Origin: an uncultured bacterium
Lineage (GTDB): Bacteria; Patescibacteriota; Minisyncoccia; UBA6257; GWB1-50-10
Direction of reading: 5' to 3'
DNA: 64,000 bases
NCBI GenBank assembly: GCA_903827975.1
Contig: CAIKKG010000027.1
Span: forward strand, 5,403 to 69,402
Shown: piece after piece, positions 1 through 64,000 of the stretch
How positions within the stretch are numbered: the stretch's first letter is position 1
How the letters are laid out: each line of letters begins with the position of its first letter
Notes under the pieces: generated by a model
The model's input: only the letters and a program-made list of their open reading frames with translations
Told to the model about the DNA's origin: nothing
Databases searched by the model: none
Program-made: the position numbers and the translations under genes

Positions 1-75
1 GGAAGACATCCTTAAAAACCAAGAGTCATCGTTTACTGGTATAATTAAAATAGATTTTTAGTTCAATAAAATATA

Positions 76-1359
76 ATGTTAAATCCAATTCTGAAATATA
101 TGCATTCTAATTCCCGAAGGAGAGCATTCTCACTTGTTGAATTATTAATAATAGTTCTTATTATGTCCGTATTAACGGTTACGGTTTTATCTGTTTTGAA
201 GCCAGCCGAACTTATTAAAGAAGCGCGAGATTCTACGCGGTTGTCTGACTTAGCAAACATAAACTCAGCGCTCGGAGTTTTCAGTGTTAGTACGCGAGGA
301 GTATTTTTGGGTAACCAGAATATCGTTTATGTTTCTATTCCTGATTCAACCTCAACTTGCGCAAATCTAGGATTACCAACACTTCCTACAGGATGGGATT
401 ATTCATGCTCACTAGAATCAAAATATAGAAACGTAGATGGAACTGGCTGGATACCCGCTAATTTTTCTAGCGCTCCGGCTGGCTCACCATTCGCAAGTCT
501 TCCTATCGATCCAGTAAATACAGTAAGCGGATCTTTTTATACCTACTCATTTAGTGGTGGAAAGTGGACACTAGCCACCGCAATGGAGGGAAAGAGAAAC
601 AGGCTTGGTGGAGAGACTGATAAGACGTCTACTGATAGCGGAGTTAACGTAAGTCTTTATGAGGTTGGTAGTAGCATCTCTCTTATCCCAATTGATTATG
701 GAGATAAATCACTTTTTGGCTTGTGGACATTTGATGATACCGGAAGCACTTCAGTTGGTGATTTTTCTGGCGGTAAGCATCTTGGTTTATTATCTCCAGA
801 AGATTTCCACGTTGTAGATGGGTGCCACAAAGGTAGTTGTATATCACATGATGGAACGAAAGATTATCTCAATCTTCCATTAAATTCTTATTTTGGTAAT
901 GATAATGCGTTCACGGTTTTTGCCTGGATTAACACTCCTTCAAATGGAACAGTATTCGGACTTACAAATAAACCACCAAATGGTTTTGGAGGTTGGGGCG
1001 CATCATTCTTGAGTGTTGGTGAAAATGTAATACACGGGTGGGTTTTTAATGGGGAGCAATTTGAAGTATCTAAAACAAGGATGAGTACAAGTATTTCTAA
1101 TGGTTGGCACCTTGTTGCTCTTACATATGATCCATCTGGCGAGGGAGCTGAGGCGATGTATGTTGATGGCGCACTTGTTGCAACAGCCATCGGAAAATAT
1201 AATGTACCACTAACACCAGTTGTCTGGACCACTTACGTTGCATACAATAAACCAATAAAAGTATCTAATTATATGAGTGGGCGTATGGATGACGTGCGAC
1301 TTTACACACGTGCACTTTCCGGAAGCGAGGTATTGGGTGTTTATAACGCAACAAGATAA
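76..1359 (+). CDS. prepilin-type N-terminal cleavage/methylation domain protein with C-terminal LamG/concanavalin-like domain (pseudopilin-like)
   Basis: N-terminus RRRAFSLVELLIIVLIMSVL resembles the type IV prepilin leader plus hydrophobic helix. C-terminus ...MDDVRLYTRALSGSEV resembles the end of LamG domains. Confidence 0.6.
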   Translation: MLNPILKYMHSNSRRRAFSLVELLIIVLIMSVLTVTVLSVLKPAELIKEARDSTRLSDLANINSALGVFSVSTRGVFLGNQNIVYVSIPDSTSTCANLGLPTLPTGWDYSCSLESKYRNVDGTGWIPANFSSAPAGSPFASLPIDPVNTVSGSFYTYSFSGGKWTLATAMEGKRNRLGGETDKTSTDSGVNVSLYEVGSSISLIPIDYGDKSLFGLWTFDDTGSTSVGDFSGGKHLGLLSPEDFHVVDGCHKGSCISHDGTKDYLNLPLNSYFGNDNAFTVFAWINTPSNGTVFGLTNKPPNGFGGWGASFLSVGENVIHGWVFNGEQFEVSKTRMSTSISNGWHLVALTYDPSGEGAEAMYVDGALVATAIGKYNVPLTPVVWTTYVAYNKPIKVSNYMSGRMDDVRLYTRALSGSEVLGVYNATR

Positions 1360-1393
1360 ATTTAGATTTTATTCAGTAATTTAACGAAAATAA

Positions 1394-1422
1394 TTGACAC
1401 GCATAATTTATGCGTGTTAATT
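1394..1422 (+). promoter_or_regulatory. sigma70-like promoter (TTGACA-N17-TTAATT) with a 21-bp perfect palindrome in the spacer
   Basis: TTGACA at 1394-1399 and TTAATT at 1417-1422. Palindrome acacgcataa-t-ttatgcgtgt spans 1397-1417. RBS aaaggag lies at 1441-1447 before the ATG at 1454. Confidence 0.5.
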
Positions 1423-1453
1423 TGTCTTTAGTACATATATAAAGGAGATTGAG

Positions 1454-1936
1454 ATGGACGCCAAAAAGATGAGGGACTCAATTTCAGCCGACGCTGATGC
1501 GTTGGTCGAAAAAATAAGAGCTTATTCACGAGCTCAAAAGGATTTATGGCAACTTGTTCCATGGCTTTCTTTACACGCATACGCGGGTATAGGGCGATCT
1601 GATGAGAAGGAATATGAAACCGCATTTCGAAATGGCGTGTGGATGATACACGCATCAATGAAGCCAGGACTTTTTGGTAGTTATATTATTGGTATTGATT
1701 GCGCAACAGGAGAGCCATGCAAAGGAACCCATTATTCTGAATTGGCTGATAGTGCCGAAATTTTGAAATGTGCACCATTCATTGAAGAGTTTGATGCTTT
1801 CGAAATTGTTTCACGGTTGAATGAAGAACATGTTTTATATCTTTCGCGTAATGGAGGAAAGAGAGAGCAGTTTTGTATTCAGACGGCCGATAGAATTGGA
1901 CTAAAGGAAGTGTTTACACGCAATGAAAAAAAATGA
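1454..1936 (+). CDS. hypothetical protein, paralog 1 of a tandem pair
   Basis: ORF with RBS. Shares the motifs VE.IRAYS..QK.LWQ.VP.L and (I/V)DCATG with the next gene. Confidence 0.6.
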   Translation: MDAKKMRDSISADADALVEKIRAYSRAQKDLWQLVPWLSLHAYAGIGRSDEKEYETAFRNGVWMIHASMKPGLFGSYIIGIDCATGEPCKGTHYSELADSAEILKCAPFIEEFDAFEIVSRLNEEHVLYLSRNGGKREQFCIQTADRIGLKEVFTRNEKK

Positions 1937-1950
1937 AATTAGTTTTTTTA

Positions 1951-1979
1951 AAACCCCCGCATAAAGCGGGGGATTTTTA
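1951..1979 (+). terminator. rho-independent terminator hairpin
   Basis: aaacccccgcataaagcgggggattttt. An almost identical copy occurs at 2587-2617. Confidence 0.6.
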
Positions 1980-2073
1980 TAACATCAAAAACTCGTCGGA
2001 TTGCGCACTTGCCATGTGTGTGTGTTTTGTGGTACTTTGCGGACAGTACAAAAGCCCAAAAGGAGGCTCGCAT

Positions 2074-2565
2074 ATGGATACTATGATTTTTGGTTTAAGC
2101 CTTAAAACGCTTAGTTCAAAAGTGGACGAGCTTGTAGAATTTATTCGCGCATATTCTCTGAAACAGAAAGAGTTATGGCAACAAGTTCCATATCTAGCAC
2201 TTCAAGTGGACAGCAGAAGTGGTTCCTCATACGAGTATTCACTTGCATATCAAAAAGGTTTTTGGAGAATTGAGTCCTCCATAATCATTAGCTATTATAG
2301 CGTTGTAGTTGATTGTGCAACCGGAAGATTGGTGTGTATGGCTAATACCTCAGAGGATGCTCGTGCAAGTGATCTTATTCGGTGCGCCGCTCGGCTCGAA
2401 GATCTTGATGCTAATGCGGTTTTGAATGAATTACGCAAAAAGGTACAAGAACCGCATTTTAAAGGATGTGATATTGTAAAAAGTGAGACGCGCAGAAAGA
2501 AAATACAACAAGGGCTGGATCTTAAAGAATTATATGTGCGGAATTGCACTCTGTCTCAGTTATAG
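2074..2565 (+). CDS. hypothetical protein, paralog 2 of a tandem pair. Start moved downstream of the terminator
   Basis: The six-frame ORF from 1933 reads through the terminator at 1951-1979. The ATG at 2074 follows the RBS aaaggagg and gives 163 aa, comparable to paralog 1 at 160 aa. Confidence 0.55.
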   Translation: MDTMIFGLSLKTLSSKVDELVEFIRAYSLKQKELWQQVPYLALQVDSRSGSSYEYSLAYQKGFWRIESSIIISYYSVVVDCATGRLVCMANTSEDARASDLIRCAARLEDLDANAVLNELRKKVQEPHFKGCDIVKSETRRKKIQQGLDLKELYVRNCTLSQL

Positions 2566-2586
2566 TTCTCTTCGGACTAGATATTT

Positions 2587-2617
2587 AAAACCCCCGCACA
2601 AAGCGGGGGATTTTTTA
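2587..2617. terminator. bidirectional terminator hairpin between convergent genes
   Basis: aaaacccccgcacaaagcgggggatttttt, flanked by A- and T-tracts. Confidence 0.6.
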
Positions 2618-3604
2618 TTTAGAAAGTCCTAATTTTCTTTTTACTGTCTCCATCTTTTTTTCAGCAATTTTTCTAGCGGTTTTATTTCCTTTTTCTAATA
2701 TAGTTTTCAACAAAGTTTTATTCTTTGAAAACTCCTTTTTCTTTTTTTGGAATTCGGTAAGTGATGAGATAACAACTTCAGCTAAGTCTCTTTTGAAATC
2801 AGCATACCCCTTGCCAATGTAGCGATTTACAATCATATCAATCTTTTCTCCACTCATTGCAGAGTAGAGCATTAAAAGATTTGCCATTGCGGGACGCGCC
2901 TCCTTGTCGTATCCAACTTCTCTCTCCGAATCAGTAACAGCGCTCATTATTTTCTTTCTTATTACTTCTGGTGAGTCATCCACAAAGACACATCCTGCTG
3001 GGCGCGACTTTGACATCTTCTTTGTTGGATCGTCGAGACTCATGAGACGTTCTACATTTGTCATGAGTGGTTTTGGTTCTGCAAACGTATTTCCAAATTT
3101 AGCATTGAACTTTCTTACTAGTGTTCTTGCAAGCTCAAGATGTTGAAGTTGGTCATGTCCAACTGGAACGAATTTTGCATCATAAATTAAAATATCAGAC
3201 GCCATTAGAACCGGATAATCAAATAATCCAACCATTCTTTTTTCCTGAATGTCTCCAGACTTATCTTTGAACTGCGTCATGCGCTCCAACTCGCCCATTG
3301 GGGTTAGTGTGTTAAGAACCCACATTAGTTCTGTGTGTGCTGGAATTGCAGACTGCTGGAATATAACGCATTTTTTGGGATCTAATCCCGCAGCAAGATA
3401 GTCGAGTGCCACATTCATAATCTGCTTTTGTTTTTCCTTCGGGTTGTACTCCTCGGTCATTGAGTGAAGGTCCGCCACGAAGAAGAAGCACTCGTACTTA
3501 CCTGAATTCTGAAGGGCCACAAAATTTTTTAGCGCGCCCAAATAATTTCCGAGATGAAGATTTCCCGTTGGTTGAATGCCTGATACAAGAACAGCCTTTT
3601 TCAT
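2615..3604 (-). CDS. trpS: tryptophan--tRNA ligase
   Basis: Class I aaRS motifs HLGN (HIGH-type) and KMSKS. Length 329 aa. Confidence 0.85.
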   Translation of the reverse strand: MKKAVLVSGIQPTGNLHLGNYLGALKNFVALQNSGKYECFFFVADLHSMTEEYNPKEKQKQIMNVALDYLAAGLDPKKCVIFQQSAIPAHTELMWVLNTLTPMGELERMTQFKDKSGDIQEKRMVGLFDYPVLMASDILIYDAKFVPVGHDQLQHLELARTLVRKFNAKFGNTFAEPKPLMTNVERLMSLDDPTKKMSKSRPAGCVFVDDSPEVIRKKIMSAVTDSEREVGYDKEARPAMANLLMLYSAMSGEKIDMIVNRYIGKGYADFKRDLAEVVISSLTEFQKKKKEFSKNKTLLKTILEKGNKTARKIAEKKMETVKRKLGLSK

Positions 3605-3678
3605 ATTTCTTAGTATAATGCGTTTTTTGTGATAAACAAAATCCCGCCTTCTACTAATAGTTGGCGGGATTAAGGTAT

Positions 3679-5577
3679 TTATATTTCTATAATAACCGGC
3701 AGTATCATTGGTCTTCGTTTCGTCTTGTTAAAGAGGAATAAACCAATCTGGTCGCGAATAAGAGTTTTTAAATAATCAGGGTCAAGATTTTCTCTATTTG
3801 GAATTCTTCCTATGATATTCCTGATTCTTTTCCTTACCTCTTCCAGTAATTCCTGATTCTCCTTCAGATAAATAAATCCGCGAGAAATAATATCAGGATT
3901 TTTTAGAATTTTTCCGTCCTGTTTAGCGAGTGTTGTTATTATGACAACCATACCTTCCTGTGAGAGGGTAATGCGATCGCGCAAAACAATCTCACCTACA
4001 TCACCGACGCCAAGTCCATCAACCATAACGTAAGCTGATTCAACCTGCTCGTCAGTTTTTATAACCTTATCTGAATATAGTTCAACGACATGACCATTAT
4101 CCGTTAGGATTGTATTTTCAGGTTTAAGTCCTATGGCCTCCTGTGCTGTTCTGGCATTTCTCCAACGCAAGAAATAATATCCATGCATAGGAATAAAGTG
4201 CTTAGGCTTAACAAGTTCTATAACAGCCCTTAATTCTCCCTGAGGTGCGTGACCGGATGAGTGAATGCTAAGCATCTTGTTGTGATAAACAAGAGCTCCC
4301 TGACGCGCAAAGTTATCGCGCAATGTCTGGACTCCGCGCTCATTTCCAGGAATTACTCCTGAAGACAAGACAACACTGTCACCTGACCTTAGTTTGATGT
4401 GCTTGTGTTCGCCGTTTGCGATGCGCATAAAGCTTCCGTTTGGTTCGCCTTGTGAGCCAGTGCAAAGGAGCATTAATTTATTGTCCTTGTGTTTGTGAAT
4501 TTCTTCGAGCGGAATGAATGTATCTTTTTTAAACTTAAGGTAGCCAAGGTTTTGAGCAATCTGCAGGTTCGTCTTCATTGAGAGTCCGCTTATTGCAACC
4601 TTTCTGCCTAGTTTTTCAGCAATCTTTATAATCTCACCCAATCTGTCTAAGAGTGATGAGAATGTTCCAACAAGAATGCGTCCTTCAGCGGCTGCAAAAA
4701 CTTTCTCAAGTTCTGCCTCAACAACGCGCTCAGACATTGATAATCCTGGCACCTCAGCATTTGTTGAATCAAGAAGAAGCGTGTGGATGCCTTCTTCTCC
4801 AACGCGCTTCCATGTTTCTATGCCAAGTGGTTTTCCGTCCGTATCATAATCAAATTTAAATTCTCCCGGGTGAACAACATTTCCTATTGGCGTTCGGAAA
4901 ATAATTCCTATTCCATCTGGAATGTTGTGAACCACATCAAAGAATGTTGCAGAAAAATATCTACCAAACTGATGAGTCTCTCCACCTTTAACAAGTTGGA
5001 ATCTCGGCTTTGGAGCGTTTGGAAAATCTTCCTGTCGTTTTAAAATAATTTCTTTTGATAAAAGAGTTGTGTAAATTGGTGGATTACCAAGCTTTTCCAT
5101 GATGTGGGGGATTGCTCCAATGTGATCATAGTGTGCGTGGGTAATAACCATCGCCTTAATTTTATTTCTGCTTTGTTCAAGATATGTGATGTTCGGAATT
5201 ATGTAGTCTACTCCGGGAGTATTTTCTTCTGGAAATCCAAGTCCGGCATCAATAATAATGATTTCATCTTTATACTCCATCATCATCATGTTGCGGCCGA
5301 TTTCTCCGAATCCGCCCAAAGCAATGAAGCGAAGTGGTTCTTCACCACTTACGTGTTTTGGTGCTGTGCGCTGTAAAACAGGCAATGCTGCGCGCGTAGG
5401 TCGTGGACGTGTGTTCCTATAACTCTCAGTCCTCCCACGTGAATGCGGGCGTGTTGCTGAGTGAGTATGAACTCCGTCGTGACTACCAGGCCTTGTTGTT
5501 GCCTTGGTATGCGTATGTGGACTTTTATGTTGATTTGTTGACCCGTGTTCTCGGGGTTTTTGTGGTTGTGTTACCAT
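3679..5577 (-). CDS. rnj: ribonuclease J (metallo-beta-lactamase/beta-CASP) with basic His/Thr/Arg-rich N-terminal extension
   Basis: HAHYDHIG motif, RNase J-like LGGFGEIGRN start region, beta-CASP region. The first roughly 85 aa are low-complexity basic sequence. Confidence 0.8.
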   Translation of the reverse strand: MVTQPQKPREHGSTNQHKSPHTHTKATTRPGSHDGVHTHSATRPHSRGRTESYRNTRPRPTRAALPVLQRTAPKHVSGEEPLRFIALGGFGEIGRNMMMMEYKDEIIIIDAGLGFPEENTPGVDYIIPNITYLEQSRNKIKAMVITHAHYDHIGAIPHIMEKLGNPPIYTTLLSKEIILKRQEDFPNAPKPRFQLVKGGETHQFGRYFSATFFDVVHNIPDGIGIIFRTPIGNVVHPGEFKFDYDTDGKPLGIETWKRVGEEGIHTLLLDSTNAEVPGLSMSERVVEAELEKVFAAAEGRILVGTFSSLLDRLGEIIKIAEKLGRKVAISGLSMKTNLQIAQNLGYLKFKKDTFIPLEEIHKHKDNKLMLLCTGSQGEPNGSFMRIANGEHKHIKLRSGDSVVLSSGVIPGNERGVQTLRDNFARQGALVYHNKMLSIHSSGHAPQGELRAVIELVKPKHFIPMHGYYFLRWRNARTAQEAIGLKPENTILTDNGHVVELYSDKVIKTDEQVESAYVMVDGLGVGDVGEIVLRDRITLSQEGMVVIITTLAKQDGKILKNPDIISRGFIYLKENQELLEEVRKRIRNIIGRIPNRENLDPDYLKTLIRDQIGLFLFNKTKRRPMILPVIIEI

Positions 5578-6013
5578 TTTTTTATTTACTTTTGTTACTA
5601 ATTTAGGATTTCCTTTCTTTAAAAACTGATTCTAAACTCATTAAACAAAAATTGTTTTAATTTATATTTTAGTTTGATCAATCAGAGAATGCGCGCTGTG
5701 CTTAACTTTCGATTCTGTATATTGTTCACATATACGCATCCCTAACTGAATGTATTAACCCAAATCACTTTAAGTAATTTTAGGTTTTAAAATTTATTGG
5801 ATTGTTATAGGTTTAATTTTACTTACTTATTTTTATATTTTTTGTTGTAACTTAATTAAATACAAATTCAATTCAATGTTGGCAGTGGCGGAGACTTTAT
5901 TCATGACTCTTGTTCGTCAATATGCCCTTTTCAAGTTTTCTCACTTTATGCCACCGCCTACAGCGGGGCACTGAATTTTGTATTCGCTCGCTGACTTGCG
6001 AACAAAATTCGTG

Positions 6014-6097
6014 TGGGCAGAGCGGGACTTGAACCCGCAAGCTCTTGCGAGCACAGCGACCTGAACGCTGCGTGTCTGCCAATTTCACCACCTGCCC
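6014..6097 (-). tRNA. tRNA-Leu(CAG), class II with long variable arm
   Basis: Minus-strand sequence GGGCAGG...GCGGGTTCAAGTCCCGCTCTGCCCA. Anticodon loop TTCAGGT. Acceptor GGGCAGG pairs with TCTGCCC. Confidence 0.7.
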
Positions 6098-6283
6098 TTC
6101 ATGTGTCAGACAACTAACAATAATCCAAGCTGAGCGGTTTTTAAAGCTCTCAATTCTTCCGAATGGCTTTGTGTTTGTGCACAAAACGACTAATCCCTGA
6201 ATCCAACTTGGTAGTCAGACTCAAGTAAAGGAGTAAAAGCTTGAGTTGACTATACACAACATACCCCGATTTGTCAATGTGAT

Positions 6284-7933
6284 TTATTTTAATATTCTGA
6301 CACTGGATAGATTCCACTCAGCTACATTTGTGAACCTGTCCTCTGGAGAGGTGATAGAGCCAGGATTAAAACCGTTTAAAAGAGAGGAGTGAACATAGAA
6401 ATATGGCATAGAGAATAAGAATGTTGCCGGAGCATCGTTCTTTAATATTGTCTCCACGCGCTCAAGATTCTTCTTTTGTGTTTCTGGGTCATTCTTCTGA
6501 CGAACTACTTCCATTAATCCATCTGCTTCTGTGTTTTGATATATGGAAAGATTTAATCCTGGGTAGAAGCGTTGTGATGAGTGCCAGAAAGGGAATAGGT
6601 CTGCAGGATTCTCATATACATTTCCAAATAAAAGCAACTCATAATTTCTAGTTTTTACATAATCATTCATTAATGTCGCTGTGTCGTCTTCCGTTATTGT
6701 TACTTCTGAAATACCAGAACTTAGCCAATCTTCTTTAATTTGCTCAGCAACTTTTTTCAAGAATGGGACCTTTGGTATTACAAGGTTTAGTTTTATTTCT
6801 TTATTTTTTAATCCCGCGATTAATCTGGATGCAACTTCTGGGTCATATGAAGGAATAGAATCGGTAGGCGTCCATTGAGGTATTACTTTTTCTGCTAGTG
6901 TTGTCTGTGGTTCAAAAGAAACAAGGTTTTTAAAGAGTGGTGAGTCCATTGAGGATACGTTTCCTTTAAATATCTCGCTTTTTATTTTTTCCTTATTGAT
7001 TGCCATTCCAAGCGCTACCCTAAGATTCTTATCTTTCAACTCAGGATTATTTATTGCGTTCATAAAAATCGCATAGTATCTTGGCATATCAACATTCTCA
7101 ATTTTTACGCGTGGTAGGCTTTGTGTTTCTGCACCAAGAGGTAATGAACTTCCAAAACCATCGATTCTACGAAGGCGTAGATCTTTTAATAAGTCCTCAG
7201 ATGATGAATAAAAATCAAACGCAAACTGCTCTATGTAAGGTTTTTGTCCCTCAAAATTCTCGTTAGTTATAAGTTTATACTCTGTTATGAATCCATCCTT
7301 TCTTTTTGAAAAAGCGGAAAATTTATAAGGTCCACTTCCAATCGGTTCGAGGTTATATTCAGAAAGCGAAATATTTTCTATTGGAATTGAGCCAAATATA
7401 TGTTTAGGAATTAAGCGCGTGTTTTTTAAATTTTTTGTGAAAAATACATAAGGTGAGGGGAGTATGAATTTAACTTGTAACTGACTTACGCGCTCCATCT
7501 CTACACCCTGCCAATCTTTAATAAGTGCCGAACGCGCGTCAGGATTTTGGATCGTTTGTATTGTAAAGATTATATCATCACTTGTAAGCGGTTCTTTATC
7601 ACTCCATACAAGGCCCTCTTTTAGTTTCACTGAGTACTCCCTCCCATCGTCTGAAATTTTCCAGTCTGAGATTAGTGATGTCATGTCAGAATATACAAGT
7701 GCTGATATATCTCTATCTGTCTGGTTTGATGAGAATATTGGATTTATCATGATTGGCTGCCCAACGACACCCTCCGTATATGAACCGCCACGCACAGGTG
7801 CTGAGGCGCCCTTCTCCTCAATTGTTTTTGCAATTGTTACAGTAAGCGCAAAAACAAAAATTGCGAATGCAATCGTAAGTGTTACGCGTTCTTTCTGGGA
7901 GATAGATTTCAATAATAGTTTTAGTGTTTGCAT
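6284..7933 (-). CDS. ABC transporter substrate-binding protein, family 5 (peptide/nickel type), membrane-anchored
   Basis: N-terminal TM segment. 549-aa extracellular solute-binding-like sequence. Confidence 0.5.
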   Translation of the reverse strand: MQTLKLLLKSISQKERVTLTIAFAIFVFALTVTIAKTIEEKGASAPVRGGSYTEGVVGQPIMINPIFSSNQTDRDISALVYSDMTSLISDWKISDDGREYSVKLKEGLVWSDKEPLTSDDIIFTIQTIQNPDARSALIKDWQGVEMERVSQLQVKFILPSPYVFFTKNLKNTRLIPKHIFGSIPIENISLSEYNLEPIGSGPYKFSAFSKRKDGFITEYKLITNENFEGQKPYIEQFAFDFYSSSEDLLKDLRLRRIDGFGSSLPLGAETQSLPRVKIENVDMPRYYAIFMNAINNPELKDKNLRVALGMAINKEKIKSEIFKGNVSSMDSPLFKNLVSFEPQTTLAEKVIPQWTPTDSIPSYDPEVASRLIAGLKNKEIKLNLVIPKVPFLKKVAEQIKEDWLSSGISEVTITEDDTATLMNDYVKTRNYELLLFGNVYENPADLFPFWHSSQRFYPGLNLSIYQNTEADGLMEVVRQKNDPETQKKNLERVETILKNDAPATFLFSMPYFYVHSSLLNGFNPGSITSPEDRFTNVAEWNLSSVRILK

Positions 7934-7989
7934 AAGCTGTCTCGCTTTATGGTATCAAAAATCCCCTCAAGGGGGAATATCTGATTTTT

Positions 7990-8208
7990 TTACTTTCCAA
8001 GTACTAGACTTGCAATAGCGAGCGCTCCAAAAGTAAACGCAATTGCGAGTGTCGCCCAATATATAACTTTCTCAAGTCCGCGGCGTGTCTGGTATGAAGA
8101 ACCAGCCCCACCTCCGAAAAGCCCACCAGTCCCCGCGGAGCGTTCCTGAATGAGGATTAACCCTATCAACGCAACAGACAATATCATTTGTGTAATTTGT
8201 AGTGCCAT
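7990..8208 (-). CDS. secG: preprotein translocase subunit SecG
   Basis: 72 aa, two TM segments, Gly-rich loop GTGGLFGGGAGSS typical of SecG. Confidence 0.7.
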   Translation of the reverse strand: MALQITQMILSVALIGLILIQERSAGTGGLFGGGAGSSYQTRRGLEKVIYWATLAIAFTFGALAIASLVLGK

Positions 8209-8212
8209 ATAA

Positions 8213-8584
8213 TTATTCTTCTTTATACATACTTCTACCTATTGGTCCTAGAACCATGGTGACAAATGTCACGATGAGTGTTCCGTAAACTAATGGAAGA
8301 GTCCCTTGGATTGTAAGCGCCTCCGAAAAAATGTCAAGAATATAAAGGGTCGCTGCGTTTACTACCAATGAAAAAAGACCAAGTGTTAAGAGAATTAAGG
8401 GAATCGAGAAAAAGGAAAGGATCGGCTTAATAAATGCATTAATAAGTGTGAGAATCGCTGCGGTTGTGAGCACTGCGACAATATTGTTTGTTTGGAATAA
8501 AAATCCACTAACAAAATAAGCAGCAACCCAGAGCGCGACTACATTTGAAAACGTATTGAATATAAATTTTCCTAAAAGTTTCAT
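8213..8584 (-). CDS. small 4-TM membrane protein (YvlD/phage-holin-4-like family)
   Basis: 123 aa with four hydrophobic segments. Confidence 0.45.
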   Translation of the reverse strand: MKLLGKFIFNTFSNVVALWVAAYFVSGFLFQTNNIVAVLTTAAILTLINAFIKPILSFFSIPLILLTLGLFSLVVNAATLYILDIFSEALTIQGTLPLVYGTLIVTFVTMVLGPIGRSMYKEE

Positions 8585-8591
8585 TTGTTAA

Positions 8592-10139
8592 TTATAGCAT
8601 CAGCTGACTAATTAGACTCTCTCCAGTCATCTCATTAGGCTTTGGTATATTCATAAGCTCAAGAATTGTCGGAGCTACATCAGAAAGGAGACCAATTTTA
8701 GCTAGGTGTGGTGAGCTAGTAAGTGGAACCCTTCTTTTGAATTTTGGATCAACAAGGTAGAAGGGAACTGGGCTTGTATCGTGTCGTGTTTCTGGTCCAC
8801 CAGTAGCGAGATCTATTAAGACCTCAGCATTGCCATGGTCTGATGTAATAATAAGCGTGTGACCTCCTTTTACAGCAACATCAAAAAGTCGCGAGAGTTC
8901 TTTATCTATTATTTTTATTGCTGCTAGTGTGGCGTCAAAATTTCCAGTGTGCGCCAAAATATCAGGGTTTGCATAATTTAATACAATAAAATCAAAAGCA
9001 CCCTCGTTTATCGCGTTTATCGCGCGCTCAGTTATTGAGGCGGCCATCATCTCAGGGCGTGTTTCAGGGTGAAGTGTGTCTATAGAAGGAACAAGTACAT
9101 GAAACTCATCGTTATTTAGCTTGTCACTTAGACCATTAAAGAAATAAGTTACGTGAGCATATTTCTGTGTCTCGGCAATGTGCAACTGCCTCAGACCATG
9201 ATCCGAAATAACCTTACTAAGTGACTCAGTAATTTTTTCGTTTGGAAAGGCAACATGGGCGACAGGTGATTCAGTGTAACCAGTCATTGTTGCTATATAG
9301 GTATTCTCCAATTTTTTTGTTGGAAACTTATCGAACTCAGCATTTAGAAATGTTGATGATATCTGACGCATGCTGTCTTCGCGGTAATTAAAGAAGATAA
9401 CAGAATCATTTGACTTAATTGGATGTGGCTCTGTAATTGTTGCTGGTTCAATATACTCATCATTGAAACCATGTTTATATGCAGACTCAACTACATCTTC
9501 AAATTTTTGTATAATTGGTTTCTCCTCGGTTAGAATCTCATACGCCTTTTGCGTTCTCTCCCAATGATCGTCACGATTCATCGCGTAGTATCTGCCCATT
9601 ATGCTTACTATTTCTCCAACGCCAAAGTCAGCAATTTTAGAGCGCACATATAATATGAGTTCTTCGGCAGATTTTGGTGGGCTATCGCGTCCATCTGTAA
9701 TAACGTGGATATAAAGTTTCTTACAATTTTCGCGCGAGGCCATATCAATAAGCGCTCCGATGTGCTGAAGGGAGGCGTGAACATTTCCTTTTGTCATCAG
9801 ACCTATTAGATGAACAGCCGAATCATTTTTTTCCGCGTGCGTAAAAGCTCCGTGCAAGGCCTCGTTTTTGAAAAACTCACCAGACTCAATCGAAAGTGTA
9901 ATTTTTGGATAGTGCTGATAAATTATGCGTCCAGTGCCAATTGTGAGGTGGCCGACCTCACTATTACCCTCTTCTTCCCATGGGAGCCCAATAGCAATGC
10001 CAGATGCCTGTAGGGCACCAGATGGATAATTCTTTTCAATTAAATCTATTGTTTTTGGATGTGCAGCATAGATTGGATTTGATTCATCCATAAGACCAAT
10101 GCCCCAACCATCAAGAATCGCGAGTACTACAGTTTTTTT
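8592..10139 (-). CDS. gpmI: 2,3-bisphosphoglycerate-independent phosphoglycerate mutase
   Basis: Motifs GNSEVGHLTIGTGRI and ITSDHGNAE. Start chosen at MKKTVVLAILDGWG, the conserved iPGM N-terminus. Confidence 0.85.
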   Translation of the reverse strand, partial: KKTVVLAILDGWGIGLMDESNPIYAAHPKTIDLIEKNYPSGALQASGIAIGLPWEEEGNSEVGHLTIGTGRIIYQHYPKITLSIESGEFFKNEALHGAFTHAEKNDSAVHLIGLMTKGNVHASLQHIGALIDMASRENCKKLYIHVITDGRDSPPKSAEELILYVRSKIADFGVGEIVSIMGRYYAMNRDDHWERTQKAYEILTEEKPIIQKFEDVVESAYKHGFNDEYIEPATITEPHPIKSNDSVIFFNYREDSMRQISSTFLNAEFDKFPTKKLENTYIATMTGYTESPVAHVAFPNEKITESLSKVISDHGLRQLHIAETQKYAHVTYFFNGLSDKLNNDEFHVLVPSIDTLHPETRPEMMAASITERAINAINEGAFDFIVLNYANPDILAHTGNFDATLAAIKIIDKELSRLFDVAVKGGHTLIITSDHGNAEVLIDLATGGPETRHDTSPVPFYLVDPKFKRRVPLTSSPHLAKIGLLSDVAPTILELMNIPKPNEMTGESLISQLML

Positions 10140-10236
10140 CATTCTATTCATACTATTATAAGCGATAATTGCTAACTCACAATGCAGTGCTATAATTACA
10201 CAAGTAACCAAACCGCTCTTTTATAAAGGGGGATAT

Positions 10237-10434
10237 ATGAAAAGGCTGTTTTACCAGGCTAAGGCAATCCTTTGGTTTCTTGCATTTATGTCCTTTGCGT
10301 TTATTTTTCCAGTATACGCATTATCAGGATTAATCTCTTTTATTTTTGAATTCTCTTGGTTGGTCTGTTTATTTTCTGCTTTAATGGTTTATTTCTTATT
10401 CATCTCCTTAATTTCGTATAATTCTCTTCCTTAG
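10237..10434 (+). CDS. small hydrophobic membrane protein (hypothetical)
   Basis: Strong RBS aaagggggatat before the ATG. Followed by a terminator at 10456-10483. Confidence 0.35.
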   Translation: MKRLFYQAKAILWFLAFMSFAFIFPVYALSGLISFIFEFSWLVCLFSALMVYFLFISLISYNSLP

Positions 10435-10493
10435 ATATTTCGGTATTTTTTTAAAACCCGGGCGCAAATGTGTCCGGGTTTTTAATTTGGGTT

Positions 10494-10523
10494 TTGACAC
10501 TCAGGGGTCCCTGGATTTATACT
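10494..10523 (+). promoter_or_regulatory. sigma70-like promoter TTGACA-N18-TATACT upstream of rny
   Basis: TTGACA at 10494-10499 and TATACT at 10518-10523. Confidence 0.45.
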
Positions 10524-10582
10524 AAATAAGCAAAAGTCGAAAATTTGCACGTGGATGAAAACAAACTTATTTAACACTATTT

Positions 10583-12106
10583 ATGGAATTTACTCCCTTA
10601 CTGACGGGGGGTCTTGTGGTTTTGGCACTTGCTGGAGGATTCGTCCTCCGAATTTGGGTAGCAAAGCGCTCTAAGCATTCATTAGAGCAGACAATTAAAG
10701 CAGAGCTAGAATCCGCTAGGTCCGAGGCTAAAGAGGTTGTTCTTGAGGCAAAAAATAAAGCTGCATCAATTGTTGATGAGGCACAGAAGGAAGAGCGCGA
10801 CCGCAAACAGGAATTGCGCCGCGTTGAAGAGCGTTTGGTAAAAAAAGAGGATTCATTAGATGTGGATCGTCGCGCAATTGAAGTTGAGGAAAAACATATT
10901 AAAGAGGAGTTAGCCAGAGTGGTTACACTTGAGGCCGATGTTAAAGGTGCTCATGAAAAAATAATAAAGGAGATGGAGCGGGTTGGTCAGCTTACTCGCG
11001 AGGAGGCGAGGACCGCAATAACAAAAGAGTTTGAGGATGCTCATAGAGATGAGCTTGCAAAAATGATTGGTAGGTTGGAGAGGGAGAAGTATGATGAGAT
11101 ACAGAAGAAGAGTGTTGATATTATGACAACGGCTATTCAACGCTATTCTCGTGAGTGTGTTAATGATGTGACAACAAGTGTTGTTCCACTTCCAAACGAA
11201 GAAATAAAAGGAAAGATTATTGGAAGAGAGGGTAGGAACATTCGCGCATTTGAGAGACTAACCGGAGTTGAGGTTATTGTTGATGATTCTCCTGAAAACT
11301 TAATCATCTCCTCATTTGATCCATTTAGACGTGAGCTTGCAAAAATCGCATTAGAAAAACTTTTGAAGGATGGACGTATTCAACCTGCAAAAATTGAGGA
11401 GAAGGTTGAGGAGGCACATCGCGAGCTAGATGAGCGCGTAAGAAAAATTGGTGAGGAGGCCGCATTTGAAGTTGGGGTTTTGGATATTCCAAAAGAAATT
11501 ATTCCAGTCCTTGGCCGTTTAAATTTTAGAACCAGTTATGGACAGAATGTGTTGCAGCACTCTATCGAGATGGCACACATCGCTTCTATGATTGCGACTG
11601 ATCTTGGGCTTAATGTTATGGTTACAAAAAAGGCAGCACTTTTGCATGACATTGGTAAAGCTATGAGTCATGAAATTGAGGGGACTCATGTTGAGATTGG
11701 TAGGAAGCTTTTGAAAAAGTATAACGTTGATGAGGCAGTAATAAGAGCAATGGAATCACACCATGAGGAGTTTCCATTTTCTTCACCCGAGTCTTATGTT
11801 GTTACAGCAGCAGACGCAATATCAGCAGGAAGGCCTGGTGCACGCAGAGATACACTAGAGAAATATATTAAGCGCTTAGAAGATATTGAGAAGGTTGTTA
11901 AAACATTTGACGGAGTTAAGCAGGCATATGCAATATCAGCAGGAAGAGAGGTCAGGGTGTTCGTTGTCCCTGAAAAAATTGATGATTTTGGAGCATTCCA
12001 GATTGCAAAACAGATTGCTTCTAAGATTAAATCTGATGTCCAATTTCCTGGTGAGATTAAGGTCACAGTATTGCGTGAGGTGCGCGCTGTTGAGTACGCA
12101 AGATAG
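10583..12106 (+). CDS. rny: ribonuclease Y
   Basis: N-terminal TM helix, coiled coil, KH domain (GREGRNIRAFE), HD domain (LLHDIGK). Confidence 0.85.
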   Translation: MEFTPLLTGGLVVLALAGGFVLRIWVAKRSKHSLEQTIKAELESARSEAKEVVLEAKNKAASIVDEAQKEERDRKQELRRVEERLVKKEDSLDVDRRAIEVEEKHIKEELARVVTLEADVKGAHEKIIKEMERVGQLTREEARTAITKEFEDAHRDELAKMIGRLEREKYDEIQKKSVDIMTTAIQRYSRECVNDVTTSVVPLPNEEIKGKIIGREGRNIRAFERLTGVEVIVDDSPENLIISSFDPFRRELAKIALEKLLKDGRIQPAKIEEKVEEAHRELDERVRKIGEEAAFEVGVLDIPKEIIPVLGRLNFRTSYGQNVLQHSIEMAHIASMIATDLGLNVMVTKKAALLHDIGKAMSHEIEGTHVEIGRKLLKKYNVDEAVIRAMESHHEEFPFSSPESYVVTAADAISAGRPGARRDTLEKYIKRLEDIEKVVKTFDGVKQAYAISAGREVRVFVVPEKIDDFGAFQIAKQIASKIKSDVQFPGEIKVTVLREVRAVEYAR

Positions 12107-12219
12107 TCGTTATTTGTGCACGACATAAAAAGCGTGTAAAATACAAGGGAATTTGGTATAATACAACCAATCGAAAGGTCGAGACTGATTAATCATTAAA
12201 ACAATAGCTATTATATTTT

Positions 12220-12495
12220 ATGAAGAAAGATGGAATCGTAGAAGCCGTAATGAACGCGGCAGGTATTGAAACAAAGAAGCAGGCAACAGCAGCAGTTGAG
12301 GCAGTATTTGAGACAATCATCAAAACACTTGGCCGCGGCGAAGAAGTTGCATACACAGGCTTTGGTACATTTAAAGTTGCAAAGCGCGCAGCTCGCATGG
12401 GTGTTAACCCAAAGACAGGCGAGAAGATTCAGATCAAGGCATCAACAAAGCCAAAATTCCGCGCAGGAAAACTTTTAAAGGAGGCAGTACTTTAA
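12220..12495 (+). CDS. hup: DNA-binding protein HU
   Basis: 91 aa. GFGTFKV...R.GRNPKTGE..I pattern. Confidence 0.85.
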   Translation: MKKDGIVEAVMNAAGIETKKQATAAVEAVFETIIKTLGRGEEVAYTGFGTFKVAKRAARMGVNPKTGEKIQIKASTKPKFRAGKLLKEAVL

Positions 12496-12526
12496 TTTTA
12501 GGATTAAAGAATAAAGAAAGAACATC

Positions 12527-12555
12527 AAAATCCCGCATTTAATGCGGGATTTTGT
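12527..12555 (+). terminator. rho-independent terminator
   Basis: aaaatcccgcatttaatgcgggatttt. Confidence 0.6.
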
Positions 12556-12627
12556 GTTGTATTTATCCATTGACGCGTCATCTTTTTTGCTGTTTACTCA
12601 TGACAGGACTTTTGATGGAGGTACGAT

Positions 12628-12864
12628 ATGTTAAGGGTAGTATATTTCCACTTCACGGAGCTCGAGACAAAAGTTCGTCTACCTCCCGAAGAGCATGAGA
12701 TTGATGATGAGGACGAGTTTGATGTCTTCACTTTTCAAGTGTTCTTGGCAAAGATTGGTGTTCGCAGTATGCAACCCTTTACTCGTAATGGTAAGAAGAT
12801 GCTCTTGGCATTTATTACCGACGAAAAAGGGAACCAACTCTTTTACAATGCACATAACTTTTAA
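12628..12864 (+). CDS. small acidic hypothetical protein
   Basis: RBS ggagg before the ATG. Terminator hairpin immediately downstream at 12872-12895. Confidence 0.4.
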   Translation: MLRVVYFHFTELETKVRLPPEEHEIDDEDEFDVFTFQVFLAKIGVRSMQPFTRNGKKMLLAFITDEKGNQLFYNAHNF

Positions 12865-12944
12865 GAGGCGAACTTACAAATCCGCCTCTTTTTTATACCA
12901 TTAATATATGACAAAGAGGTTTTAAAAAAATATACTTATATACG

Positions 12945-13409
12945 ATGTTTAATCTAACCATTATTGCTGTTGGGGGAATAAGAAACTCTTATTTTAAGGA
13001 GGCGGTAAATGAATATTTAAAACGCATAAAACCATTTGCAAAAGTTGAGATTATTGAAGTTGCTGCAACCCCATTTAAGAGTGATGGGGAGATAACACGT
13101 GCTAAGGAAAAGGAGGGGGATTTGATTATAAGTGTTATAGAAAAGAAGCAGGGTGATGTATTCATTCTTGATGAACTTGGAAAGGAGTTGAATTCAGAAG
13201 AATTTTCAAATTTTATTACTACAAGGAACAAGCAGATAATATTTGTAATCGGTGGCACTGCTGGATTGTCAGACAAGTTAAAAAAAGGCTATAAATCAAT
13301 CTCTCTATCAAGACTTACGATGCCACACGAGCTTGTTCGCGTATTATTGCTGGAGCAGGTGTATCGCTCTGTTACGATGCAACAAAAGCGAAATAAATAT
13401 AATTATTGA
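12945..13409 (+). CDS. rlmH: 23S rRNA (pseudouridine1915-N3)-methyltransferase RlmH
   Basis: SPOUT family. C-terminal LTMPHELVRVLLLEQVYRS matches the RlmH motif. Confidence 0.75.
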   Translation: MFNLTIIAVGGIRNSYFKEAVNEYLKRIKPFAKVEIIEVAATPFKSDGEITRAKEKEGDLIISVIEKKQGDVFILDELGKELNSEEFSNFITTRNKQIIFVIGGTAGLSDKLKKGYKSISLSRLTMPHELVRVLLLEQVYRSVTMQQKRNKYNY

Positions 13410-13417
13410 CCTATAAC

Positions 13418-13447
13418 TTAAATCCCCGCCATCAGGCGGGGATTTAA
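13418..13447. terminator. bidirectional terminator between convergent genes
   Basis: ttaaatccccgccatcaggcggggatttaa. Confidence 0.55.
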
Positions 13448-13448
13448 G

Positions 13449-14339
13449 TTACTTGAGGAGTCTCCTCACAAGACTGCTCATGTCAATAAAGATTTTGTAG
13501 GCATCCCTTATTTTTAATGAGGAATCCTTTACAATATCTCTTATTGATTTGGGTTGGGGCAGATCGCCACTTAGAGTACTGGTGGCGTTATCACCGGTTA
13601 AATTATTGCTTATAATAGCTTCTTTATTAATATCCGTAATTTCACTTGATGTTGCAGTACTCGTGCTCACGGTTATAAATGTATCAAAGAATGATGTGTG
13701 AGCCTCTTTGATTATTACATCACCAGCAGATACAAGTGTGTTTGCGTTCTGCAACATTTTTCGAGCAGAATCAATATTTTTTACCTTCACTTTTTCTAGT
13801 TTTTTGATGTCCTCATCAATTTTCTGATAGCGAGACTTGGCCATATCTACTGTTTTTTCCTGCTGATCTATGAGCAGGTAATCACGAACCTCATTTAGAG
13901 TAGGTAGGTAATTTTCCTCTCGCCATGCTTTGAAATTCTCAGCAATGTTCTTAACCTCTATAGCCGTTAAATCACTTACGTTGTTATCAATGTTTTTATT
14001 TTGTGCTTCAAAATAGCTTATAACTGATACAAACTCATTAAGTTTTGATGTCTGCCATGATAGCTCGTCTCCAGCAAGATTTTTTATAGCACTCAATTTT
14101 GCGCTTGAGTCTTTTGCTTCTGCAATAGATAGGCTAATAGCCTGTTTTAATGTTTGTATACGAAGAGAGAGTTCATCACTCTTTTTTCCATCCTTTGACG
14201 ATACAAGACTATCTATAGTTTCCTTAGCACTCTCCATCGCTTTTTTAACGCCAGTTGATTGTGCGGATGCGAAAGAGGGTATCACTGTACTTATGGCGAT
14301 TATCGCAAGAATGGCGAATTTTGATGTTTGTCTTTTCAT
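13449..14339 (-). CDS. secreted coiled-coil hypothetical protein (last gene of the ECF sigma operon)
   Basis: Signal peptide MKRQTSKFAILAIIAISTVIPSFASA. Confidence 0.5.
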   Translation of the reverse strand: MKRQTSKFAILAIIAISTVIPSFASAQSTGVKKAMESAKETIDSLVSSKDGKKSDELSLRIQTLKQAISLSIAEAKDSSAKLSAIKNLAGDELSWQTSKLNEFVSVISYFEAQNKNIDNNVSDLTAIEVKNIAENFKAWREENYLPTLNEVRDYLLIDQQEKTVDMAKSRYQKIDEDIKKLEKVKVKNIDSARKMLQNANTLVSAGDVIIKEAHTSFFDTFITVSTSTATSSEITDINKEAIISNNLTGDNATSTLSGDLPQPKSIRDIVKDSSLKIRDAYKIFIDMSSLVRRLLK

Positions 14340-14343
14340 TTTA

Positions 14344-14826
14344 TTAATTGATTACTTGGTTTAAAAGTGTATCGACATTTTTTGCACCAGTATCATCAAT
14401 TGATGCGTTTTTTTGTGCTTCTGAATTAATTAAATCAGAATTTAAGTGACTTGTTTTTGTATCGCTAACCTCACTTATTGCAGATGAGATTGTCTGGCTT
14501 ACTGTCTGCTCATAGGTTATCTCTTTAAGCTGAATATTTATAGGCAGATTTCCGTACTCACCAATAAGCGTTTCTGGACTAAGTGATGCTGAAAGCGTTG
14601 GCTTTGGGAATGCCAACGGCACAGCTACAATAATTAATAAAAGAATCGCTGTAAGTCCGGCGCCGCTTAATGCCCACGCATTACGGGAAAATGAAAACCT
14701 TGGAAGTGAAAAAGATGATTCACGAATATCACGATTTCCGATAATCGCATATTTAGCGCGAATAGCAAAATCACGATCAGGTTCAATCGTTCTTAATTGC
14801 TTTAATTGTTCTTTAATGTTTATCAT
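14344..14826 (-). CDS. putative anti-sigma factor (single TM)
   Basis: Overlaps the 3' end of the sigma gene by 14 nt. One central TM segment. Confidence 0.45.
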   Translation of the reverse strand: MINIKEQLKQLRTIEPDRDFAIRAKYAIIGNRDIRESSFSLPRFSFSRNAWALSGAGLTAILLLIIVAVPLAFPKPTLSASLSPETLIGEYGNLPINIQLKEITYEQTVSQTISSAISEVSDTKTSHLNSDLINSEAQKNASIDDTGAKNVDTLLNQVIN

Positions 14827-15355
14827 CTAATTTTTCCTTTAGTTGTTTTAATGCTCTGTGCTGAATAACTCTAACAGCCCCCTCAGTCTTTCCCATTATC
14901 TCTGCTATCTCACCATTTGAAAGTTCTTCAACGAATTTCATGAGAAGCACGTTCTGCTGATCTGTTTCAAGTTTCGCAAGTGCAACCTTCACCACTCCTA
15001 TATCAATCGCCGTATCTATCCTATCCTCATCCCCAGGGCTTTCAGAGAAGAATTCCTCTGGTACCTGATCAATACTTATGTTTGGTTTGGAAGTCCGGTA
15101 AAAATCAATCACTGCATTTCCGGCTATCCTATATAACCAACTTGAGAAGGGGAATCCCTTAAACTCGTAGTTTGCTATATTTTGCCAAGCGCTCGAAAAG
15201 ACCTGTTGCGTTATATCCTCGGCATCCTGTTTTCTCTGAACCTTTAAAAAAACGAATCTGTATATCTTCGCAAGGTGCAGATCATATAGTTTGCCAAAGG
15301 CGGCGCCATCGCCGTTCTTCGCCTTTTCAATGAGCAATTGTTCTTCGTCTTTCAT
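14813..15355 (-). CDS. RNA polymerase ECF-type sigma-70 factor
   Basis: Region 2 (DITQQVFSSAWQNI...WLYRIAGNAVIDFYR) and region 4 HTH (LSNGEIAEIMGKTEGAVRVIQHRALKQL). Start placed at MKDEEQ. Confidence 0.75.
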   Translation of the reverse strand: MKDEEQLLIEKAKNGDGAAFGKLYDLHLAKIYRFVFLKVQRKQDAEDITQQVFSSAWQNIANYEFKGFPFSSWLYRIAGNAVIDFYRTSKPNISIDQVPEEFFSESPGDEDRIDTAIDIGVVKVALAKLETDQQNVLLMKFVEELSNGEIAEIMGKTEGAVRVIQHRALKQLKEKLDDKH

Positions 15356-15645
15356 ATATAGAACGAATAAGTTTAGATTTTGTTTCGCCAATGTGGCATA
15401 AACACTATTTGTTACATAGGAGTAATTTGTAACGCCTTGTAACACAACCTATTTCGAACTTAATTTTAGCAAAATAACGAGCATTAGTCCATGTAAGTGC
15501 GAATTATGCTAGATAAATGCAGTGTAGTTGTAACTAGGTCTGTTTTTTGCCTTGCTATAAAAATAAGCCAAAAATATTTTGATTTTAACTTATTATCTTT
15601 TAAGTATTGTGGTCTGAGGTTGGGTTGCTAGAACCGACCAAATAT

Positions 15646-15812
15646 AAATCCCATAAATGGGGATTTCTTGGAGCGGGTAAGGGGAATCTCCTTCGCCTCT
15701 CAACTCGTCGTCACTCATCTCGGGCTAGGCACCGCCTCACTGTGTGCACTACTGAGTGCACACAGTTCCGGCGTCCGATTCCCCTAAGCAAAATCCCCAT
15801 AAATGGGGATTT
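15646..15812 (-). repeat. tRNA-Gly-associated 3' module, core family 2 (copy D)
   Basis: Reading 5' to 3' on the minus strand, downstream of the tRNA: terminator 15812-15790, inverted T-arm copy (plus 15774-15785, tccgattcccct), core 15773-15691, direct repeat 15690-15668 (gattccccttacccgctccaag) and a duplicated terminator 15667-15646. Confidence 0.6.
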
Positions 15813-15814
15813 CT

Positions 15815-15888
15815 TGGAGCGGGTAAGGGGAATCGGACCCCTGGCGCCAGTTTGGAAAACTGGGGTATTACCACTATACGATACCCGC
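15815..15888 (-). tRNA. tRNA-Gly(TCC) with encoded CCA. T-loop reads TCCGATT (C at position 55)
   Basis: Minus strand GCGGGTA-TC-GTAT-AGTGGTA-ATAC-C-CCAGT-TTTCCAA-ACTGG-CGCC-AGGGG-TCCGATT-CCCCT-TACCCGC-TCCA. U73 discriminator is typical of Gly. Confidence 0.6.
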
Positions 15889-16013
15889 GACTCCTTGTTT
15901 GACTAGAATAGGATACAAAATTATTCGAGAACCCGCAAGATGTATAAGGGCCTAAATAATTGAATTAGTTTTGTTTTTGACTTATGATGGGTTGAGACAA
16001 ATAAGGTAAATAT

Positions 16014-16622
16014 ATGTTAAATAACAAGCAAACAAAGATGGTTGCGGTTGGCAGTGTGCTTTTCCTTGTGTTGCTTTTTACATCTCTATACTTCATGCGT
16101 AGTGGCGGCGGATCGCCAGAAGCAAATCTTCCTCAGACATTTTTGCTTTCGAGAAAAACAGCAGCACTTATTAGTCAGAATATTGTAGACCTCACAAATA
16201 AAACAGGTGAGAAAATTTCTTCTGCAAATACAGCAGACTTAGCAGGTGATAGAGCTCGAGCAAGTTCGCTTATTTTAGAGGCTCAAAATACGAATGTTGA
16301 AGCAAGTCGCGCCGCATCTCAATTGGCGGGACAGTTGAAAGTTCTTACTGAGTCACTTGCAACAATGAGTTCAGTGAGCAGTCAGAGACTTGCGTATGAA
16401 GCAGTTGCAACGGAGTTGGCATTGGTTTCTGAGTTTGTTGTTTATACGCAAAACTTAAATGAATTTTTGGAGAAACTTCTAGTGTCTATGGAAACCGATA
16501 CAAAAGTAAGTAAAGCGGACATCGCATCGTCTCTCACGGCTACAAATAAAAGCGCGAGAAAAATAAATTCACTGAATGCTGAGTTTAGCGACAGGATGGC
16601 GAAGTTAGATAAATCGTTCTAA
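16014..16622 (+). CDS. membrane-anchored hypothetical protein
   Basis: N-terminal TM. Terminator at 16631-16652. Confidence 0.45.
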   Translation: MLNNKQTKMVAVGSVLFLVLLFTSLYFMRSGGGSPEANLPQTFLLSRKTAALISQNIVDLTNKTGEKISSANTADLAGDRARASSLILEAQNTNVEASRAASQLAGQLKVLTESLATMSSVSSQRLAYEAVATELALVSEFVVYTQNLNEFLEKLLVSMETDTKVSKADIASSLTATNKSARKINSLNAEFSDRMAKLDKSF

Positions 16623-16660
16623 ATATCAAAAAAGCCCTTTCGGGCTTTTTTGATACTGTG

Positions 16661-16732
16661 TCCCCTCGGAGGGAATCGAACCCCCATCAAGACCTTAGAA
16701 GAGTCCTGCTTTATCCATTAAGCTACGAGGGG
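16661..16732 (-). tRNA. tRNA-Arg(TCT)
   Basis: Minus strand CCCCTCG-TA-GCTT-AATGGATA-AAGC-A-GGACT-CTTCTAA-GGTCT-TGAT-GGGGG-TTCGATT-CCCTC-CGAGGGG-A. Confidence 0.6.
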
Positions 16733-16788
16733 TTAATGAACAAAATTGATTCTAAACGAAAAGTAATGTAATTTAAAGACCTGTGGTT

Positions 16789-16859
16789 CGGAGCGTAGTA
16801 TACCGGCAGTACACCTACCTTGGGCGTAGGCAGACCGGGTTCAATTCCCGGCGCTCCGA
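16789..16859 (+). tRNA. tRNA-Pro(TGG), C1:G72
   Basis: CGGAGCG...CCTAC-CTTGGGC-GTAGG...CCGGG-TTCAATT-CCCGG-CGCTCCG-A. Confidence 0.7.
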
Positions 16860-16900
16860 CTAACAAAAAAATAAGACCTAATTCGGGTCTTATTTTTTAT

Positions 16901-17067
16901 CCCGCGCTGGGAATTGAACGGGAAGGGGGTCGGGGAAACAGGAGTTTCCACGTGGCGGAAGTATTGAAACCGCTGGGTTTCAAAAATTTTGCGAATACAA
17001 AATTTGTTTACTTCCCGGCGCTCCGACTAACAAAAAAATAAGACCTAATTCGGGTCTTATTTTTTTA
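16901..17067 (+). repeat. tRNA-Pro-associated 3' module, core family 1 (copy A)
   Basis: Terminator 16871-16898. Inverted copy of the tRNA 3' part, cccgcgctgggaattgaac, at 16901-16919. Core at 16920-17010. 55-bp direct repeat of the tRNA 3' end plus terminator at 17011-17067. Confidence 0.6.
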
Positions 17068-17114
17068 TCCTCATTTGGATTTTGTTAACACCTCAATAAA
17101 AAAAACTCAACGTA

Positions 17115-17888
17115 CTAACGCGTTGGCCTTTTAATTAATAGACTTATAAAGAATATCGCTGAACTTACGAGCGCGGTTGCGAAGCTCGGATTAATTGGAT
17201 AAATGCGTGATATTACGAGACCTGAGAGAAGTGCAATGACCGCAAGTCCAATACTAAGAGTTATAAATCCTTTAAATGACCCGGCAATGTTTTTTGCGGT
17301 TACTGATGGAATTATAAGAAGTGCACTCATTAGTAAAACTCCCACAAAACTAATTCCGACCGCGATTGTGAGTGCAATAAGAATAAGTAGTAGCAATTCC
17401 ATTTTTGGTTGAGAGATGCGAGATGATGTTGCAAGGTCTGGTGCAATTGATGATAGGGCGAGTGGTTTCAAAAGATAAAGAGCTGTTGCGATTATTCCGA
17501 TTGATATCACGGCCTGAGCTAGAGCCTGTTCTAGGGTTATATTTTGAGCATTGCCGAAAAATGCTTCTAGTAAATCTTGCTCTGGTATTAAGAGTGCGCC
17601 CAAGGAAAGTGCAGTTACAAATAGCACTCCAGTAATTGATTCAACGGCTAGCCTTGTTTTCATCTCTATATACCAAATAAGAAGAACACCAACAAATAGC
17701 AGTGCCACTCCACCAAACAAAGGATTAAATTTAAATACTATTCCAATTGCTATGCCTGGAAGTGCGACGTGTGAGAGTGCATCAGAAAGTAGCGTCATCT
17801 TTCTAAGTGTTAGAAGTGAACCTACAATTCCACTTGCTGCAGCAACTAGAATTCCCGAAAGAGTTGTTAGTGTTAAAAGTTCTGTCAT
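17115..17888 (-). CDS. metal ABC transporter permease (ABC-3/ZnuB-MntB-like)
   Basis: 257 aa, about 8 TM segments. Adjacent to the ATPase gene. Confidence 0.6.
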   Translation of the reverse strand: MTELLTLTTLSGILVAAASGIVGSLLTLRKMTLLSDALSHVALPGIAIGIVFKFNPLFGGVALLFVGVLLIWYIEMKTRLAVESITGVLFVTALSLGALLIPEQDLLEAFFGNAQNITLEQALAQAVISIGIIATALYLLKPLALSSIAPDLATSSRISQPKMELLLLILIALTIAVGISFVGVLLMSALLIIPSVTAKNIAGSFKGFITLSIGLAVIALLSGLVISRIYPINPSFATALVSSAIFFISLLIKRPTR

Positions 17889-17892
17889 GATA

Positions 17893-25029: not shown

Positions 25030-25521
25030 ATGAGAAAAGTTAGAAAGCGTTTTACTGATGAATCGGCTATGGTCCTTTTTCGCGCGCCTATTTATGTATT
25101 TGCGGAAGAGCTTATGAAGCAGGACAGTAATGAGTTTTACAGGGAGGAAGACAGGGTGGTGCTTCTTAAGACATTTCTACGAATCGCGAAGAAGTGGAAG
25201 TTTACTCCCACTGAGTGCCAAACTCTGCTTGGGCTTTCAGCAATCAACCCTAAATCTTGGCAGTACTGGATTCGAAGGGCTAAGGATGGAAAAAGCTTTT
25301 CAAGAAGCAATCGGAGTAGGTTAGAACGAATTGCGTACATAATCAGTATCTATAAGTTTTCAAACTTTTTGTTTTGTGAGACCAATGGGGGATTCACCTG
25401 GTTTAATTCTCCAAATCCGGCATCACCATTTCTCGGGAAATCACCATTTCAATATGTTTTAGATGGTCGCATAGTTGGGCTTTATCGTGCATACGCACAC
25501 CTTGCCGCTATGAAGCCATAG
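25030..25521 (+). CDS. DUF2384 (MbcA/ParS/Xre-type antitoxin C-terminal domain) protein, no cognate RES toxin adjacent
   Basis: C-terminus WFNSPNPASPFLGKSPFQYVLDGRIVGLYRAYAHL fits the W..PNPAL.G..P..L....G...V...L pattern. Confidence 0.45.
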   Translation: MRKVRKRFTDESAMVLFRAPIYVFAEELMKQDSNEFYREEDRVVLLKTFLRIAKKWKFTPTECQTLLGLSAINPKSWQYWIRRAKDGKSFSRSNRSRLERIAYIISIYKFSNFLFCETNGGFTWFNSPNPASPFLGKSPFQYVLDGRIVGLYRAYAHLAAMKP

Positions 25522-25590
25522 TAATTTTCCCCTCTGCACGTGCGGAGGGATTTTTATTTCGTAAAAAGTGCGATAGGATGATTTTAATAT

Positions 25591-26796
25591 ATGAAGCGAA
25601 TTTATTTTGATCACGCGGCATCTACGCCGACGCGCAAGGAAGTTATAAAGGCAATGACGCCATATTTTTCTTCATGCTTTGGAAATCCGAGCTCGCTTCA
25701 TTCGTTTGGGCAGGAGGGAATAAAGGCCATTGATAAAGCGAGAGAAACCGTGGCTCACGCACTTAATGCACAGTTTCGCGAAATAGTTTTTACGGGGTCT
25801 GCAACGGAGGCAAATAATCTTGCTTTGCGAGGAAGTATAAGACAGTTCAAATTACTAAATCCAAATGTAAGACCTCGCATATTAGTTTCTGCAATTGAAC
25901 ATGAGTCGGTTTTGGAAACCGCAAAAGATCTGGAAAGAGATGGTGTTGAGCGTGTAATTATTCCAGTTAATGAAAGTGGTCTTGTTGATGTTGAACGAAT
26001 AAAAAAAGAACTAAATGAACGTACGGTACTAATCTCTGTTATGTATGTAAATAATGAGATTGGAAGTGTTCAGCCACTTTCTGAAATAGCTGAGTTAATA
26101 AAAAAATGGAAAGCAGTTAGAAAAGAAAAGACACCATATCCAATTTTTCACACAGATGCTGTTCAGGCGTTTAATTATTTTGACTGTAATGTTGAGGGGC
26201 TCGGCGTAGACATGATGACGATTTCTGGACATAAGATTGGCGGACCGAAGGGTGTCGGGGTTTTGTATGTTAGAGACTTACAACCAAAAACAAATAATGT
26301 GCAGGGACAGAAAAAGATGCAACCTATTACAACTGGGGGTGGGCAGGAGTTTGGTATGCGCTCAGGCACAGAGAACGTTCCATGTATTGTTGGATTTGCA
26401 GAGGCTTTGAGGCTCGCATCACGTGAGCGGAAAAAAGAACGAGCGAGACTTTTAGCAATTAAAAAATATTTTTGGAGTGGTCTAAAAAAGATAATTACAG
26501 ATGTTCGTATATATGGTGCAGATGAGAAGCATTTTTCGGATGCATCTCCACACATTTTAAATGTAAGTTGGAGTGGTGCGCATATTGATGATGTAATTGT
26601 GCGTTTAGATATACTTGGAATTTCTGCCTCATCGGGTTCAGCATGTGCATCAAGGGCGAGTACTCACTCTCATGTGCTTTCTGCGCTCCTTGAGAATGCA
26701 TCTCGTGGAATACGATTTAGTTTTGGTAGGACAACTACCAAGAGTGAGATTGATGAGACCCTTAAAAGGATGAAAAAGGCTTTTAAGGCATATTAA
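25591..26796 (+). CDS. cysteine desulfurase (class V aminotransferase, IscS/NifS-like)
   Basis: PLP-lysine motif ISGHKIGGPKGVG. Active-site Cys region SSGSACAS. Confidence 0.8.
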   Translation: MKRIYFDHAASTPTRKEVIKAMTPYFSSCFGNPSSLHSFGQEGIKAIDKARETVAHALNAQFREIVFTGSATEANNLALRGSIRQFKLLNPNVRPRILVSAIEHESVLETAKDLERDGVERVIIPVNESGLVDVERIKKELNERTVLISVMYVNNEIGSVQPLSEIAELIKKWKAVRKEKTPYPIFHTDAVQAFNYFDCNVEGLGVDMMTISGHKIGGPKGVGVLYVRDLQPKTNNVQGQKKMQPITTGGGQEFGMRSGTENVPCIVGFAEALRLASRERKKERARLLAIKKYFWSGLKKIITDVRIYGADEKHFSDASPHILNVSWSGAHIDDVIVRLDILGISASSGSACASRASTHSHVLSALLENASRGIRFSFGRTTTKSEIDETLKRMKKAFKAY

Positions 26797-26821
26797 TTAG
26801 TTATTTAGTATAATTAGAAGT

Positions 26822-27592
26822 ATGGAACAAGAAAAATTAAAAAAATACACATTAGCCGTTTTTGGTTCTGCTGCGGTTCTCGTAGCATTCTCTGTTTGGA
26901 ATTATTCGGATGCGTATTCAAAATCAATTCAACCGAGTTCATTTCGTAGTTTCTCAGTAAGTGCAGAGGGGAAGTCAGTATCAATTCCTGATATTGCTTC
27001 TTTTACATTTAGTCTCGTAACTCAGGGAGACAAGAATCTTGCAAAAATACAGGGCGAGAATACAGACAAGATGAATAAGGCAATCGCATTTGTAAAAGCG
27101 AATGGCATTGCTGATAAGGATATAAAGACCGAGAGTTACTCAGTGCAACCAAGGTATCAGTACAGCACATGCCCACCAAACGGCGGGGTATGTCCTCCAG
27201 CAGAAATAGTAGGGTATGAGATTAATCAGTCAGTGCTCGTAAAAATTCGTGACTTTGCAAAGATCGGAGATATTCTTGCCGGCGTAGTGAATAATGGAGC
27301 AAACTCTGTTTCGGGTTTCCAGTTTACACTCGATAATCCTACAAGCGCACAAGATTTAGCACGTGCAGAGGCAATTCAGAAGGCAAAGGTAAAAGCCGAG
27401 GCGATTGCGAAAGCCGGTGGTTTCTCACTTGGAAGATTGCTTGGCATTTCAGAGGGTTCAAATTATCCTCAGCCAATGTATGCATATTCTACAAAAGCGA
27501 TGGCTGGTGCAGACTCAGCCTCTTCTCCTACTGTTGAAGCTGGCTCACAGGAGACGACGGTGAATGTAAGTTTGCAGTACGAGATACAGTAA
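26822..27592 (+). CDS. SIMPL/DUF541 domain protein
   Basis: N-terminal TM. Periplasmic 26-kDa immunogenic-protein-like domain. Confidence 0.5.
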   Translation: MEQEKLKKYTLAVFGSAAVLVAFSVWNYSDAYSKSIQPSSFRSFSVSAEGKSVSIPDIASFTFSLVTQGDKNLAKIQGENTDKMNKAIAFVKANGIADKDIKTESYSVQPRYQYSTCPPNGGVCPPAEIVGYEINQSVLVKIRDFAKIGDILAGVVNNGANSVSGFQFTLDNPTSAQDLARAEAIQKAKVKAEAIAKAGGFSLGRLLGISEGSNYPQPMYAYSTKAMAGADSASSPTVEAGSQETTVNVSLQYEIQ

Positions 27593-27600
27593 ATATTAAA

Positions 27601-27627
27601 AATCCCCGCAAGTAGCGGGGATTTTTA
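27601..27627 (+). terminator. rho-independent terminator
   Basis: aaatccccgcaagtagcggggattttt. Confidence 0.6.
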
Positions 27628-27731
27628 ATGAAATATTTTCTATAATATAAGTGTATTAAATAAGTCGAACATAATACGTTTTTTCCCCAGAATGGATTTG
27701 ACGTTTTATTATTTTATTTATAATTAAACAT

Positions 27732-29003
27732 ATGCATAACAAAAAGAAAATACAAATAATAGTAGCTTTAATTTTTGTAGCGCTTATGCTCGGCGTAAGT
27801 GCTGCACGCGCAGGATTTTTTAATAATGCGTCGTATTTAATTAAGGGCCTTTTAACAAAAGATATTAATATAGGTAGGGAGCTTGGCATCTCTTCTGGTG
27901 ACAAGACAATCTCTGCGCCTTTATATAAGCCCGCACTTGATTATGAGGAGGCGGTCGTGAGTGCTGTAGAAGGTGCATCACCATCTGTGGTTTCAATTGT
28001 AATTACAAAGGACGTGCCACTTTTAGAAAACTGCACATATGATCCGTTTGCTGATATGCCATCAGACATTAGAAGTATGTTTGGTAGTGGTACACAGTTT
28101 TCTCGTCCATGTGAGAGCACCACTCAAAAAGAAACTAAAGAGATTGGAGGTGGTTCAGGATTTATTGTTTCTACGGACGGATTAATTTTGACCAATAAAC
28201 ATGTTGTGTCTGACACAAAGGCGGACTATACCGTCTTCACAAGTAATGGGAAAAAATATTCTGCAAAAGTTTTAGCACGCGACACAACGAATGATATTGC
28301 GCTTATTAAAATTGAGGCCACCGGACTTAAAGCGGCTACGCTTGGAAATTCTGATTCAATAAAATTGGGGCAGACCGCAATTGTAATTGGTAATGCACTT
28401 GGAGAATTTCGCAATACAGTTTCTACTGGTGTAATCTCAGGACTTTCGAGAAATGTTACCGCTGGCGGTGCATCATTTGGAAGCGAGACCATCTCTGGAG
28501 TTATTCAGACGGATGCTGCAATTAACCCTGGAAATTCTGGTGGCCCACTTCTGAACCTCCGCGGTGAGGTGATAGGTATGAATACTGCGATGGCGGATGG
28601 TGCTCAGAACATAGGTTTTGCAATTCCAATTAACCAGGCAAAACGCGCTATTGAATCTGTAAAGAAAACTGGAAGTATAAAAAATCCATATATAGGTGTT
28701 CGATATATGTTGCTTAATGAGGAGACAGCGAAAAAGCAAAAACTCTCACTAAACGAGGGTGCATTAGTTCGTGGTACATCAGACGGTCCTGCGATAGTTA
28801 AGGGCTCTCCAGCTGATAAGGCGGGCATACAGGCTGAGGACATTATTATGGCTGTAAACGATGACGCAATAACAGCAGAAAAAACAGTCACTCAGATTTT
28901 GCAAAAATACGGCGTAGGAGATCTAATCACATTAAAAATTAAACGAGGGGAGAATATTATTTATCTCTCTCTTAAGTTAGAAGAGAGACCAGAGTCGTTG
29001 TAG
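27732..29003 (+). CDS. htrA: HtrA/DegP-family serine protease with PDZ domain
   Basis: GSGFIVSTDGLILTNKHVV (His), D, GNSGGPLLN (Ser) triad. C-terminal PDZ. Confidence 0.85.
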   Translation: MHNKKKIQIIVALIFVALMLGVSAARAGFFNNASYLIKGLLTKDINIGRELGISSGDKTISAPLYKPALDYEEAVVSAVEGASPSVVSIVITKDVPLLENCTYDPFADMPSDIRSMFGSGTQFSRPCESTTQKETKEIGGGSGFIVSTDGLILTNKHVVSDTKADYTVFTSNGKKYSAKVLARDTTNDIALIKIEATGLKAATLGNSDSIKLGQTAIVIGNALGEFRNTVSTGVISGLSRNVTAGGASFGSETISGVIQTDAAINPGNSGGPLLNLRGEVIGMNTAMADGAQNIGFAIPINQAKRAIESVKKTGSIKNPYIGVRYMLLNEETAKKQKLSLNEGALVRGTSDGPAIVKGSPADKAGIQAEDIIMAVNDDAITAEKTVTQILQKYGVGDLITLKIKRGENIIYLSLKLEERPESL

Positions 29004-29189
29004 AGGTTAAAAAATAAAAAGCCCCACACATTGTGTGGGGCTTCGTTGCCGGCGCGCGTTCAGTTTCCGGTAAGACAGACCAGTCTGGTGCGCGGGCGAC
29101 TTAAAACAAATCAAAAAGACCTGAGACGAGTCTAACACACTTATATTTTGTGTCAATAAAAAAGCCCCGCATTATAGCGGGGCTTGGGC

Positions 29190-29530
29190 TTAGCTCGTGA
29201 TCGGCACAGGTCTATGACGCCTGGGGTGGAGGGGATGGCAACGTATGTCGCCGGCGGTTTCCCGTCCTATGGCGTGTAACCAGTGCGGACCAACGAGCGG
29301 CCCATCAGGCAGTGGGGCTGCGAGCTCGAAAGCTCATAGTAACCCTACCTTTCTGTTGCGTCTCGGACTCGGCCTGACGCTCAGTGCGCGCTCGTACGCT
29401 CTCGGCGTTGAGGGGCGCTGTTTCATGGGTCCACGGGCGAAGGTCGCCTCGGGCGTTTGCCGGGGTCAGATGACCGCGACAGTTCCTGGTCGATTTCGCC
29501 ATTCGGCGGTAACCGCTATTGGGTGAACTA
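29190..29530 (-). ncRNA. GC-rich (about 60% GC) non-coding island, candidate structured RNA, unassigned. Contains a divergent family-2 core copy
   Basis: GC is far above the local roughly 38%. No credible ORF. A minus-strand terminator lies at 29160-29190 (gcccaagccccgctataatgcggggcttttttatt). The minus strand carries caacgccgagagcgtacgag...gaaaggtagggtt, resembling gaacgccggagcgtatcacg...gagaggttagggc at 19056-19143. Confidence 0.3.
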
Positions 29531-29592
29531 AAAATATATTAGCACATATATAAAAAATGTCAATGCTAGTATCTCTGTTGGCTTTTTAGTGT

Positions 29593-30729
29593 TTGGTAAT
29601 GCAAAATAAGTGTATGTTATATCTTCGCATTATTTTATTTCTCATTCCCGCACTTCTAATATTTTTTGGAGGACACTATGCGCTATATTTTTCAGTGGTT
29701 CGGTTTTTCAGTATTACTAATTCCACTTACAAATTTATTTTTGCGGGCGTTCTGGCATTTTTAGCAGTAAGTTTTTTCACTTCATCTATTCTTGCGCGAT
29801 TTAGCGAGAACACGTTTACTAGAATTCTTTATTTTCTCTCGGCGTCCTGGCTCGGACTTCTTGTAAATCTACTTCTTGCATGTGGGTTTGTAGCGATAGT
29901 GCTCTTGATTGCGCGTATTGTTGGTTTTTCAATTAATGGTGTATTACTCGCTTCTGTTTTTTTCATCATCGCTTTTTTCTTTTCACTTTATGGAGTTTGG
30001 AATGCTATGAATCCTCAGGTAAAGGAGGTCTCTGTAGCAATTCCAAATCTGCCCGAAGAATGGAAGGGGAAGAAGGTTGTTCAATTATCGGACGTGCATC
30101 TTGGAATTGTGCATCGTGAGGATTTTATGCGCGACATAGTTACCAAGATTGAAGCGGTAAATCCAAACATGGTTGTTATCACTGGCGATCTTTTTGATGG
30201 AATGGATGGAGATGTCACACCCCTTGTCCGTCCACTTTTAGATCTTAAGCCAAGTAATGGGATGTACTTCATTACTGGAAATCACGAAACATATCTTGGC
30301 GTTGATGACGCCCTATTAGCACTTAGTAAGACGAACGTAAAAGTTCTTAAGAATGAGGTCGTTGATGTTAACGGATTGAAGCTTATAGGAATTAACTATC
30401 CTACCCTTGATGAGAATGAAAACGTTTCGACAATATTAGACTCATTAAAAGAAAAATATTTTGGAATGCCAAATATTCTTCTATATCACGCACCAACATC
30501 GATTGCTGAGATAAAAGCGCGAGGTGTTAATCTTCAGTTGTCGGGCCACACGCACAAAGGCCAGCTCTTCCCATTTGGATATATCACAAAGCTTATCTAT
30601 AAGGGATATGATTACGGATTATTCACTGAAGGGAATTATTCTCTATATACTACAAACGGAGTTGGTACGTGGGGTCCTCCAATGAGAACTGGTAATACTC
30701 CCGAGATTGTTGTTATAACTCTTAAGTAG
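29593..30729 (+). CDS. membrane-anchored calcineurin-like metallophosphoesterase
   Basis: Motifs DVHLG, GDLFDG, GNHE, GHTHKG. About 4 N-terminal TM helices. Confidence 0.7.
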   Translation: MVMQNKCMLYLRIILFLIPALLIFFGGHYALYFSVVRFFSITNSTYKFIFAGVLAFLAVSFFTSSILARFSENTFTRILYFLSASWLGLLVNLLLACGFVAIVLLIARIVGFSINGVLLASVFFIIAFFFSLYGVWNAMNPQVKEVSVAIPNLPEEWKGKKVVQLSDVHLGIVHREDFMRDIVTKIEAVNPNMVVITGDLFDGMDGDVTPLVRPLLDLKPSNGMYFITGNHETYLGVDDALLALSKTNVKVLKNEVVDVNGLKLIGINYPTLDENENVSTILDSLKEKYFGMPNILLYHAPTSIAEIKARGVNLQLSGHTHKGQLFPFGYITKLIYKGYDYGLFTEGNYSLYTTNGVGTWGPPMRTGNTPEIVVITLK

Positions 30730-30846
30730 GTGAGATGTGAGCTAAATTAGCACTCAGCTTGTTAGATTGCTAATAGGGCTAGACCTGCTATAATTAGCTT
30801 GTTAGATTTAGCGGTTTTTACACATTTAAATTTAAATTAATTACTT

Positions 30847-33579
30847 ATGCCAAACTTTAATCGATTTACAATAAAGGCTCAGGAAGCATTACAGAATGCG
30901 CAGGATTATGTTATGAAGCACAACCACAGTGAGTTGAAGCCGCTTCATTTATTGCTCGCACTTTTGAATGATGAGCAGACATTGGTCCGCCCAATGCTTG
31001 TCCGTCTTAATGTTGATATCCCTAAACTTGAAGAGCGCGCAGAGGCAGCGCTTATTAGAATGCCTAGGGTATTTTCTGGTACTCAGAATCAGCAACTTTA
31101 TCTCTCTCAGGAACTTTTGAAAATATTGGATCGTGCGAGTGAGATAATAAAAACTCAGGGTGATGAGTTTATTTCATGTGAGCATCTTTTGCTTGCACTT
31201 GCCGACGTTCAATCAATCGCACAAGACTTACTCATGCAGGGTGGCGCAAAAAAAGATAATCTTCAAAAAATCTTGGGCGAGCTTCGTGGTTCAAACAGGG
31301 TTACTGATGAGACGCCAGAATCAAAATTCCAGGTGCTCGAGAAGTATGCAATCAACATGACTGACAAGGCTCGTGAGGGTAAGCTAGACCCTGTTATAGG
31401 AAGAGAGGAGGAGTTGAGAAGACTCATGCAGATTCTTTCTAGGAGAACTAAAAATAATCCGATATTAATTGGAGAACCCGGAGTCGGAAAGACGGCTATT
31501 GTTGAGGGTCTCGCACAGCGCATTATCTCAGGAGACGTTCCAGAGCCATTAAAAGGTAGAGAGGTTATCATGCTTGATTTGGGCTCCTTAATTGCTGGAA
31601 CTAAATTCCGTGGAGAGTTTGAGGATAGACTAAAAGCTTTTTTGAAAGAGATTCAAAAATCAGAAGGAAGACTTCTTCTTTTCATTGATGAGATTCATAT
31701 GATTGTTGGGGCTGGAGCCGCAGAGGGTGCAATTGATGCTTCAAACTTATTGAAGCCAGCACTTGCGCGTGGTGAGCTTCACGCAATTGGAGCAACAACA
31801 ATTAAAGAGTTTCAAAAACATATTGAGAAGGATGCCGCACTTGAGCGAAGGTTCCAACCAATTTTAGTTGATGAGCCTACAATAGAAGACTCAATTTCTA
31901 TTCTTCGCGGACTTAAAGAAAAATACGAGATGCATCATGGATTAAAAATTTCTGACGCAGCAATTATTGCGGCAGTTAATCTTTCTTCAAGATACATAAC
32001 AGACAGATTCTTACCTGATAAAGCTGTTGACCTTATTGATGAGGCATCAGCTGCACGTCGTTTGGAATCAGAAAGTATTCCACAAGAGTTAGATAAGATT
32101 CGCAGAGAGATTACAAAGCTTGAGATAGAGCGTTCCGCATTAATGCAGGAGAACGTTGGCTCACGCACACCTAAAAAGATATCTCCAAGGTTAAAAGAAG
32201 TTGATGAAAAACTTCTTGCTTTGAAAACTGAAAATACAGAACTATCAGGCAAGTGGCATAACGAAAAAGTAACATTCGAAAAGTTTCATAATTTGCGTAA
32301 GAAGATAGATGATCTTAGGCATGAGGCTGAGGTTGCAGAGCGTGAGGGAAATTTTGAACGCGTTGCAAAAATTCTTTACGGAGAACTTCCTATCGCTGAG
32401 AAGGAGTATCAGGCATTCGAGAAAAAATATTTGAAACTAAATGGTGGACTCGAAACTGACGCATCCAGTGCAACTAAAAAAGGTACTGGCGGAAAGAAAA
32501 CAACAAAGACTAAAAAAGCAGAAGAAAAAGCTGATTACAGATTTATAAAAGAAAAAATAGATGAGGAGGATATTGCAGGCGTTGTCTCAAGATGGACGGG
32601 AATTCCTGTTTCAAAAATGTTGGAGTCCGAGATGCAGAAGTTGTCTCGCCTCGAGGAGGAGCTTGGAACACGTGTAATAGGGCAGGAGGAGGCAATCAGT
32701 GGTGTTGCTCGCGCACTGCGTCGTTCGCGTGCCGGTCTTGCTGAGGAGGATAAGCCAGCCGGTTCATTTATGTTCCTTGGTCCAACTGGAGTAGGAAAGA
32801 CAGAGCTTGCAAAAGCGCTTGCTGACTTTATGTTCAACGATGATAAGGCACTCGTCAGAATCGACATGTCTGAATATATGGAGCGTCACGCTGTTGCTCG
32901 TTTAATTGGCTCACCTCCAGGATATGTTGGGCACGACGAGGGCGGACAGCTTACGCAGATTGTGCGCCACCGGCCGTATAGTTTGATTTTGTTTGATGAA
33001 ATTGAAAAAGCGCATCCGGAGGTATTTAATATTTTGCTACAAGTCCTTGATAACGGAAGACTTACAGACGGCAAGGGTAAGACTGTTAACTTTAAGAACA
33101 CAATAATAATTCTCACTTCAAATGTCGGTAGTTCATACTTTAAGGAGATGTCACGAATTGGATTTGGTGTTGGCGAGAAAGGAAAGGAAAATGACGATAA
33201 GGAGAAGCAGTTTAAAGATGGTGTGAATGAAGCGCTTCGCGAAACATTCCGTCCTGAATTTTTGAACAGGTTAGATGAGACTGTTATTTTCAACACGCTA
33301 AGACCCGCAGCGATTGAGAAGATTGTTGATATTCAGATTGCAAAGCTCGAGGCCCGCCTCAAGGATCGCAATATCGCAATTGTTGTTAAACCACAGATTA
33401 AAAAATATATTGCCGAAAAAGGGTTTGATCCTGATTATGGAGCGCGCCCAATTAAACGACTTATACAAAAGGTCATTGTAGATGCACTAGCCGACAAAAT
33501 AATTCGCGGCGAGGTTAAAGATGGACAAAAACTTACTATCTCACTTTCTAAAGAAAATAGAGTTGAAATTAGTCGCTAA
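30847..33579 (+). CDS. clpB: ATP-dependent chaperone ClpB
   Basis: Two AAA+ modules (GEPGVGKT, GPTGVGKT), long coiled-coil M-domain, Clp N-domain. Confidence 0.9.
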   Translation: MPNFNRFTIKAQEALQNAQDYVMKHNHSELKPLHLLLALLNDEQTLVRPMLVRLNVDIPKLEERAEAALIRMPRVFSGTQNQQLYLSQELLKILDRASEIIKTQGDEFISCEHLLLALADVQSIAQDLLMQGGAKKDNLQKILGELRGSNRVTDETPESKFQVLEKYAINMTDKAREGKLDPVIGREEELRRLMQILSRRTKNNPILIGEPGVGKTAIVEGLAQRIISGDVPEPLKGREVIMLDLGSLIAGTKFRGEFEDRLKAFLKEIQKSEGRLLLFIDEIHMIVGAGAAEGAIDASNLLKPALARGELHAIGATTIKEFQKHIEKDAALERRFQPILVDEPTIEDSISILRGLKEKYEMHHGLKISDAAIIAAVNLSSRYITDRFLPDKAVDLIDEASAARRLESESIPQELDKIRREITKLEIERSALMQENVGSRTPKKISPRLKEVDEKLLALKTENTELSGKWHNEKVTFEKFHNLRKKIDDLRHEAEVAEREGNFERVAKILYGELPIAEKEYQAFEKKYLKLNGGLETDASSATKKGTGGKKTTKTKKAEEKADYRFIKEKIDEEDIAGVVSRWTGIPVSKMLESEMQKLSRLEEELGTRVIGQEEAISGVARALRRSRAGLAEEDKPAGSFMFLGPTGVGKTELAKALADFMFNDDKALVRIDMSEYMERHAVARLIGSPPGYVGHDEGGQLTQIVRHRPYSLILFDEIEKAHPEVFNILLQVLDNGRLTDGKGKTVNFKNTIIILTSNVGSSYFKEMSRIGFGVGEKGKENDDKEKQFKDGVNEALRETFRPEFLNRLDETVIFNTLRPAAIEKIVDIQIAKLEARLKDRNIAIVVKPQIKKYIAEKGFDPDYGARPIKRLIQKVIVDALADKIIRGEVKDGQKLTISLSKENRVEISR

Positions 33580-33598
33580 AATTGCATTTGTCGCTCTC

Positions 33599-34267
33599 AT
33601 GCTCTTATGGGCATGGGGGTCTGACTTTGCAGTTATTCCACTTATTTTATTTGTAATTGCACCATCAATTGCTTATTTTTCTGAAGCACAGGAGAGAAGG
33701 CATTTTAGAGCTTCATACTGGATACTCTGCCTACTCGCATTACTTGGCGTAATGATGACGGGTGGAAGTGATGGAATATCAATCTCATCTCTGCTCATTA
33801 TTTTGGTTTTTGCACTTGGTATTGCAGTCGAGGTTGGTTTTTTCAGATTCTTTTTTTCGGACAGGATGCTAGTCTATAGTATTTTTCACATAGTTCTTAT
33901 TATTTCGCTATTTTTAGTATTTTTTGTGGCAGAGCTCTCACTACTCTCTGTTGTTTTCTTACTAACAGCGCTTACATTTTTATTTTTAGAATTTTTCTCA
34001 CTCGCAGATGTGCGGTGGAAGGGCAGAGTTCTTCTTATGAGTGTGGCTCTAGGATTTTTTGGAACAGAACTCGCTATTCTCGTTCGGCTTATGCCACTTG
34101 GATTTATAAACGCATCAGCATTTCTTGGGCTCACAACTCTTTTGGTCCGCGACGCAGCACGCGCGCATTTTGACGGAACGCTCGACCTACCACTTATTTT
34201 GAGAGGCCTCGCAATATTCTTAGTTTTGTCTGTTCTAATATTTAGTGTTTCTGTCTGGGGTATATAG
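33599..34267 (+). CDS. polytopic membrane hypothetical protein
   Basis: The ORF from 33521 overlaps the clpB 3' end. The first internal Met after the clpB stop was chosen. The start is uncertain. Confidence 0.4.
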   Translation: MLLWAWGSDFAVIPLILFVIAPSIAYFSEAQERRHFRASYWILCLLALLGVMMTGGSDGISISSLLIILVFALGIAVEVGFFRFFFSDRMLVYSIFHIVLIISLFLVFFVAELSLLSVVFLLTALTFLFLEFFSLADVRWKGRVLLMSVALGFFGTELAILVRLMPLGFINASAFLGLTTLLVRDAARAHFDGTLDLPLILRGLAIFLVLSVLIFSVSVWGI

Positions 34268-34377
34268 GTTTTTAAATCAGAGTTCAGCATCATTTGATGG
34301 TGTATTTAATATTTTTTGTTTGCCAAAAGCACCCTATCGTGGTTTGATTCGGTCAGATACTTAAAAGGAGAAATAAA

Positions 34378-35178
34378 ATGGCACTTCCATTAGATTTAGT
34401 GCTTGTGCGTCATGGTCAGTCAGAGGGAAATGCGGCAAATCGCCTTTCTGAAAAGGGTGATCATAGTGCATATACATCTGGGTTTAGAGATAGACACTCA
34501 TCTAGTTTTCGACTTACAGATAAGGGAAGATTGCAGGCAACGCGAGCCGGTTTATGGATTCGCGAAGAGTTTCCTGATTTTGACCGTTATTTTGTCTCGG
34601 AATATTTGCGAGCCATGGAGACAGCCGCCATTTTGGCGCTGCCTCACGCAAAATGGCTTTCTGATTTTTATCTGACCGAACGTGACTGGGGTGCGCTTGA
34701 TGCACGTCCAGAAAGTGAACGGTTGGAGCAGTTTGGGAATGAACTGAGACTTAGAGATGTTGAGCCATTTTTCTGGCGACCCCCAAATGGGGAATCATTT
34801 GCCGAGCTCTGCCTTCGGGTCGACAGAGTTCTAAACACGCTTCATAGGGAGTGTGGCGATAAGCGGGTGATTATTGTCTGCCACGGCGAGGTAATGCGGG
34901 CATTTCAGGTGCGGATTGAGCGCATGTCTCAAATCAGGTTTCGAGAGCTTATTTCCTCAGATTTGAGCGAGAATCGCATCTATAATTGTGAGATTATCCA
35001 TTATTCCCGCCGTGCAAACGGGGTGGGGAAGCTATTTCCCTTTATGGAGTGTGTGCGCAAAATAAGGCCGACTGAGGAGCCCGCCTGGACGACCGGATGG
35101 CGCCCAATTGAGCGTATTCGCTACTCAAATGAGGATCTGCTTGCCATAGTCTCGCAGACACCCGCTATTCTTAAATAA
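34378..35178 (+). CDS. histidine phosphatase family protein (phosphoglycerate-mutase-like)
   Basis: LVRHGQSEGN motif. Confidence 0.65.
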   Translation: MALPLDLVLVRHGQSEGNAANRLSEKGDHSAYTSGFRDRHSSSFRLTDKGRLQATRAGLWIREEFPDFDRYFVSEYLRAMETAAILALPHAKWLSDFYLTERDWGALDARPESERLEQFGNELRLRDVEPFFWRPPNGESFAELCLRVDRVLNTLHRECGDKRVIIVCHGEVMRAFQVRIERMSQIRFRELISSDLSENRIYNCEIIHYSRRANGVGKLFPFMECVRKIRPTEEPAWTTGWRPIERIRYSNEDLLAIVSQTPAILK

Positions 35179-35572
35179 GTATGTTTTTACTCCTAACCCC
35201 CATTAATTTTGGGGGTTTTTATTTGGTAACAAACCGCAAAATGTCTCGTTATATATATAGAGCGCAAGAATAGGTCAAAATTGATAAAATTAGACGATTT
35301 ATTGCGTTTTTAAATGTAGAATGTATACTGTTTACTGCTTGGTGTGAGGCTGAGCAACGGACAGGTTTTTAGATTCTAGGGGTTGAGGTACTTATAGTAC
35401 TTGGGCCGTCCCGATTTCTATTAGTAGTCCTCTTCTGTGTTTGGCTATATGCCAATCTGCCCCATGCTCTAATTAACTTTTCCATTATGTAGCCTCGCTC
35501 TAAGAGCGAGTTTTTTATTATCACTAATAAACCCACTGCGTCTTCGTTTTCTTCTGTTCATCATCCTCACAG

Positions 35573-35702
35573 ATGTCGGAAGGTCGGAAACGGTGACAAA
35601 AGCAGTGTTCCCGAAAAAAAGAAAGGTCGAAACACATTAAAAGAACTAAAATTAAGTCGAAAACTTACATTGGCCTCTCGGTCAATGGAAAGTCGAAAAG
35701 AT
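35573..35702 (+). promoter_or_regulatory. array of five direct repeats GTCG(G)AA(A) just upstream of the surface-protein gene
   Basis: tgtcggaa-ggtcggaaac at 35574-35590, aggtcgaaac at 35624-35633, aagtcgaaaac at 35654-35664, aagtcgaaaag at 35690-35700. ATG at 35707. Confidence 0.4.
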
Positions 35703-35706
35703 AAAA

Positions 35707-38700
35707 ATGAGTAAAATTACAATTAAATTCGCAACAGTTGGTATTGCTATCGCAACGGTAGCATCACTTTCTGGCCCAGTATTTGCTCAATCAGCTGATT
35801 TAAATGCCCAGATCGCAGCCCTTATGGCCCAGATCGCAGCATTACAGTCACAGGTTGGCGCACAGAGCTCATCAACATCTTCATACAATTTTGCTAAGAA
35901 CCTCACTCTTGGCTCAACTGGTGCAGACGTTAAAGCTTTACAGGGTGTTTTGATCGCAGGTGGATATTTAAAGATTGCTGCTCCTACAACAACATTTGGT
36001 CCTTTGACCAAGGCTGCTGTAATCGCATGGCAGAAGGCAGTAGGTATTTCACCTACTTCTGGCATGGTAGGACCTCTTAGCCGTGCTAAGTTGAACGCAA
36101 TGGGTGGAACAACGAGTGGAACAACAGGTGGAACAACAGTAGTTGTACCATCAGGAACAGGCCTCGTAGTTTCAAAAGCTTCTGATAGCCCATCAGACAG
36201 AACAATCGGTTCTGGAACAGCATTTAACCCAGCATTGAAGGTAGCCCTTTCTGCTGGTGCTTCAGCTGTTAAGGTCACTGGCCTCACAGTCTTTAAGAGC
36301 GGATTCCTCGCGAATTCCAGCCTTAATGGCGTTGATGTCGTTGATTCAAAGGGAGTTCGTCATGGCAACGTAATCACTTCAGTAGGAGCGGATAATACAA
36401 TTAACCTAATCTTCTCAAGTGATCCAGTAGTAATCGCAGCAGGTTCATCCGAGACATTGACTGTCAGGTTTAACCTCGTAAGCGGTGCTATGACTGGAAC
36501 AGTTGTTATGTCATTGCAGTCAGTTGCAAGCGTTTCTACCGATGCAAAATCAGTTTCTGGTGCCTTCCCAATTACGGGTAGCATTGCAAACGTTGTTGCA
36601 GGTTCAAATGCTCTCGCAACTGTCACTTTGGACGTCTTGACCTCAACGGGTTCATCAACATTAAATGTTGACCCAGCGAGCCAGCAGGAAATCACAAAGT
36701 TCCGCATTCAGGAGACGAGCTCGAACGAGGCTGTAAAGCTTTATTCTTGGACTCTCTATAACTACGGAAATGCAGGAGCAACAGACTATAGCGATGTGAA
36801 GCTCGTTGCCCAGAACGGCGACGTGCTCGCAACAGCTCAGGCTGTTGGCCAGAACATCAAATTCGATCTTTCAGCAAACCCTTACTTTATTGACAAGGGA
36901 CAGACGAAAGATTTCACCGTAACGGCGAAATTGATCAATGGAACAACAAAGACGGTTCAGCTCGTAACCTACAATGATTATGATTTGGATATTCGTGGCG
37001 TTGCTACGTCTGTCTCTCTCATGCCAGGAGCAGGTTCAACTGACACGTCATTCCCAATTGGTAATGGATTTAACATCCAGACGATTGGTTCAGGTTCACT
37101 TACTCTTAGCCGCTCAACAGATACACCGAGCGCAGCAGTAACTCCTGGAACAAACGATACGGTTCTCGCAAAATATGTTGTGAAACCAACTGGAGAGAAC
37201 TATGAACTCCGTCAGGTAAGCTTCTACATCTCAAGGGTGACGACAGCTCTTACCGGAACGGTTTACGTGAAAGTAAATGACCAGACTGTATACAGTGTTG
37301 CGGCATCAGGTGTCTCATCAACTGGAGCAAGCACGGTCACACTTTCTTCATATCCTATCTTGACGTCTGGCGTGAACAACACCATCACGGTGTCTGCTTC
37401 AGTCAACTCAAGTGCGGTATCTACAGATGTTTACACGGTGAAGTCATTTGACCTCATCCAGGCAAAGAGGTTGGTAACAAACGACCTCGTTGACCCAGGA
37501 ACTTCAGCCATCGACGGTCTTGGGATCGCGGTACAGGCTGCTAAGCTCACGGTCACGAACCTCTCAACACCGTCTGCACAGTCGGTTGTTAAGGGAACCT
37601 CAGCATTTGAGTTCGCTCAGGTGCAGTTGAGTGCACAGGGTGGCGGCGAGGATATTAAGGTCTCTAAAGTTGTAATCACAGATACAAGCGCGGTACCAAC
37701 CGACTTGACCAATGTCGTGATCTACAAGGATGGAGAAACATCTCCTCTCGTAACCTCAGCATCAACAGCAAACTTCAGCGCAGGAAAGGTATCATTCAAC
37801 TTCCAGAGCCCAGTATTGGTAACGCGCACGACCCCGGTTGTGCTCCATGTTAAGGCTGATGTCGGAACATCTGCTTCAACAACGCCAACACATGTACTTT
37901 CTGTTGTAACATCATCAACTGATGTCACAGCATACGGTTCAGCAACTGGAAACACGGTTTCCGGTGGAAGCCTAGTCTTGGCTGGAAGCAGTCAGACAAT
38001 GGGTGTTGCAGCAGCTGGTACTCTCACTCTCTCACTCGTTTCTGGTTCTGGCGCAACGCCAGCACAGGATCAGGTGGTAACAGCGGGAACATCTGGCGCA
38101 ACATATCTTGCATTTAAGCTCACATCACAGATCGAAGCCCAGAAGATTACATCTTTGAAGGTTACGGCTGCTGGTGCTGCTCTCTCAACAACGACATTGA
38201 GGAACATCGCCCTTTATCAGGACAATGCCTCAGTACCGTTTTCGTCAGCAGGACAGTGGGATTCTTGCAATGGAACAACAACTTGCACAGTCACATTCAC
38301 AGCGACGGATAACTTGCTCGCGGCACCAGTGCCAACAACAGGTGCAAACATCTATGTGAAGGCTGATGTACCAGCAGGAGGTCAGGGTGTGACACTTGGT
38401 GACAGCTTCAAGCTTTCGATTGCGGCAAATACCGACATCGTAACAAAGGGAGCAGTCTCAGCAGCAACAACAACAGCAACGGGAACAGCAGTACCGACAG
38501 CAATGTCGTACGTCGCTCCTCAGAGCGTTGTAGTTGATGCAGTCTCACCTACCTCAGCAACACAGGTCGGATTGTCATCTGGACAGGTTGTTGGAATCTT
38601 TAAGATCACCAACAATGGTACAGCTCCAATCTACCTTGCAAGTACAACCGATGTATCTAAGCAGTTCACCATTTCAAATGGTGGTGCAGCAACAACAAGC

Positions 38701-39087
38701 GTGAAGTTTGAACTCTATGCATCAGCACAGGGTGGTTCTCAGAGCGATATGTCAGTAACATACGCAACGAGCACAACCTCAAATGGTGCAACGGGTGCTT
38801 CTTCAACAATTGCATTTGATTTTAAAATTGCTGGAGTAACTGATGCAAATCGCCAGATTAATGGTGGTTCATTCAGATACCTCTCAATCAAGACAAATGG
38901 TGTTGCAGCAAACAACGATACCTTTGCACTTTCAATCAGTGCTTTGGGTAAGGTGCAGTACTACGTCAATGAGTCAGATTTGGGTTACAGCGGAAATCCG
39001 TTTGTAGATTCAAATATCTCTGGTACATTGGGTGGTATGTACACATCAGGAACGCCTTCACTCGGTACAGTTACCGCGAAGACATAA
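35707..39087 (+). CDS. large secreted surface protein with N-terminal peptidoglycan-binding (PG_binding_1-like) domain and long Thr/Ser/Val/Ala-rich repetitive region
   Basis: Signal peptide. Motif LTLGSTGADVKALQGVL...FGPLTKAAVIAWQKAVGIS..GMVGPLSRAKL. Confidence 0.65.
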   Translation: MSKITIKFATVGIAIATVASLSGPVFAQSADLNAQIAALMAQIAALQSQVGAQSSSTSSYNFAKNLTLGSTGADVKALQGVLIAGGYLKIAAPTTTFGPLTKAAVIAWQKAVGISPTSGMVGPLSRAKLNAMGGTTSGTTGGTTVVVPSGTGLVVSKASDSPSDRTIGSGTAFNPALKVALSAGASAVKVTGLTVFKSGFLANSSLNGVDVVDSKGVRHGNVITSVGADNTINLIFSSDPVVIAAGSSETLTVRFNLVSGAMTGTVVMSLQSVASVSTDAKSVSGAFPITGSIANVVAGSNALATVTLDVLTSTGSSTLNVDPASQQEITKFRIQETSSNEAVKLYSWTLYNYGNAGATDYSDVKLVAQNGDVLATAQAVGQNIKFDLSANPYFIDKGQTKDFTVTAKLINGTTKTVQLVTYNDYDLDIRGVATSVSLMPGAGSTDTSFPIGNGFNIQTIGSGSLTLSRSTDTPSAAVTPGTNDTVLAKYVVKPTGENYELRQVSFYISRVTTALTGTVYVKVNDQTVYSVAASGVSSTGASTVTLSSYPILTSGVNNTITVSASVNSSAVSTDVYTVKSFDLIQAKRLVTNDLVDPGTSAIDGLGIAVQAAKLTVTNLSTPSAQSVVKGTSAFEFAQVQLSAQGGGEDIKVSKVVITDTSAVPTDLTNVVIYKDGETSPLVTSASTANFSAGKVSFNFQSPVLVTRTTPVVLHVKADVGTSASTTPTHVLSVVTSSTDVTAYGSATGNTVSGGSLVLAGSSQTMGVAAAGTLTLSLVSGSGATPAQDQVVTAGTSGATYLAFKLTSQIEAQKITSLKVTAAGAALSTTTLRNIALYQDNASVPFSSAGQWDSCNGTTTCTVTFTATDNLLAAPVPTTGANIYVKADVPAGGQGVTLGDSFKLSIAANTDIVTKGAVSAATTTATGTAVPTAMSYVAPQSVVVDAVSPTSATQVGLSSGQVVGIFKITNNGTAPIYLASTTDVSKQFTISNGGAATTSVKFELYASAQGGSQSDMSVTYATSTTSNGATGASSTIAFDFKIAGVTDANRQINGGSFRYLSIKTNGVAANNDTFALSISALGKVQYYVNESDLGYSGNPFVDSNISGTLGGMYTSGTPSLGTVTAKT

Positions 39088-39200
39088 ACCTGGTTGTTTA
39101 ACTGGTTTTTCAGTAGCGCAAACTGTATCAAAAAGCCCCCTCGGGGGCTTTTTGATTTGTTTGTTGTGAGTTATTAGTTAAATTGGTACACTAGAAAGCA

Positions 39201-40553
39201 ATGGTTAACTATTTTAAACTTACAAAATTTCTTCTAGTACTTCCGGTTCTTGGTATTTTTATAGTGAGCACCTCAACCTTGTTCCCATTTATCGTAGGGA
39301 AGTATGTCTGGTTCCGTTCAGCTGTTGATTTCGCTCTTATCGCATTTCTTTTAGGACTCTTATTTAACGATGATGACTCACATATGTGGCACAGGATTAA
39401 AGCAGTCCTTAGGCAACCTCTTGTAATTGCAGTCTCAATATTTGTCGCCATCTTTCTCTTGGCTGGATTCTTCGGTGTAGATCCGATGATGTCTTTCTGG
39501 TCTAATTTTGAGCGCGGTGAGGGTGGTCTTCAACTAGTTCACTTCTGGATCTGGTTTACGCTTCTCGTGACCTTGTTTAGGGAGGAGAAAGACTGGCAGA
39601 ATATTTTTGGATTTGCACTCGTGGGTGGCGCCTTAATGGCCGCATACGGATTCTTAGCTGGAGTTGGCGCGAGTGGATTTATCGGTCCAAAGTTTGGAAC
39701 AGAGAGAATCTCCGGCTCAATTGGTAACTCGGCCTATACCGCCGCCTACTCAATATTCATGCTTTTTTATATTGGGTATCTATTGATAAGTAAGTATAAG
39801 GGTAAGTTGCGTTCTGGCGGTGCAATAGTGCTCTATGTACTTTCATTAGTATTCTTCACAACCTTCCTTTTAGCTGGCACGCGTGGCGCATTTATGGGTC
39901 TTGTAGCCTCCATGATTGCGTTCTTGGTATTCTTTGCATTTACGCGCAAAGAATGGCGCAAATGGGTAATTTCCGCGATTGTTGCAATCGTTTTATTGGT
40001 AGGACTGGGAATTAAATTCAAGGACTCTGCGTTTATTAAAGCAATTCCAGGCTCCCGTATTTTTGACATCTCAGTTGGAGCAAAGACATTTGAGGACAGG
40101 TCATATATGTGGACAATTGCGGTAGATGGCGCGAAGGTTTATCCAGTATTTGGCTGGGGTCCAGAGAACTATCTTCATATTTTCGATCAGCGTTTTAACA
40201 TAAAATATTTTAAGCCAAGTGAGGGATTTGGAGCCTGGTTTGATAGGGCACACAGTATTTATTTTGATTATCTATCAGAAATCGGAATCTTAGGACTCCT
40301 AAGTTTCTTGGGAATGTTTATCGTCTTCTATTTTCAGTTCTTCAAAAAGCGAATGGCTGACTCAATATTAAGCTCTAAGTCAGTCACTGAGCAGGCACTA
40401 CTTTTCTCAATGCTTTTCGCATATCTGGTCCAAGGCCTAGTTCTTTTTGACGTCTCTCCTATTTATCTTAATGTGTTTTTGATTCTTGCATTTGGTGCAT
40501 ACCAGTTTCAACCACATATTTCTAAAGTCGCAGTCCAGCAAAAACATAAATAA
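39201..40553 (+). CDS. O-antigen ligase/polymerase-like (Wzy_C) membrane protein
   Basis: About 10 TM segments. Motif LAGTRGAFMGLVAS. Confidence 0.5.
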   Translation: MVNYFKLTKFLLVLPVLGIFIVSTSTLFPFIVGKYVWFRSAVDFALIAFLLGLLFNDDDSHMWHRIKAVLRQPLVIAVSIFVAIFLLAGFFGVDPMMSFWSNFERGEGGLQLVHFWIWFTLLVTLFREEKDWQNIFGFALVGGALMAAYGFLAGVGASGFIGPKFGTERISGSIGNSAYTAAYSIFMLFYIGYLLISKYKGKLRSGGAIVLYVLSLVFFTTFLLAGTRGAFMGLVASMIAFLVFFAFTRKEWRKWVISAIVAIVLLVGLGIKFKDSAFIKAIPGSRIFDISVGAKTFEDRSYMWTIAVDGAKVYPVFGWGPENYLHIFDQRFNIKYFKPSEGFGAWFDRAHSIYFDYLSEIGILGLLSFLGMFIVFYFQFFKKRMADSILSSKSVTEQALLFSMLFAYLVQGLVLFDVSPIYLNVFLILAFGAYQFQPHISKVAVQQKHK

Positions 40554-40558
40554 GAACT

Positions 40559-41122
40559 ATGAAACAAATCGTAATCGTTATTGGAATAATTCTCGCAGTT
40601 CTTAGCTTTATTTATGGAGCGGTACTGCCTTATATGAAGGCCGGGGCATATATTACCGCTATGCAGAATCTATCAAATGTAACCTCCGTACAGGGGTTTA
40701 AAGATAATTTTGATTCAGCATTTAATTTCTACTCACCAGTAGGAGATGAGGAGGTCACAAAGTTTTTGGCAAGCGATATTGTTAATCTCGTGAGTCAGGA
40801 GAAGCAGCCAGAGCTAGTCTCCCGCGAACTAGTCTCCTATATTGAGCCCCATCTTTATGGCGACAATCCACGCCATCTTCTCTCAGGTGCGCAAGCATAC
40901 ACAATTTTGTGGGTTAAGTATGGAAAGAAGGATGATTATCTGAAGGCAGAATCATATTATAAAAAAATCCTTTCAATCGGTCCGAATCTACCACCAGCAC
41001 TCTATGGACTTCTTGATCTGTATGGCAGAGCGGGGGACAAGGAGAATCTGAAAAAAGTTGGTGAGACAATTCTCGGGTACTGGCCAAGCGATGCGAGTAC
41101 TAGAGCTTTGATTAAGAAATAA
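40559..41122 (+). CDS. membrane-anchored hypothetical protein
   Basis: N-terminal TM. Helical repeat-like C-terminus. Confidence 0.4.
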   Translation: MKQIVIVIGIILAVLSFIYGAVLPYMKAGAYITAMQNLSNVTSVQGFKDNFDSAFNFYSPVGDEEVTKFLASDIVNLVSQEKQPELVSRELVSYIEPHLYGDNPRHLLSGAQAYTILWVKYGKKDDYLKAESYYKKILSIGPNLPPALYGLLDLYGRAGDKENLKKVGETILGYWPSDASTRALIKK

Positions 41123-41189
41123 GTTTCTAGGAGTAAAAAGAATTAAGACTATCAGCAATGCTGATTGGATAGTATTTGTGGAATGAAAA

Positions 41190-41951
41190 ATGAAAATAAT
41201 CTCATATAATGTTTTGGGCGGGAAAATGTTAGACCCTCTTCTGCAATTTATTGAGGAGGAATCAAAAAACACAGATATTTTTTGTTTTCAGGAGGCGCTA
41301 GATTCGAGTGCTCCAATGGAGGAGGATGTGGAAGAGCGCCACCATCTTTTAGGTATTCTTAAAGCAAAACTTTCTGAATTTAATTACTATTTTTCTCCTT
41401 TTAGGGGTGGATATGATTGTAGCTCAAACGTTGACTCGCGAGTGTCTTTTGGCCTCGCCATATTTATTAGAAAAACCTTTAAAATCGATTCATTTGAAAT
41501 GGTTTTTTTACAAGGAGACGAGATGAGTCCTCCTGGAAGTAATTTAGTTGTATTACCTTATAGTGCACAGTTTCTAACATTTTTAAACAATTCTGGTAAG
41601 AAAATCACTCTCGCTCATGTGCATGGGATTTCTGACTGGCCGAAAACTGACACTCCGGCCCGCATTAGGCAGTCGGAGATTATTAATGAATTTTTAAGTA
41701 AGAAAAACACCTCAGAAATAATCTGCGGAGACTTTAATCTTTTTCCAGAAACAGAAAGTATAGCTCTTATTGAAAAGAATAGGGTTGGCCTTATTAAAGA
41801 ATTCGGAATACAAAATACTCGCAATTCACTTGTGCCGACGCCCCACGTCTCTGATTACTTTTTTGTCTCATCAGATTTGAAAGTTGAAGATTTTTCAGTT
41901 TCTAATCTTTTTGCCTCTGATCACCTCCCACTTATATTGGTTGTTAATTAA
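41190..41951 (+). CDS. endonuclease/exonuclease/phosphatase (EEP) family protein
   Basis: N-terminal ISYNVLGG...FCFQEA. C-terminal SDHLPL. Confidence 0.65.
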   Translation: MKIISYNVLGGKMLDPLLQFIEEESKNTDIFCFQEALDSSAPMEEDVEERHHLLGILKAKLSEFNYYFSPFRGGYDCSSNVDSRVSFGLAIFIRKTFKIDSFEMVFLQGDEMSPPGSNLVVLPYSAQFLTFLNNSGKKITLAHVHGISDWPKTDTPARIRQSEIINEFLSKKNTSEIICGDFNLFPETESIALIEKNRVGLIKEFGIQNTRNSLVPTPHVSDYFFVSSDLKVEDFSVSNLFASDHLPLILVVN

Positions 41952-42009
41952 TCAGACATATGATGAGTAACATTGTGCTTAGTTCTTTTCATCTCTATTA
42001 TTAATAACA

Positions 42010-43830
42010 ATGTGTGGAATATGTGGTGCGACAAGTAGGGAAATAGGTTATAGAGACAAGCTCATAGGCGCAGTTTCTTCAATGAACGAGGTCCAGATTC
42101 GACGTGGTCCTGATGATGATGGTGTCTGGTCTGATGAAAAGAATGCTGTTGTGTTTGGCCAGCGCAGACTTTCTATTATTGATCTCTCCTCCGCCGGACA
42201 TCAGCCGATGAGTTATGATAGTGGTCAGTTTTGGATAACATTTAATGGGGAGATTTATAATTTTGCTGAATTAAAGAGTGAACTTGAGTGTCGTGGGGCA
42301 ACATTTAAAACGAAGACAGATACGGAAGTAATCCTCGCCTTATTTAAAGAATTCGGTGAGGCCTCGTTCTCTAAAATGCGAGGCATTTTTGCATTCGCCA
42401 TGTGGGACATGAAGCGCGAGCGATTATTTTTAGTGCGCGATCATTATGGAGTAAAGCCTCTGTATTATTTTTCAAATAAAGAAAAACTCGTATTTGCCTC
42501 AACAGTAAAAGCGATTGAAAAGAGTGGGGAAGTTCAGTTGGAAAAATGTACTGAGGCGCTTGTGGGCTTCCTTCTTATGGGTTCTGTGCCATCGCCATTC
42601 ACCACACTTAAAAATGTATTCTCAGTTCCGGCGGGTCATTACTTGGTACGTGAAAAAGATGGTAGTGAGAGATTAGTTAAATATTATGATTCGCTAGATG
42701 CATTTTTAACCAAGAGCACTGATAGTGTGGATGTGGCTGTCGAAAAAATAAGAGCTGGATTGAAGGAGGCAGTGAATCTTAATCTGGTAAGTGATGCACC
42801 ACTCGGAGTCTTCTTAAGTGGTGGGCTTGATTCGTCTGCACTCGCTGCACTTTCAGCAAAAGCAAGAGAAAATCCTCTAACAACAATCTCCATAACCTTT
42901 GACGAGACAAAGTTTTCTGAGAAGAAGTATCAGGATATGGTTGCTTTGCATATTAAGAGTAATCATAAAGAGGTAAGGATTCGGAAGGAGGATTTTTATA
43001 ATTCGTATAATGATATTTTTGAGGCGATGGATCAGCCGACTATTGATGCAGTAAATACATTCTTCGTGTCTAAGGCGGCAAAGGAAGCCGGCCTAAAGGT
43101 GGTTCTCTCCGGGTTGGGGAGTGATGAGATATTTTGTGGTTACCCCTCGTTTAGGAAGGTTTCTAGGCTACACACAATTCAGAGACTTCCTCGCGCACTA
43201 AGGGCGCCACTTTCATTTACTGGATTATTTGATGATGAATATGCCAAGTTGCAAAATCTTCAGCGAGATGATGTTCTAAGTTTCTATCTCTCATCCAGAA
43301 GTCAATTTTTTGTAAATGACGTTGCAAAAATTCTAGGCATCAGTCTTCCTGAGGTTCTATCAGCGTTTAATGCAATTCGGGAGAAAAGTTTTCTGGATGA
43401 TTCTCGTCTTGCAACACTTGACCCAGTAGACCTTCACTCATTTCTCGAGGTAAGGATGTATATGCAGAATCAGTTATTAAAGGATACGGATGCAATGTCT
43501 ATGTATCACTCAGTTGAGGCGCGGGTGCCATTTTTAGACTTTAAGCTTGTTGAGTATGTGAGCAGTCTGCCCTCTGAAATGAAGCTCGGTGGAAGTGTGA
43601 ATAAGCAATTACTCGTTGATGCGGTTCGCGAAACACTTCCATCTGCTATATTTAACCGTCCTAAAATGGGATTTGTATTTCCTTTTGCAGAATGGTTGAA
43701 AGACGCGCCAAGTGATTTTATCCCAGCAGGCGAGGTAACCAAGGAATTATTTGAGAAATTTAAGTCTGGAAGAATGCACTGGTCGCGCTTCTGGGCGAGT
43801 GTTATACTGAGCCATTGGAAAAAACAGTAA
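42010..43830 (+). CDS. asnB: asparagine synthase (glutamine-hydrolysing)-family amidotransferase
   Basis: N-terminal MCGI (Ntn Cys2). PP-loop SGGLDSS. Confidence 0.75.
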   Translation: MCGICGATSREIGYRDKLIGAVSSMNEVQIRRGPDDDGVWSDEKNAVVFGQRRLSIIDLSSAGHQPMSYDSGQFWITFNGEIYNFAELKSELECRGATFKTKTDTEVILALFKEFGEASFSKMRGIFAFAMWDMKRERLFLVRDHYGVKPLYYFSNKEKLVFASTVKAIEKSGEVQLEKCTEALVGFLLMGSVPSPFTTLKNVFSVPAGHYLVREKDGSERLVKYYDSLDAFLTKSTDSVDVAVEKIRAGLKEAVNLNLVSDAPLGVFLSGGLDSSALAALSAKARENPLTTISITFDETKFSEKKYQDMVALHIKSNHKEVRIRKEDFYNSYNDIFEAMDQPTIDAVNTFFVSKAAKEAGLKVVLSGLGSDEIFCGYPSFRKVSRLHTIQRLPRALRAPLSFTGLFDDEYAKLQNLQRDDVLSFYLSSRSQFFVNDVAKILGISLPEVLSAFNAIREKSFLDDSRLATLDPVDLHSFLEVRMYMQNQLLKDTDAMSMYHSVEARVPFLDFKLVEYVSSLPSEMKLGGSVNKQLLVDAVRETLPSAIFNRPKMGFVFPFAEWLKDAPSDFIPAGEVTKELFEKFKSGRMHWSRFWASVILSHWKKQ

Positions 43831-43843
43831 ATTAAGCTATTTT

Positions 43844-44701
43844 ATGAATAAAAAAGTATCGGTTTCTCTCATAATTCTTACTCGGAACGAAGAAATGCAT
43901 TTGAAAAGGTGCATTGATAGTGCGCGTAATATAGCTAGCAATGTTATTGTTGTGGATTCATTTTCTTCTGATAAGACTGAGTCAATTGCAAAAGAGTGTG
44001 GTGCAGAATTTGTTCAGCATCAATTTTTAAATCAGGCTGATCAGTTTAATTGGGCATTGGACAACCTCGAAATAAATGGGGATTGGATATTGAGATTAGA
44101 TGCGGACGAATTTTTAACAAAAGAACTATCTGATGAAATTTCGGAAACATTAGAAAATATTTCAGAAAATATTTCAGGCTTCTCTATTAAGCGTCGAGTG
44201 CATTTTATGGGGCGCTGGATTAGACATGGAGGATATTATCCATCATGGTTTGTACGATTATTTAAAAAAGGGAGGGGAAGGTATGAGGTTAGGGAGGTTG
44301 ATGAACATGTAGTCATTAGTGATGGTGAGATCCAAAATCTAAAGAACGATTTTGTTGATAGCAATAAACAAAATTTAGAGTGGTGGATTGGGAAACAGAA
44401 CAATCATTCCTCAAGAGAGGTTCTGGCATTAATAAATAAAAGTAAGGATAAGGAGCTTAAACCAAGTCTTTTTGCTGGACAGGCGGAACGCAGAAGATGG
44501 CTCAAGGAAAAGCTATTTATGAGTTCCCCGAAGTTTATGCGTTCATTTTTATATTTTTTCTATCGTTATTTTTTGAGACTCGGTTTTTTGGACGGGGTGG
44601 AGGGTCTAATATTTCACTTTTTGACAGCATTCTGGTACAGATTCCTCATAGATGCTAAGCTATTTGAATACCAAAAGGCGATAAAAAATAATAATAAATA
44701 A
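43844..44701 (+). CDS. family 2 glycosyltransferase
   Basis: VSLIILTRNEE...VVDSFSSD...LDADE. Confidence 0.7.
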   Translation: MNKKVSVSLIILTRNEEMHLKRCIDSARNIASNVIVVDSFSSDKTESIAKECGAEFVQHQFLNQADQFNWALDNLEINGDWILRLDADEFLTKELSDEISETLENISENISGFSIKRRVHFMGRWIRHGGYYPSWFVRLFKKGRGRYEVREVDEHVVISDGEIQNLKNDFVDSNKQNLEWWIGKQNNHSSREVLALINKSKDKELKPSLFAGQAERRRWLKEKLFMSSPKFMRSFLYFFYRYFLRLGFLDGVEGLIFHFLTAFWYRFLIDAKLFEYQKAIKNNNK

Positions 44702-44709
44702 TCAATAAA

Positions 44710-45666
44710 ATGGAAAAAAAGGTATTGGTTGTTGGTGGTGCTGGTTATATTGGTGGTGCTGTAACTGATTTTTTGAAAGAGAAAAATATTTCATTTACCG
44801 TATATGACAGCCTTTTTTATGAGGATCGTTTTTTTAAACAAGTAGATTTTATTTATGGAGATGTGCGAGACCACGAGAAATTAAAAGAAATTCTTCCTAA
44901 TTACTCCCATGTTATTTGGTTGGCGGCAATAGTCGGGGACCCAGCATGTAAGATTAGGCCTGATTTAACAATCGCAATCAATCAAGACGCAGTTGAGTGG
45001 CTTTCTAAAAATTATGACGGGAGAATTGTATTTATGTCTACGTGTTCTGTGTACGGGAAAAACGATAGTGTTGTAAATGAAGAGAGTGAATTAAATCCAC
45101 TTTCTTTATATGCAGAAACAAAAGCTAAGGCAGAGCAGTTTCTAAAAAATAAGAATAGTTTAATTTTCAGATTGGGGACGGTTTTTGGAATTTCAGATAC
45201 ATATTCTCGACCACGAATGGATTTAGCGGTTAATTATATGACTGCAAATGCGGTAGTGAAGGGCAAACTCTCTGTTTTTGGAGGATCCCAGTGGCGTCCA
45301 TTTATTCACGTCAGAAAGGTTGGCGAGGTAATAGCTAATTTTGTTGACACACCAATTACAGGAATATTTAATCTTGCCTCATTTAATTATCAAATTAAAG
45401 ATCTAGCTGAAGAAATTGGAGCGATAACCGGCGCTGAAATAGTATATGCCGACCAGAAGTTTCAAGATGAGCGCAATTATAACGCAACAAATGAAAAAGC
45501 TTTAAAAGCTAATATGCTCGGCTCAGAAAAATCATTTACTATTCATGATGGCGTTGACGAGATTTATAAAATGGTAAAATCAAAGCGTATAAAATATACA
45601 GAAAATGACGTTTATTTTAATGAGCGTCACGTAGCAAATCTAAATGAAAATGGAGAATTTAAATAA
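44710..45666 (+). CDS. NAD-dependent epimerase/dehydratase
   Basis: Rossmann fold VLVVGGAGYIGG. YxxxK-type SDR. Confidence 0.7.
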   Translation: MEKKVLVVGGAGYIGGAVTDFLKEKNISFTVYDSLFYEDRFFKQVDFIYGDVRDHEKLKEILPNYSHVIWLAAIVGDPACKIRPDLTIAINQDAVEWLSKNYDGRIVFMSTCSVYGKNDSVVNEESELNPLSLYAETKAKAEQFLKNKNSLIFRLGTVFGISDTYSRPRMDLAVNYMTANAVVKGKLSVFGGSQWRPFIHVRKVGEVIANFVDTPITGIFNLASFNYQIKDLAEEIGAITGAEIVYADQKFQDERNYNATNEKALKANMLGSEKSFTIHDGVDEIYKMVKSKRIKYTENDVYFNERHVANLNENGEFK

Positions 45667-45670
45667 TAAT

Positions 45671-46111
45671 ATGATAAAAATAATTGATGGTGGTTTGGCC
45701 GCTGATGATAGAGGTGTTCTTTCATTCGCGAATGAGTTTGGTTTTGAGGGGGTTAAGCGATTTTATATGGTTGAAAATTTTTCAACCGATGTAATAAGGG
45801 CGTGGCACGGGCATCTAAAAGAGGCCAAATATGTAATGGTTGTTTCTGGGTCTGCCATTGTTGCAGGGGTCCAGATGAGTGATTCCCAAGCCCCAGATAA
45901 AAACGCAAAAGTTGAAAGGTTTGTGTTGTCTGCAAGAAAGCCAAACGTTATTTTCATTCCTGCTGGCTATGCAAATGGATTCAGACCACTCGAAAATGGA
46001 ACAAAAATAATATATCTTTCTACGTCAACCCTTGAAGAATCTAAGGGTGATGATTATAGGTTTCCAGCTGATTATTGGGGTGAAAAGGTTTGGCAAGTAG
46101 AAAATAGATAA
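45671..46111 (+). CDS. FdtA/WxcM-like cupin sugar 3,4-ketoisomerase
   Basis: Motifs RAWHGH and FIPAGYANGF. Start moved to MIKIIDGG to avoid overlap. Confidence 0.5.
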   Translation: MIKIIDGGLAADDRGVLSFANEFGFEGVKRFYMVENFSTDVIRAWHGHLKEAKYVMVVSGSAIVAGVQMSDSQAPDKNAKVERFVLSARKPNVIFIPAGYANGFRPLENGTKIIYLSTSTLEESKGDDYRFPADYWGEKVWQVENR

Positions 46112-46113
46112 CC

Positions 46114-46995
46114 ATGAATAAAAAAATATTATTGTTAGGTTCGACTGGCATGCTTGGAAATGCAGTTTACGCGGTTCTTAAGGATAAGTATTCACTTGTT
46201 CTTACTGCCCGCTCTAAGGATAAGTTGGATTTATTAGAAAAAGCGCATGGTGGCACAGCGGCACATTCATTTGTTGAATTTGATGCGCTTAAGATTTATG
46301 ATGATTATTTGGCAAAGAAGGGTTACCGTGGAGAATACCTAACCAATTTTTTGAAAGATATTGGGGAGGTTGATTATGTGATAAATGCAATAGGCGTAAC
46401 CATTCCTTATGCGATGGAAAATCCTGCAGGCACATTTTTCATTAATGGGGCGTTGCCTCATATTTTGGCAAATGTATTTGGGGAAAAATTAATTCACATC
46501 ACGACCGACTGTGTATATAACGGCAAGGAGGGATTTCCATATGATGAGAACTCCCCTAAAACTCCTATGGATATTTATGGACTTTCGAAAAGTCTTGGGG
46601 AGCCACTAAATTGTCTTACAATTAGAACCTCAATTATTGGAAGAGAGGTTGAGGGATTTTCCAGTCTTCTCGAATGGTTTTTAGCTCAAAAAGGTAAGGA
46701 GGTGAATGGGTTTGCGAAGCATTTTTGGAATGGAGTCACAACAAAAGAATTTGGAAAGATTTGTGACAAGATAATTTCAAATCCTGAACGATATCCAAAG
46801 AAAGGTATTTATCATGTTTTTTCTAACTCTGTTTCTAAATTTCATATGGTTACGAAATTTGAAGAGAAATTTAAAATTGGGTGTACGATAAAAGAAGAGA
46901 CCACCAATGAATTAAATCGCACCATGGGTACGGTAAAAGAATTGAATGGTCTTTTAGGTGTTCCAAGTTTTGATGAAATGATTGATGATTTATAG
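46114..46995 (+). CDS. RmlD-like NAD(P)-dependent sugar reductase/epimerase
   Basis: LLLGSTGMLGNAV Rossmann fold. Confidence 0.6.
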   Translation: MNKKILLLGSTGMLGNAVYAVLKDKYSLVLTARSKDKLDLLEKAHGGTAAHSFVEFDALKIYDDYLAKKGYRGEYLTNFLKDIGEVDYVINAIGVTIPYAMENPAGTFFINGALPHILANVFGEKLIHITTDCVYNGKEGFPYDENSPKTPMDIYGLSKSLGEPLNCLTIRTSIIGREVEGFSSLLEWFLAQKGKEVNGFAKHFWNGVTTKEFGKICDKIISNPERYPKKGIYHVFSNSVSKFHMVTKFEEKFKIGCTIKEETTNELNRTMGTVKELNGLLGVPSFDEMIDDL

Positions 46996-47003
46996 ACCTG
47001 ACC

Positions 47004-48218
47004 ATGGAAAAGTTTAAACTTGTTACATTTTTAGGAATTCGACCCGATTATATTCGGATGTTCAAGATCATTAAATTGCTTGACGAGGGTCAGGAGAAAC
47101 ACAGCTATGAGCATATCTTGGTTCATTCTGGACAGCATTACGACCCCGAACTATTCGGAAATTTTTTGGAAGAATTTAATATTAGAAAACCAGACATTGA
47201 TTTGGGTGTTGGATTAACTTTGAAAGAGAGGGGAGTTTCAAATCATGCATATCAATCAGCACTTCTTTCTGAGCGAACATTCGATATGTTAGAAAAGGTA
47301 AAGCCAAGTGCAGTTTTATATTTGGGAGATACAAATACGGTTCTTTCTTCTGTGGTTGTTGCAAGGTCTGGCTATCCGGTTATTCACGTAGAGGCTGGTG
47401 GTAGAAGCTATGATTGGCGTATGCCTGAGGAAAAAAATAGGATTGTTATTGATCATTTATCTGATGCTCTTTACAGCTACTTACCAAGATATAAAGATAT
47501 TCTCGTTGGCGAGGGTGTAGAAGATTTTCGTATTAAGGTTGTTGGTAATGTAATTGTTGACGCTATAAACGAATACATGGATAAGGTTGATGCGAGCGAT
47601 ATTGTTAATACGCTTGGTGTGATAAATAAAGAATTTATTCTAGTCACTTTGCATAGAGAGGAAAATACAACAAATAAGGAAATTTTTGAAAATAAGTTAA
47701 CCGATATTCTTAGATTTGCTAAAGATAAAAATTTGAAAATAGTATTTCCTGTTATGCCAAGAGTCGCCGCTGCAATAGAGAGGTTTGGGCTGGTGAACCT
47801 ACTCGACAATCCCATTTTTATAAAAACAAAACCACTTGGATTCTTTGATTTCCTAAATTTAGAAAAGAATGCACGACTCATTGTGTCTGACAGTGGAACA
47901 GTTCAAGAGGAGGCACTTATTGTTGGAACACCTTGTGTTATTGCACGTCGTTCGACCGAGCGACCTGAAACTATTAATGTTGGTGCCACTATTCTTGAGG
48001 GTATTGAGGGTCCAAACACGCTTTATGAAAAAATTGGAGAAGCTTTTGATATGAAAATAGGTTGGGATAAAACTATTTTGAATCCCGATGGCGGCAGTCC
48101 AAGTGAGAGGGTGTGTGAAGATATTTTTGCAAAAATTAAGTCGGGGTATTTTTACACGTCTCGAGAGTTTGAGATTATTAAATCAAAAGAAAGCGTGCGA
48201 CAAGCTTATCACAAATGA
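47004..48218 (+). CDS. wecB: UDP-N-acetylglucosamine 2-epimerase
   Basis: Motifs HVEAGGRS and SDSGTVQEEA. Confidence 0.75.
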   Translation: MEKFKLVTFLGIRPDYIRMFKIIKLLDEGQEKHSYEHILVHSGQHYDPELFGNFLEEFNIRKPDIDLGVGLTLKERGVSNHAYQSALLSERTFDMLEKVKPSAVLYLGDTNTVLSSVVVARSGYPVIHVEAGGRSYDWRMPEEKNRIVIDHLSDALYSYLPRYKDILVGEGVEDFRIKVVGNVIVDAINEYMDKVDASDIVNTLGVINKEFILVTLHREENTTNKEIFENKLTDILRFAKDKNLKIVFPVMPRVAAAIERFGLVNLLDNPIFIKTKPLGFFDFLNLEKNARLIVSDSGTVQEEALIVGTPCVIARRSTERPETINVGATILEGIEGPNTLYEKIGEAFDMKIGWDKTILNPDGGSPSERVCEDIFAKIKSGYFYTSREFEIIKSKESVRQAYHK

Positions 48219-49051
48219 GAAATTTAATACGAAAAATGGTTAAGAATATCATCGTGTCCCTTCCTTACTTGGCGCAGGCTTTTTTAAGTAATGTGCGTAC
48301 TAGTATAAAACTATTGTTCGATAAGGGAATAAGCCCAAATGTATCCAATCAGTCGCCAATACCCAAGGTGACTGTGATTTGCTTAATTTATAAGTCAACG
48401 GGTTATGCCGATTTTGTTTATAAATCTTTCATAAAACACACAAAAGACGCAGAGTTTCTTTTTGTGGCAAACGATGCGACTGAGAAGGTTAAGGAATATC
48501 TAAAGTCTAATAATTTACCACATGTCATTTTTGACAACGAAGACCCTACAGAACACTATCTAAAGCGTGTTTATAGAGCTTATAATTATGGAGTTTCCAT
48601 TGCTCGTGGTGATGTGGTTGTTTTGGTTAATTCTGATATGGCTTTTTCCGATGGTTGGTTAGATAGTCTGGTGAAAAATCTAGATAGAAACAGAATTGTT
48701 TGTTCAAGATTTGTGGAATCAGGCAAGTTGTTGGGCGGCAGACTTGCGATTGTTAAGAATTTTGGTATGTCATATAAGGATTTTAACGATGAGGCATTCC
48801 AGAATTATATAAAAAATAAAAGAAGGCCCGAACTTCACTACGGCGGACAATTTATGCCATGCGCCATTTATAAGGACGTGTTTATGCAAAGCGGTGGGTA
48901 TCCAATAGGAAATCGAAAAGAGGATGATGGTACCGAAACACCAGGCGATATAATTTATTTTTACGAAGTATTGAAACCGATGGGAATTATTCAATACACT
49001 GATTTTAATAGCATTATATATCATATTCAGGAAGGTGAGTTAGATGAATAA
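48215..49051 (+). CDS. putative glycosyltransferase (GT2-like)
   Basis: VTVICLIYKS...VNSDMAF pattern. Confidence 0.35.
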   Translation: MRNLIRKMVKNIIVSLPYLAQAFLSNVRTSIKLLFDKGISPNVSNQSPIPKVTVICLIYKSTGYADFVYKSFIKHTKDAEFLFVANDATEKVKEYLKSNNLPHVIFDNEDPTEHYLKRVYRAYNYGVSIARGDVVVLVNSDMAFSDGWLDSLVKNLDRNRIVCSRFVESGKLLGGRLAIVKNFGMSYKDFNDEAFQNYIKNKRRPELHYGGQFMPCAIYKDVFMQSGGYPIGNRKEDDGTETPGDIIYFYEVLKPMGIIQYTDFNSIIYHIQEGELDE

Positions 49052-49059
49052 ATATAATA

Positions 49060-49707
49060 TTGGTATTATATAAAAAAATGAAAAAACTTATTATAGCCCC
49101 ACACATAGATGATGAAGTTCTTGGATGTACAAGCGTGTTAGATAAAGATGCTTTTGTATATTATTGCGGCATTGACGAGAGTAAATTACCATCGGATCCA
49201 GGTCATAGAATTCCAATTGATGAAAGGGTGAAGGAAGTTGAGAAAGTGGCAGCTTTTTTGGGTTTTCAATACAAAATTAACTTTGAAACTAAAGTAAATT
49301 TTTATGTTGAGCAGGAATTAATTGGCGCACTCGAGAATCTTATTAATGAAATCAAGCCTGAGTATATCTATTTACCTCATTTCGGATACAACCAAGATCA
49401 TAGAACCGTATTTAGTGCTGCGCAGGTTGCCTTGCGACCACATGACAAAAACTTTTTTATAAAGAAAGTTTTGGTCTATGAGGCCATTCATGATTTTGCA
49501 TGGTCTTATGATGAGTTGCGTGTAAATTGTTTTGTACCGTTAGATTTGGATAGGAAAATAAAAGCTAACGCCCTGCACGCATCCCAAGTAAGGGGCATGA
49601 GAAGTCCCGAAACCCTTGAGACTCTTGCCCGTTTACGTGGTGTAATGAATGGAATAGATTATGCCGAAGCTTTTAAAATTTTACGATGGGTTGAGAGTCA
49701 CAATTAA
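49060..49707 (+). CDS. PIG-L/LmbE family N-acetylglucosaminyl deacetylase
   Basis: IIAPHIDDEVLG motif. Confidence 0.65.
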   Translation: MVLYKKMKKLIIAPHIDDEVLGCTSVLDKDAFVYYCGIDESKLPSDPGHRIPIDERVKEVEKVAAFLGFQYKINFETKVNFYVEQELIGALENLINEIKPEYIYLPHFGYNQDHRTVFSAAQVALRPHDKNFFIKKVLVYEAIHDFAWSYDELRVNCFVPLDLDRKIKANALHASQVRGMRSPETLETLARLRGVMNGIDYAEAFKILRWVESHN

Positions 49708-49790
49708 TCAACATTTTTTGAACTTAGTTTTGACTAACGAAAAGTGCTATGATACTTTGCGTAGAGTAACTTATAAAGAGGAAACGAGCT

Positions 49791-50675
49791 ATGGTAGAGA
49801 AAAAAAAGATAGCATTTGTATTGTATCGAGCGTGGGCATATGAAATTTATCAGGAGATTTTGGCCTTTCAAAAAGAAAACCCCAACTTTCTTATTCCAGC
49901 GCTCATTACCACTCCATCCGCAGAGTTTAGTTTTAGTGAATCAAACTCACATATTTATGTGGTGGAGGGCAATGATGGGAATAGTATTGATAAAATATTA
50001 GCCGAGAATGATATAGATGTTGTTTTTTATTATGGGTGGTCTTGGATTGTAAAAGAGCCAACCCTATCCCGATATCTTTGTATGTGTTTGCATCCGTCAC
50101 CACTTCCTAAATACCGCGGTGGCTCACCGATTCAAAATCAGATTATTGCCGGAGAAGTAATATCTGCGGTGTCCGTGTTTAAGATGGGAGTTGGTATTGA
50201 TGATGGGGATGTATATGCACAGGCGTCGATTTCGCTTGAAGGAAGTCTCACAGACATCTTGGGACGCGTCGCAATCACCGGCACAAGAATTACAAAGAGG
50301 TTTATAGAAGATCTCTTAAGTAGTGATCTGGTTTTTATTCCCCAGAACAGCCTTAAGGATAGCCCTCCCCATAAACGGAGAAAGGCGAATGAAAGCGAGA
50401 TTAAATTAAAAGATCTCGCAATTACACCATATATAAAGATTTATAATATGGTGCGGGCGCTTGCCGACCCCTATCCGAATGCATTTATTGTTTTTCCTAT
50501 TAGTGGAAAAACTTTATATATTCAAGAAATTGAAAGGTGTGATGAGGTTTCTATAGATGCACTTGTAATAAATAATGGTTATCAGCAAATAACTGCTAAT
50601 ACCCAGTCGCCTATATATATATGCCTAGTTGATGGATTTGCAAGAATTACTAAATATAGAGTAGAAAAAAACTAA
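49791..50675 (+). CDS. formyltransferase-domain protein (sugar N-formyltransferase candidate)
   Basis: HPSPLPKYRGGSPIQNQII matches the formyl_trans_N catalytic region. Confidence 0.55.
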   Translation: MVEKKKIAFVLYRAWAYEIYQEILAFQKENPNFLIPALITTPSAEFSFSESNSHIYVVEGNDGNSIDKILAENDIDVVFYYGWSWIVKEPTLSRYLCMCLHPSPLPKYRGGSPIQNQIIAGEVISAVSVFKMGVGIDDGDVYAQASISLEGSLTDILGRVAITGTRITKRFIEDLLSSDLVFIPQNSLKDSPPHKRRKANESEIKLKDLAITPYIKIYNMVRALADPYPNAFIVFPISGKTLYIQEIERCDEVSIDALVINNGYQQITANTQSPIYICLVDGFARITKYRVEKN

Positions 50676-50810
50676 CCCCGCTTAATGCGGGGTTTTATTA
50701 CATTTATGGTAAATATAAACATCAACTATACAATATCTTGCTGAATAGATGGTCAGGCGATATACTACTTAAATCGTGCCCTGTAGCAATAGTGCGCGGA
50801 AAAATCAACT

Positions 50811-52013
50811 ATGCCTGGAAGCTCTGTGTTGGGAAAAGATGTCGTTTTTGACTGGCTTTCCCAAAATGAATCAAATATTAAAGACATATTGGATATTGGG
50901 CCCGGAATGGGTACTTATTTTGATTTGTATAATTCACGATTTCCAAATTCAAGTTGGGATTGTGTAGAAATTTGGGAACCATATTTATATCAGTTTTTTC
51001 TTCATAAGAAATATGAAAATATTTATAATATTGGCGCAAATGAATTCATCCCTTCAAAAAATTATGACCTTGTAATACTGGGAGATGTGTTAGAACACAT
51101 CGATAAGTCAGAGGCAATCAAATTAATAGACGCATTACGAAATTATTGTAAATATTATATTATATCTTTGCCATTGGATGCAGAAACCGGCGTTGGTGCT
51201 GGCACTGGAGACGTGGACTGGGGTAATCCATTCGAACTGCATAGAGCTAAGTGGACCTTTGATGAATTTATTAATATGCATTTTCATGATGAGTTGGTGG
51301 TCAAAAAAAAATATAAAGAATTGGCAGTATTCATTGGGGAAAGTTCTATATATCAAGAAATTAGTACAAAAGTAAGCGGCACAAAAAAATATGAATTTAG
51401 AGGAAGTGCATATAAGTTATACCATGGATACTATCTTCAATTAGCGAGTATTTTTAGGAGAATTAAGAGTAAAATAATTAAAGAGCTTCCAACAATAAAA
51501 AAATATACACCAAAATTTATTAAAACAATTATAAAGAAAGCTAGATATATTATATTTCATCCAATTATTATGATTACAAATCCAGGAAGAAGATTAAACA
51601 TTGGCGCTGGCGTGGATAAACTCCCTGGCTTTCTTCACATAGATTCAGATCCAACAACGGGGCCAGACATTGAGCGAGATATCGAAAAGGGTTTGCCGTT
51701 TGATGATAATTCGGTTGATGAAATCAAGTGTTCCCATGTTTTAGAGCATATCAAGGACTTACTTTTTGTTCTTCGGGAGTTTTACAGAGTTTCAAAAAAT
51801 GGAGCTAAGATAACTATTATAGTTCCTCTTATGGACGCGTCCGATATGACCCATATTAGATTTTTTGATGAGAATACTTTTAGAACGTTGACTGAGTCAG
51901 AATACTGGAATAAGCCATATTACTACGTAGGTAAATATAAAGAGGAGTCTAGGTCTTTTCGACAGTTGAGCACCTGTAGAGATATGACTCTAGTTTTGCG
52001 GGTTATTAAGTAA
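50811..52013 (+). CDS. two-domain class I SAM-dependent methyltransferase
   Basis: ILDIGPGMGTY and LNIGAGVDKLPG. Confidence 0.55.
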   Translation: MPGSSVLGKDVVFDWLSQNESNIKDILDIGPGMGTYFDLYNSRFPNSSWDCVEIWEPYLYQFFLHKKYENIYNIGANEFIPSKNYDLVILGDVLEHIDKSEAIKLIDALRNYCKYYIISLPLDAETGVGAGTGDVDWGNPFELHRAKWTFDEFINMHFHDELVVKKKYKELAVFIGESSIYQEISTKVSGTKKYEFRGSAYKLYHGYYLQLASIFRRIKSKIIKELPTIKKYTPKFIKTIIKKARYIIFHPIIMITNPGRRLNIGAGVDKLPGFLHIDSDPTTGPDIERDIEKGLPFDDNSVDEIKCSHVLEHIKDLLFVLREFYRVSKNGAKITIIVPLMDASDMTHIRFFDENTFRTLTESEYWNKPYYYVGKYKEESRSFRQLSTCRDMTLVLRVIK

Positions 52014-52023
52014 TCTGTGATTA

Positions 52024-52944
52024 ATGAAAACCTATCTTATTAATGAGGACATACGAGGTATTGTAAGCAATGAAGAAACTGTTTGGTCTGTATTAGCTGA
52101 AAATCTTGATGGAACGAGCGGCGTGGCTCTAAATGACTTAAAAGAAGATTTAACAGCGCTCTTGAATCGTGAAAATCCCGATGTTGTGGTTTGTAATGCA
52201 ATAATGGGAAATTTTTATACTCCAGCTCACACAAAGAGAGTCGTTTTTTTGCAGGACAATTTTTTTGTAATGCAAAAAATACTTCCATGGGACTGGAAGA
52301 GGGTTGTTAGGTCAGTGCTAAATCATTTTAAGGATCCATATGTTACCAAATATAAATTGCAAATTGATGCAATTAATAAGGCTGATAAGGTTGTCGTTGT
52401 CTCTAAAGATATAGCACGCGCTTACGGCTTAACTGATGCAGAAATTATACCCATTGGTACGGATACTAACTTGTTTAAGCCTCTGGACAATAAAGTGGAG
52501 CTTCGAAAAAAATATGGCGTTCCTTTAGAAATGAATATCAAAATATTCATTGGAAGTACTCACGCGGTAAAAGGCTTCGATATTCTAGAGAACGAAATTA
52601 GGAATGACACAAAAAGTTTTTATATCCTCGTACTAAAGGATAAATATCGACCAATGTTAAAATTTAGTAATGTAAAAGTATTTCAGAGAATTGGTCAGGG
52701 TACTCTCGCTGAGTTAATGAACTGTGCTGATCTGTGTGTTGGAAGAAGCAGGGTTGAAACACTTTGGCTCGGACCCATTGAGGCAATGTTTTGTGGTATA
52801 CCAGTCGACGTTACGCCTGTTGGGATTTTTGCTGATTGGAAGCCTGCAAATATAGACCCAAGAAAGGAAGCTTTTGAGTTAGGTTTAGATAGGGAAACAA
52901 TGATTAAACGATGGGGGTCACTTATTAGTAAAATCGTTGAGTAA
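52024..52944 (+). CDS. GT1/GT4-like glycosyltransferase
   Basis: E..W.GPIEAMFCGIPV motif. Confidence 0.45.
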   Translation: MKTYLINEDIRGIVSNEETVWSVLAENLDGTSGVALNDLKEDLTALLNRENPDVVVCNAIMGNFYTPAHTKRVVFLQDNFFVMQKILPWDWKRVVRSVLNHFKDPYVTKYKLQIDAINKADKVVVVSKDIARAYGLTDAEIIPIGTDTNLFKPLDNKVELRKKYGVPLEMNIKIFIGSTHAVKGFDILENEIRNDTKSFYILVLKDKYRPMLKFSNVKVFQRIGQGTLAELMNCADLCVGRSRVETLWLGPIEAMFCGIPVDVTPVGIFADWKPANIDPRKEAFELGLDRETMIKRWGSLISKIVE

Positions 52945-52986
52945 TGATTTTAAGCGCTTCACTTTTCCATTGGCATTTGATATCGT

Positions 52987-54057
52987 TTGGTAAAGAACAA
53001 TATATACATTATGAATGATAAAGAAATAGCTAAAGCAATTAAAGGCAAGACAATTCTTATAACCGGTGGCACTGGGTCCTTTGGAAATGCAGTTGTTGAA
53101 AAGTTGCTACCACTCGGTCCGAAGGAAATAGTAATATTTAGCCGTGACGAGAAAAAACAGTTTGATATGGCAAACAAGTTTGCCGACAAACGAGTAAGGT
53201 TTTTGATTGGAGATGTGCGTGATGCAGGTAGAGTTACTTATATCATGCAGGGGATTGATCTCGTGTTTCACGCCGCTGCCTTAAAGCAGGTTCCTAATTG
53301 TGAATTTTTTCCAATGGAGGCGGTACTTACGAATGTGGTTGGTGCTCATAATGTTATAAGTGCCGCAACTCATCATGGAGTTGAGCGCGTAGTAGTTCTT
53401 TCTACGGATAAGGCTGTTTATCCTATAAATGCTATGGGTTTAACGAAAGCACTCATGGAGCGAGTCATGATTGCTGTTTCACGTGAAAAGCGTAGCAAGA
53501 CAGTGCTATGTGGTACGCGATACGGAAATGTTATGCATACGCGTGGCTCAGTTATTCCTTACTTTGTAGAACTCATGAAGGCTGGGAAACCAATTAAGGT
53601 TACAAATGGTGACATGACGCGATTCATGATGTCACTTCCGGAGTCTGTGGATTTAGTATTATATGCGCTATCGCACGGTAAGGATGGTGAGATGTATGTG
53701 AGAAAAGCACCCGCAGCATCTATGGATAATTTAGCAAAAGCAATGGTTTCTTTGTTTAATTACAAGAATGGCATTGAAGAGGTTGGGGTTCGTTTGGGAG
53801 AAAAAACGCACGAAACGCTTGTTTCAAGTGAAGAAGCAGTACGCGCCGAAGATTGTGGAAAGTATTTTATGGTAAAACCAGCCGTTCCAGGCATGGATAT
53901 TAAAGAATTATATTTTAAGAATAATAAGAAGAATAGAATTATTCCAGTTGAGGGATACACTTCTGCAAATACTGAGCAATTGACCATTGAGGAGATTAAA
54001 AAGTTACTTCTCACACTTCCTGAAATTAGACAGGTATTAAAAGAATTTAAGAAATAG
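52987..54057 (+). CDS. UDP-GlcNAc 4,6-dehydratase (PseB/CapD family)
   Basis: KTILITGGTGSFGNAV. SDR family. Confidence 0.7.
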   Translation: MVKNNIYIMNDKEIAKAIKGKTILITGGTGSFGNAVVEKLLPLGPKEIVIFSRDEKKQFDMANKFADKRVRFLIGDVRDAGRVTYIMQGIDLVFHAAALKQVPNCEFFPMEAVLTNVVGAHNVISAATHHGVERVVVLSTDKAVYPINAMGLTKALMERVMIAVSREKRSKTVLCGTRYGNVMHTRGSVIPYFVELMKAGKPIKVTNGDMTRFMMSLPESVDLVLYALSHGKDGEMYVRKAPAASMDNLAKAMVSLFNYKNGIEEVGVRLGEKTHETLVSSEEAVRAEDCGKYFMVKPAVPGMDIKELYFKNNKKNRIIPVEGYTSANTEQLTIEEIKKLLLTLPEIRQVLKEFKK

Positions 54058-55324
54058 TAAAAAAATTATTTAGGAGAGTGGACAGAATTAGGGAATTTTT
54101 CTTGGTATCAAAATCAGATAAATATGCTTTTCCTGCATTTTCGATTAATGCGATACTTTCTTTTTTGTTTGTAACTATTGCCTCAATTGCTTGCTTTAAT
54201 TTTTCTGGATTGTGTTCTTCAACTATATAAGCACATTGCTTATTTTTCACGTATTTCACGAGAGCAGTATCGCCAGGTGCGTAGGTAAGTATCGGTTTTC
54301 CAGTGGCAAGATAGTCAGTCAATTTTCCAGGTGTCGCAGTTTGGATTATTTCGGGAGCCTTTGTATTCCAGGAAAGTGGGAGAAATAAAATATCCGCACT
54401 TGCTTGTAGTGCTGGCATTTCTTGTGGTGTCGCGGAATTTATTTTTATTTTATTGTTTTCTATAATTCCAAGTTTGGAAAGATAATCTTTTGGGCTTGGT
54501 GTGTAGATATTGAATGTAATTTCAAAATTCATCTCATTTATAGCCCCAATCATTTCTTTTATTGCTTCAATTTGTGGCCAATAGATGCGTCCTGAAAAAA
54601 GTATTGAGTATGGTGGTGCTGGGTTATACTCTACGGACGTTTTTGAAAGCTCATGTTCTTCTGGAGGAACTGAATTATGAATAACGGCAAACTTTTCGCG
54701 CACAGCTTCCCCGTATCGTTTTATGTAGAGCTCTTTCGTAGTTTCGTTAGTAACAATAATTTTAGAGGCAGAAGCTATGAGTTTTGGCTCATAGTATTTT
54801 GCCAATATGCCTCCGGGAAAAGGGAATAGGTTCCCCAAGTACAGATCATAAAGATGTATAACAAAAGGAATCTTTGTTTTCTTGTGAAGCTTATATGTTC
54901 CAATAAGTGCAGGACCAAAATCCGAAACTCCCATAAGAACCTCTATTTTCTCTTTTTTTATAACCTTTGCGCCCGCTTTTACAATCATCATAATCTGACC
55001 AAAAATTAGCAACGGTCCTAGAATAATCTTGACCAAGCCGATTCGTTTAACGAGGTGGCGCAATTTACTTATGGCGCTTCGCTGATTCGATTCCTTAGTT
55101 AGTTTAGTTCTATCTCTCTGCTCATCACTAACATTTGAATTATCATAAAAGTAATATTTTCCAGGTAACCACTCGCCATGTTTTGCGGAGTAATTATCAA
55201 TTCCATAGTAGCTGGTGAGGATAGAATATGAATCTGTTGGTAGTTGCGAGAATAGAGCATACATATTTTTGGGTCCTCCGATGGATGGCGGTGCCCACGT
55301 TGAGATGATAAGCGTTTTTTTCAT
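54047..55324 (-). CDS. family 4 glycosyltransferase
   Basis: GT-B fold, 425 aa. Confidence 0.55.
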   Translation of the reverse strand: MKKTLIISTWAPPSIGGPKNMYALFSQLPTDSYSILTSYYGIDNYSAKHGEWLPGKYYFYDNSNVSDEQRDRTKLTKESNQRSAISKLRHLVKRIGLVKIILGPLLIFGQIMMIVKAGAKVIKKEKIEVLMGVSDFGPALIGTYKLHKKTKIPFVIHLYDLYLGNLFPFPGGILAKYYEPKLIASASKIIVTNETTKELYIKRYGEAVREKFAVIHNSVPPEEHELSKTSVEYNPAPPYSILFSGRIYWPQIEAIKEMIGAINEMNFEITFNIYTPSPKDYLSKLGIIENNKIKINSATPQEMPALQASADILFLPLSWNTKAPEIIQTATPGKLTDYLATGKPILTYAPGDTALVKYVKNKQCAYIVEEHNPEKLKQAIEAIVTNKKESIALIENAGKAYLSDFDTKKNSLILSTLLNNFFTIS

Positions 55325-55325
55325 A

Positions 55326-56798
55326 TTAGAGTGCTGTTTCTTCCCGCATTTTGAATACCGTTATGATTTGTCTAAATACGTCGTCTTTGAGAGCAGTAAG
55401 AGTTAATATATATATCATTCCTGAAGTTATTATATTTAGTATTACATGAATCCCTAGAGCATTTAGCACGATAGTTACAATGCCCATTATAAGCCCTGCA
55501 ACTAAACTCTTCCAGACATATTTGGCGGTTTTAAAATTATTAATACGCTTCATTGTTCTCCAAATTATTAGAAACGCGACGCCTTGCGAAATGACTGTAG
55601 CAATTGAAGAACCCAATATACCCATTTTTGGAATAAGTAAATAATCTAGTAATGCATTTCCTAATGCCCCGAGTGTTAGGGACGTGATAAGCGTTTTTTG
55701 CTCATTGTAGGCGAATATGGAATTAATAATAATTGCGCCTGGGAATGAAAGAATGATTGTTAATAGAAGCAATGCGAACGCTGGCCCCGCGCTTACATAA
55801 TCACTTCCGAAAAGGAAAAGTAATATTGGAGAGGCAAGTATGGAGCCACCTATAAAGATTGGTATTGCCAGTGATAGTGAGAATGGAACAATTTTTTCCA
55901 TTATTTGTGACACACGCGCATCCTCCTTTTTTGCGAGGCGTGAAATAAGTGGAAATATACTCGTTGCAATCATAGTCGGTATAAGATATGCGAGACCAAC
56001 AATACGAATTGCTACGGAATACCTTCCCACATCATTAGCCCCATTTAACCAACCGATCATAACCGCGTCCGTGTTGGTTGTAATCGCTCCGAGTAATCCC
56101 ATAACCGCAAAAGGAGTTGCCTCTTTAAGTATGTGTAAAGCGTACGACGCATCAAATAAACGCCAGAAATTTCTTAGATAACCCTTTAAAAGAATAAACG
56201 AAAGTATGAATCCTATTCCCGATCCAATCATATACCCAGTCATGAGACTAAGAGCGCTCTTTTTTAGTGCTAGTGCCCCAAACCCGAATAATGTTACAGC
56301 GATACTTGTTGTCAGGTTTATAGCCGCCTCCGTTTCCATTTTTTCTTTTGCTCGTGTAATACTGAAACCGAATTCACGGAGTGCATCAAATGCGATGAGG
56401 AGTGCCGCGAGAATCATTATGTTATTAACCCCTTTAATTGCCGAAAAGAATGGAGAAATGAACGCAACAAGTACGACACTAATTCCCACAAGTATTAATT
56501 TGAGAACAAGTGAAGTGGCCAGATTTTTCTCTAATGTTTTCGGATCTTTTGCAACTTCGCGAGTAAGTATTGGGCCCATACCAACATCTGCAAAAATAGA
56601 AAAGAGAGCTGCAAGGCTTAACGCATATGAAAAAATTCCATAGTCTGTTGTGCCGAGAACCCTGGCTGCGTATATGATAATTATCGCTTTAACGACCCGA
56701 CTAGAAAATGTTCCAATACCAAGCCAGAATGTGTTTTTTGCAACAGTTTGGCTGGCGTGTTTATTTTCGAAAAGGAAGGATTTTATTTTCTTAATCAT
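55326..56798 (-). CDS. polysaccharide flippase (Wzx/MOP superfamily), copy 1
   Basis: 490 aa, about 12-14 TM. N-terminal TVAKNTFWLGIG. Confidence 0.65.
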   Translation of the reverse strand: MIKKIKSFLFENKHASQTVAKNTFWLGIGTFSSRVVKAIIIIYAARVLGTTDYGIFSYALSLAALFSIFADVGMGPILTREVAKDPKTLEKNLATSLVLKLILVGISVVLVAFISPFFSAIKGVNNIMILAALLIAFDALREFGFSITRAKEKMETEAAINLTTSIAVTLFGFGALALKKSALSLMTGYMIGSGIGFILSFILLKGYLRNFWRLFDASYALHILKEATPFAVMGLLGAITTNTDAVMIGWLNGANDVGRYSVAIRIVGLAYLIPTMIATSIFPLISRLAKKEDARVSQIMEKIVPFSLSLAIPIFIGGSILASPILLFLFGSDYVSAGPAFALLLLTIILSFPGAIIINSIFAYNEQKTLITSLTLGALGNALLDYLLIPKMGILGSSIATVISQGVAFLIIWRTMKRINNFKTAKYVWKSLVAGLIMGIVTIVLNALGIHVILNIITSGMIYILTLTALKDDVFRQIITVFKMREETAL

Positions 56799-56813
56799 TT
56801 GTGGGGTTTATGC

Positions 56814-58280
56814 TTATGCTTTTATTTTCTGTATAAGAATTTTAGCATCCTGGATGACCGGATCTTTAAGTGTGATAAGTGCTGCGACATATATAAGTAT
56901 CGATAGTAAAACAATCGGCATTATGTGCATGCCAATAGTCATGAACCAGTAGTCTGCAAGTCCCATTACAATAGATGCGATTAGTGGCGTTTTTATGTGA
57001 TAAAAAAGTCTGAATGGAAGAATGCGTTGTGCAAATCGATTCATTATTGAATTGAATCCTGCGGCTACGATTAGTGTGGCTGCGGCACATCCCGCAATTC
57101 CAAACGGAATTATGAGTGCGTAGTCGAGTGCGACATTCATGAGTACAGCCGTTCCAACATAGAGCGCGACATCGCGCTGTTTGTGATTGGCAAGAATAAA
57201 ATTACCGATAAGTGTTCCAGGAAAGACGAATAGAATCGTAGCCATAAATATCTGGAAGGTGAGTGTTGCTGGAAGATATGCGGTTCCAAAGACTGCGCGC
57301 ATGAGCGGTTCTCCAAGCATGATGCCTCCTATCGTTAGCGGAATTGCAACACTAAATAAAATCGCCATACTTTTCTCCATGAGATTTTTCTGTGTCTCCT
57401 CATCCCTTAGCGCGACTGCACGTGAGAGTGCTGTAAATATTGCAGACGCTATAACAGTCGGAATCATATATAAGACCTGAATAATTCTCTGAGCTGCAGA
57501 ATAGAGTCCGATTGCAGTTGAGTTTGTAAGCCAACCGAGCATTACAACGTCGAGACTCAACATGAAAGAACCAAGGAGCCCAATGATTGCAGTTGCCCAG
57601 GCAGCATCCAATATTTCCTTTGCATACTCCATTTTGAAATTCGCAACGATGCGCACAAACTCCTCACGAAGAAGTACGAAGCCCGCAAGTGAGCCGACAA
57701 GTACGCTTCCCACATATGCGTAGGTTATTGCGTATGCAGTTCTCGAGTAGAAGAGAATGCCGACACAAAAAATAGCGATTGCAATATTTGTGAGCATTGT
57801 AATAAATGCTTCGCGCTCCATCTTCTCTTGTGAACGGAAGTAGGCGCTCCAGAAATCTCTTAGGTTATCGAATACTACGATCATAGCTACTAGAGGCATG
57901 AGTGCTGTTGCGCCAGGAATATTAGAGAAGCTTGGTGCTATGAATATAACTGCGAGCGCTGTGAGAATTAATAAGACAACCTTCATCCAGAATGCTGTCG
58001 CGAAATATGCGCGTGCCTGTTCTGGTTTTTGTGCAGCATTGCGCGTGAGTACGGAATTAATGCCAATGTCCGCGAAGAGTGTGAAAAACCCCGCAAGTCC
58101 GATTGCGTAGGAGAACACACCATATTCAGAGGTTCCGAGCATGCGTGCGACGTAGATGATTGCGAATGCGCGGATTGCGCGCCCACCAACCTGACTTAAC
58201 GAAAGCCAGAACGCATTTTTTACGATTGTTTGAGAGGAGGTTTTATTTTCAAGGAGAAGCGACTTAATTCTGCGAATCAT
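56814..58280 (-). CDS. polysaccharide flippase (Wzx/MOP superfamily), copy 2
   Basis: 488 aa. Paralogous N-terminus TIVKNAFWLSLS. Confidence 0.65.
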   Translation of the reverse strand: MIRRIKSLLLENKTSSQTIVKNAFWLSLSQVGGRAIRAFAIIYVARMLGTSEYGVFSYAIGLAGFFTLFADIGINSVLTRNAAQKPEQARAYFATAFWMKVVLLILTALAVIFIAPSFSNIPGATALMPLVAMIVVFDNLRDFWSAYFRSQEKMEREAFITMLTNIAIAIFCVGILFYSRTAYAITYAYVGSVLVGSLAGFVLLREEFVRIVANFKMEYAKEILDAAWATAIIGLLGSFMLSLDVVMLGWLTNSTAIGLYSAAQRIIQVLYMIPTVIASAIFTALSRAVALRDEETQKNLMEKSMAILFSVAIPLTIGGIMLGEPLMRAVFGTAYLPATLTFQIFMATILFVFPGTLIGNFILANHKQRDVALYVGTAVLMNVALDYALIIPFGIAGCAAATLIVAAGFNSIMNRFAQRILPFRLFYHIKTPLIASIVMGLADYWFMTIGMHIMPIVLLSILIYVAALITLKDPVIQDAKILIQKIKA

Positions 58281-58286
58281 GCGATT

Positions 58287-59606
58287 TTATTTGGTATACG
58301 AAGTGAATAAATATTTTACTGTGCGGACGAAGATTAGAAAATCTAAAAAGAGTGAACGATTCTTAATGTAGTACACATCATAACAAAGCTTCTCATATGC
58401 TTCTTCAAACGATGCACTTGGTCTGAAGCAGACCTGAGCCCATCCCGTGAGTCCCGGTTTAATCACATGGCGGATATCGTAGTAGGGGAATTTCTCGTAT
58501 TGGGCGGAGAGCTCTGTGCTCTCTGGTCTTGGTCCAACGAATGAAATATCATTTTTTAAAATATTTATGATTTGTGGAAGCTCATCTAAATGCGTGTAGC
58601 GTAAGAGTGCGCCAACCTTTGTGATGCGTGAATCATTTTTTTCTGTCCATGCTGGCCCACCCGTATTTGTGCGCATGGTTCTGAATTTATAAATAGTAAA
58701 TTTCTTTCCATTCTTTCCTGTTCGATCCTGTGTATAAATTACCGGACCCTTTGAGGAAAGTCTTATGAGCACAGCAATTAAAAGCGCTGGAAGAATAAAT
58801 ATTGCACCTACTAGAAGTGCGCCGAAAATATCCTCTGCGCGTTTTATCATGTCATAAGCTGGGCGTCGCGTGGAAATATTCTCAATAAACCAATTCTCCT
58901 CAAGTTCTTTTAATGGAGCCTTCTCAAAAATAGATTCATAAAAATCTGAAAAACTCACAACGGAGATTTCAAGTGGGAGTAATTTATATACCGAGCGGAC
59001 TGCTGAGAAGTCTTTTGAAATGCTGTGTTGCATTACGACGAGCTCAGCATTTTTTAAATGAATAATTTCTGCGAGTGAATCCAATTTTTCTTTTGTTGGA
59101 ATTTTAATCCATTCAACAATCTTGTAATCACTGTTCTTGTTCTCCTCAATGTATTTTGCAACATCATCTGTAAGAGGTGAGTCGCCGATAATAATTACGT
59201 TGAGTGCCCCAGACTTTGAAAAGTGAAGTGCTAGCATTCTCCAAAAATATGAAAATATGAGAAATATTCCCGCGAATAAAAATAGATTTGCGCGCGGGGT
59301 AAATTCAAAGAATTTAGGGAAGAGATAGAAGGCCATTATCGAGCCCATCGTTCCAATTACTATAGAGCGGAAAAGTGCTCTGAAAAGCCAGGCGCGATTT
59401 CCGAATGAGCGGTACTCGTAGAGGTTATTCCAATAGAAGGCTAGGCCCCAGATTAAGAGGATTGAGGTGAATGGGGGAAAGTGTACTAAAAAGCCCAAAC
59501 CAAGTGTGGAGGGGTTTTGATAGCGCACAATGATCATTGTGGCGAGTGCTGCGTAGAATACGAGGATGTCTCCCACAAGGAAAAGCCCCTTTTTTAGTGT
59601 ACCCAT
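58287..59606 (-). CDS. undecaprenyl-phosphate sugar phosphotransferase (bacterial sugar transferase family)
   Basis: C-terminus DELPQIINILKNDISFVGPRPE. Confidence 0.75.
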   Translation of the reverse strand: MGTLKKGLFLVGDILVFYAALATMIIVRYQNPSTLGLGFLVHFPPFTSILLIWGLAFYWNNLYEYRSFGNRAWLFRALFRSIVIGTMGSIMAFYLFPKFFEFTPRANLFLFAGIFLIFSYFWRMLALHFSKSGALNVIIIGDSPLTDDVAKYIEENKNSDYKIVEWIKIPTKEKLDSLAEIIHLKNAELVVMQHSISKDFSAVRSVYKLLPLEISVVSFSDFYESIFEKAPLKELEENWFIENISTRRPAYDMIKRAEDIFGALLVGAIFILPALLIAVLIRLSSKGPVIYTQDRTGKNGKKFTIYKFRTMRTNTGGPAWTEKNDSRITKVGALLRYTHLDELPQIINILKNDISFVGPRPESTELSAQYEKFPYYDIRHVIKPGLTGWAQVCFRPSASFEEAYEKLCYDVYYIKNRSLFLDFLIFVRTVKYLFTSYTK

Positions 59607-59779
59607 ATAATTAGGCTTATATTACCTTGTTTTTTACCTATTTGGAAGTAAAAAGGCATTGTGTCAAATTGACAAAACACGCCTTTAGTGCTATTATTTT
59701 TACAGTTCAACGGTTCGCTTTTGAGGCCCCGCATAGTGCGAGGATAAGAAAGTGGCCACTAATGTAATAGGGAGGTAGC

Positions 59780-60316
59780 ATGAACGGGAATAAAACATCC
59801 ACTGTAATGGCACTCGCACTTTCGAAGGCGGGCGTGAACGAAACAAAAAACACGTTCGTGAAGGTTGCGGACGTTCGAATCGCAGTTCCAACGAGCTGGA
59901 ATCACGGAACCGTGATTTCCGAGTTCAGCAAGGAATTCAGGAGCCAGGCCTTCAAGGTCGACAAGGATATCACCGATAGCCTGATCTCCACTCAGGGCTT
60001 CGTCCCTGGTCGCCAGTACAGGATGAGGCTGTTCAGTCACAACTCTGCCAGCATGGCATCCTGTCTCGAATTCCTCGAGTCTCAGGGCGCACTTCTGGTG
60101 GGTGCTCATGGCCTGGTGGCTGCAGCAATGCTGAAGCCCTACGAGCTGGTCATCAAGACCGGCAAGGAGGTCTTCTCGCTCGCCGAGCTTAAGGTCCTGC
60201 CGGTCTACGAGGATGGGACCCCGATGGTCCCCATCATGACCCGAGGCTTCTTCGGCCTCGTGCCGATCGACGCCATCTCGAGCGAGCATCTCATGCTCTG
60301 CGTCACCACAAAGTGA
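59780..60316 (+). CDS. hypothetical protein encoded by a high-GC (about 58%) segment, likely horizontally acquired
   Basis: Clean 178-aa ORF, RBS gggagg, terminator at 60335-60363. Codon third positions are G/C-rich, unlike neighbouring genes. Confidence 0.55.
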   Translation: MNGNKTSTVMALALSKAGVNETKNTFVKVADVRIAVPTSWNHGTVISEFSKEFRSQAFKVDKDITDSLISTQGFVPGRQYRMRLFSHNSASMASCLEFLESQGALLVGAHGLVAAAMLKPYELVIKTGKEVFSLAELKVLPVYEDGTPMVPIMTRGFFGLVPIDAISSEHLMLCVTTK

Positions 60317-60406
60317 CTCAGAGTGCAAAATACCGAGCCCCATTAATTTGGGGCTCTTTTTTATTTATTTATTTGACGAGAAAAATGTATGGGGTAAACT
60401 TTATGA

Positions 60407-61147
60407 ATGGAAGAAAATAAAAATGAAACAAGTTCGAGGGGTAATGATAAGATGTTGCCAGCAAGTATTATAATTGCAGCAGTTCTTATTATGGTTGGTT
60501 TGGTTTATAACGCTGGTAAAAAAGATTTGTCTGCTGGAAATCAGGCTAATCAGTTAGCCGCAGCACAAAATCAGCCGACTCAGGAAACTGGCTCACCGGA
60601 AAAGGTTAGAGCATTTAGTAAAGAGGATCACGTTCTTGGAGATCCAAATGCTCCTGTAAAATTCATTATGTTTTCAGATTTCGAATGTCCATATTGTAAG
60701 ACATTTCATGAGACAGTGAAAAAATTATCAACTGAGTATGAAGGGAGGGTAGCATTTGTATTTCGTCAGTTTCCAATGCATTCAAAATCAGGAACTGAGG
60801 CTGTTGCGACAGAATGTGCAGCATCATTTGGAGGAAGCGAAAAGTTCTGGGCATTTGCAGATGAGATATTTGCAACAACTCCTTCAAACGACGGACTTGA
60901 CCTAGCACAACTTCCAAAGATTGCAGTAAAACTAGGATTCGATGAGGCTGCATTTAATACATGTCTTAAGAGTGGAAAATTTGAAGACAGAATTAAGGCA
61001 GACATGAAGGACGCATCAGCTGCGGGACTTCAGGGAACCCCATACACTGTTATCGTTGCACCGAGTGGAAATGTAATTACTGTTAACGGAGCATATCCTT
61101 ACGAGGCAGTAAAAGAGAAAATCGAACAGGCGTTAAAACTTAAATAA
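60407..61147 (+). CDS. DsbA-family thiol:disulfide oxidoreductase
   Basis: FECPYCKTFH CxxC. N-terminal TM. Confidence 0.75.
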   Translation: MEENKNETSSRGNDKMLPASIIIAAVLIMVGLVYNAGKKDLSAGNQANQLAAAQNQPTQETGSPEKVRAFSKEDHVLGDPNAPVKFIMFSDFECPYCKTFHETVKKLSTEYEGRVAFVFRQFPMHSKSGTEAVATECAASFGGSEKFWAFADEIFATTPSNDGLDLAQLPKIAVKLGFDEAAFNTCLKSGKFEDRIKADMKDASAAGLQGTPYTVIVAPSGNVITVNGAYPYEAVKEKIEQALKLK

Positions 61148-61160
61148 TTTCGCAATTAAT

Positions 61161-61325
61161 ATGCGATGGAATCATTGGACTATTTTGGGATTCGCCGGGT
61201 GGCTTTTCATCTCTCCATGGATATTAGGGTTTTCCGCATTTAATTTAGCTTTGTGGAATAATATATTGGTTGGTGGGTTTGTTGCACTTCTTGTTTTTTG
61301 GGATTTCGTACCACCAGAGGAATAA
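61161..61325 (+). CDS. small two-TM membrane protein with SPW motif (not in the ORF track, 54 aa)
   Basis: MRWNHWTILGFAGWLFISPWILGF... Confidence 0.3.
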   Translation: MRWNHWTILGFAGWLFISPWILGFSAFNLALWNNILVGGFVALLVFWDFVPPEE

Positions 61326-61353
61326 AGAATTTAAAAAATAAAAATATTAATAC

Positions 61354-62289
61354 ATGCATGATTTAATTATTATTGGTGGTGGTCCCGCTGGCGTTTCTGC
61401 TGGTATTTATGCAGCACGCAAAAAAATGAAGTCAGCGATCATAACAGATATGTTGAGTGGGCAGTCAGTTGTATCAGTAGATATTCAGAACTGGGTTGGT
61501 ACTCCATCTATTTCTGGATTTGATCTAGCTCAATCACTCGAGACACATCTTCGCGGGCAGGGTGGTATTGATATCATGGATGGTGAGCGCGCAATAAAGA
61601 TTGAAAAAAAAGAGGACGGCTCATTCTTGGTCACATTACAATCAGGAAAGACTATCGAGACAAAGAATATTTTATTAACAACTGGTAGCAGGCATAGAAA
61701 ACTAGGAACTCCAAACGAGGAAAGGTTTGAAGGACATGGACTTGTGTATTGTGCAATTTGTGATGCACCACTTTTCAAAGGAAAGGATGTTGCAGTTGTT
61801 GGCGGTGGAAACTCAGGCCTTGAGTCTGTAGTAGATCTCATGCAATATGCAAAAAAGATTTATCTTTTGCATCACGGAACAGCACTTAAGGGAGATCCGA
61901 CTACGCAGGAAAAAGTTTTAAATCATGAAAATGTTGAAGTTATTTTTAACGCCGAAACAAAAGAAATTCTAGGAGAAGATAAATTGGTTAATGGATTGGT
62001 ATACGAAGATTTAAAAACGGGGGAGAAAAAAACACTTTCAGTTCAGGGTGTGTTTGTTGAAATCGGCGTTCAGCCGAACAGTGAGCTCGTAAAAGATTTT
62101 GTAAATCTAAGCGAGTATGGACATATTATTGTTGATCCGAGAACGCAGAAAACATCTGCCCCAGGTATCTGGGCGGCCGGTGATGTTACAGATTGTCCTT
62201 ACAGGCAAAATAATATTTCTGCCGGTGATGCGATAAAAGCAGTTTTAAATATCTACGAAGATGTTTATGTTAGGGGAAAGAGTGTATAA
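61354..62289 (+). CDS. trxB: thioredoxin-disulfide reductase
   Basis: FAD site IIGGGPAGVSAGIYAARK, redox CAICD, NADPH site VVGGGNSG. Confidence 0.8.
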   Translation: MHDLIIIGGGPAGVSAGIYAARKKMKSAIITDMLSGQSVVSVDIQNWVGTPSISGFDLAQSLETHLRGQGGIDIMDGERAIKIEKKEDGSFLVTLQSGKTIETKNILLTTGSRHRKLGTPNEERFEGHGLVYCAICDAPLFKGKDVAVVGGGNSGLESVVDLMQYAKKIYLLHHGTALKGDPTTQEKVLNHENVEVIFNAETKEILGEDKLVNGLVYEDLKTGEKKTLSVQGVFVEIGVQPNSELVKDFVNLSEYGHIIVDPRTQKTSAPGIWAAGDVTDCPYRQNNISAGDAIKAVLNIYEDVYVRGKSV

Positions 62290-62328
62290 AATGTTTTCAA
62301 ATTTATGAGTGTGCTATAATTTATCAAT

Positions 62329-62790
62329 ATGCGTATAAACAAATATTTACTTATCGGTATCGGGTTGGTCTTGTTAGCGGGCGTCTTCGGTGGAGTATCC
62401 TATTTCATGGGAGGTAGGTCATCTGACGATGTTAAGATGTCAGAGTTTACAGCGGTGTTCTTGAAGACAGGTGATTTGTACTTCGGAAAGGTTTCTAACT
62501 CACCAAACTTCGGTTTGAAACAGCCTTATGTTTTGCAGATTAACAACACAAGCAAGGAGAATCCTGTAAGCGTACAGAGATTCAATAAAGTATTCTGGGG
62601 TCCAGAAGATTTTATCAGTATCAATCGTGATGAGGTTGTATGGACAACACGTCTACGCGCTGACAGCAAGCTAGTGGAGACATTTATCAGCAATCCTGAT
62701 TTAACTCCTCCTGCAGAGTCAGCACAGAATGGAGCTTCTCAGGCAGTACCGCCTGCAGCAAAGGCACCAGTAGCAGAGCCAAAGCAATAA
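62329..62790 (+). CDS. membrane-anchored hypothetical protein
   Basis: N-terminal TM. Confidence 0.4.
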   Translation: MRINKYLLIGIGLVLLAGVFGGVSYFMGGRSSDDVKMSEFTAVFLKTGDLYFGKVSNSPNFGLKQPYVLQINNTSKENPVSVQRFNKVFWGPEDFISINRDEVVWTTRLRADSKLVETFISNPDLTPPAESAQNGASQAVPPAAKAPVAEPKQ

Positions 62791-62872
62791 TCAGAGTTGA
62801 TTTTAAAAATCCGATGCGACAAACCGCATCGGATTTTGCTATTATATATAGAAGGATGGGTAATCGCGTATT

Positions 62873-63316
62873 ATGCGAGAACAAGAAAATAATTTGCTAA
62901 AAAAAAGTATTAAGCGGGCAAATCAAAAACGGTCAGGACAGGCAACATTGTCATTCATCCTATTGGTGAGCGGTCTTGTTTTAGAAATCGCGATAGCGGG
63001 CACGTTCGTTACATATTTTTCAAGTATATCCGCGCTCGGTGAGAGGCTTTCCGCGAGAGCATTTACAGTCGCAAGTTCAGGTATACGCGATGCACAGATG
63101 CGACTCACTAGAAGTAAGAATTTTACTGGACAATTCACTTTGCAACTTGGCAGTGATTCTGCGATAGTTAATATAGCGCGTACCTCGAATATTTACACGG
63201 TGACTTCGGTTGGAGTTGCTGGTACTCGCCAGAGAAAATTTGTAGCAACTATAGTTGTTGATCAAGTATCTGGTGCTGTTGTTACGCAAGCAATAACTGA
63301 GCAGGCAGTCCAATAA
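62873..63316 (+). CDS. hypothetical protein with pilin-like hydrophobic N-terminal segment
   Basis: GQATLSFILLVSGLVLE. Confidence 0.35.
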   Translation: MREQENNLLKKSIKRANQKRSGQATLSFILLVSGLVLEIAIAGTFVTYFSSISALGERLSARAFTVASSGIRDAQMRLTRSKNFTGQFTLQLGSDSAIVNIARTSNIYTVTSVGVAGTRQRKFVATIVVDQVSGAVVTQAITEQAVQ

Positions 63317-63326
63317 CCTCATTTTT

Positions 63327-64000
63327 ATGGAAACTAAAAATCCTTGGGAAAAAATAAAATCATTTTTCACCGAACCCACACCTGGGCAACACAAAGATAT
63401 TCCGCATATCCCAGAAAACATCAAACAGAATTTAGAAGTTAATAAAAAGCCTAAAGAGGTTAATTTTACTGACGAGCCAAAGCCATTAGAGCAGTTCAAA
63501 TCATTTTTCAAGAAACTCGTAGAGGAACCAAAAAAAGAAACTCCTCATGCGCCAGAGGTTAAGAAAGTTGAAGCTCCGATTGTTAAACCAGTTGAGGTAA
63601 AGAAATCCACAACACCAAATCCATTTTCAAATTGGTTTAAGTCAGAGCCAAAGAAAGAAATGCCTCATGCACCAGAGGTTGTTAAGCACGCGCCTGAGGT
63701 AAAGAAGCCAGTGACACAAAATCCATTTTCTACATGGTTCAATTCTGTTATGAAGAAAGAAGCGCCAAAAGTAGAGGCACCAAAGAAAGAAACTCCTCAT
63801 GCGCCAGAGGTTAAGAAAGTTGAAGCTCCAGTTGTTAAACTAGTTGAGGTAAAGAAACCCGCAACACCAAATCCATTTTCAAATTGGTTTAAGTCAGAGC
63901 CAAAAAAAGAAATGCCTCATGCGCCAGAGGTAAAGAAAGTTGAAGCTCCAGTTATTAAACCTGTCTCCGAGATAAATAAATCATTTGAAAAAGTAACCTC
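63327..64000 (+). CDS. repeat-containing protein (3' partial at window edge)
   Basis: Tandem peptide repeats ETPHAPEVKKVEAP.VKPVEVKK..TPNPFSNWFKSEPKKEMPHAPEV. Confidence 0.4.
   Translation, partial: METKNPWEKIKSFFTEPTPGQHKDIPHIPENIKQNLEVNKKPKEVNFTDEPKPLEQFKSFFKKLVEEPKKETPHAPEVKKVEAPIVKPVEVKKSTTPNPFSNWFKSEPKKEMPHAPEVVKHAPEVKKPVTQNPFSTWFNSVMKKEAPKVEAPKKETPHAPEVKKVEAPVVKLVEVKKPATPNPFSNWFKSEPKKEMPHAPEVKKVEAPVIKPVSEINKSFEKVT

Follow-up and report, generated by a model that had tools for sequence, protein, structure and literature searches.

A GC-rich island between htrA and a metallophosphoesterase gene as a candidate pair of small RNA genes in Patescibacteria

The GC-rich island between htrA and a metallophosphoesterase gene in the window (the whole 64,000-nucleotide stretch of DNA analysed) probably contains a stand-alone gene for a highly base-paired RNA of ~370 nt, here called Unit A, which would function as RNA. 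Unit B is located directly downstream of Unit A, so that two candidate RNA genes are arranged in tandem (Table 1). Together, Units A and B appear to form a new and narrow RNA family, whose members have to date come only from a small number of Paceibacteria/Jorgensenbacteria-like Patescibacteria.

Table 1. Positions of the island features and of the tRNA-linked modules in the window.
Feature	Position	Strand	Description
Unit A promoter	29563-29536	-	near-consensus sigma-70: TTGACA, 16-nt spacer, extended -10 TGcTAATAT
Unit A transcript (predicted)	29157..29529	-	~370 nt, ~65% GC; the island
Hairpin H1	29497..29508	-	CGCC-GAAU-GGCG, flanked by conserved GCGGUUA and AAAUCGACC
Hairpin H2	29459..29480	-	conserved core of Unit A; GUCG-C-GGUC [AUCU] GACC-C-CGGC, then AAACGCC
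Hairpin H3	29426..29448	-	GGCGA-CCU-UCGCC, then conserved unpaired motif GGACCCA
Mini-ORF1	29334..29426	-	30 codons, lacks a good SD; its stop UGA and AUG2 overlap in AUGA
Purine tract AAAGGUAGGG (SD-like), AUG2, hairpin, C-rich tract	29305..29352	-	together form mini-ORF2
Mini-ORF2	within 29305..29352	-	10 codons, MSFRARSPTA
AUG2	29337-29335	-	
Hairpin AGCU-UUCG-AGCU	29334-29323	-	
Long imperfect hairpin	29191..29304	-	3' half of Unit A; MFE fold
Terminator T_A of Unit A	29156..29185 (hairpin 29185-29162)	-	intrinsic; 9-bp GC-rich stem and U6
Unit B promoter	29129..29156	-	TTGACA, 16-nt spacer, TGtTAGACT
Unit B transcript (predicted)	29010..29122	-	~110 nt; second, separable small RNA
Unit B three stacked helices	29053..29094	-	CGCGC/GCGCG, CAG/CUG, CUGG/CCGG
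Unit B invariant 9-nt apical loop UCUGUCUUA	29079-29071	-	followed by AAAC bulge
Terminator T_B	29009..29044 (hairpin 29018-29044)	-	12-bp stem and minus-strand U-run; 15 nt past htrA stop codon
tRNA-linked GC-rich modules	19016-19175; 15659-15808	+; -	GC-rich, ~110 nt, hairpin-rich

The GC content of the island is ~63-67%, compared with a window mean of 0.402. It amounts to 0.625-0.635 in 200-nt windows at 29200-29499 and rises up to 0.667 in 150-nt windows across 29145-29548, which confirms the GC-rich island described in an earlier reading of the sequence alone (the sequence-only reading). The sole other comparable GC island in the window (59962-60360) is a protein ORF. The same reading saw no convincing ORF in the island, and we agree: the 93-aa plus-strand ORF has no Pfam/PHROG match and is not preserved in L090, a relative with a homologous island. 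Plus-strand ORFs were also considered as a real gene and rejected, being unrelated to each other, without domains and unconserved.

The promoters and terminators of the island are found on the minus strand only. The Unit A promoter, missed in the sequence-only reading, scores 10/12 with its TG. At the same site a promoter with perfect TTGACA, a spacer of 16-17 nt and a TAnnnT -10 element is observed in L085, L086, L096, L090, L093 and L091, and the -35 TTGACA is perfectly kept in seven lineages. In every lineage it is the minus strand that is enclosed by a promoter and a terminator, and L085 has a homologous terminator-plus-promoter junction. The sequence-only reading had placed a strong minus-strand terminator at 29160-29190, where T_A is indeed located. 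The hairpin at 29018-29044 had been taken for the htrA terminator; it scores as a minus-strand terminator only, because its T-run lies on the minus strand. This terminator and the promoter at 29156-29129 delimit the second small minus-strand RNA. The 5' end of Unit A is placed ~7 nt past the -10 element and its 3' end at the U-run of T_A. We infer the actual transcription, the strand and the RNA ends of both units from sequence signals alone. Unit A is antisense to the flanking genes. The MFE z-score is -2.9 for the minus strand and -2.5 for the plus strand.

Homologs are found in seven species-level relatives, and promoter and high GC content are kept in all of them. Comparison of orthologous intergenic regions, which the sequence-only reading had proposed, shows that L085, L086, L090, L093 and L096 carry syntenic homologs, flanked by htrA and the metallophosphoesterase gene. 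L091 has a Unit B-only version in this position. A Unit A-only homolog is found in L098 at another place, downstream of a phosphoesterase gene and on the opposite strand; 73 nt of the region immediately upstream of the L098 phosphoesterase gene are seen. The length of the family RNAs ranges from 215 to ~650 nt among close relatives. The nhmmer comparison of Unit A of the window with L098 gives an E-value of 0.007. A covariance model (R1) built from L085/L086/L096 detects L090 and L093 (E 1.5e-4 and 1e-3, respectively) and leaves Unit A of the window undetected (E>10); the central part of the window RNA would thus have diverged beyond detection. The proposed homology of this Unit A to its relatives rests on hairpin H2 (E 5e-6), short 5' blocks, the L098 match, synteny and the architecture common with L085. 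In L088/L089, with an HtrA 65% identical, the island is absent at the syntenic site. Blastn and nhmmer searches of the island against 80 GTDB htrA loci yield no homolog, and the equivalent site is without a GC island. Relatives whose HtrA is at most 51% identical are too distant.

Hairpin H2 consists of 4 + 4 base pairs flanking a central C mismatch. In an alignment of six lineages (A8) its pairing is kept in 48/48 cells and five of the eight pairs are changed on both sides, a covariation built on few independent events, with several of the seven species-level lineages mutually close. None of 500 shuffles is as good, and pairing is 23-50% when the partners are slid; in these helix tests the structures were derived from the very sequences tested. 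The G-U pairs of H2 become A-C mismatches if read on the plus strand. A covariance model (R2) matches all seven members and no others in 777 kb, with the window match located at 29451-29483 (E 5e-6). Hairpins at the H1 site are also found in L090/L093 (GGC/GCC), L096 and L086 (CUCCU/AGGAG), the last one read from sequence and fold, as the pattern search used for the others missed it. The H3 equivalents have a different stem in each lineage, namely CCCCG/CGGGG (L086), CCCCA/UGGGG (L096), GCAGC/GCUGC (L090/L093) and CAUCGAC/GUUGAUG (L098), and GGAGCC or GGACCC follows downstream. The anchored hairpins of the family have entirely different stems across lineages. For L085/L086/L096, pairing of the 66 pairs in the central 300 nt is 93%, compared with 34-43% when slid, and 10 pairs are compensatory compared with 0-2 in the slid control. 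The 3' half of Unit A can be aligned only to L085, for example ACGCCAUAGGACGGGAAAC with ACGCCGUAGGGCGUAAGAC. Compensatory helices and the high GC content against AT-rich genomes argue that selection acts on the RNA fold and probably not on an encoded protein. This bears out the general idea of the sequence-only reading that a structured RNA is to be expected where GC content is locally high in an AT-rich genome.

Two purine-rich SD-like elements with AUG are conserved, while peptides and reading frames appear unconserved. In all seven lineages AGGAGG or AGGUAGG is followed after 5-9 nt by AUG and then by a hairpin, and in the MFE folds the SD-like purine tract of Unit A pairs with the downstream C-rich tract. 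The occurrence of an SD-like tract and AUG at a spacing suited for initiation in all lineages is not fully explained by structure alone. This spacing, the AUGA overlap of ORF1 and ORF2 and the indels between AUG2 and the CGNGCUCG block, which are multiples of three, are hints of translation. Unit A could accordingly be a small structured mRNA or a dual-function RNA for tiny basic peptides (ORF1 of 19-30 aa, ORF2 of 10-60 aa), an alternative that we regard as unlikely, yet as the strongest of the rivals. AAGGAG(G) with a 5-7 nt spacer and AUG is found in two copies in L085, L086, L096, L090 and L093 and in a single copy in the window and in L098, and in every lineage AUG2 shares its frame with a CG(N)GCUCG(N) block, indels notwithstanding. 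The window, L098, L090 and L093 have an R-x-R-[SG]-P-[PT] motif in common, a stop-to-stop change (UGA to UAA) separates L090 from L093, and the ORF overlap in the window also speaks for coding. However, the peptides are between 10 and 60 aa long, an in-frame stop precedes the conserved 3' part in L086, and a 20-nt and a 1-nt indel place a block of conserved nucleotides in one frame in L090 and in another in L093. Differences in ORF1 between L086 and L096 are distributed 2/4/3 over codon positions 1/2/3, which is not coding-like, and apparent synonymous changes in the mini-ORFs are halves of compensatory pairs whose helix partners change non-synonymously. The ORF1 AUG is ACA in L098, ORF1 of the window has no SD, and the 48-aa frame of L098 meets a stop in the window. 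Furthermore, a codon usage at ~65% GC is foreign to a genome of 40% GC.

Unit B is recognized in relatives by nhmmer with E-values of 2e-7 to 6e-6. In the window and in L085 it has its own promoter right after the internal terminator, in L086, L096, L090 and L093 a single long predicted transcript ends with it, and in L091 it is present without Unit A. The loop core CUGUC[U/A]U is constant, and the stems differ in L085 (CGGC/GCCG) and L091 (CCGCG/CGCGG). Among 98 loci (841 kb), a hairpin with the Unit B loop on the same strand and site is found in family members only; the looser pattern CUGUCNU is also fitted by five unrelated stems in other loci of this set. The T_B sequence GCCCCACRCAAUNUGUGGGGC is kept in relatives. 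A scan of JGI metagenomes for the Unit B hairpin and terminator returned the same species only. The search of the window for the complement of the Unit B loop gave no informative matches.

It is very unlikely that the island is an inert, horizontally acquired GC-rich fragment or a decayed foreign gene with fortuitous promoter and terminator matches. The window does contain another GC-rich, probably foreign segment, a 178-aa ORF at 59780-60316, but at least six lineages, with flanking proteins just 62-72% identical, have kept the island in its place. Its GC content exceeds that of the surrounding locus by 9-17 points, its -35 boxes are perfect and its helices are compensatory. No family member matches phage records or viral contigs, plasmid BLAST gives nothing but two chance matches of 30-45 nt, and Pfam/PHROG domains are found in no family member.

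We give hardly any weight to the possibility that the island is a housekeeping RNA (RNase P RNA, tmRNA, SRP RNA or 6S RNA) which the Rfam models miss because of its divergence, even though it is similar to such RNAs of AT-rich genomes in size range and in GC enrichment over the genome. The gathering-score scan of the whole window with Rfam 15 has no match in the island and only chance-level terminator-like ones. In E-value mode nothing is found at E<10 on 28900-29750 or at E<0.5 in six homologous loci, and L098 likewise has only chance-level terminator-like matches. The sequence-only reading had suggested the Rfam check after failing to recognize RNase P RNA, tmRNA or SRP RNA by eye, and no housekeeping-RNA match explains the island. 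The RNaseP_bact_a/b models have no match at any of these thresholds, and the P4 helix strands CR-I (GGAAAGUCCGG) and CR-V/CR-IV (ACAGAANNNGGCUUA) near both ends are absent by inspection; ACAGAAAGG occurs in the middle of Unit A without a complementary CR-I strand. For tmRNA, ARAGORN finds none in the window, Rfam has no match, and a T-arm with GGUUCGA-type T-loop and a CCA end are absent by inspection. For SRP RNA there is no Rfam match in the island and six relatives and no domain IV motif by inspection; the apical loop of Unit B is the 9-nt UCUGUCUUA compared with the GNRA tetraloop of SRP domain IV. For 6S RNA, the island and six relatives have no Rfam match, and the MFE folds are multi-hairpin and not one long hairpin. 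The length range of 215 to ~650 nt among close relatives, the patchy distribution with the island missing at the syntenic site of a relative with 65% identical HtrA, and the separate occurrence of Units A and B in L098 and L091 also argue against a housekeeping RNA.

Some further candidates were tried and dropped. A tRNA-like 3' end 'ACCGCCACCA' in L090/L093 is not kept in L086/L085. A lambda-N-like arginine-rich peptide with boxB hairpin has unconserved loops. A CsrB-like GGA sponge has just two purine tracts, and for a hok/sok-type toxin the peptides are not hydrophobic.

In the sequence-only reading the island was proposed as a possible full-length parent, or another tRNA-unlinked copy, of mobile GC-rich family-2 modules at tRNA-Phe and tRNA-Gly. 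We find this extremely improbable. The two tRNA-linked cores are homologous to each other (E 1e-13) and resemble the island in being GC-rich and hairpin-rich. The strings quoted for the similarity are present at their places, and the local alignment of core 19040-19150 with the minus strand of the island scores 17, compared with 10.4 +/- 1.7 for shuffled sequences (reached by 1/300). However, the alignment of the second core is not significant (78/300 shuffles), and the similarity as a whole does not go clearly beyond chance. A blastn search of the window with the island has no match at the cores, the family HMM has nothing in the rest of the window at E<=100, no family member is significantly matched by the core HMM, and covariance model R2 leaves the cores unmatched. 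The aligned block (AACGCCGAGAGCGUA...) is not kept in the homologs of the island. Unlike the modules, which are tied to duplicated tRNA 3' ends, the island has no tRNA 3'-end duplication (29.0-29.6 kb) and the nearest tRNA is ~8 kb off. Just as implausible is the idea that the plus strand provides the downstream metallophosphoesterase gene with a cis-regulatory leader, a riboswitch-like 5' UTR: the island is directly upstream of this gene and its plus strand folds well (z -2.5), but no plus-strand promoter is found upstream of the island, the G-U pairs of the conserved helices would be A-C mismatches, the L098 homolog lies downstream of a phosphoesterase gene on the opposite strand, and the promoter-terminator pair encloses the minus strand in all lineages.

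Returning to Unit A as a gene for a functional RNA, we infer a role as riboregulator or in factor binding. A rigid scaffold of hairpins would present conserved elements that are unpaired or conditionally paired: H2 (with the C mismatch and an NAAC tail), the motif GGASCCA, and the purine-rich SD-like tract with AUG, which could pair with the downstream C-rich tract. These elements may bind a trans-acting partner; an mRNA, the 30S subunit and an RNA-binding protein are examples. Unit B would work like a classical small RNA, with its loop as the seed. More tentatively, Units A and B might be the first of a class of Patescibacteria-specific, very GC-rich RNAs of 0.2-0.65 kb that engage the translation machinery or an RNA-binding regulator via hairpin-framed SD-like/AUG modules, with Unit B fused or split by a terminator-promoter cassette. 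Such an RNA may serve as a sponge for 30S or a protein, or its activity may be gated by translation of the non-conserved mini-ORF. We consider this broader proposal possible rather than likely.

Orphan GC-rich structured ncRNAs such as raiA, ROOL, GOLLD, OLE and HEARO have been discovered in AT-rich bacteria, within long intergenic regions of high GC content (GC-IGR/DIMPL-type; PMC6429828, PMC8632094, PMC11109978). Like them, the island is GC-rich in an AT-rich genome, has its own predicted promoter and terminator, contains compensatory hairpins and lacks a conserved ORF. It matches none of these five in Rfam 15, its range is much narrower (seven species-level lineages in one Patescibacteria clade) and it is very variable in length (215 to ~650 nt). 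Dual-function small RNAs include S. aureus RNAIII/hld, E. coli SgrS/SgrT and B. subtilis SR1/SR1P. Unit A resembles them as a structured RNA of 0.2-0.5 kb with strong promoter, terminator and a short ORF after an SD, and the conserved hairpin loops of the island RNA are candidate pairing seeds. In contrast to these systems, sequence or structural homology is not found, the peptides are unconserved and ORF translation is only predicted. Small RNAs derived from 3' ends, with or without an internal promoter, are known as the DapZ, MicL and CpxQ types. Unit B is similar where it forms the 3' end of a long transcript (L086, L096, L090, L093), but the sequence upstream of it is no normal protein-coding mRNA, and in L091 it stands alone. 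Housekeeping RNAs share size range and GC enrichment with the island and differ in their covariance-model matches and defining motifs.

Patescibacteria are ultra-small episymbionts with reduced genomes. To our knowledge, they mostly lack classical chaperones and almost nothing is known about regulatory or structural RNAs of this group (the candidate phyla radiation, CPR); our search of the literature on CPR ncRNAs found nothing specific. That 0.5 kb of non-coding sequence stays at 60-65% GC in the face of AT-biased mutation suggests a real selective cost and benefit. The locus is a well-delimited candidate RNA gene pair with clear promoters, terminators and covarying helices. Its evolution is unusual, as Units A and B are fused, split or solitary across lineages, and both units could seed covariance-model searches of CPR genomes and metatranscriptomes. 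If the SD-like modules bind neither ribosomes nor a global regulator, the family would be one more narrowly distributed orphan small RNA; if they bind either of them, it would be a new post-transcriptional control element in Patescibacteria.

The strongest GC anomaly of the window is the island between htrA and the metallophosphoesterase gene, where GC is 0.625-0.635 in 200-nt windows and at most 0.667 in 150-nt windows, against a window mean of 0.402. The sequence-only reading described it as GC-rich and lacking a convincing gene, and this description holds, for the GC figures and for the 93-aa plus-strand ORF, which has no Pfam or PHROG match. The plus-strand ORF drawn by gene callers in the homologous island of the relative L090 is unrelated to it, and no protein domains were found in any frame tested. 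The only comparable GC island in the window, of ~60% GC, is a 178-aa protein ORF that has a terminator of its own. No Pfam family passes the cut-off for it (DUF1293 reaches E 0.04), a PHROG family of ssDNA-binding proteins reaches E 0.007, and it is probably a foreign gene. One wide stretch also has moderately raised GC (0.45-0.52) relative to its surroundings.

A consensus scan of the island region finds promoter and terminator signals on the minus strand only. These signals bracket the island, so it would represent one transcript, Unit A (~370 nt), followed by a second, Unit B (~110 nt), with ends as placed by the promoters and terminators. The hairpin previously taken as the htrA terminator has its T-run on the minus strand and is hence the one that ends Unit B. 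The neighbouring genes run antisense to the two units, htrA being convergent with them and the metallophosphoesterase gene divergent.

Table. Features in the window and arrangement of the RNA units in relatives
Feature	Coordinates	Strand	Remark
htrA	27732-29003	+	
Strongest GC anomaly	29145-29548		
Promoter of Unit A	29563-29536	-	TTGACA-16-TGcTAATAT
Unit A, predicted transcript	~29529 to 29157	-	the island
H2, core hairpin of Unit A	29480-29459	-	GUCG-C-GGUC [AUCU] GACC-C-CGGC, then NAAC
Terminator of Unit A (T_A)	29185-29162	-	U6 tail
Unit B with own promoter and terminator	29010-29156	-	directly downstream of the island
Promoter of Unit B	29156-29129	-	TTGACA-16-TGtTAGACT, directly after T_A
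Unit B, predicted transcript	~29122 to 29010	-	downstream of Unit A
Invariant loop of Unit B	29079-29071	-	9 nt
Terminator of Unit B	29044-29018	-	T-run
Metallophosphoesterase gene	29593-30729	+	
Module at tRNA-Gly	15659-15808	-	GC-rich, ~110 nt
tRNA-Phe(GAA) gene	18687-18982	+	
Module at tRNA-Phe	19016-19175	+	GC-rich, ~110 nt
Stretch of moderately raised GC	36000-38700		
Second GC island	59962-60360		
178-aa ORF	59780-60316	+	
Window, L085			Unit A, terminator, promoter, Unit B
L086, L096, L090, L093			single continuous transcript, 460-560 nt
L091			Unit B-like RNA only, 180 nt
L098	1620-1850	-	Unit A-like RNA only, 215 nt; other context, downstream of phosphoesterase gene

The host is a Patescibacteria MAG, and its phosphoesterase and HtrA matches carry the names Jorgensenbacteria or Paceibacterota. 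Contigs of the same species (L001-L004, L092) show 97.7-99.6% identity across the island and contribute little, and the GTDB representative genomes (HtrA ≤51% identity) have neither a homolog nor a GC island at the site. Closer relatives were drawn from Logan and ENA contigs via their HtrA (68-72% identical) and phosphoesterase (62-71% identical) proteins, giving L085, L086 (identical to L087 and L094), L096, L090 (L095 is close), L093 and L091. In all six, a GC-rich unit occupies the equivalent position on the minus strand. Its signals are a -35 box that matches TTGACA perfectly, a TAnnnT -10 box after a spacer of 16-17 nt, and a terminator; the RNA has a GC of 0.57-0.62, versus 0.40-0.51 for the whole locus. 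In L088/L089 (HtrA 65% identity) the phosphoesterase gene and the island are both absent at the site. The Unit A homolog of L098 has a promoter-like TTGATA..TGcTAAAAA and a terminator. Fused, split and solitary arrangements thus occur among the lineages, and Units A and B are two separable RNA genes, usually in tandem.

The structures below come from few independent lineages and were derived from the very sequences on which they were tested. The hairpin H2 is found in all seven Unit A lineages. All 48 cells of its pairing table (six lineages by 8 pairs) are paired and both sides have changed in 5/8 pairs; none of 500 shuffles is as good, and sliding the partners lowers the paired share to 23-50% of cells. 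The five G-U cells would turn into A-C mismatches if read on the plus strand, and this sets minus as the functional strand. R2, a covariance model of the 33-nt H2 element built with L093 left out, recovers every family member (L093 at E 8e-5, the window at E 5e-6) and nothing else in 777 kb. RNAalifold gives 66 predicted pairs for the central 300 nt of L085, L086 and L096. Their pairing is 93.4%, versus 34-43% with slid partners, and compensatory pairs number 10, versus 0-2 slid and 3.6 ± 1.4 in shuffles. Hairpins anchored by conserved flanks have stems quite unlike among lineages (GGCGA/UCGCC in the window, CCCCG/CGGGG in L086, CCCCA/UGGGG in L096, GCAGC/GCUGC in L090, CAUCGAC/GUUGAUG in L098), and a second example has 11-12 bp stems (GCUCUCGGAGCG/CGCUCCGAGAGC and GUGCCGGAGCC/GGCUCCGGCAC). 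R1, a covariance model built from L085, L086 and L096, recovers L090 (E 1.5e-4) and L093 (E 1e-3) and does not recover the window's Unit A, whose central part is, by this model, diverged. Its membership is based on H2, 5' blocks that it shares with L090 and L086, synteny, an nhmmer match to L098 (E 0.007), and the 3' half and split arrangement that it has in common with L085.

Homology of Unit B between lineages is clear (nhmmer, E 2e-7 to 6e-6); the unit is conserved in six others and stands alone in L091. Its fold is a stack of three helices with the invariant loop UCUGUCUUA at the tip; stem sequences vary between the window, L090-type, L085 and L091. In a set of 98 loci (841 kb), only family members have a hairpin with this loop at the Unit B site; the looser pattern CUGUCNU is also fitted by five unrelated stems elsewhere.

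Could Unit A instead be an mRNA for a small peptide? All lineages have a purine tract (AGGAGG or AGGUAGG), an AUG 5-9 nt later and then a hairpin, and five have a second such module upstream. AUG2, the start of the mini-ORF ORF2, is in frame with the CGNGCUCG block, four lineages share an RxR[SG]P motif, UGA changes to UAA between L090 and L093, and the window's ORF1 and ORF2 have an AUGA overlap. However, ORF length varies between 10 and 60 codons, an in-frame stop interrupts L086, L098 has ACA where ORF1 has its AUG, and the 48-aa ORF annotated by the gene caller in L098 is interrupted by a stop in the window. Between L090 and L093 a conserved nucleotide block is frame-shifted by a 20-nt and a 1-nt indel, and the ORF1 differences between L086 and L096 fall 2/4/3 at codon positions 1/2/3. 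Apparently synonymous changes are halves of helix-compensating pairs, as in GCCGAU/AUCGGC to GCUGAU/AUCAGC, or where UCC..GGG/GGA corresponds to GCC..GGC. The purine tract itself pairs with a downstream C-rich tract in MFE folds, and structure may thereby account for some of its conservation. More features oppose a selected peptide than favour it, and we conclude that the constraint most probably acts on the RNA; a mini-ORF may be translated, and the small-peptide mRNA is unlikely.

The sequence-only reading was correct in flagging the island as RNA, but the tie it drew to the tRNA-linked modules fails in blastn, HMM and R2 searches. The quoted modules do exist: they are homologs of one another (E 1e-13), have an inner hairpin that covaries, and lack any Rfam match. 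Each is flanked by the tRNA terminator and a duplicated 3' end of the same tRNA (copy plus terminator), and they look like miniature tRNA-targeting insertions. No island-module similarity is seen by blastn. One of four local alignments between island and module cores is marginal (17 vs 10.4 ± 1.7, 1/300 shuffles as high), the other three are at chance level, and the aligned block is unconserved among the island's own homologs. Outside the island, the family HMM matches nothing in the window at E<=100, no island family member is matched significantly by the core HMM, and R2 does not match the cores. The tRNA-Phe(GAA) gene has its anticodon loop split by a 223-nt group I intron (RF00028, 70.3 bits) and was missed by default ARAGORN and found with the intron option.

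Two points speak against an inert foreign fragment: the island persists at one site across lineages whose synonymous divergence is saturated, and it remains 9-17 points higher in GC than the surrounding locus. The island has no match in IMG/VR or phage records, and none in plasmids beyond two of 30-45 nt around T_A (query 351-396). The sequence-only reading could not match the RNA to RNase P RNA, tmRNA or SRP RNA by eye, and the searches agree: a scan of the window at gathering score gives the island no Rfam 15 match, 28900-29750 gives only chance-level terminator matches at E<10, the six homologous loci give nothing at E<0.5 and L098 nothing; ARAGORN found no tmRNA, and inspection found no RNase P P4 strands, T-arm, CCA end or SRP domain IV motif.

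With two bracketed minus-strand units, conservation limited to the clade and covarying helices, a structured RNA gene on the minus strand is very probably real. The conserved unpaired motifs are the NAAC tail of H2, GGASCCA, the purine tract with its AUG and the Unit B loop. Unit A could be a scaffolded RNA presenting such motifs to a trans-acting partner, for which an RNA-binding protein, the 30S subunit or an mRNA would be candidates, while Unit B could act as a loop-seeded small RNA and the terminator-promoter cassette between them would permit joint or separate expression. This mode of action, taken as a whole, is a tentative proposal. The two units form a new structured RNA family of narrow distribution.

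Follow-up and report, generated by a model that had tools for sequence, protein, structure and literature searches.

How does a single gene come to be, and to remain, strongly GC-rich in an otherwise AT-rich stretch of genome? The question is raised by a 178-aa ORF in a 64-kb window (the whole stretch of DNA that was analysed) from a Jorgensenbacteria lineage. An earlier note had described it as a high-GC (~58%) single gene with G/C-ending codons and had read this composition as the mark of a likely recent horizontal acquisition.

A GC-rich gene with its own transcription signals

The features of the locus are as follows.

58287-59606, minus strand: initiating sugar transferase gene (Bac_transf; Pfam PF02397, E 2.6e-59), the divergent upstream neighbour, which ends the glycan cluster
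59669-59697, plus strand: predicted sigma-70-type promoter, TTGACA-17 nt-TG-TATTAT (11/12 consensus positions)
59698-59779, plus strand: 5' leader of 82 nt, comprising a hairpin, a GCCACUAA box and an RBS
about 59716-59754, plus strand: leader hairpin, core GCAUAGUGC, inside the 5' leader
59770-59775, plus strand: RBS, GGGAGG
59780-60316, plus strand: GC-rich CDS of 178 aa, its ORF confirmed in the sequence
60200-60313, plus strand: region homologous to a DGR variable region (VR), from alignment to the DGR target P0111
60335-60363, plus strand: predicted intrinsic terminator from a terminator scan, with an 8-bp GC-rich stem GAGCCCC(A)...GGGGCTC (hairpin 60335-60356) followed by a T-run
60407-61147, plus strand: DsbA/thioredoxin-like gene with its own promoter, the downstream neighbour (Pfam Thioredoxin_4 and DSBA)
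59759-60343, minus strand: antisense shadow ORF of 194 aa, not a gene

With its own promoter, leader, RBS and terminator, the gene at 59780-60316 is, as judged from these predicted signals, a genuine, monocistronic and self-contained transcription unit. The ORF, the RBS, the terminator and the position between the glycan cluster and a dsbA-like gene had all been described in the earlier note and were recovered here, with the identity of both flanks assigned by Pfam. The same signals accompany orthologs of the gene elsewhere: the same promoter (TTGACAAA...GAGATAATG) lies upstream of those at loci L030, L032 and L033, a hairpin and T-run follow the stop codon in L030, L032 and L005, and the window leader is alignable with the leaders of L030, L033 and L005 (hairpin core GCAUNGUGC, box GCCACUAA), with the leader hairpin retained and some of its pairs changed on both sides in the three sequences compared. 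The stability of the leader hairpin was not significant by itself (z -0.12), a search of Rfam in and around the gene gave zero matches, and the leader motif was dropped as a candidate family-wide element because other clades of the family carry different 5' hairpins.

The compositional deviation that the earlier note had pointed to is real and closely confined to this gene. Its GC content is 0.556 across the ORF and 0.575 across the conserved domain, relative to 0.40 for the whole window; in 300-nt segments, values of 0.56-0.60 (peak 0.60) occur only over this gene and fall to 0.39 within 100 nt on either side, and the adjacent DsbA gene, 90 nt away, has a GC3 of 0.26. Measured against the 55 other ORFs of the window (mean GC3 0.336, sd 0.045, maximum 0.449), the gene's GC3 of 0.74 corresponds to a z of ~9. 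Third positions in the gene are 0.12 A, 0.42 C, 0.32 G and 0.14 T (host: 0.31 A, 0.17 C, 0.19 G and 0.33 T), such that A and T are both depleted and the GC excess is mainly synonymous. Codon positions 1 and 2 are shifted as well, which points to pressure at the DNA or RNA level and against translational codon selection; the latter was rejected as a cause on this ground and because no other gene in the window exceeds a GC3 of 0.45. A rise in GC3 from 5' to 3' towards the VR-equivalent region, present in the window gene, was absent from the L030 and L005 orthologs and was not considered further.

Synteny, strain variation and the maintenance of GC

To place the gene in time, we used the adjacent DsbA gene as a synteny anchor. 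In at least three further lineages (L030/L031, L032/L033 and L005), the gene immediately upstream of DsbA is an ortholog, its promoter, leader, CDS and terminator arranged as in the window; in these relatives DsbA is 66% and Bac_transf 71-73% identical to its window counterpart. In every relative the insertion site is bordered on the left by the conserved Bac_transf and on the right by DsbA. The orthologs form one clade in the family tree, apart from a clade of DGR-linked members discussed below, and have pairwise identities of just 37-52%. The gene changes far more quickly than its neighbours do (for example, between L030 and L033, DsbA is 85% identical and this protein only 52%). Two more distant relatives, L034 and L035 (DsbA 55-56% identical to that of the window and 55-58% to all the others, Bac_transf 59-70%), keep the same order of flippase, Bac_transf and DsbA, the last two genes being just 170-185 nt apart, with no family match at these empty sites even at E 10. 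Together, the occupied sites in relatives with 66% identical DsbA and the empty sites in L034 and L035 suggest that the gene is a lineage-specific insertion, likely gained once, long ago, when a cassette of promoter, leader, CDS and terminator inserted into the genome of the clade's ancestor; one insertion is the simplest history, the alternative being two losses.

Third-position turnover among the orthologs bears directly on whether the GC content is inherited or held in place. The four orthologs have GC contents of 0.575-0.62 and GC3 values of 0.74-0.82 in hosts with GC contents of 0.40-0.46 and GC3 of ~0.34-0.49, and the gene's GC3 is higher even than that of GC-richer outgroup genomes (0.57-0.69). 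Orthologs differ from one another at 35-65% of third positions, about the saturation level for a two-state G/C site, yet every lineage keeps its G/C-ending codons. A donor signature would not survive such turnover, and the GC-rich composition is thus actively maintained and is not a donor relic: a GC3 of ~0.75-0.8 held through deep divergence, among genes at 0.34-0.49, means that a gene-specific force must exist.

Predicted RNA folding suggests what this force may be. The whole transcript of the window gene has a predicted folding energy of -255.8 kcal/mol, compared with -224.4 ± 8.1 kcal/mol for dinucleotide shuffles (z -3.9). Under synonymous-codon shuffling, which keeps the protein and codon usage (60 shuffles per ortholog), the four orthologs reached z values of -2.84, -3.47, -2.48 and -4.13, with 0 of the 60 shuffles folding as well as the native sequence in each case. 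The 43 control genes, drawn from AT-rich genes of the window, GC-rich genes in related genomes, further members of the family and DGR targets, had a mean z of about -0.4, with 2 of the 43 at -2.5 or lower; the null distribution is wide, in that one ordinary window gene reached z = -3.8. The antisense strand also folds in excess (z -1.6 to -4.1). RNAalifold, run on the four orthologs and without a control, gave a weak consensus of about -36 kcal/mol in which 9 of the 80 predicted pairs were changed on both sides; the excess is diffuse, and a conserved RNA structure within the CDS was not supported. The GC-rich relatives L002, L008 and L007 have no folding excess, and folding therefore cannot explain GC-richness across the family. 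Within the ortholog clade, the excess predicted folding of all four mRNAs suggests selection on the transcript, and selection for a stable, GC-rich transcript is, with low confidence, our preferred cause of the bias.

Variation among close strains may point to a different kind of force. The one close protein match, a hypothetical protein of a Candidatus Jorgensenbacteria MAG, is 98% identical and lies in identical gene order, and one ENA scaffold matches the window at 100% identity along 9.6 kb. In the seven assemblies of this population, the gene occurs in four haplotypes and is present in all population variants, with all 13 variable sites within 59694-60334; in the comparison of the window with the NCBI MAG, 8 of the 16 differences across 7.2 kb fall within these 640 nt (Poisson P = 1e-4). 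Polymorphism density in the gene is ~10x that of the flanks, and the four-gamete test gave a positive result on either side of it, indicating that the gene segment has been exchanged by recombination between strains; the adjacent glycan cluster has itself been swapped between near-identical strains.

Recombination around the gene makes GC-biased gene conversion at a recombination hot spot a serious alternative, which, together with other gene-local mutational biases, we consider the main competing explanation, possible though on balance rather unlikely. The excess folding would then be a side effect, as its diffuse nature and lack of positional conservation might suggest, and the involvement of all three codon positions is what DNA-level pressure would produce. 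However, the boundaries are very sharp for such a process, with DsbA, at a GC3 of 0.26, only 90 nt away; the synonymous shuffles keep composition constant, yet the native codon order folds better in four of four orthologs; and the available polymorphisms are unpolarised as to direction.

A protein family linked to DGRs

The statement in the earlier note that the protein has no recognisable motif holds for curated libraries: searches of Pfam, NCBIfam, PHROGs, PADLOC and PDB sequences with the window protein returned nothing significant. Two concordant sub-threshold candidates for a phage ssDNA-binding protein, both limited to residues 52-92 and neither of them shared by the other family members, were rejected (the Pfam family DUF1293, at 14.4 bits against a cut-off of 27, E 0.041; and PHROG 1410, E 0.0067). 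A word-indexed search of 5.8 billion proteins recovered the 98% identical Jorgensenbacteria protein as its sole match, and the family surfaced only through exhaustive phmmer of 1.84 billion cluster representatives, which recovered 109 relatives, nearly all of 155-270 aa; one protein, of 2654 aa, is matched repeatedly but only in part. Of 61 family members compared with Pfam, none matched any family. On these searches, the protein belongs to an unnamed, uncurated, CPR-specific family of 109 representative clusters with no Pfam entry. Membership is clear (family HMM against the window protein, E 1.8e-48; BLASTP against P0111, E 3e-17 along the entire domain), and all of the family motifs (VPxxYxH, PGxxY, LVGAQG, SFDE and VP) are present in the window protein, as are all invariant or near-invariant residues (P37, F26, F49, P76, G77, G108, G111, S133 and P151).

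Residues 1-25 are poorly conserved, and residues 26-178 form an alpha/beta domain. Structure prediction was unusable from the single sequence (AlphaFold pLDDT 42) but confident with the family alignment (AlphaFold2 pLDDT 85, pTM 0.80), with the N-terminal 22 residues disordered and the VR-equivalent region spanning the last three beta strands of the model. Foldseek placed C-type lectin domains first, weakly, in both the PDB and the viral library BFVD (E 0.1-0.6, with top matches at 0.1-0.3; TM 0.31-0.45; probability 0.33-0.38; identity 8-12%); known DGR variable proteins were absent among the 50 Foldseek matches listed. The model thus possibly represents a small, C-type-lectin-like binding domain, and the protein may serve to bind a ligand. 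An N-terminal signal or lipoprotein-like segment was detected in 14 of 114 family members, and no signal peptide in the window protein.

Several relatives of the gene sit beside DGRs. At L002, the gene for P0111, whose VR lies at 8566-8691, has downstream of it a 126-nt repeat of its 3'-terminal part, then an Avd gene and a reverse transcriptase (RT); phmmer with the L002 RT and Avd proteins detected both in L002, L008, L009 and L010, and the cassette order of target, TR, avd (minus strand) and RT is common to all four. Mismatches between the repeat copies fall at adenines of the template (the downstream copy) in 22 of 22 cases at L002, 14 of 15 at L008 and 15 of 19 at L010, and, at L009, where two targets flank one RT, in 19 of 21 and 7 of 8. 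As adenine-specific mismatches are the hallmark of a TR/VR pair, the family members at these four independent loci are DGR variable proteins. The contigs of the DGR-linked relatives are of Patescibacteria type (with Paceibacterota, Saccharibacteria and Jorgensenbacteria labels), consistent with reports that the CPR is rich in DGRs, with a CPR-specific clade of cellular elements that usually have a single adjacent target (PMC8144416, PMC5758913, PMC11661182).

None of this machinery was found at the window gene. In the 64-kb window, no stretch of 59780-60365 recurs in direct or inverted orientation, and no TR-like repeat was detected; phmmer with the L002 RT and Avd proteins found nothing in the window, L001 or L024-L033; and the flanks of every ortholog contained no RT, Avd or TR. 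The VR-equivalent region of the window gene is shortened and lacks the W...CLLCFC end found in DGR-linked members. It shows no differences among the seven assemblies of the population (60200-60313), the C-terminal 38 codons have zero strain differences, and adenine-specific strain differences were sought in the seven assemblies and none was seen. The L030/L031 and L032/L033 pairs, each drawn from different samples, have identical family-HMM scores. A GC-rich hairpin with an 8-bp stem (60335-60356) lies just past the VR-equivalent region and may equally be a standard terminator. By sequence homology, then, the window gene is a homolog of DGR targets and, with no TR or RT in 64 kb and no VR variability among seven assemblies, not a demonstrated target; it is most likely a fixed, non-diversifying scaffold copy, at which DGR targeting would have been lost or would never have been present.

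Composition provides a second possible link to DGRs. All five DGR-adjacent homologs are GC-richer than their hosts (+0.09 to +0.16) and A3-poor even outside the VR, and the RT and avd genes beside them have host-like composition; members whose available flanks show no DGR mostly have the composition of their host, in a small sample with several loci at contig edges. GC-rich segments flanking the mutagenic part of the TR and VR, and a GC-rich inverted repeat downstream of many VRs, have been described (PMC5758913). Whole-gene GC enrichment with synonymous adenine depletion could be a lasting, target-specific footprint of DGRs, of which the window gene would be the strongest case, as a remote or 'fossil' target whose GC-rich, hyper-structured transcript is still selected. 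We consider this unlikely, but it would matter if general: current and past DGR targets could be recognised from composition alone, and retrohoming, or protection from off-target adenine mutagenesis, would shape the whole target gene and not the VR only. The relationship between DGR adjacency and a target-only composition shift is testable on existing DGR catalogues.

More doubtful still is that the window gene is an active DGR target served in trans by a remote RT, Avd and TR, with its composition a requirement or by-product of retrohoming. Its full-length homology to proven targets, the GC-rich and A3-poor composition of whole genes in five of five DGR-adjacent homologs beside host-like RT and avd, and the GC-rich inverted repeat after its stop codon, as described downstream of many VRs (PMC5758913), are all compatible with this, and the search for a TR and RT covered 64 kb of the genome. 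Against it, no TR occurs within that span, the VR-equivalent region lacks the conserved VR end and is invariant in the seven assemblies (with equal HMM scores in the L030/L031 and L032/L033 pairs), strain differences lie outside this region and are not adenine-specific, and CPR DGRs are reported with single, adjacent targets (PMC5758913). A fixed copy that has no retroelement nearby remains the reading that we prefer.

The preferred history and comparison with known systems

A recent horizontal acquisition from a GC-rich donor, with the GC content a donor signature that has yet to ameliorate, was the earlier interpretation, and it is largely refuted: we regard it as very improbable. Its appeal is plain, as the composition departs strikingly from its surroundings, and does so abruptly at either end of the gene, the gene is missing from the homologous site in two more distant relatives, and atypical GC is commonly taken as evidence of transfer, including for whole DGRs (PMC5758913). 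One part stands: given the empty sites in L034 and L035, the gene is a lineage-specific insertion, and acquisition at some point is plausible. The word 'recent' does not, as the gene is found in this position, and with this layout, in three or more further lineages that share just 66% of DsbA residues with the window; absence from the same site, which transfer would predict for close relatives, was seen in L034 and L035 only. Nor does the argument from GC, as orthologs 37-52% identical, with 35-65% of third positions different, are equally GC-rich; rather than decaying in older copies, the supposed donor signature persists at GC3 0.74-0.82 in four orthologs, despite saturated third positions and above every host measured (0.34-0.69). 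The earlier note had itself proposed that the same GC-rich gene at the same locus in all relatives would speak against recent transfer, and this is what synteny revealed across the ortholog clade. The orthologs are also monophyletic; neither mobility genes nor flanking repeats were found beside the window gene, and the closest tRNA lies 38 kb off; and phage, plasmid and viral-contig collections yielded zero relatives.

Public gene calls raise one further reading, because the antisense ORF was called instead of the sense gene in L025, L026, L027, L029 and four further ENA assemblies. An open antisense frame needs only the absence of TTA, CTA and TCA from the sense frame, and is thus a shadow of low A3; the sense frame of L030 has a TTA, which breaks the antisense ORF there, and the antisense ORF gave zero family hits or homologs in searches, such that it was rejected as a real gene. 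That the region encodes a structured non-coding RNA, or that the 194-aa antisense ORF is the real gene, is scarcely credible despite the unusually stable predicted transcript and the several public calls, as the sense frame matches a protein family with AT-rich members whose antisense frame cannot be open, the sense protein retains all invariant family residues and has a confident AlphaFold2 model, no Rfam family matches, consensus RNA structure is predicted only weakly, and the antisense ORF is interrupted in L030 and lacks homologs. The annotation has consequences, however: most public assemblies carry the shadow ORF, which hides the family from protein-level searches.

The explanation that we favour, with modest confidence, is that the gene is a long-resident, retroelement-free homolog of DGR targets with a maintained, gene-specific GC content. 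It would have entered the Bac_transf/DsbA intergenic region once, long ago, in this Jorgensenbacteria lineage, and would since have been inherited vertically without a neighbouring retroelement, as a fixed scaffold copy that evolves fast by ordinary substitution and allelic recombination. Its GC-richness would be a gene-specific equilibrium at the DNA or RNA level, kept up in each lineage despite the turnover of synonymous sites, perhaps through selection for a GC-rich, unusually stably folded transcript. The gene is a counter-example to reading deviant GC as recent transfer, and an uncurated CPR family is hereby defined as a DGR target scaffold that also persists without its retroelement. In the DGR and CPR literature that we searched, we came across neither this target family nor a syntenic derivative free of its retroelement, nor any whole-gene shift in GC3 and A3 that affects the target only.

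Four known systems offer comparisons. Like a transferred ORFan or genomic islet, the window gene stands alone, deviates strongly in GC and codon usage, has sharp boundaries and is missing from the site in more distant relatives; unlike one, it is resident and syntenic through deep divergence, keeps an unameliorated GC content above that of every related host and carries no mobility signature. The DGR lineage of the CPR ('DGR clade 2', Roux et al. 2021, PMC8144416; CPR cluster, PMC11661182) shares its compact cassette with the DGR-linked relatives, which agree with the reported cellular, single-target CPR DGRs, whereas the window locus has the target-type gene only. Animal and viral C-type lectin-like domains (LOX-1, tetranectin and poxvirus CTLDs) are the top structural neighbours of the AlphaFold2 model in the PDB and BFVD, although the matches are weak and constitute a lead to a fold, not an established one. 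Finally, the DGR variable proteins on a C-type lectin fold (Bordetella phage Mtd, Treponema TvpA, nanoarchaeal AvpA and Thermus TaqVP) carry a C-terminal VR, and homologs of the window gene resemble them in having a VR of ~120 nt at the 3' end, a TR differing at adenines, and adjacent avd and RT genes; the fold predicted for the window protein best, if weakly, matches C-type lectin domains. The family differs from these proteins in that its sequence resembles neither the FGE-sulfatase/CLec Pfam families nor any PDB chain, and the window copy in its shortened, invariant VR-equivalent region, with no TR, RT or Avd within 64 kb.

Antisense annotation and local variation of the GC-rich gene

In most public assemblies, including those carrying related loci L025–L027 and L029 and the ortholog L032, the real gene is missing from the annotation and a minus-strand shadow ORF (window 59759-60343) is annotated in its place, with a length of 194 or 241 aa depending on the assembly. 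That a 5.8-billion-protein index yielded a single close match is probably explained by this choice of the antisense ORF by gene callers. Within the gene, the L027 haplotype differs from the window at 60185-60193 by five substitutions in 9 nt (GAGCTTAAG to AGTCTTTAC), which change the protein at two positions (E136S and K138Y). The cluster lies within a quasi-palindrome immediately 5' of the region equivalent to the DGR variable region, and could be a multi-nucleotide event (for example, a template switch or micro-conversion).

Architectures and leaders of other family members

Several arrangements of the family were observed among related loci: one DGR reverse transcriptase between two targets that have a single template repeat in common (L009 7053-10492, on a Paceibacterota contig); three paralogs in tandem without a DGR (L004 6659-8522); and two family domains fused in one 393-aa ORF (L018 824-2002). 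In P0071, a protein of 2,654 aa, the segment spanning residues 62-94 of the 178-aa window protein is matched six times over. L008 (CAYHWE010000001.1), binned as 'uncultured Gammaproteobacteria', carries a CPR-type DGR cassette together with a family target, which suggests mis-binning of this contig. An own promoter and a hairpin directly before the RBS also occur in family genes of other clades (upstream regions of L002, L007 and L008, and the L004 paralogs), with leader sequences unlike that of the Jorgensenbacteria; an example from the DGR-linked clade is GCAAGAATTTTCTTGC plus CCTGGCAATCCAGG.

RNA genes, repeats and mRNA folding elsewhere in the window

A group I catalytic intron was located at 18709-18951 (Rfam match, 70 bits, E = 8e-16), close to small ORFs with a GC fraction of about 0.5 (19007-19378) that may overlap RNA genes. 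Duplicated sequence adjoins tRNA genes (16839-17082, 16909-16968 and 21340-21399) as 77-nt and 60-nt repeats that are 87-88% identical, their copies containing a tRNA 3' end and a terminator-like hairpin. Among ordinary control genes, only one, encoding the glycan cluster's formyltransferase-like protein (49770-50672), has an mRNA that is predicted to fold far more stably than its synonymous shuffles (z = -3.8).

Glycan gene content in two strains

Compared with the strain represented by contig L001, the window is approximately 99.9% identical from 56710 onward. Downstream, tandem repeats of about 150-250 nt lie within the gene of a large unannotated protein (window 63443-64000; L001 13740-15200, where the protein has 1,216 aa), and the arrangement of copies appears to differ between the strains. 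Upstream of the shared part, the glycan-synthesis gene sets are wholly different (window 42000-56575; L001 1-6795), and the junction, a 133-nt stretch at 56577-56709 that contains 39 differences, falls in one gene:

55326-56798, flippase gene, whose 3' end holds the junction

The difference in gene sets looks like an O-antigen-style cluster replacement via recombination.
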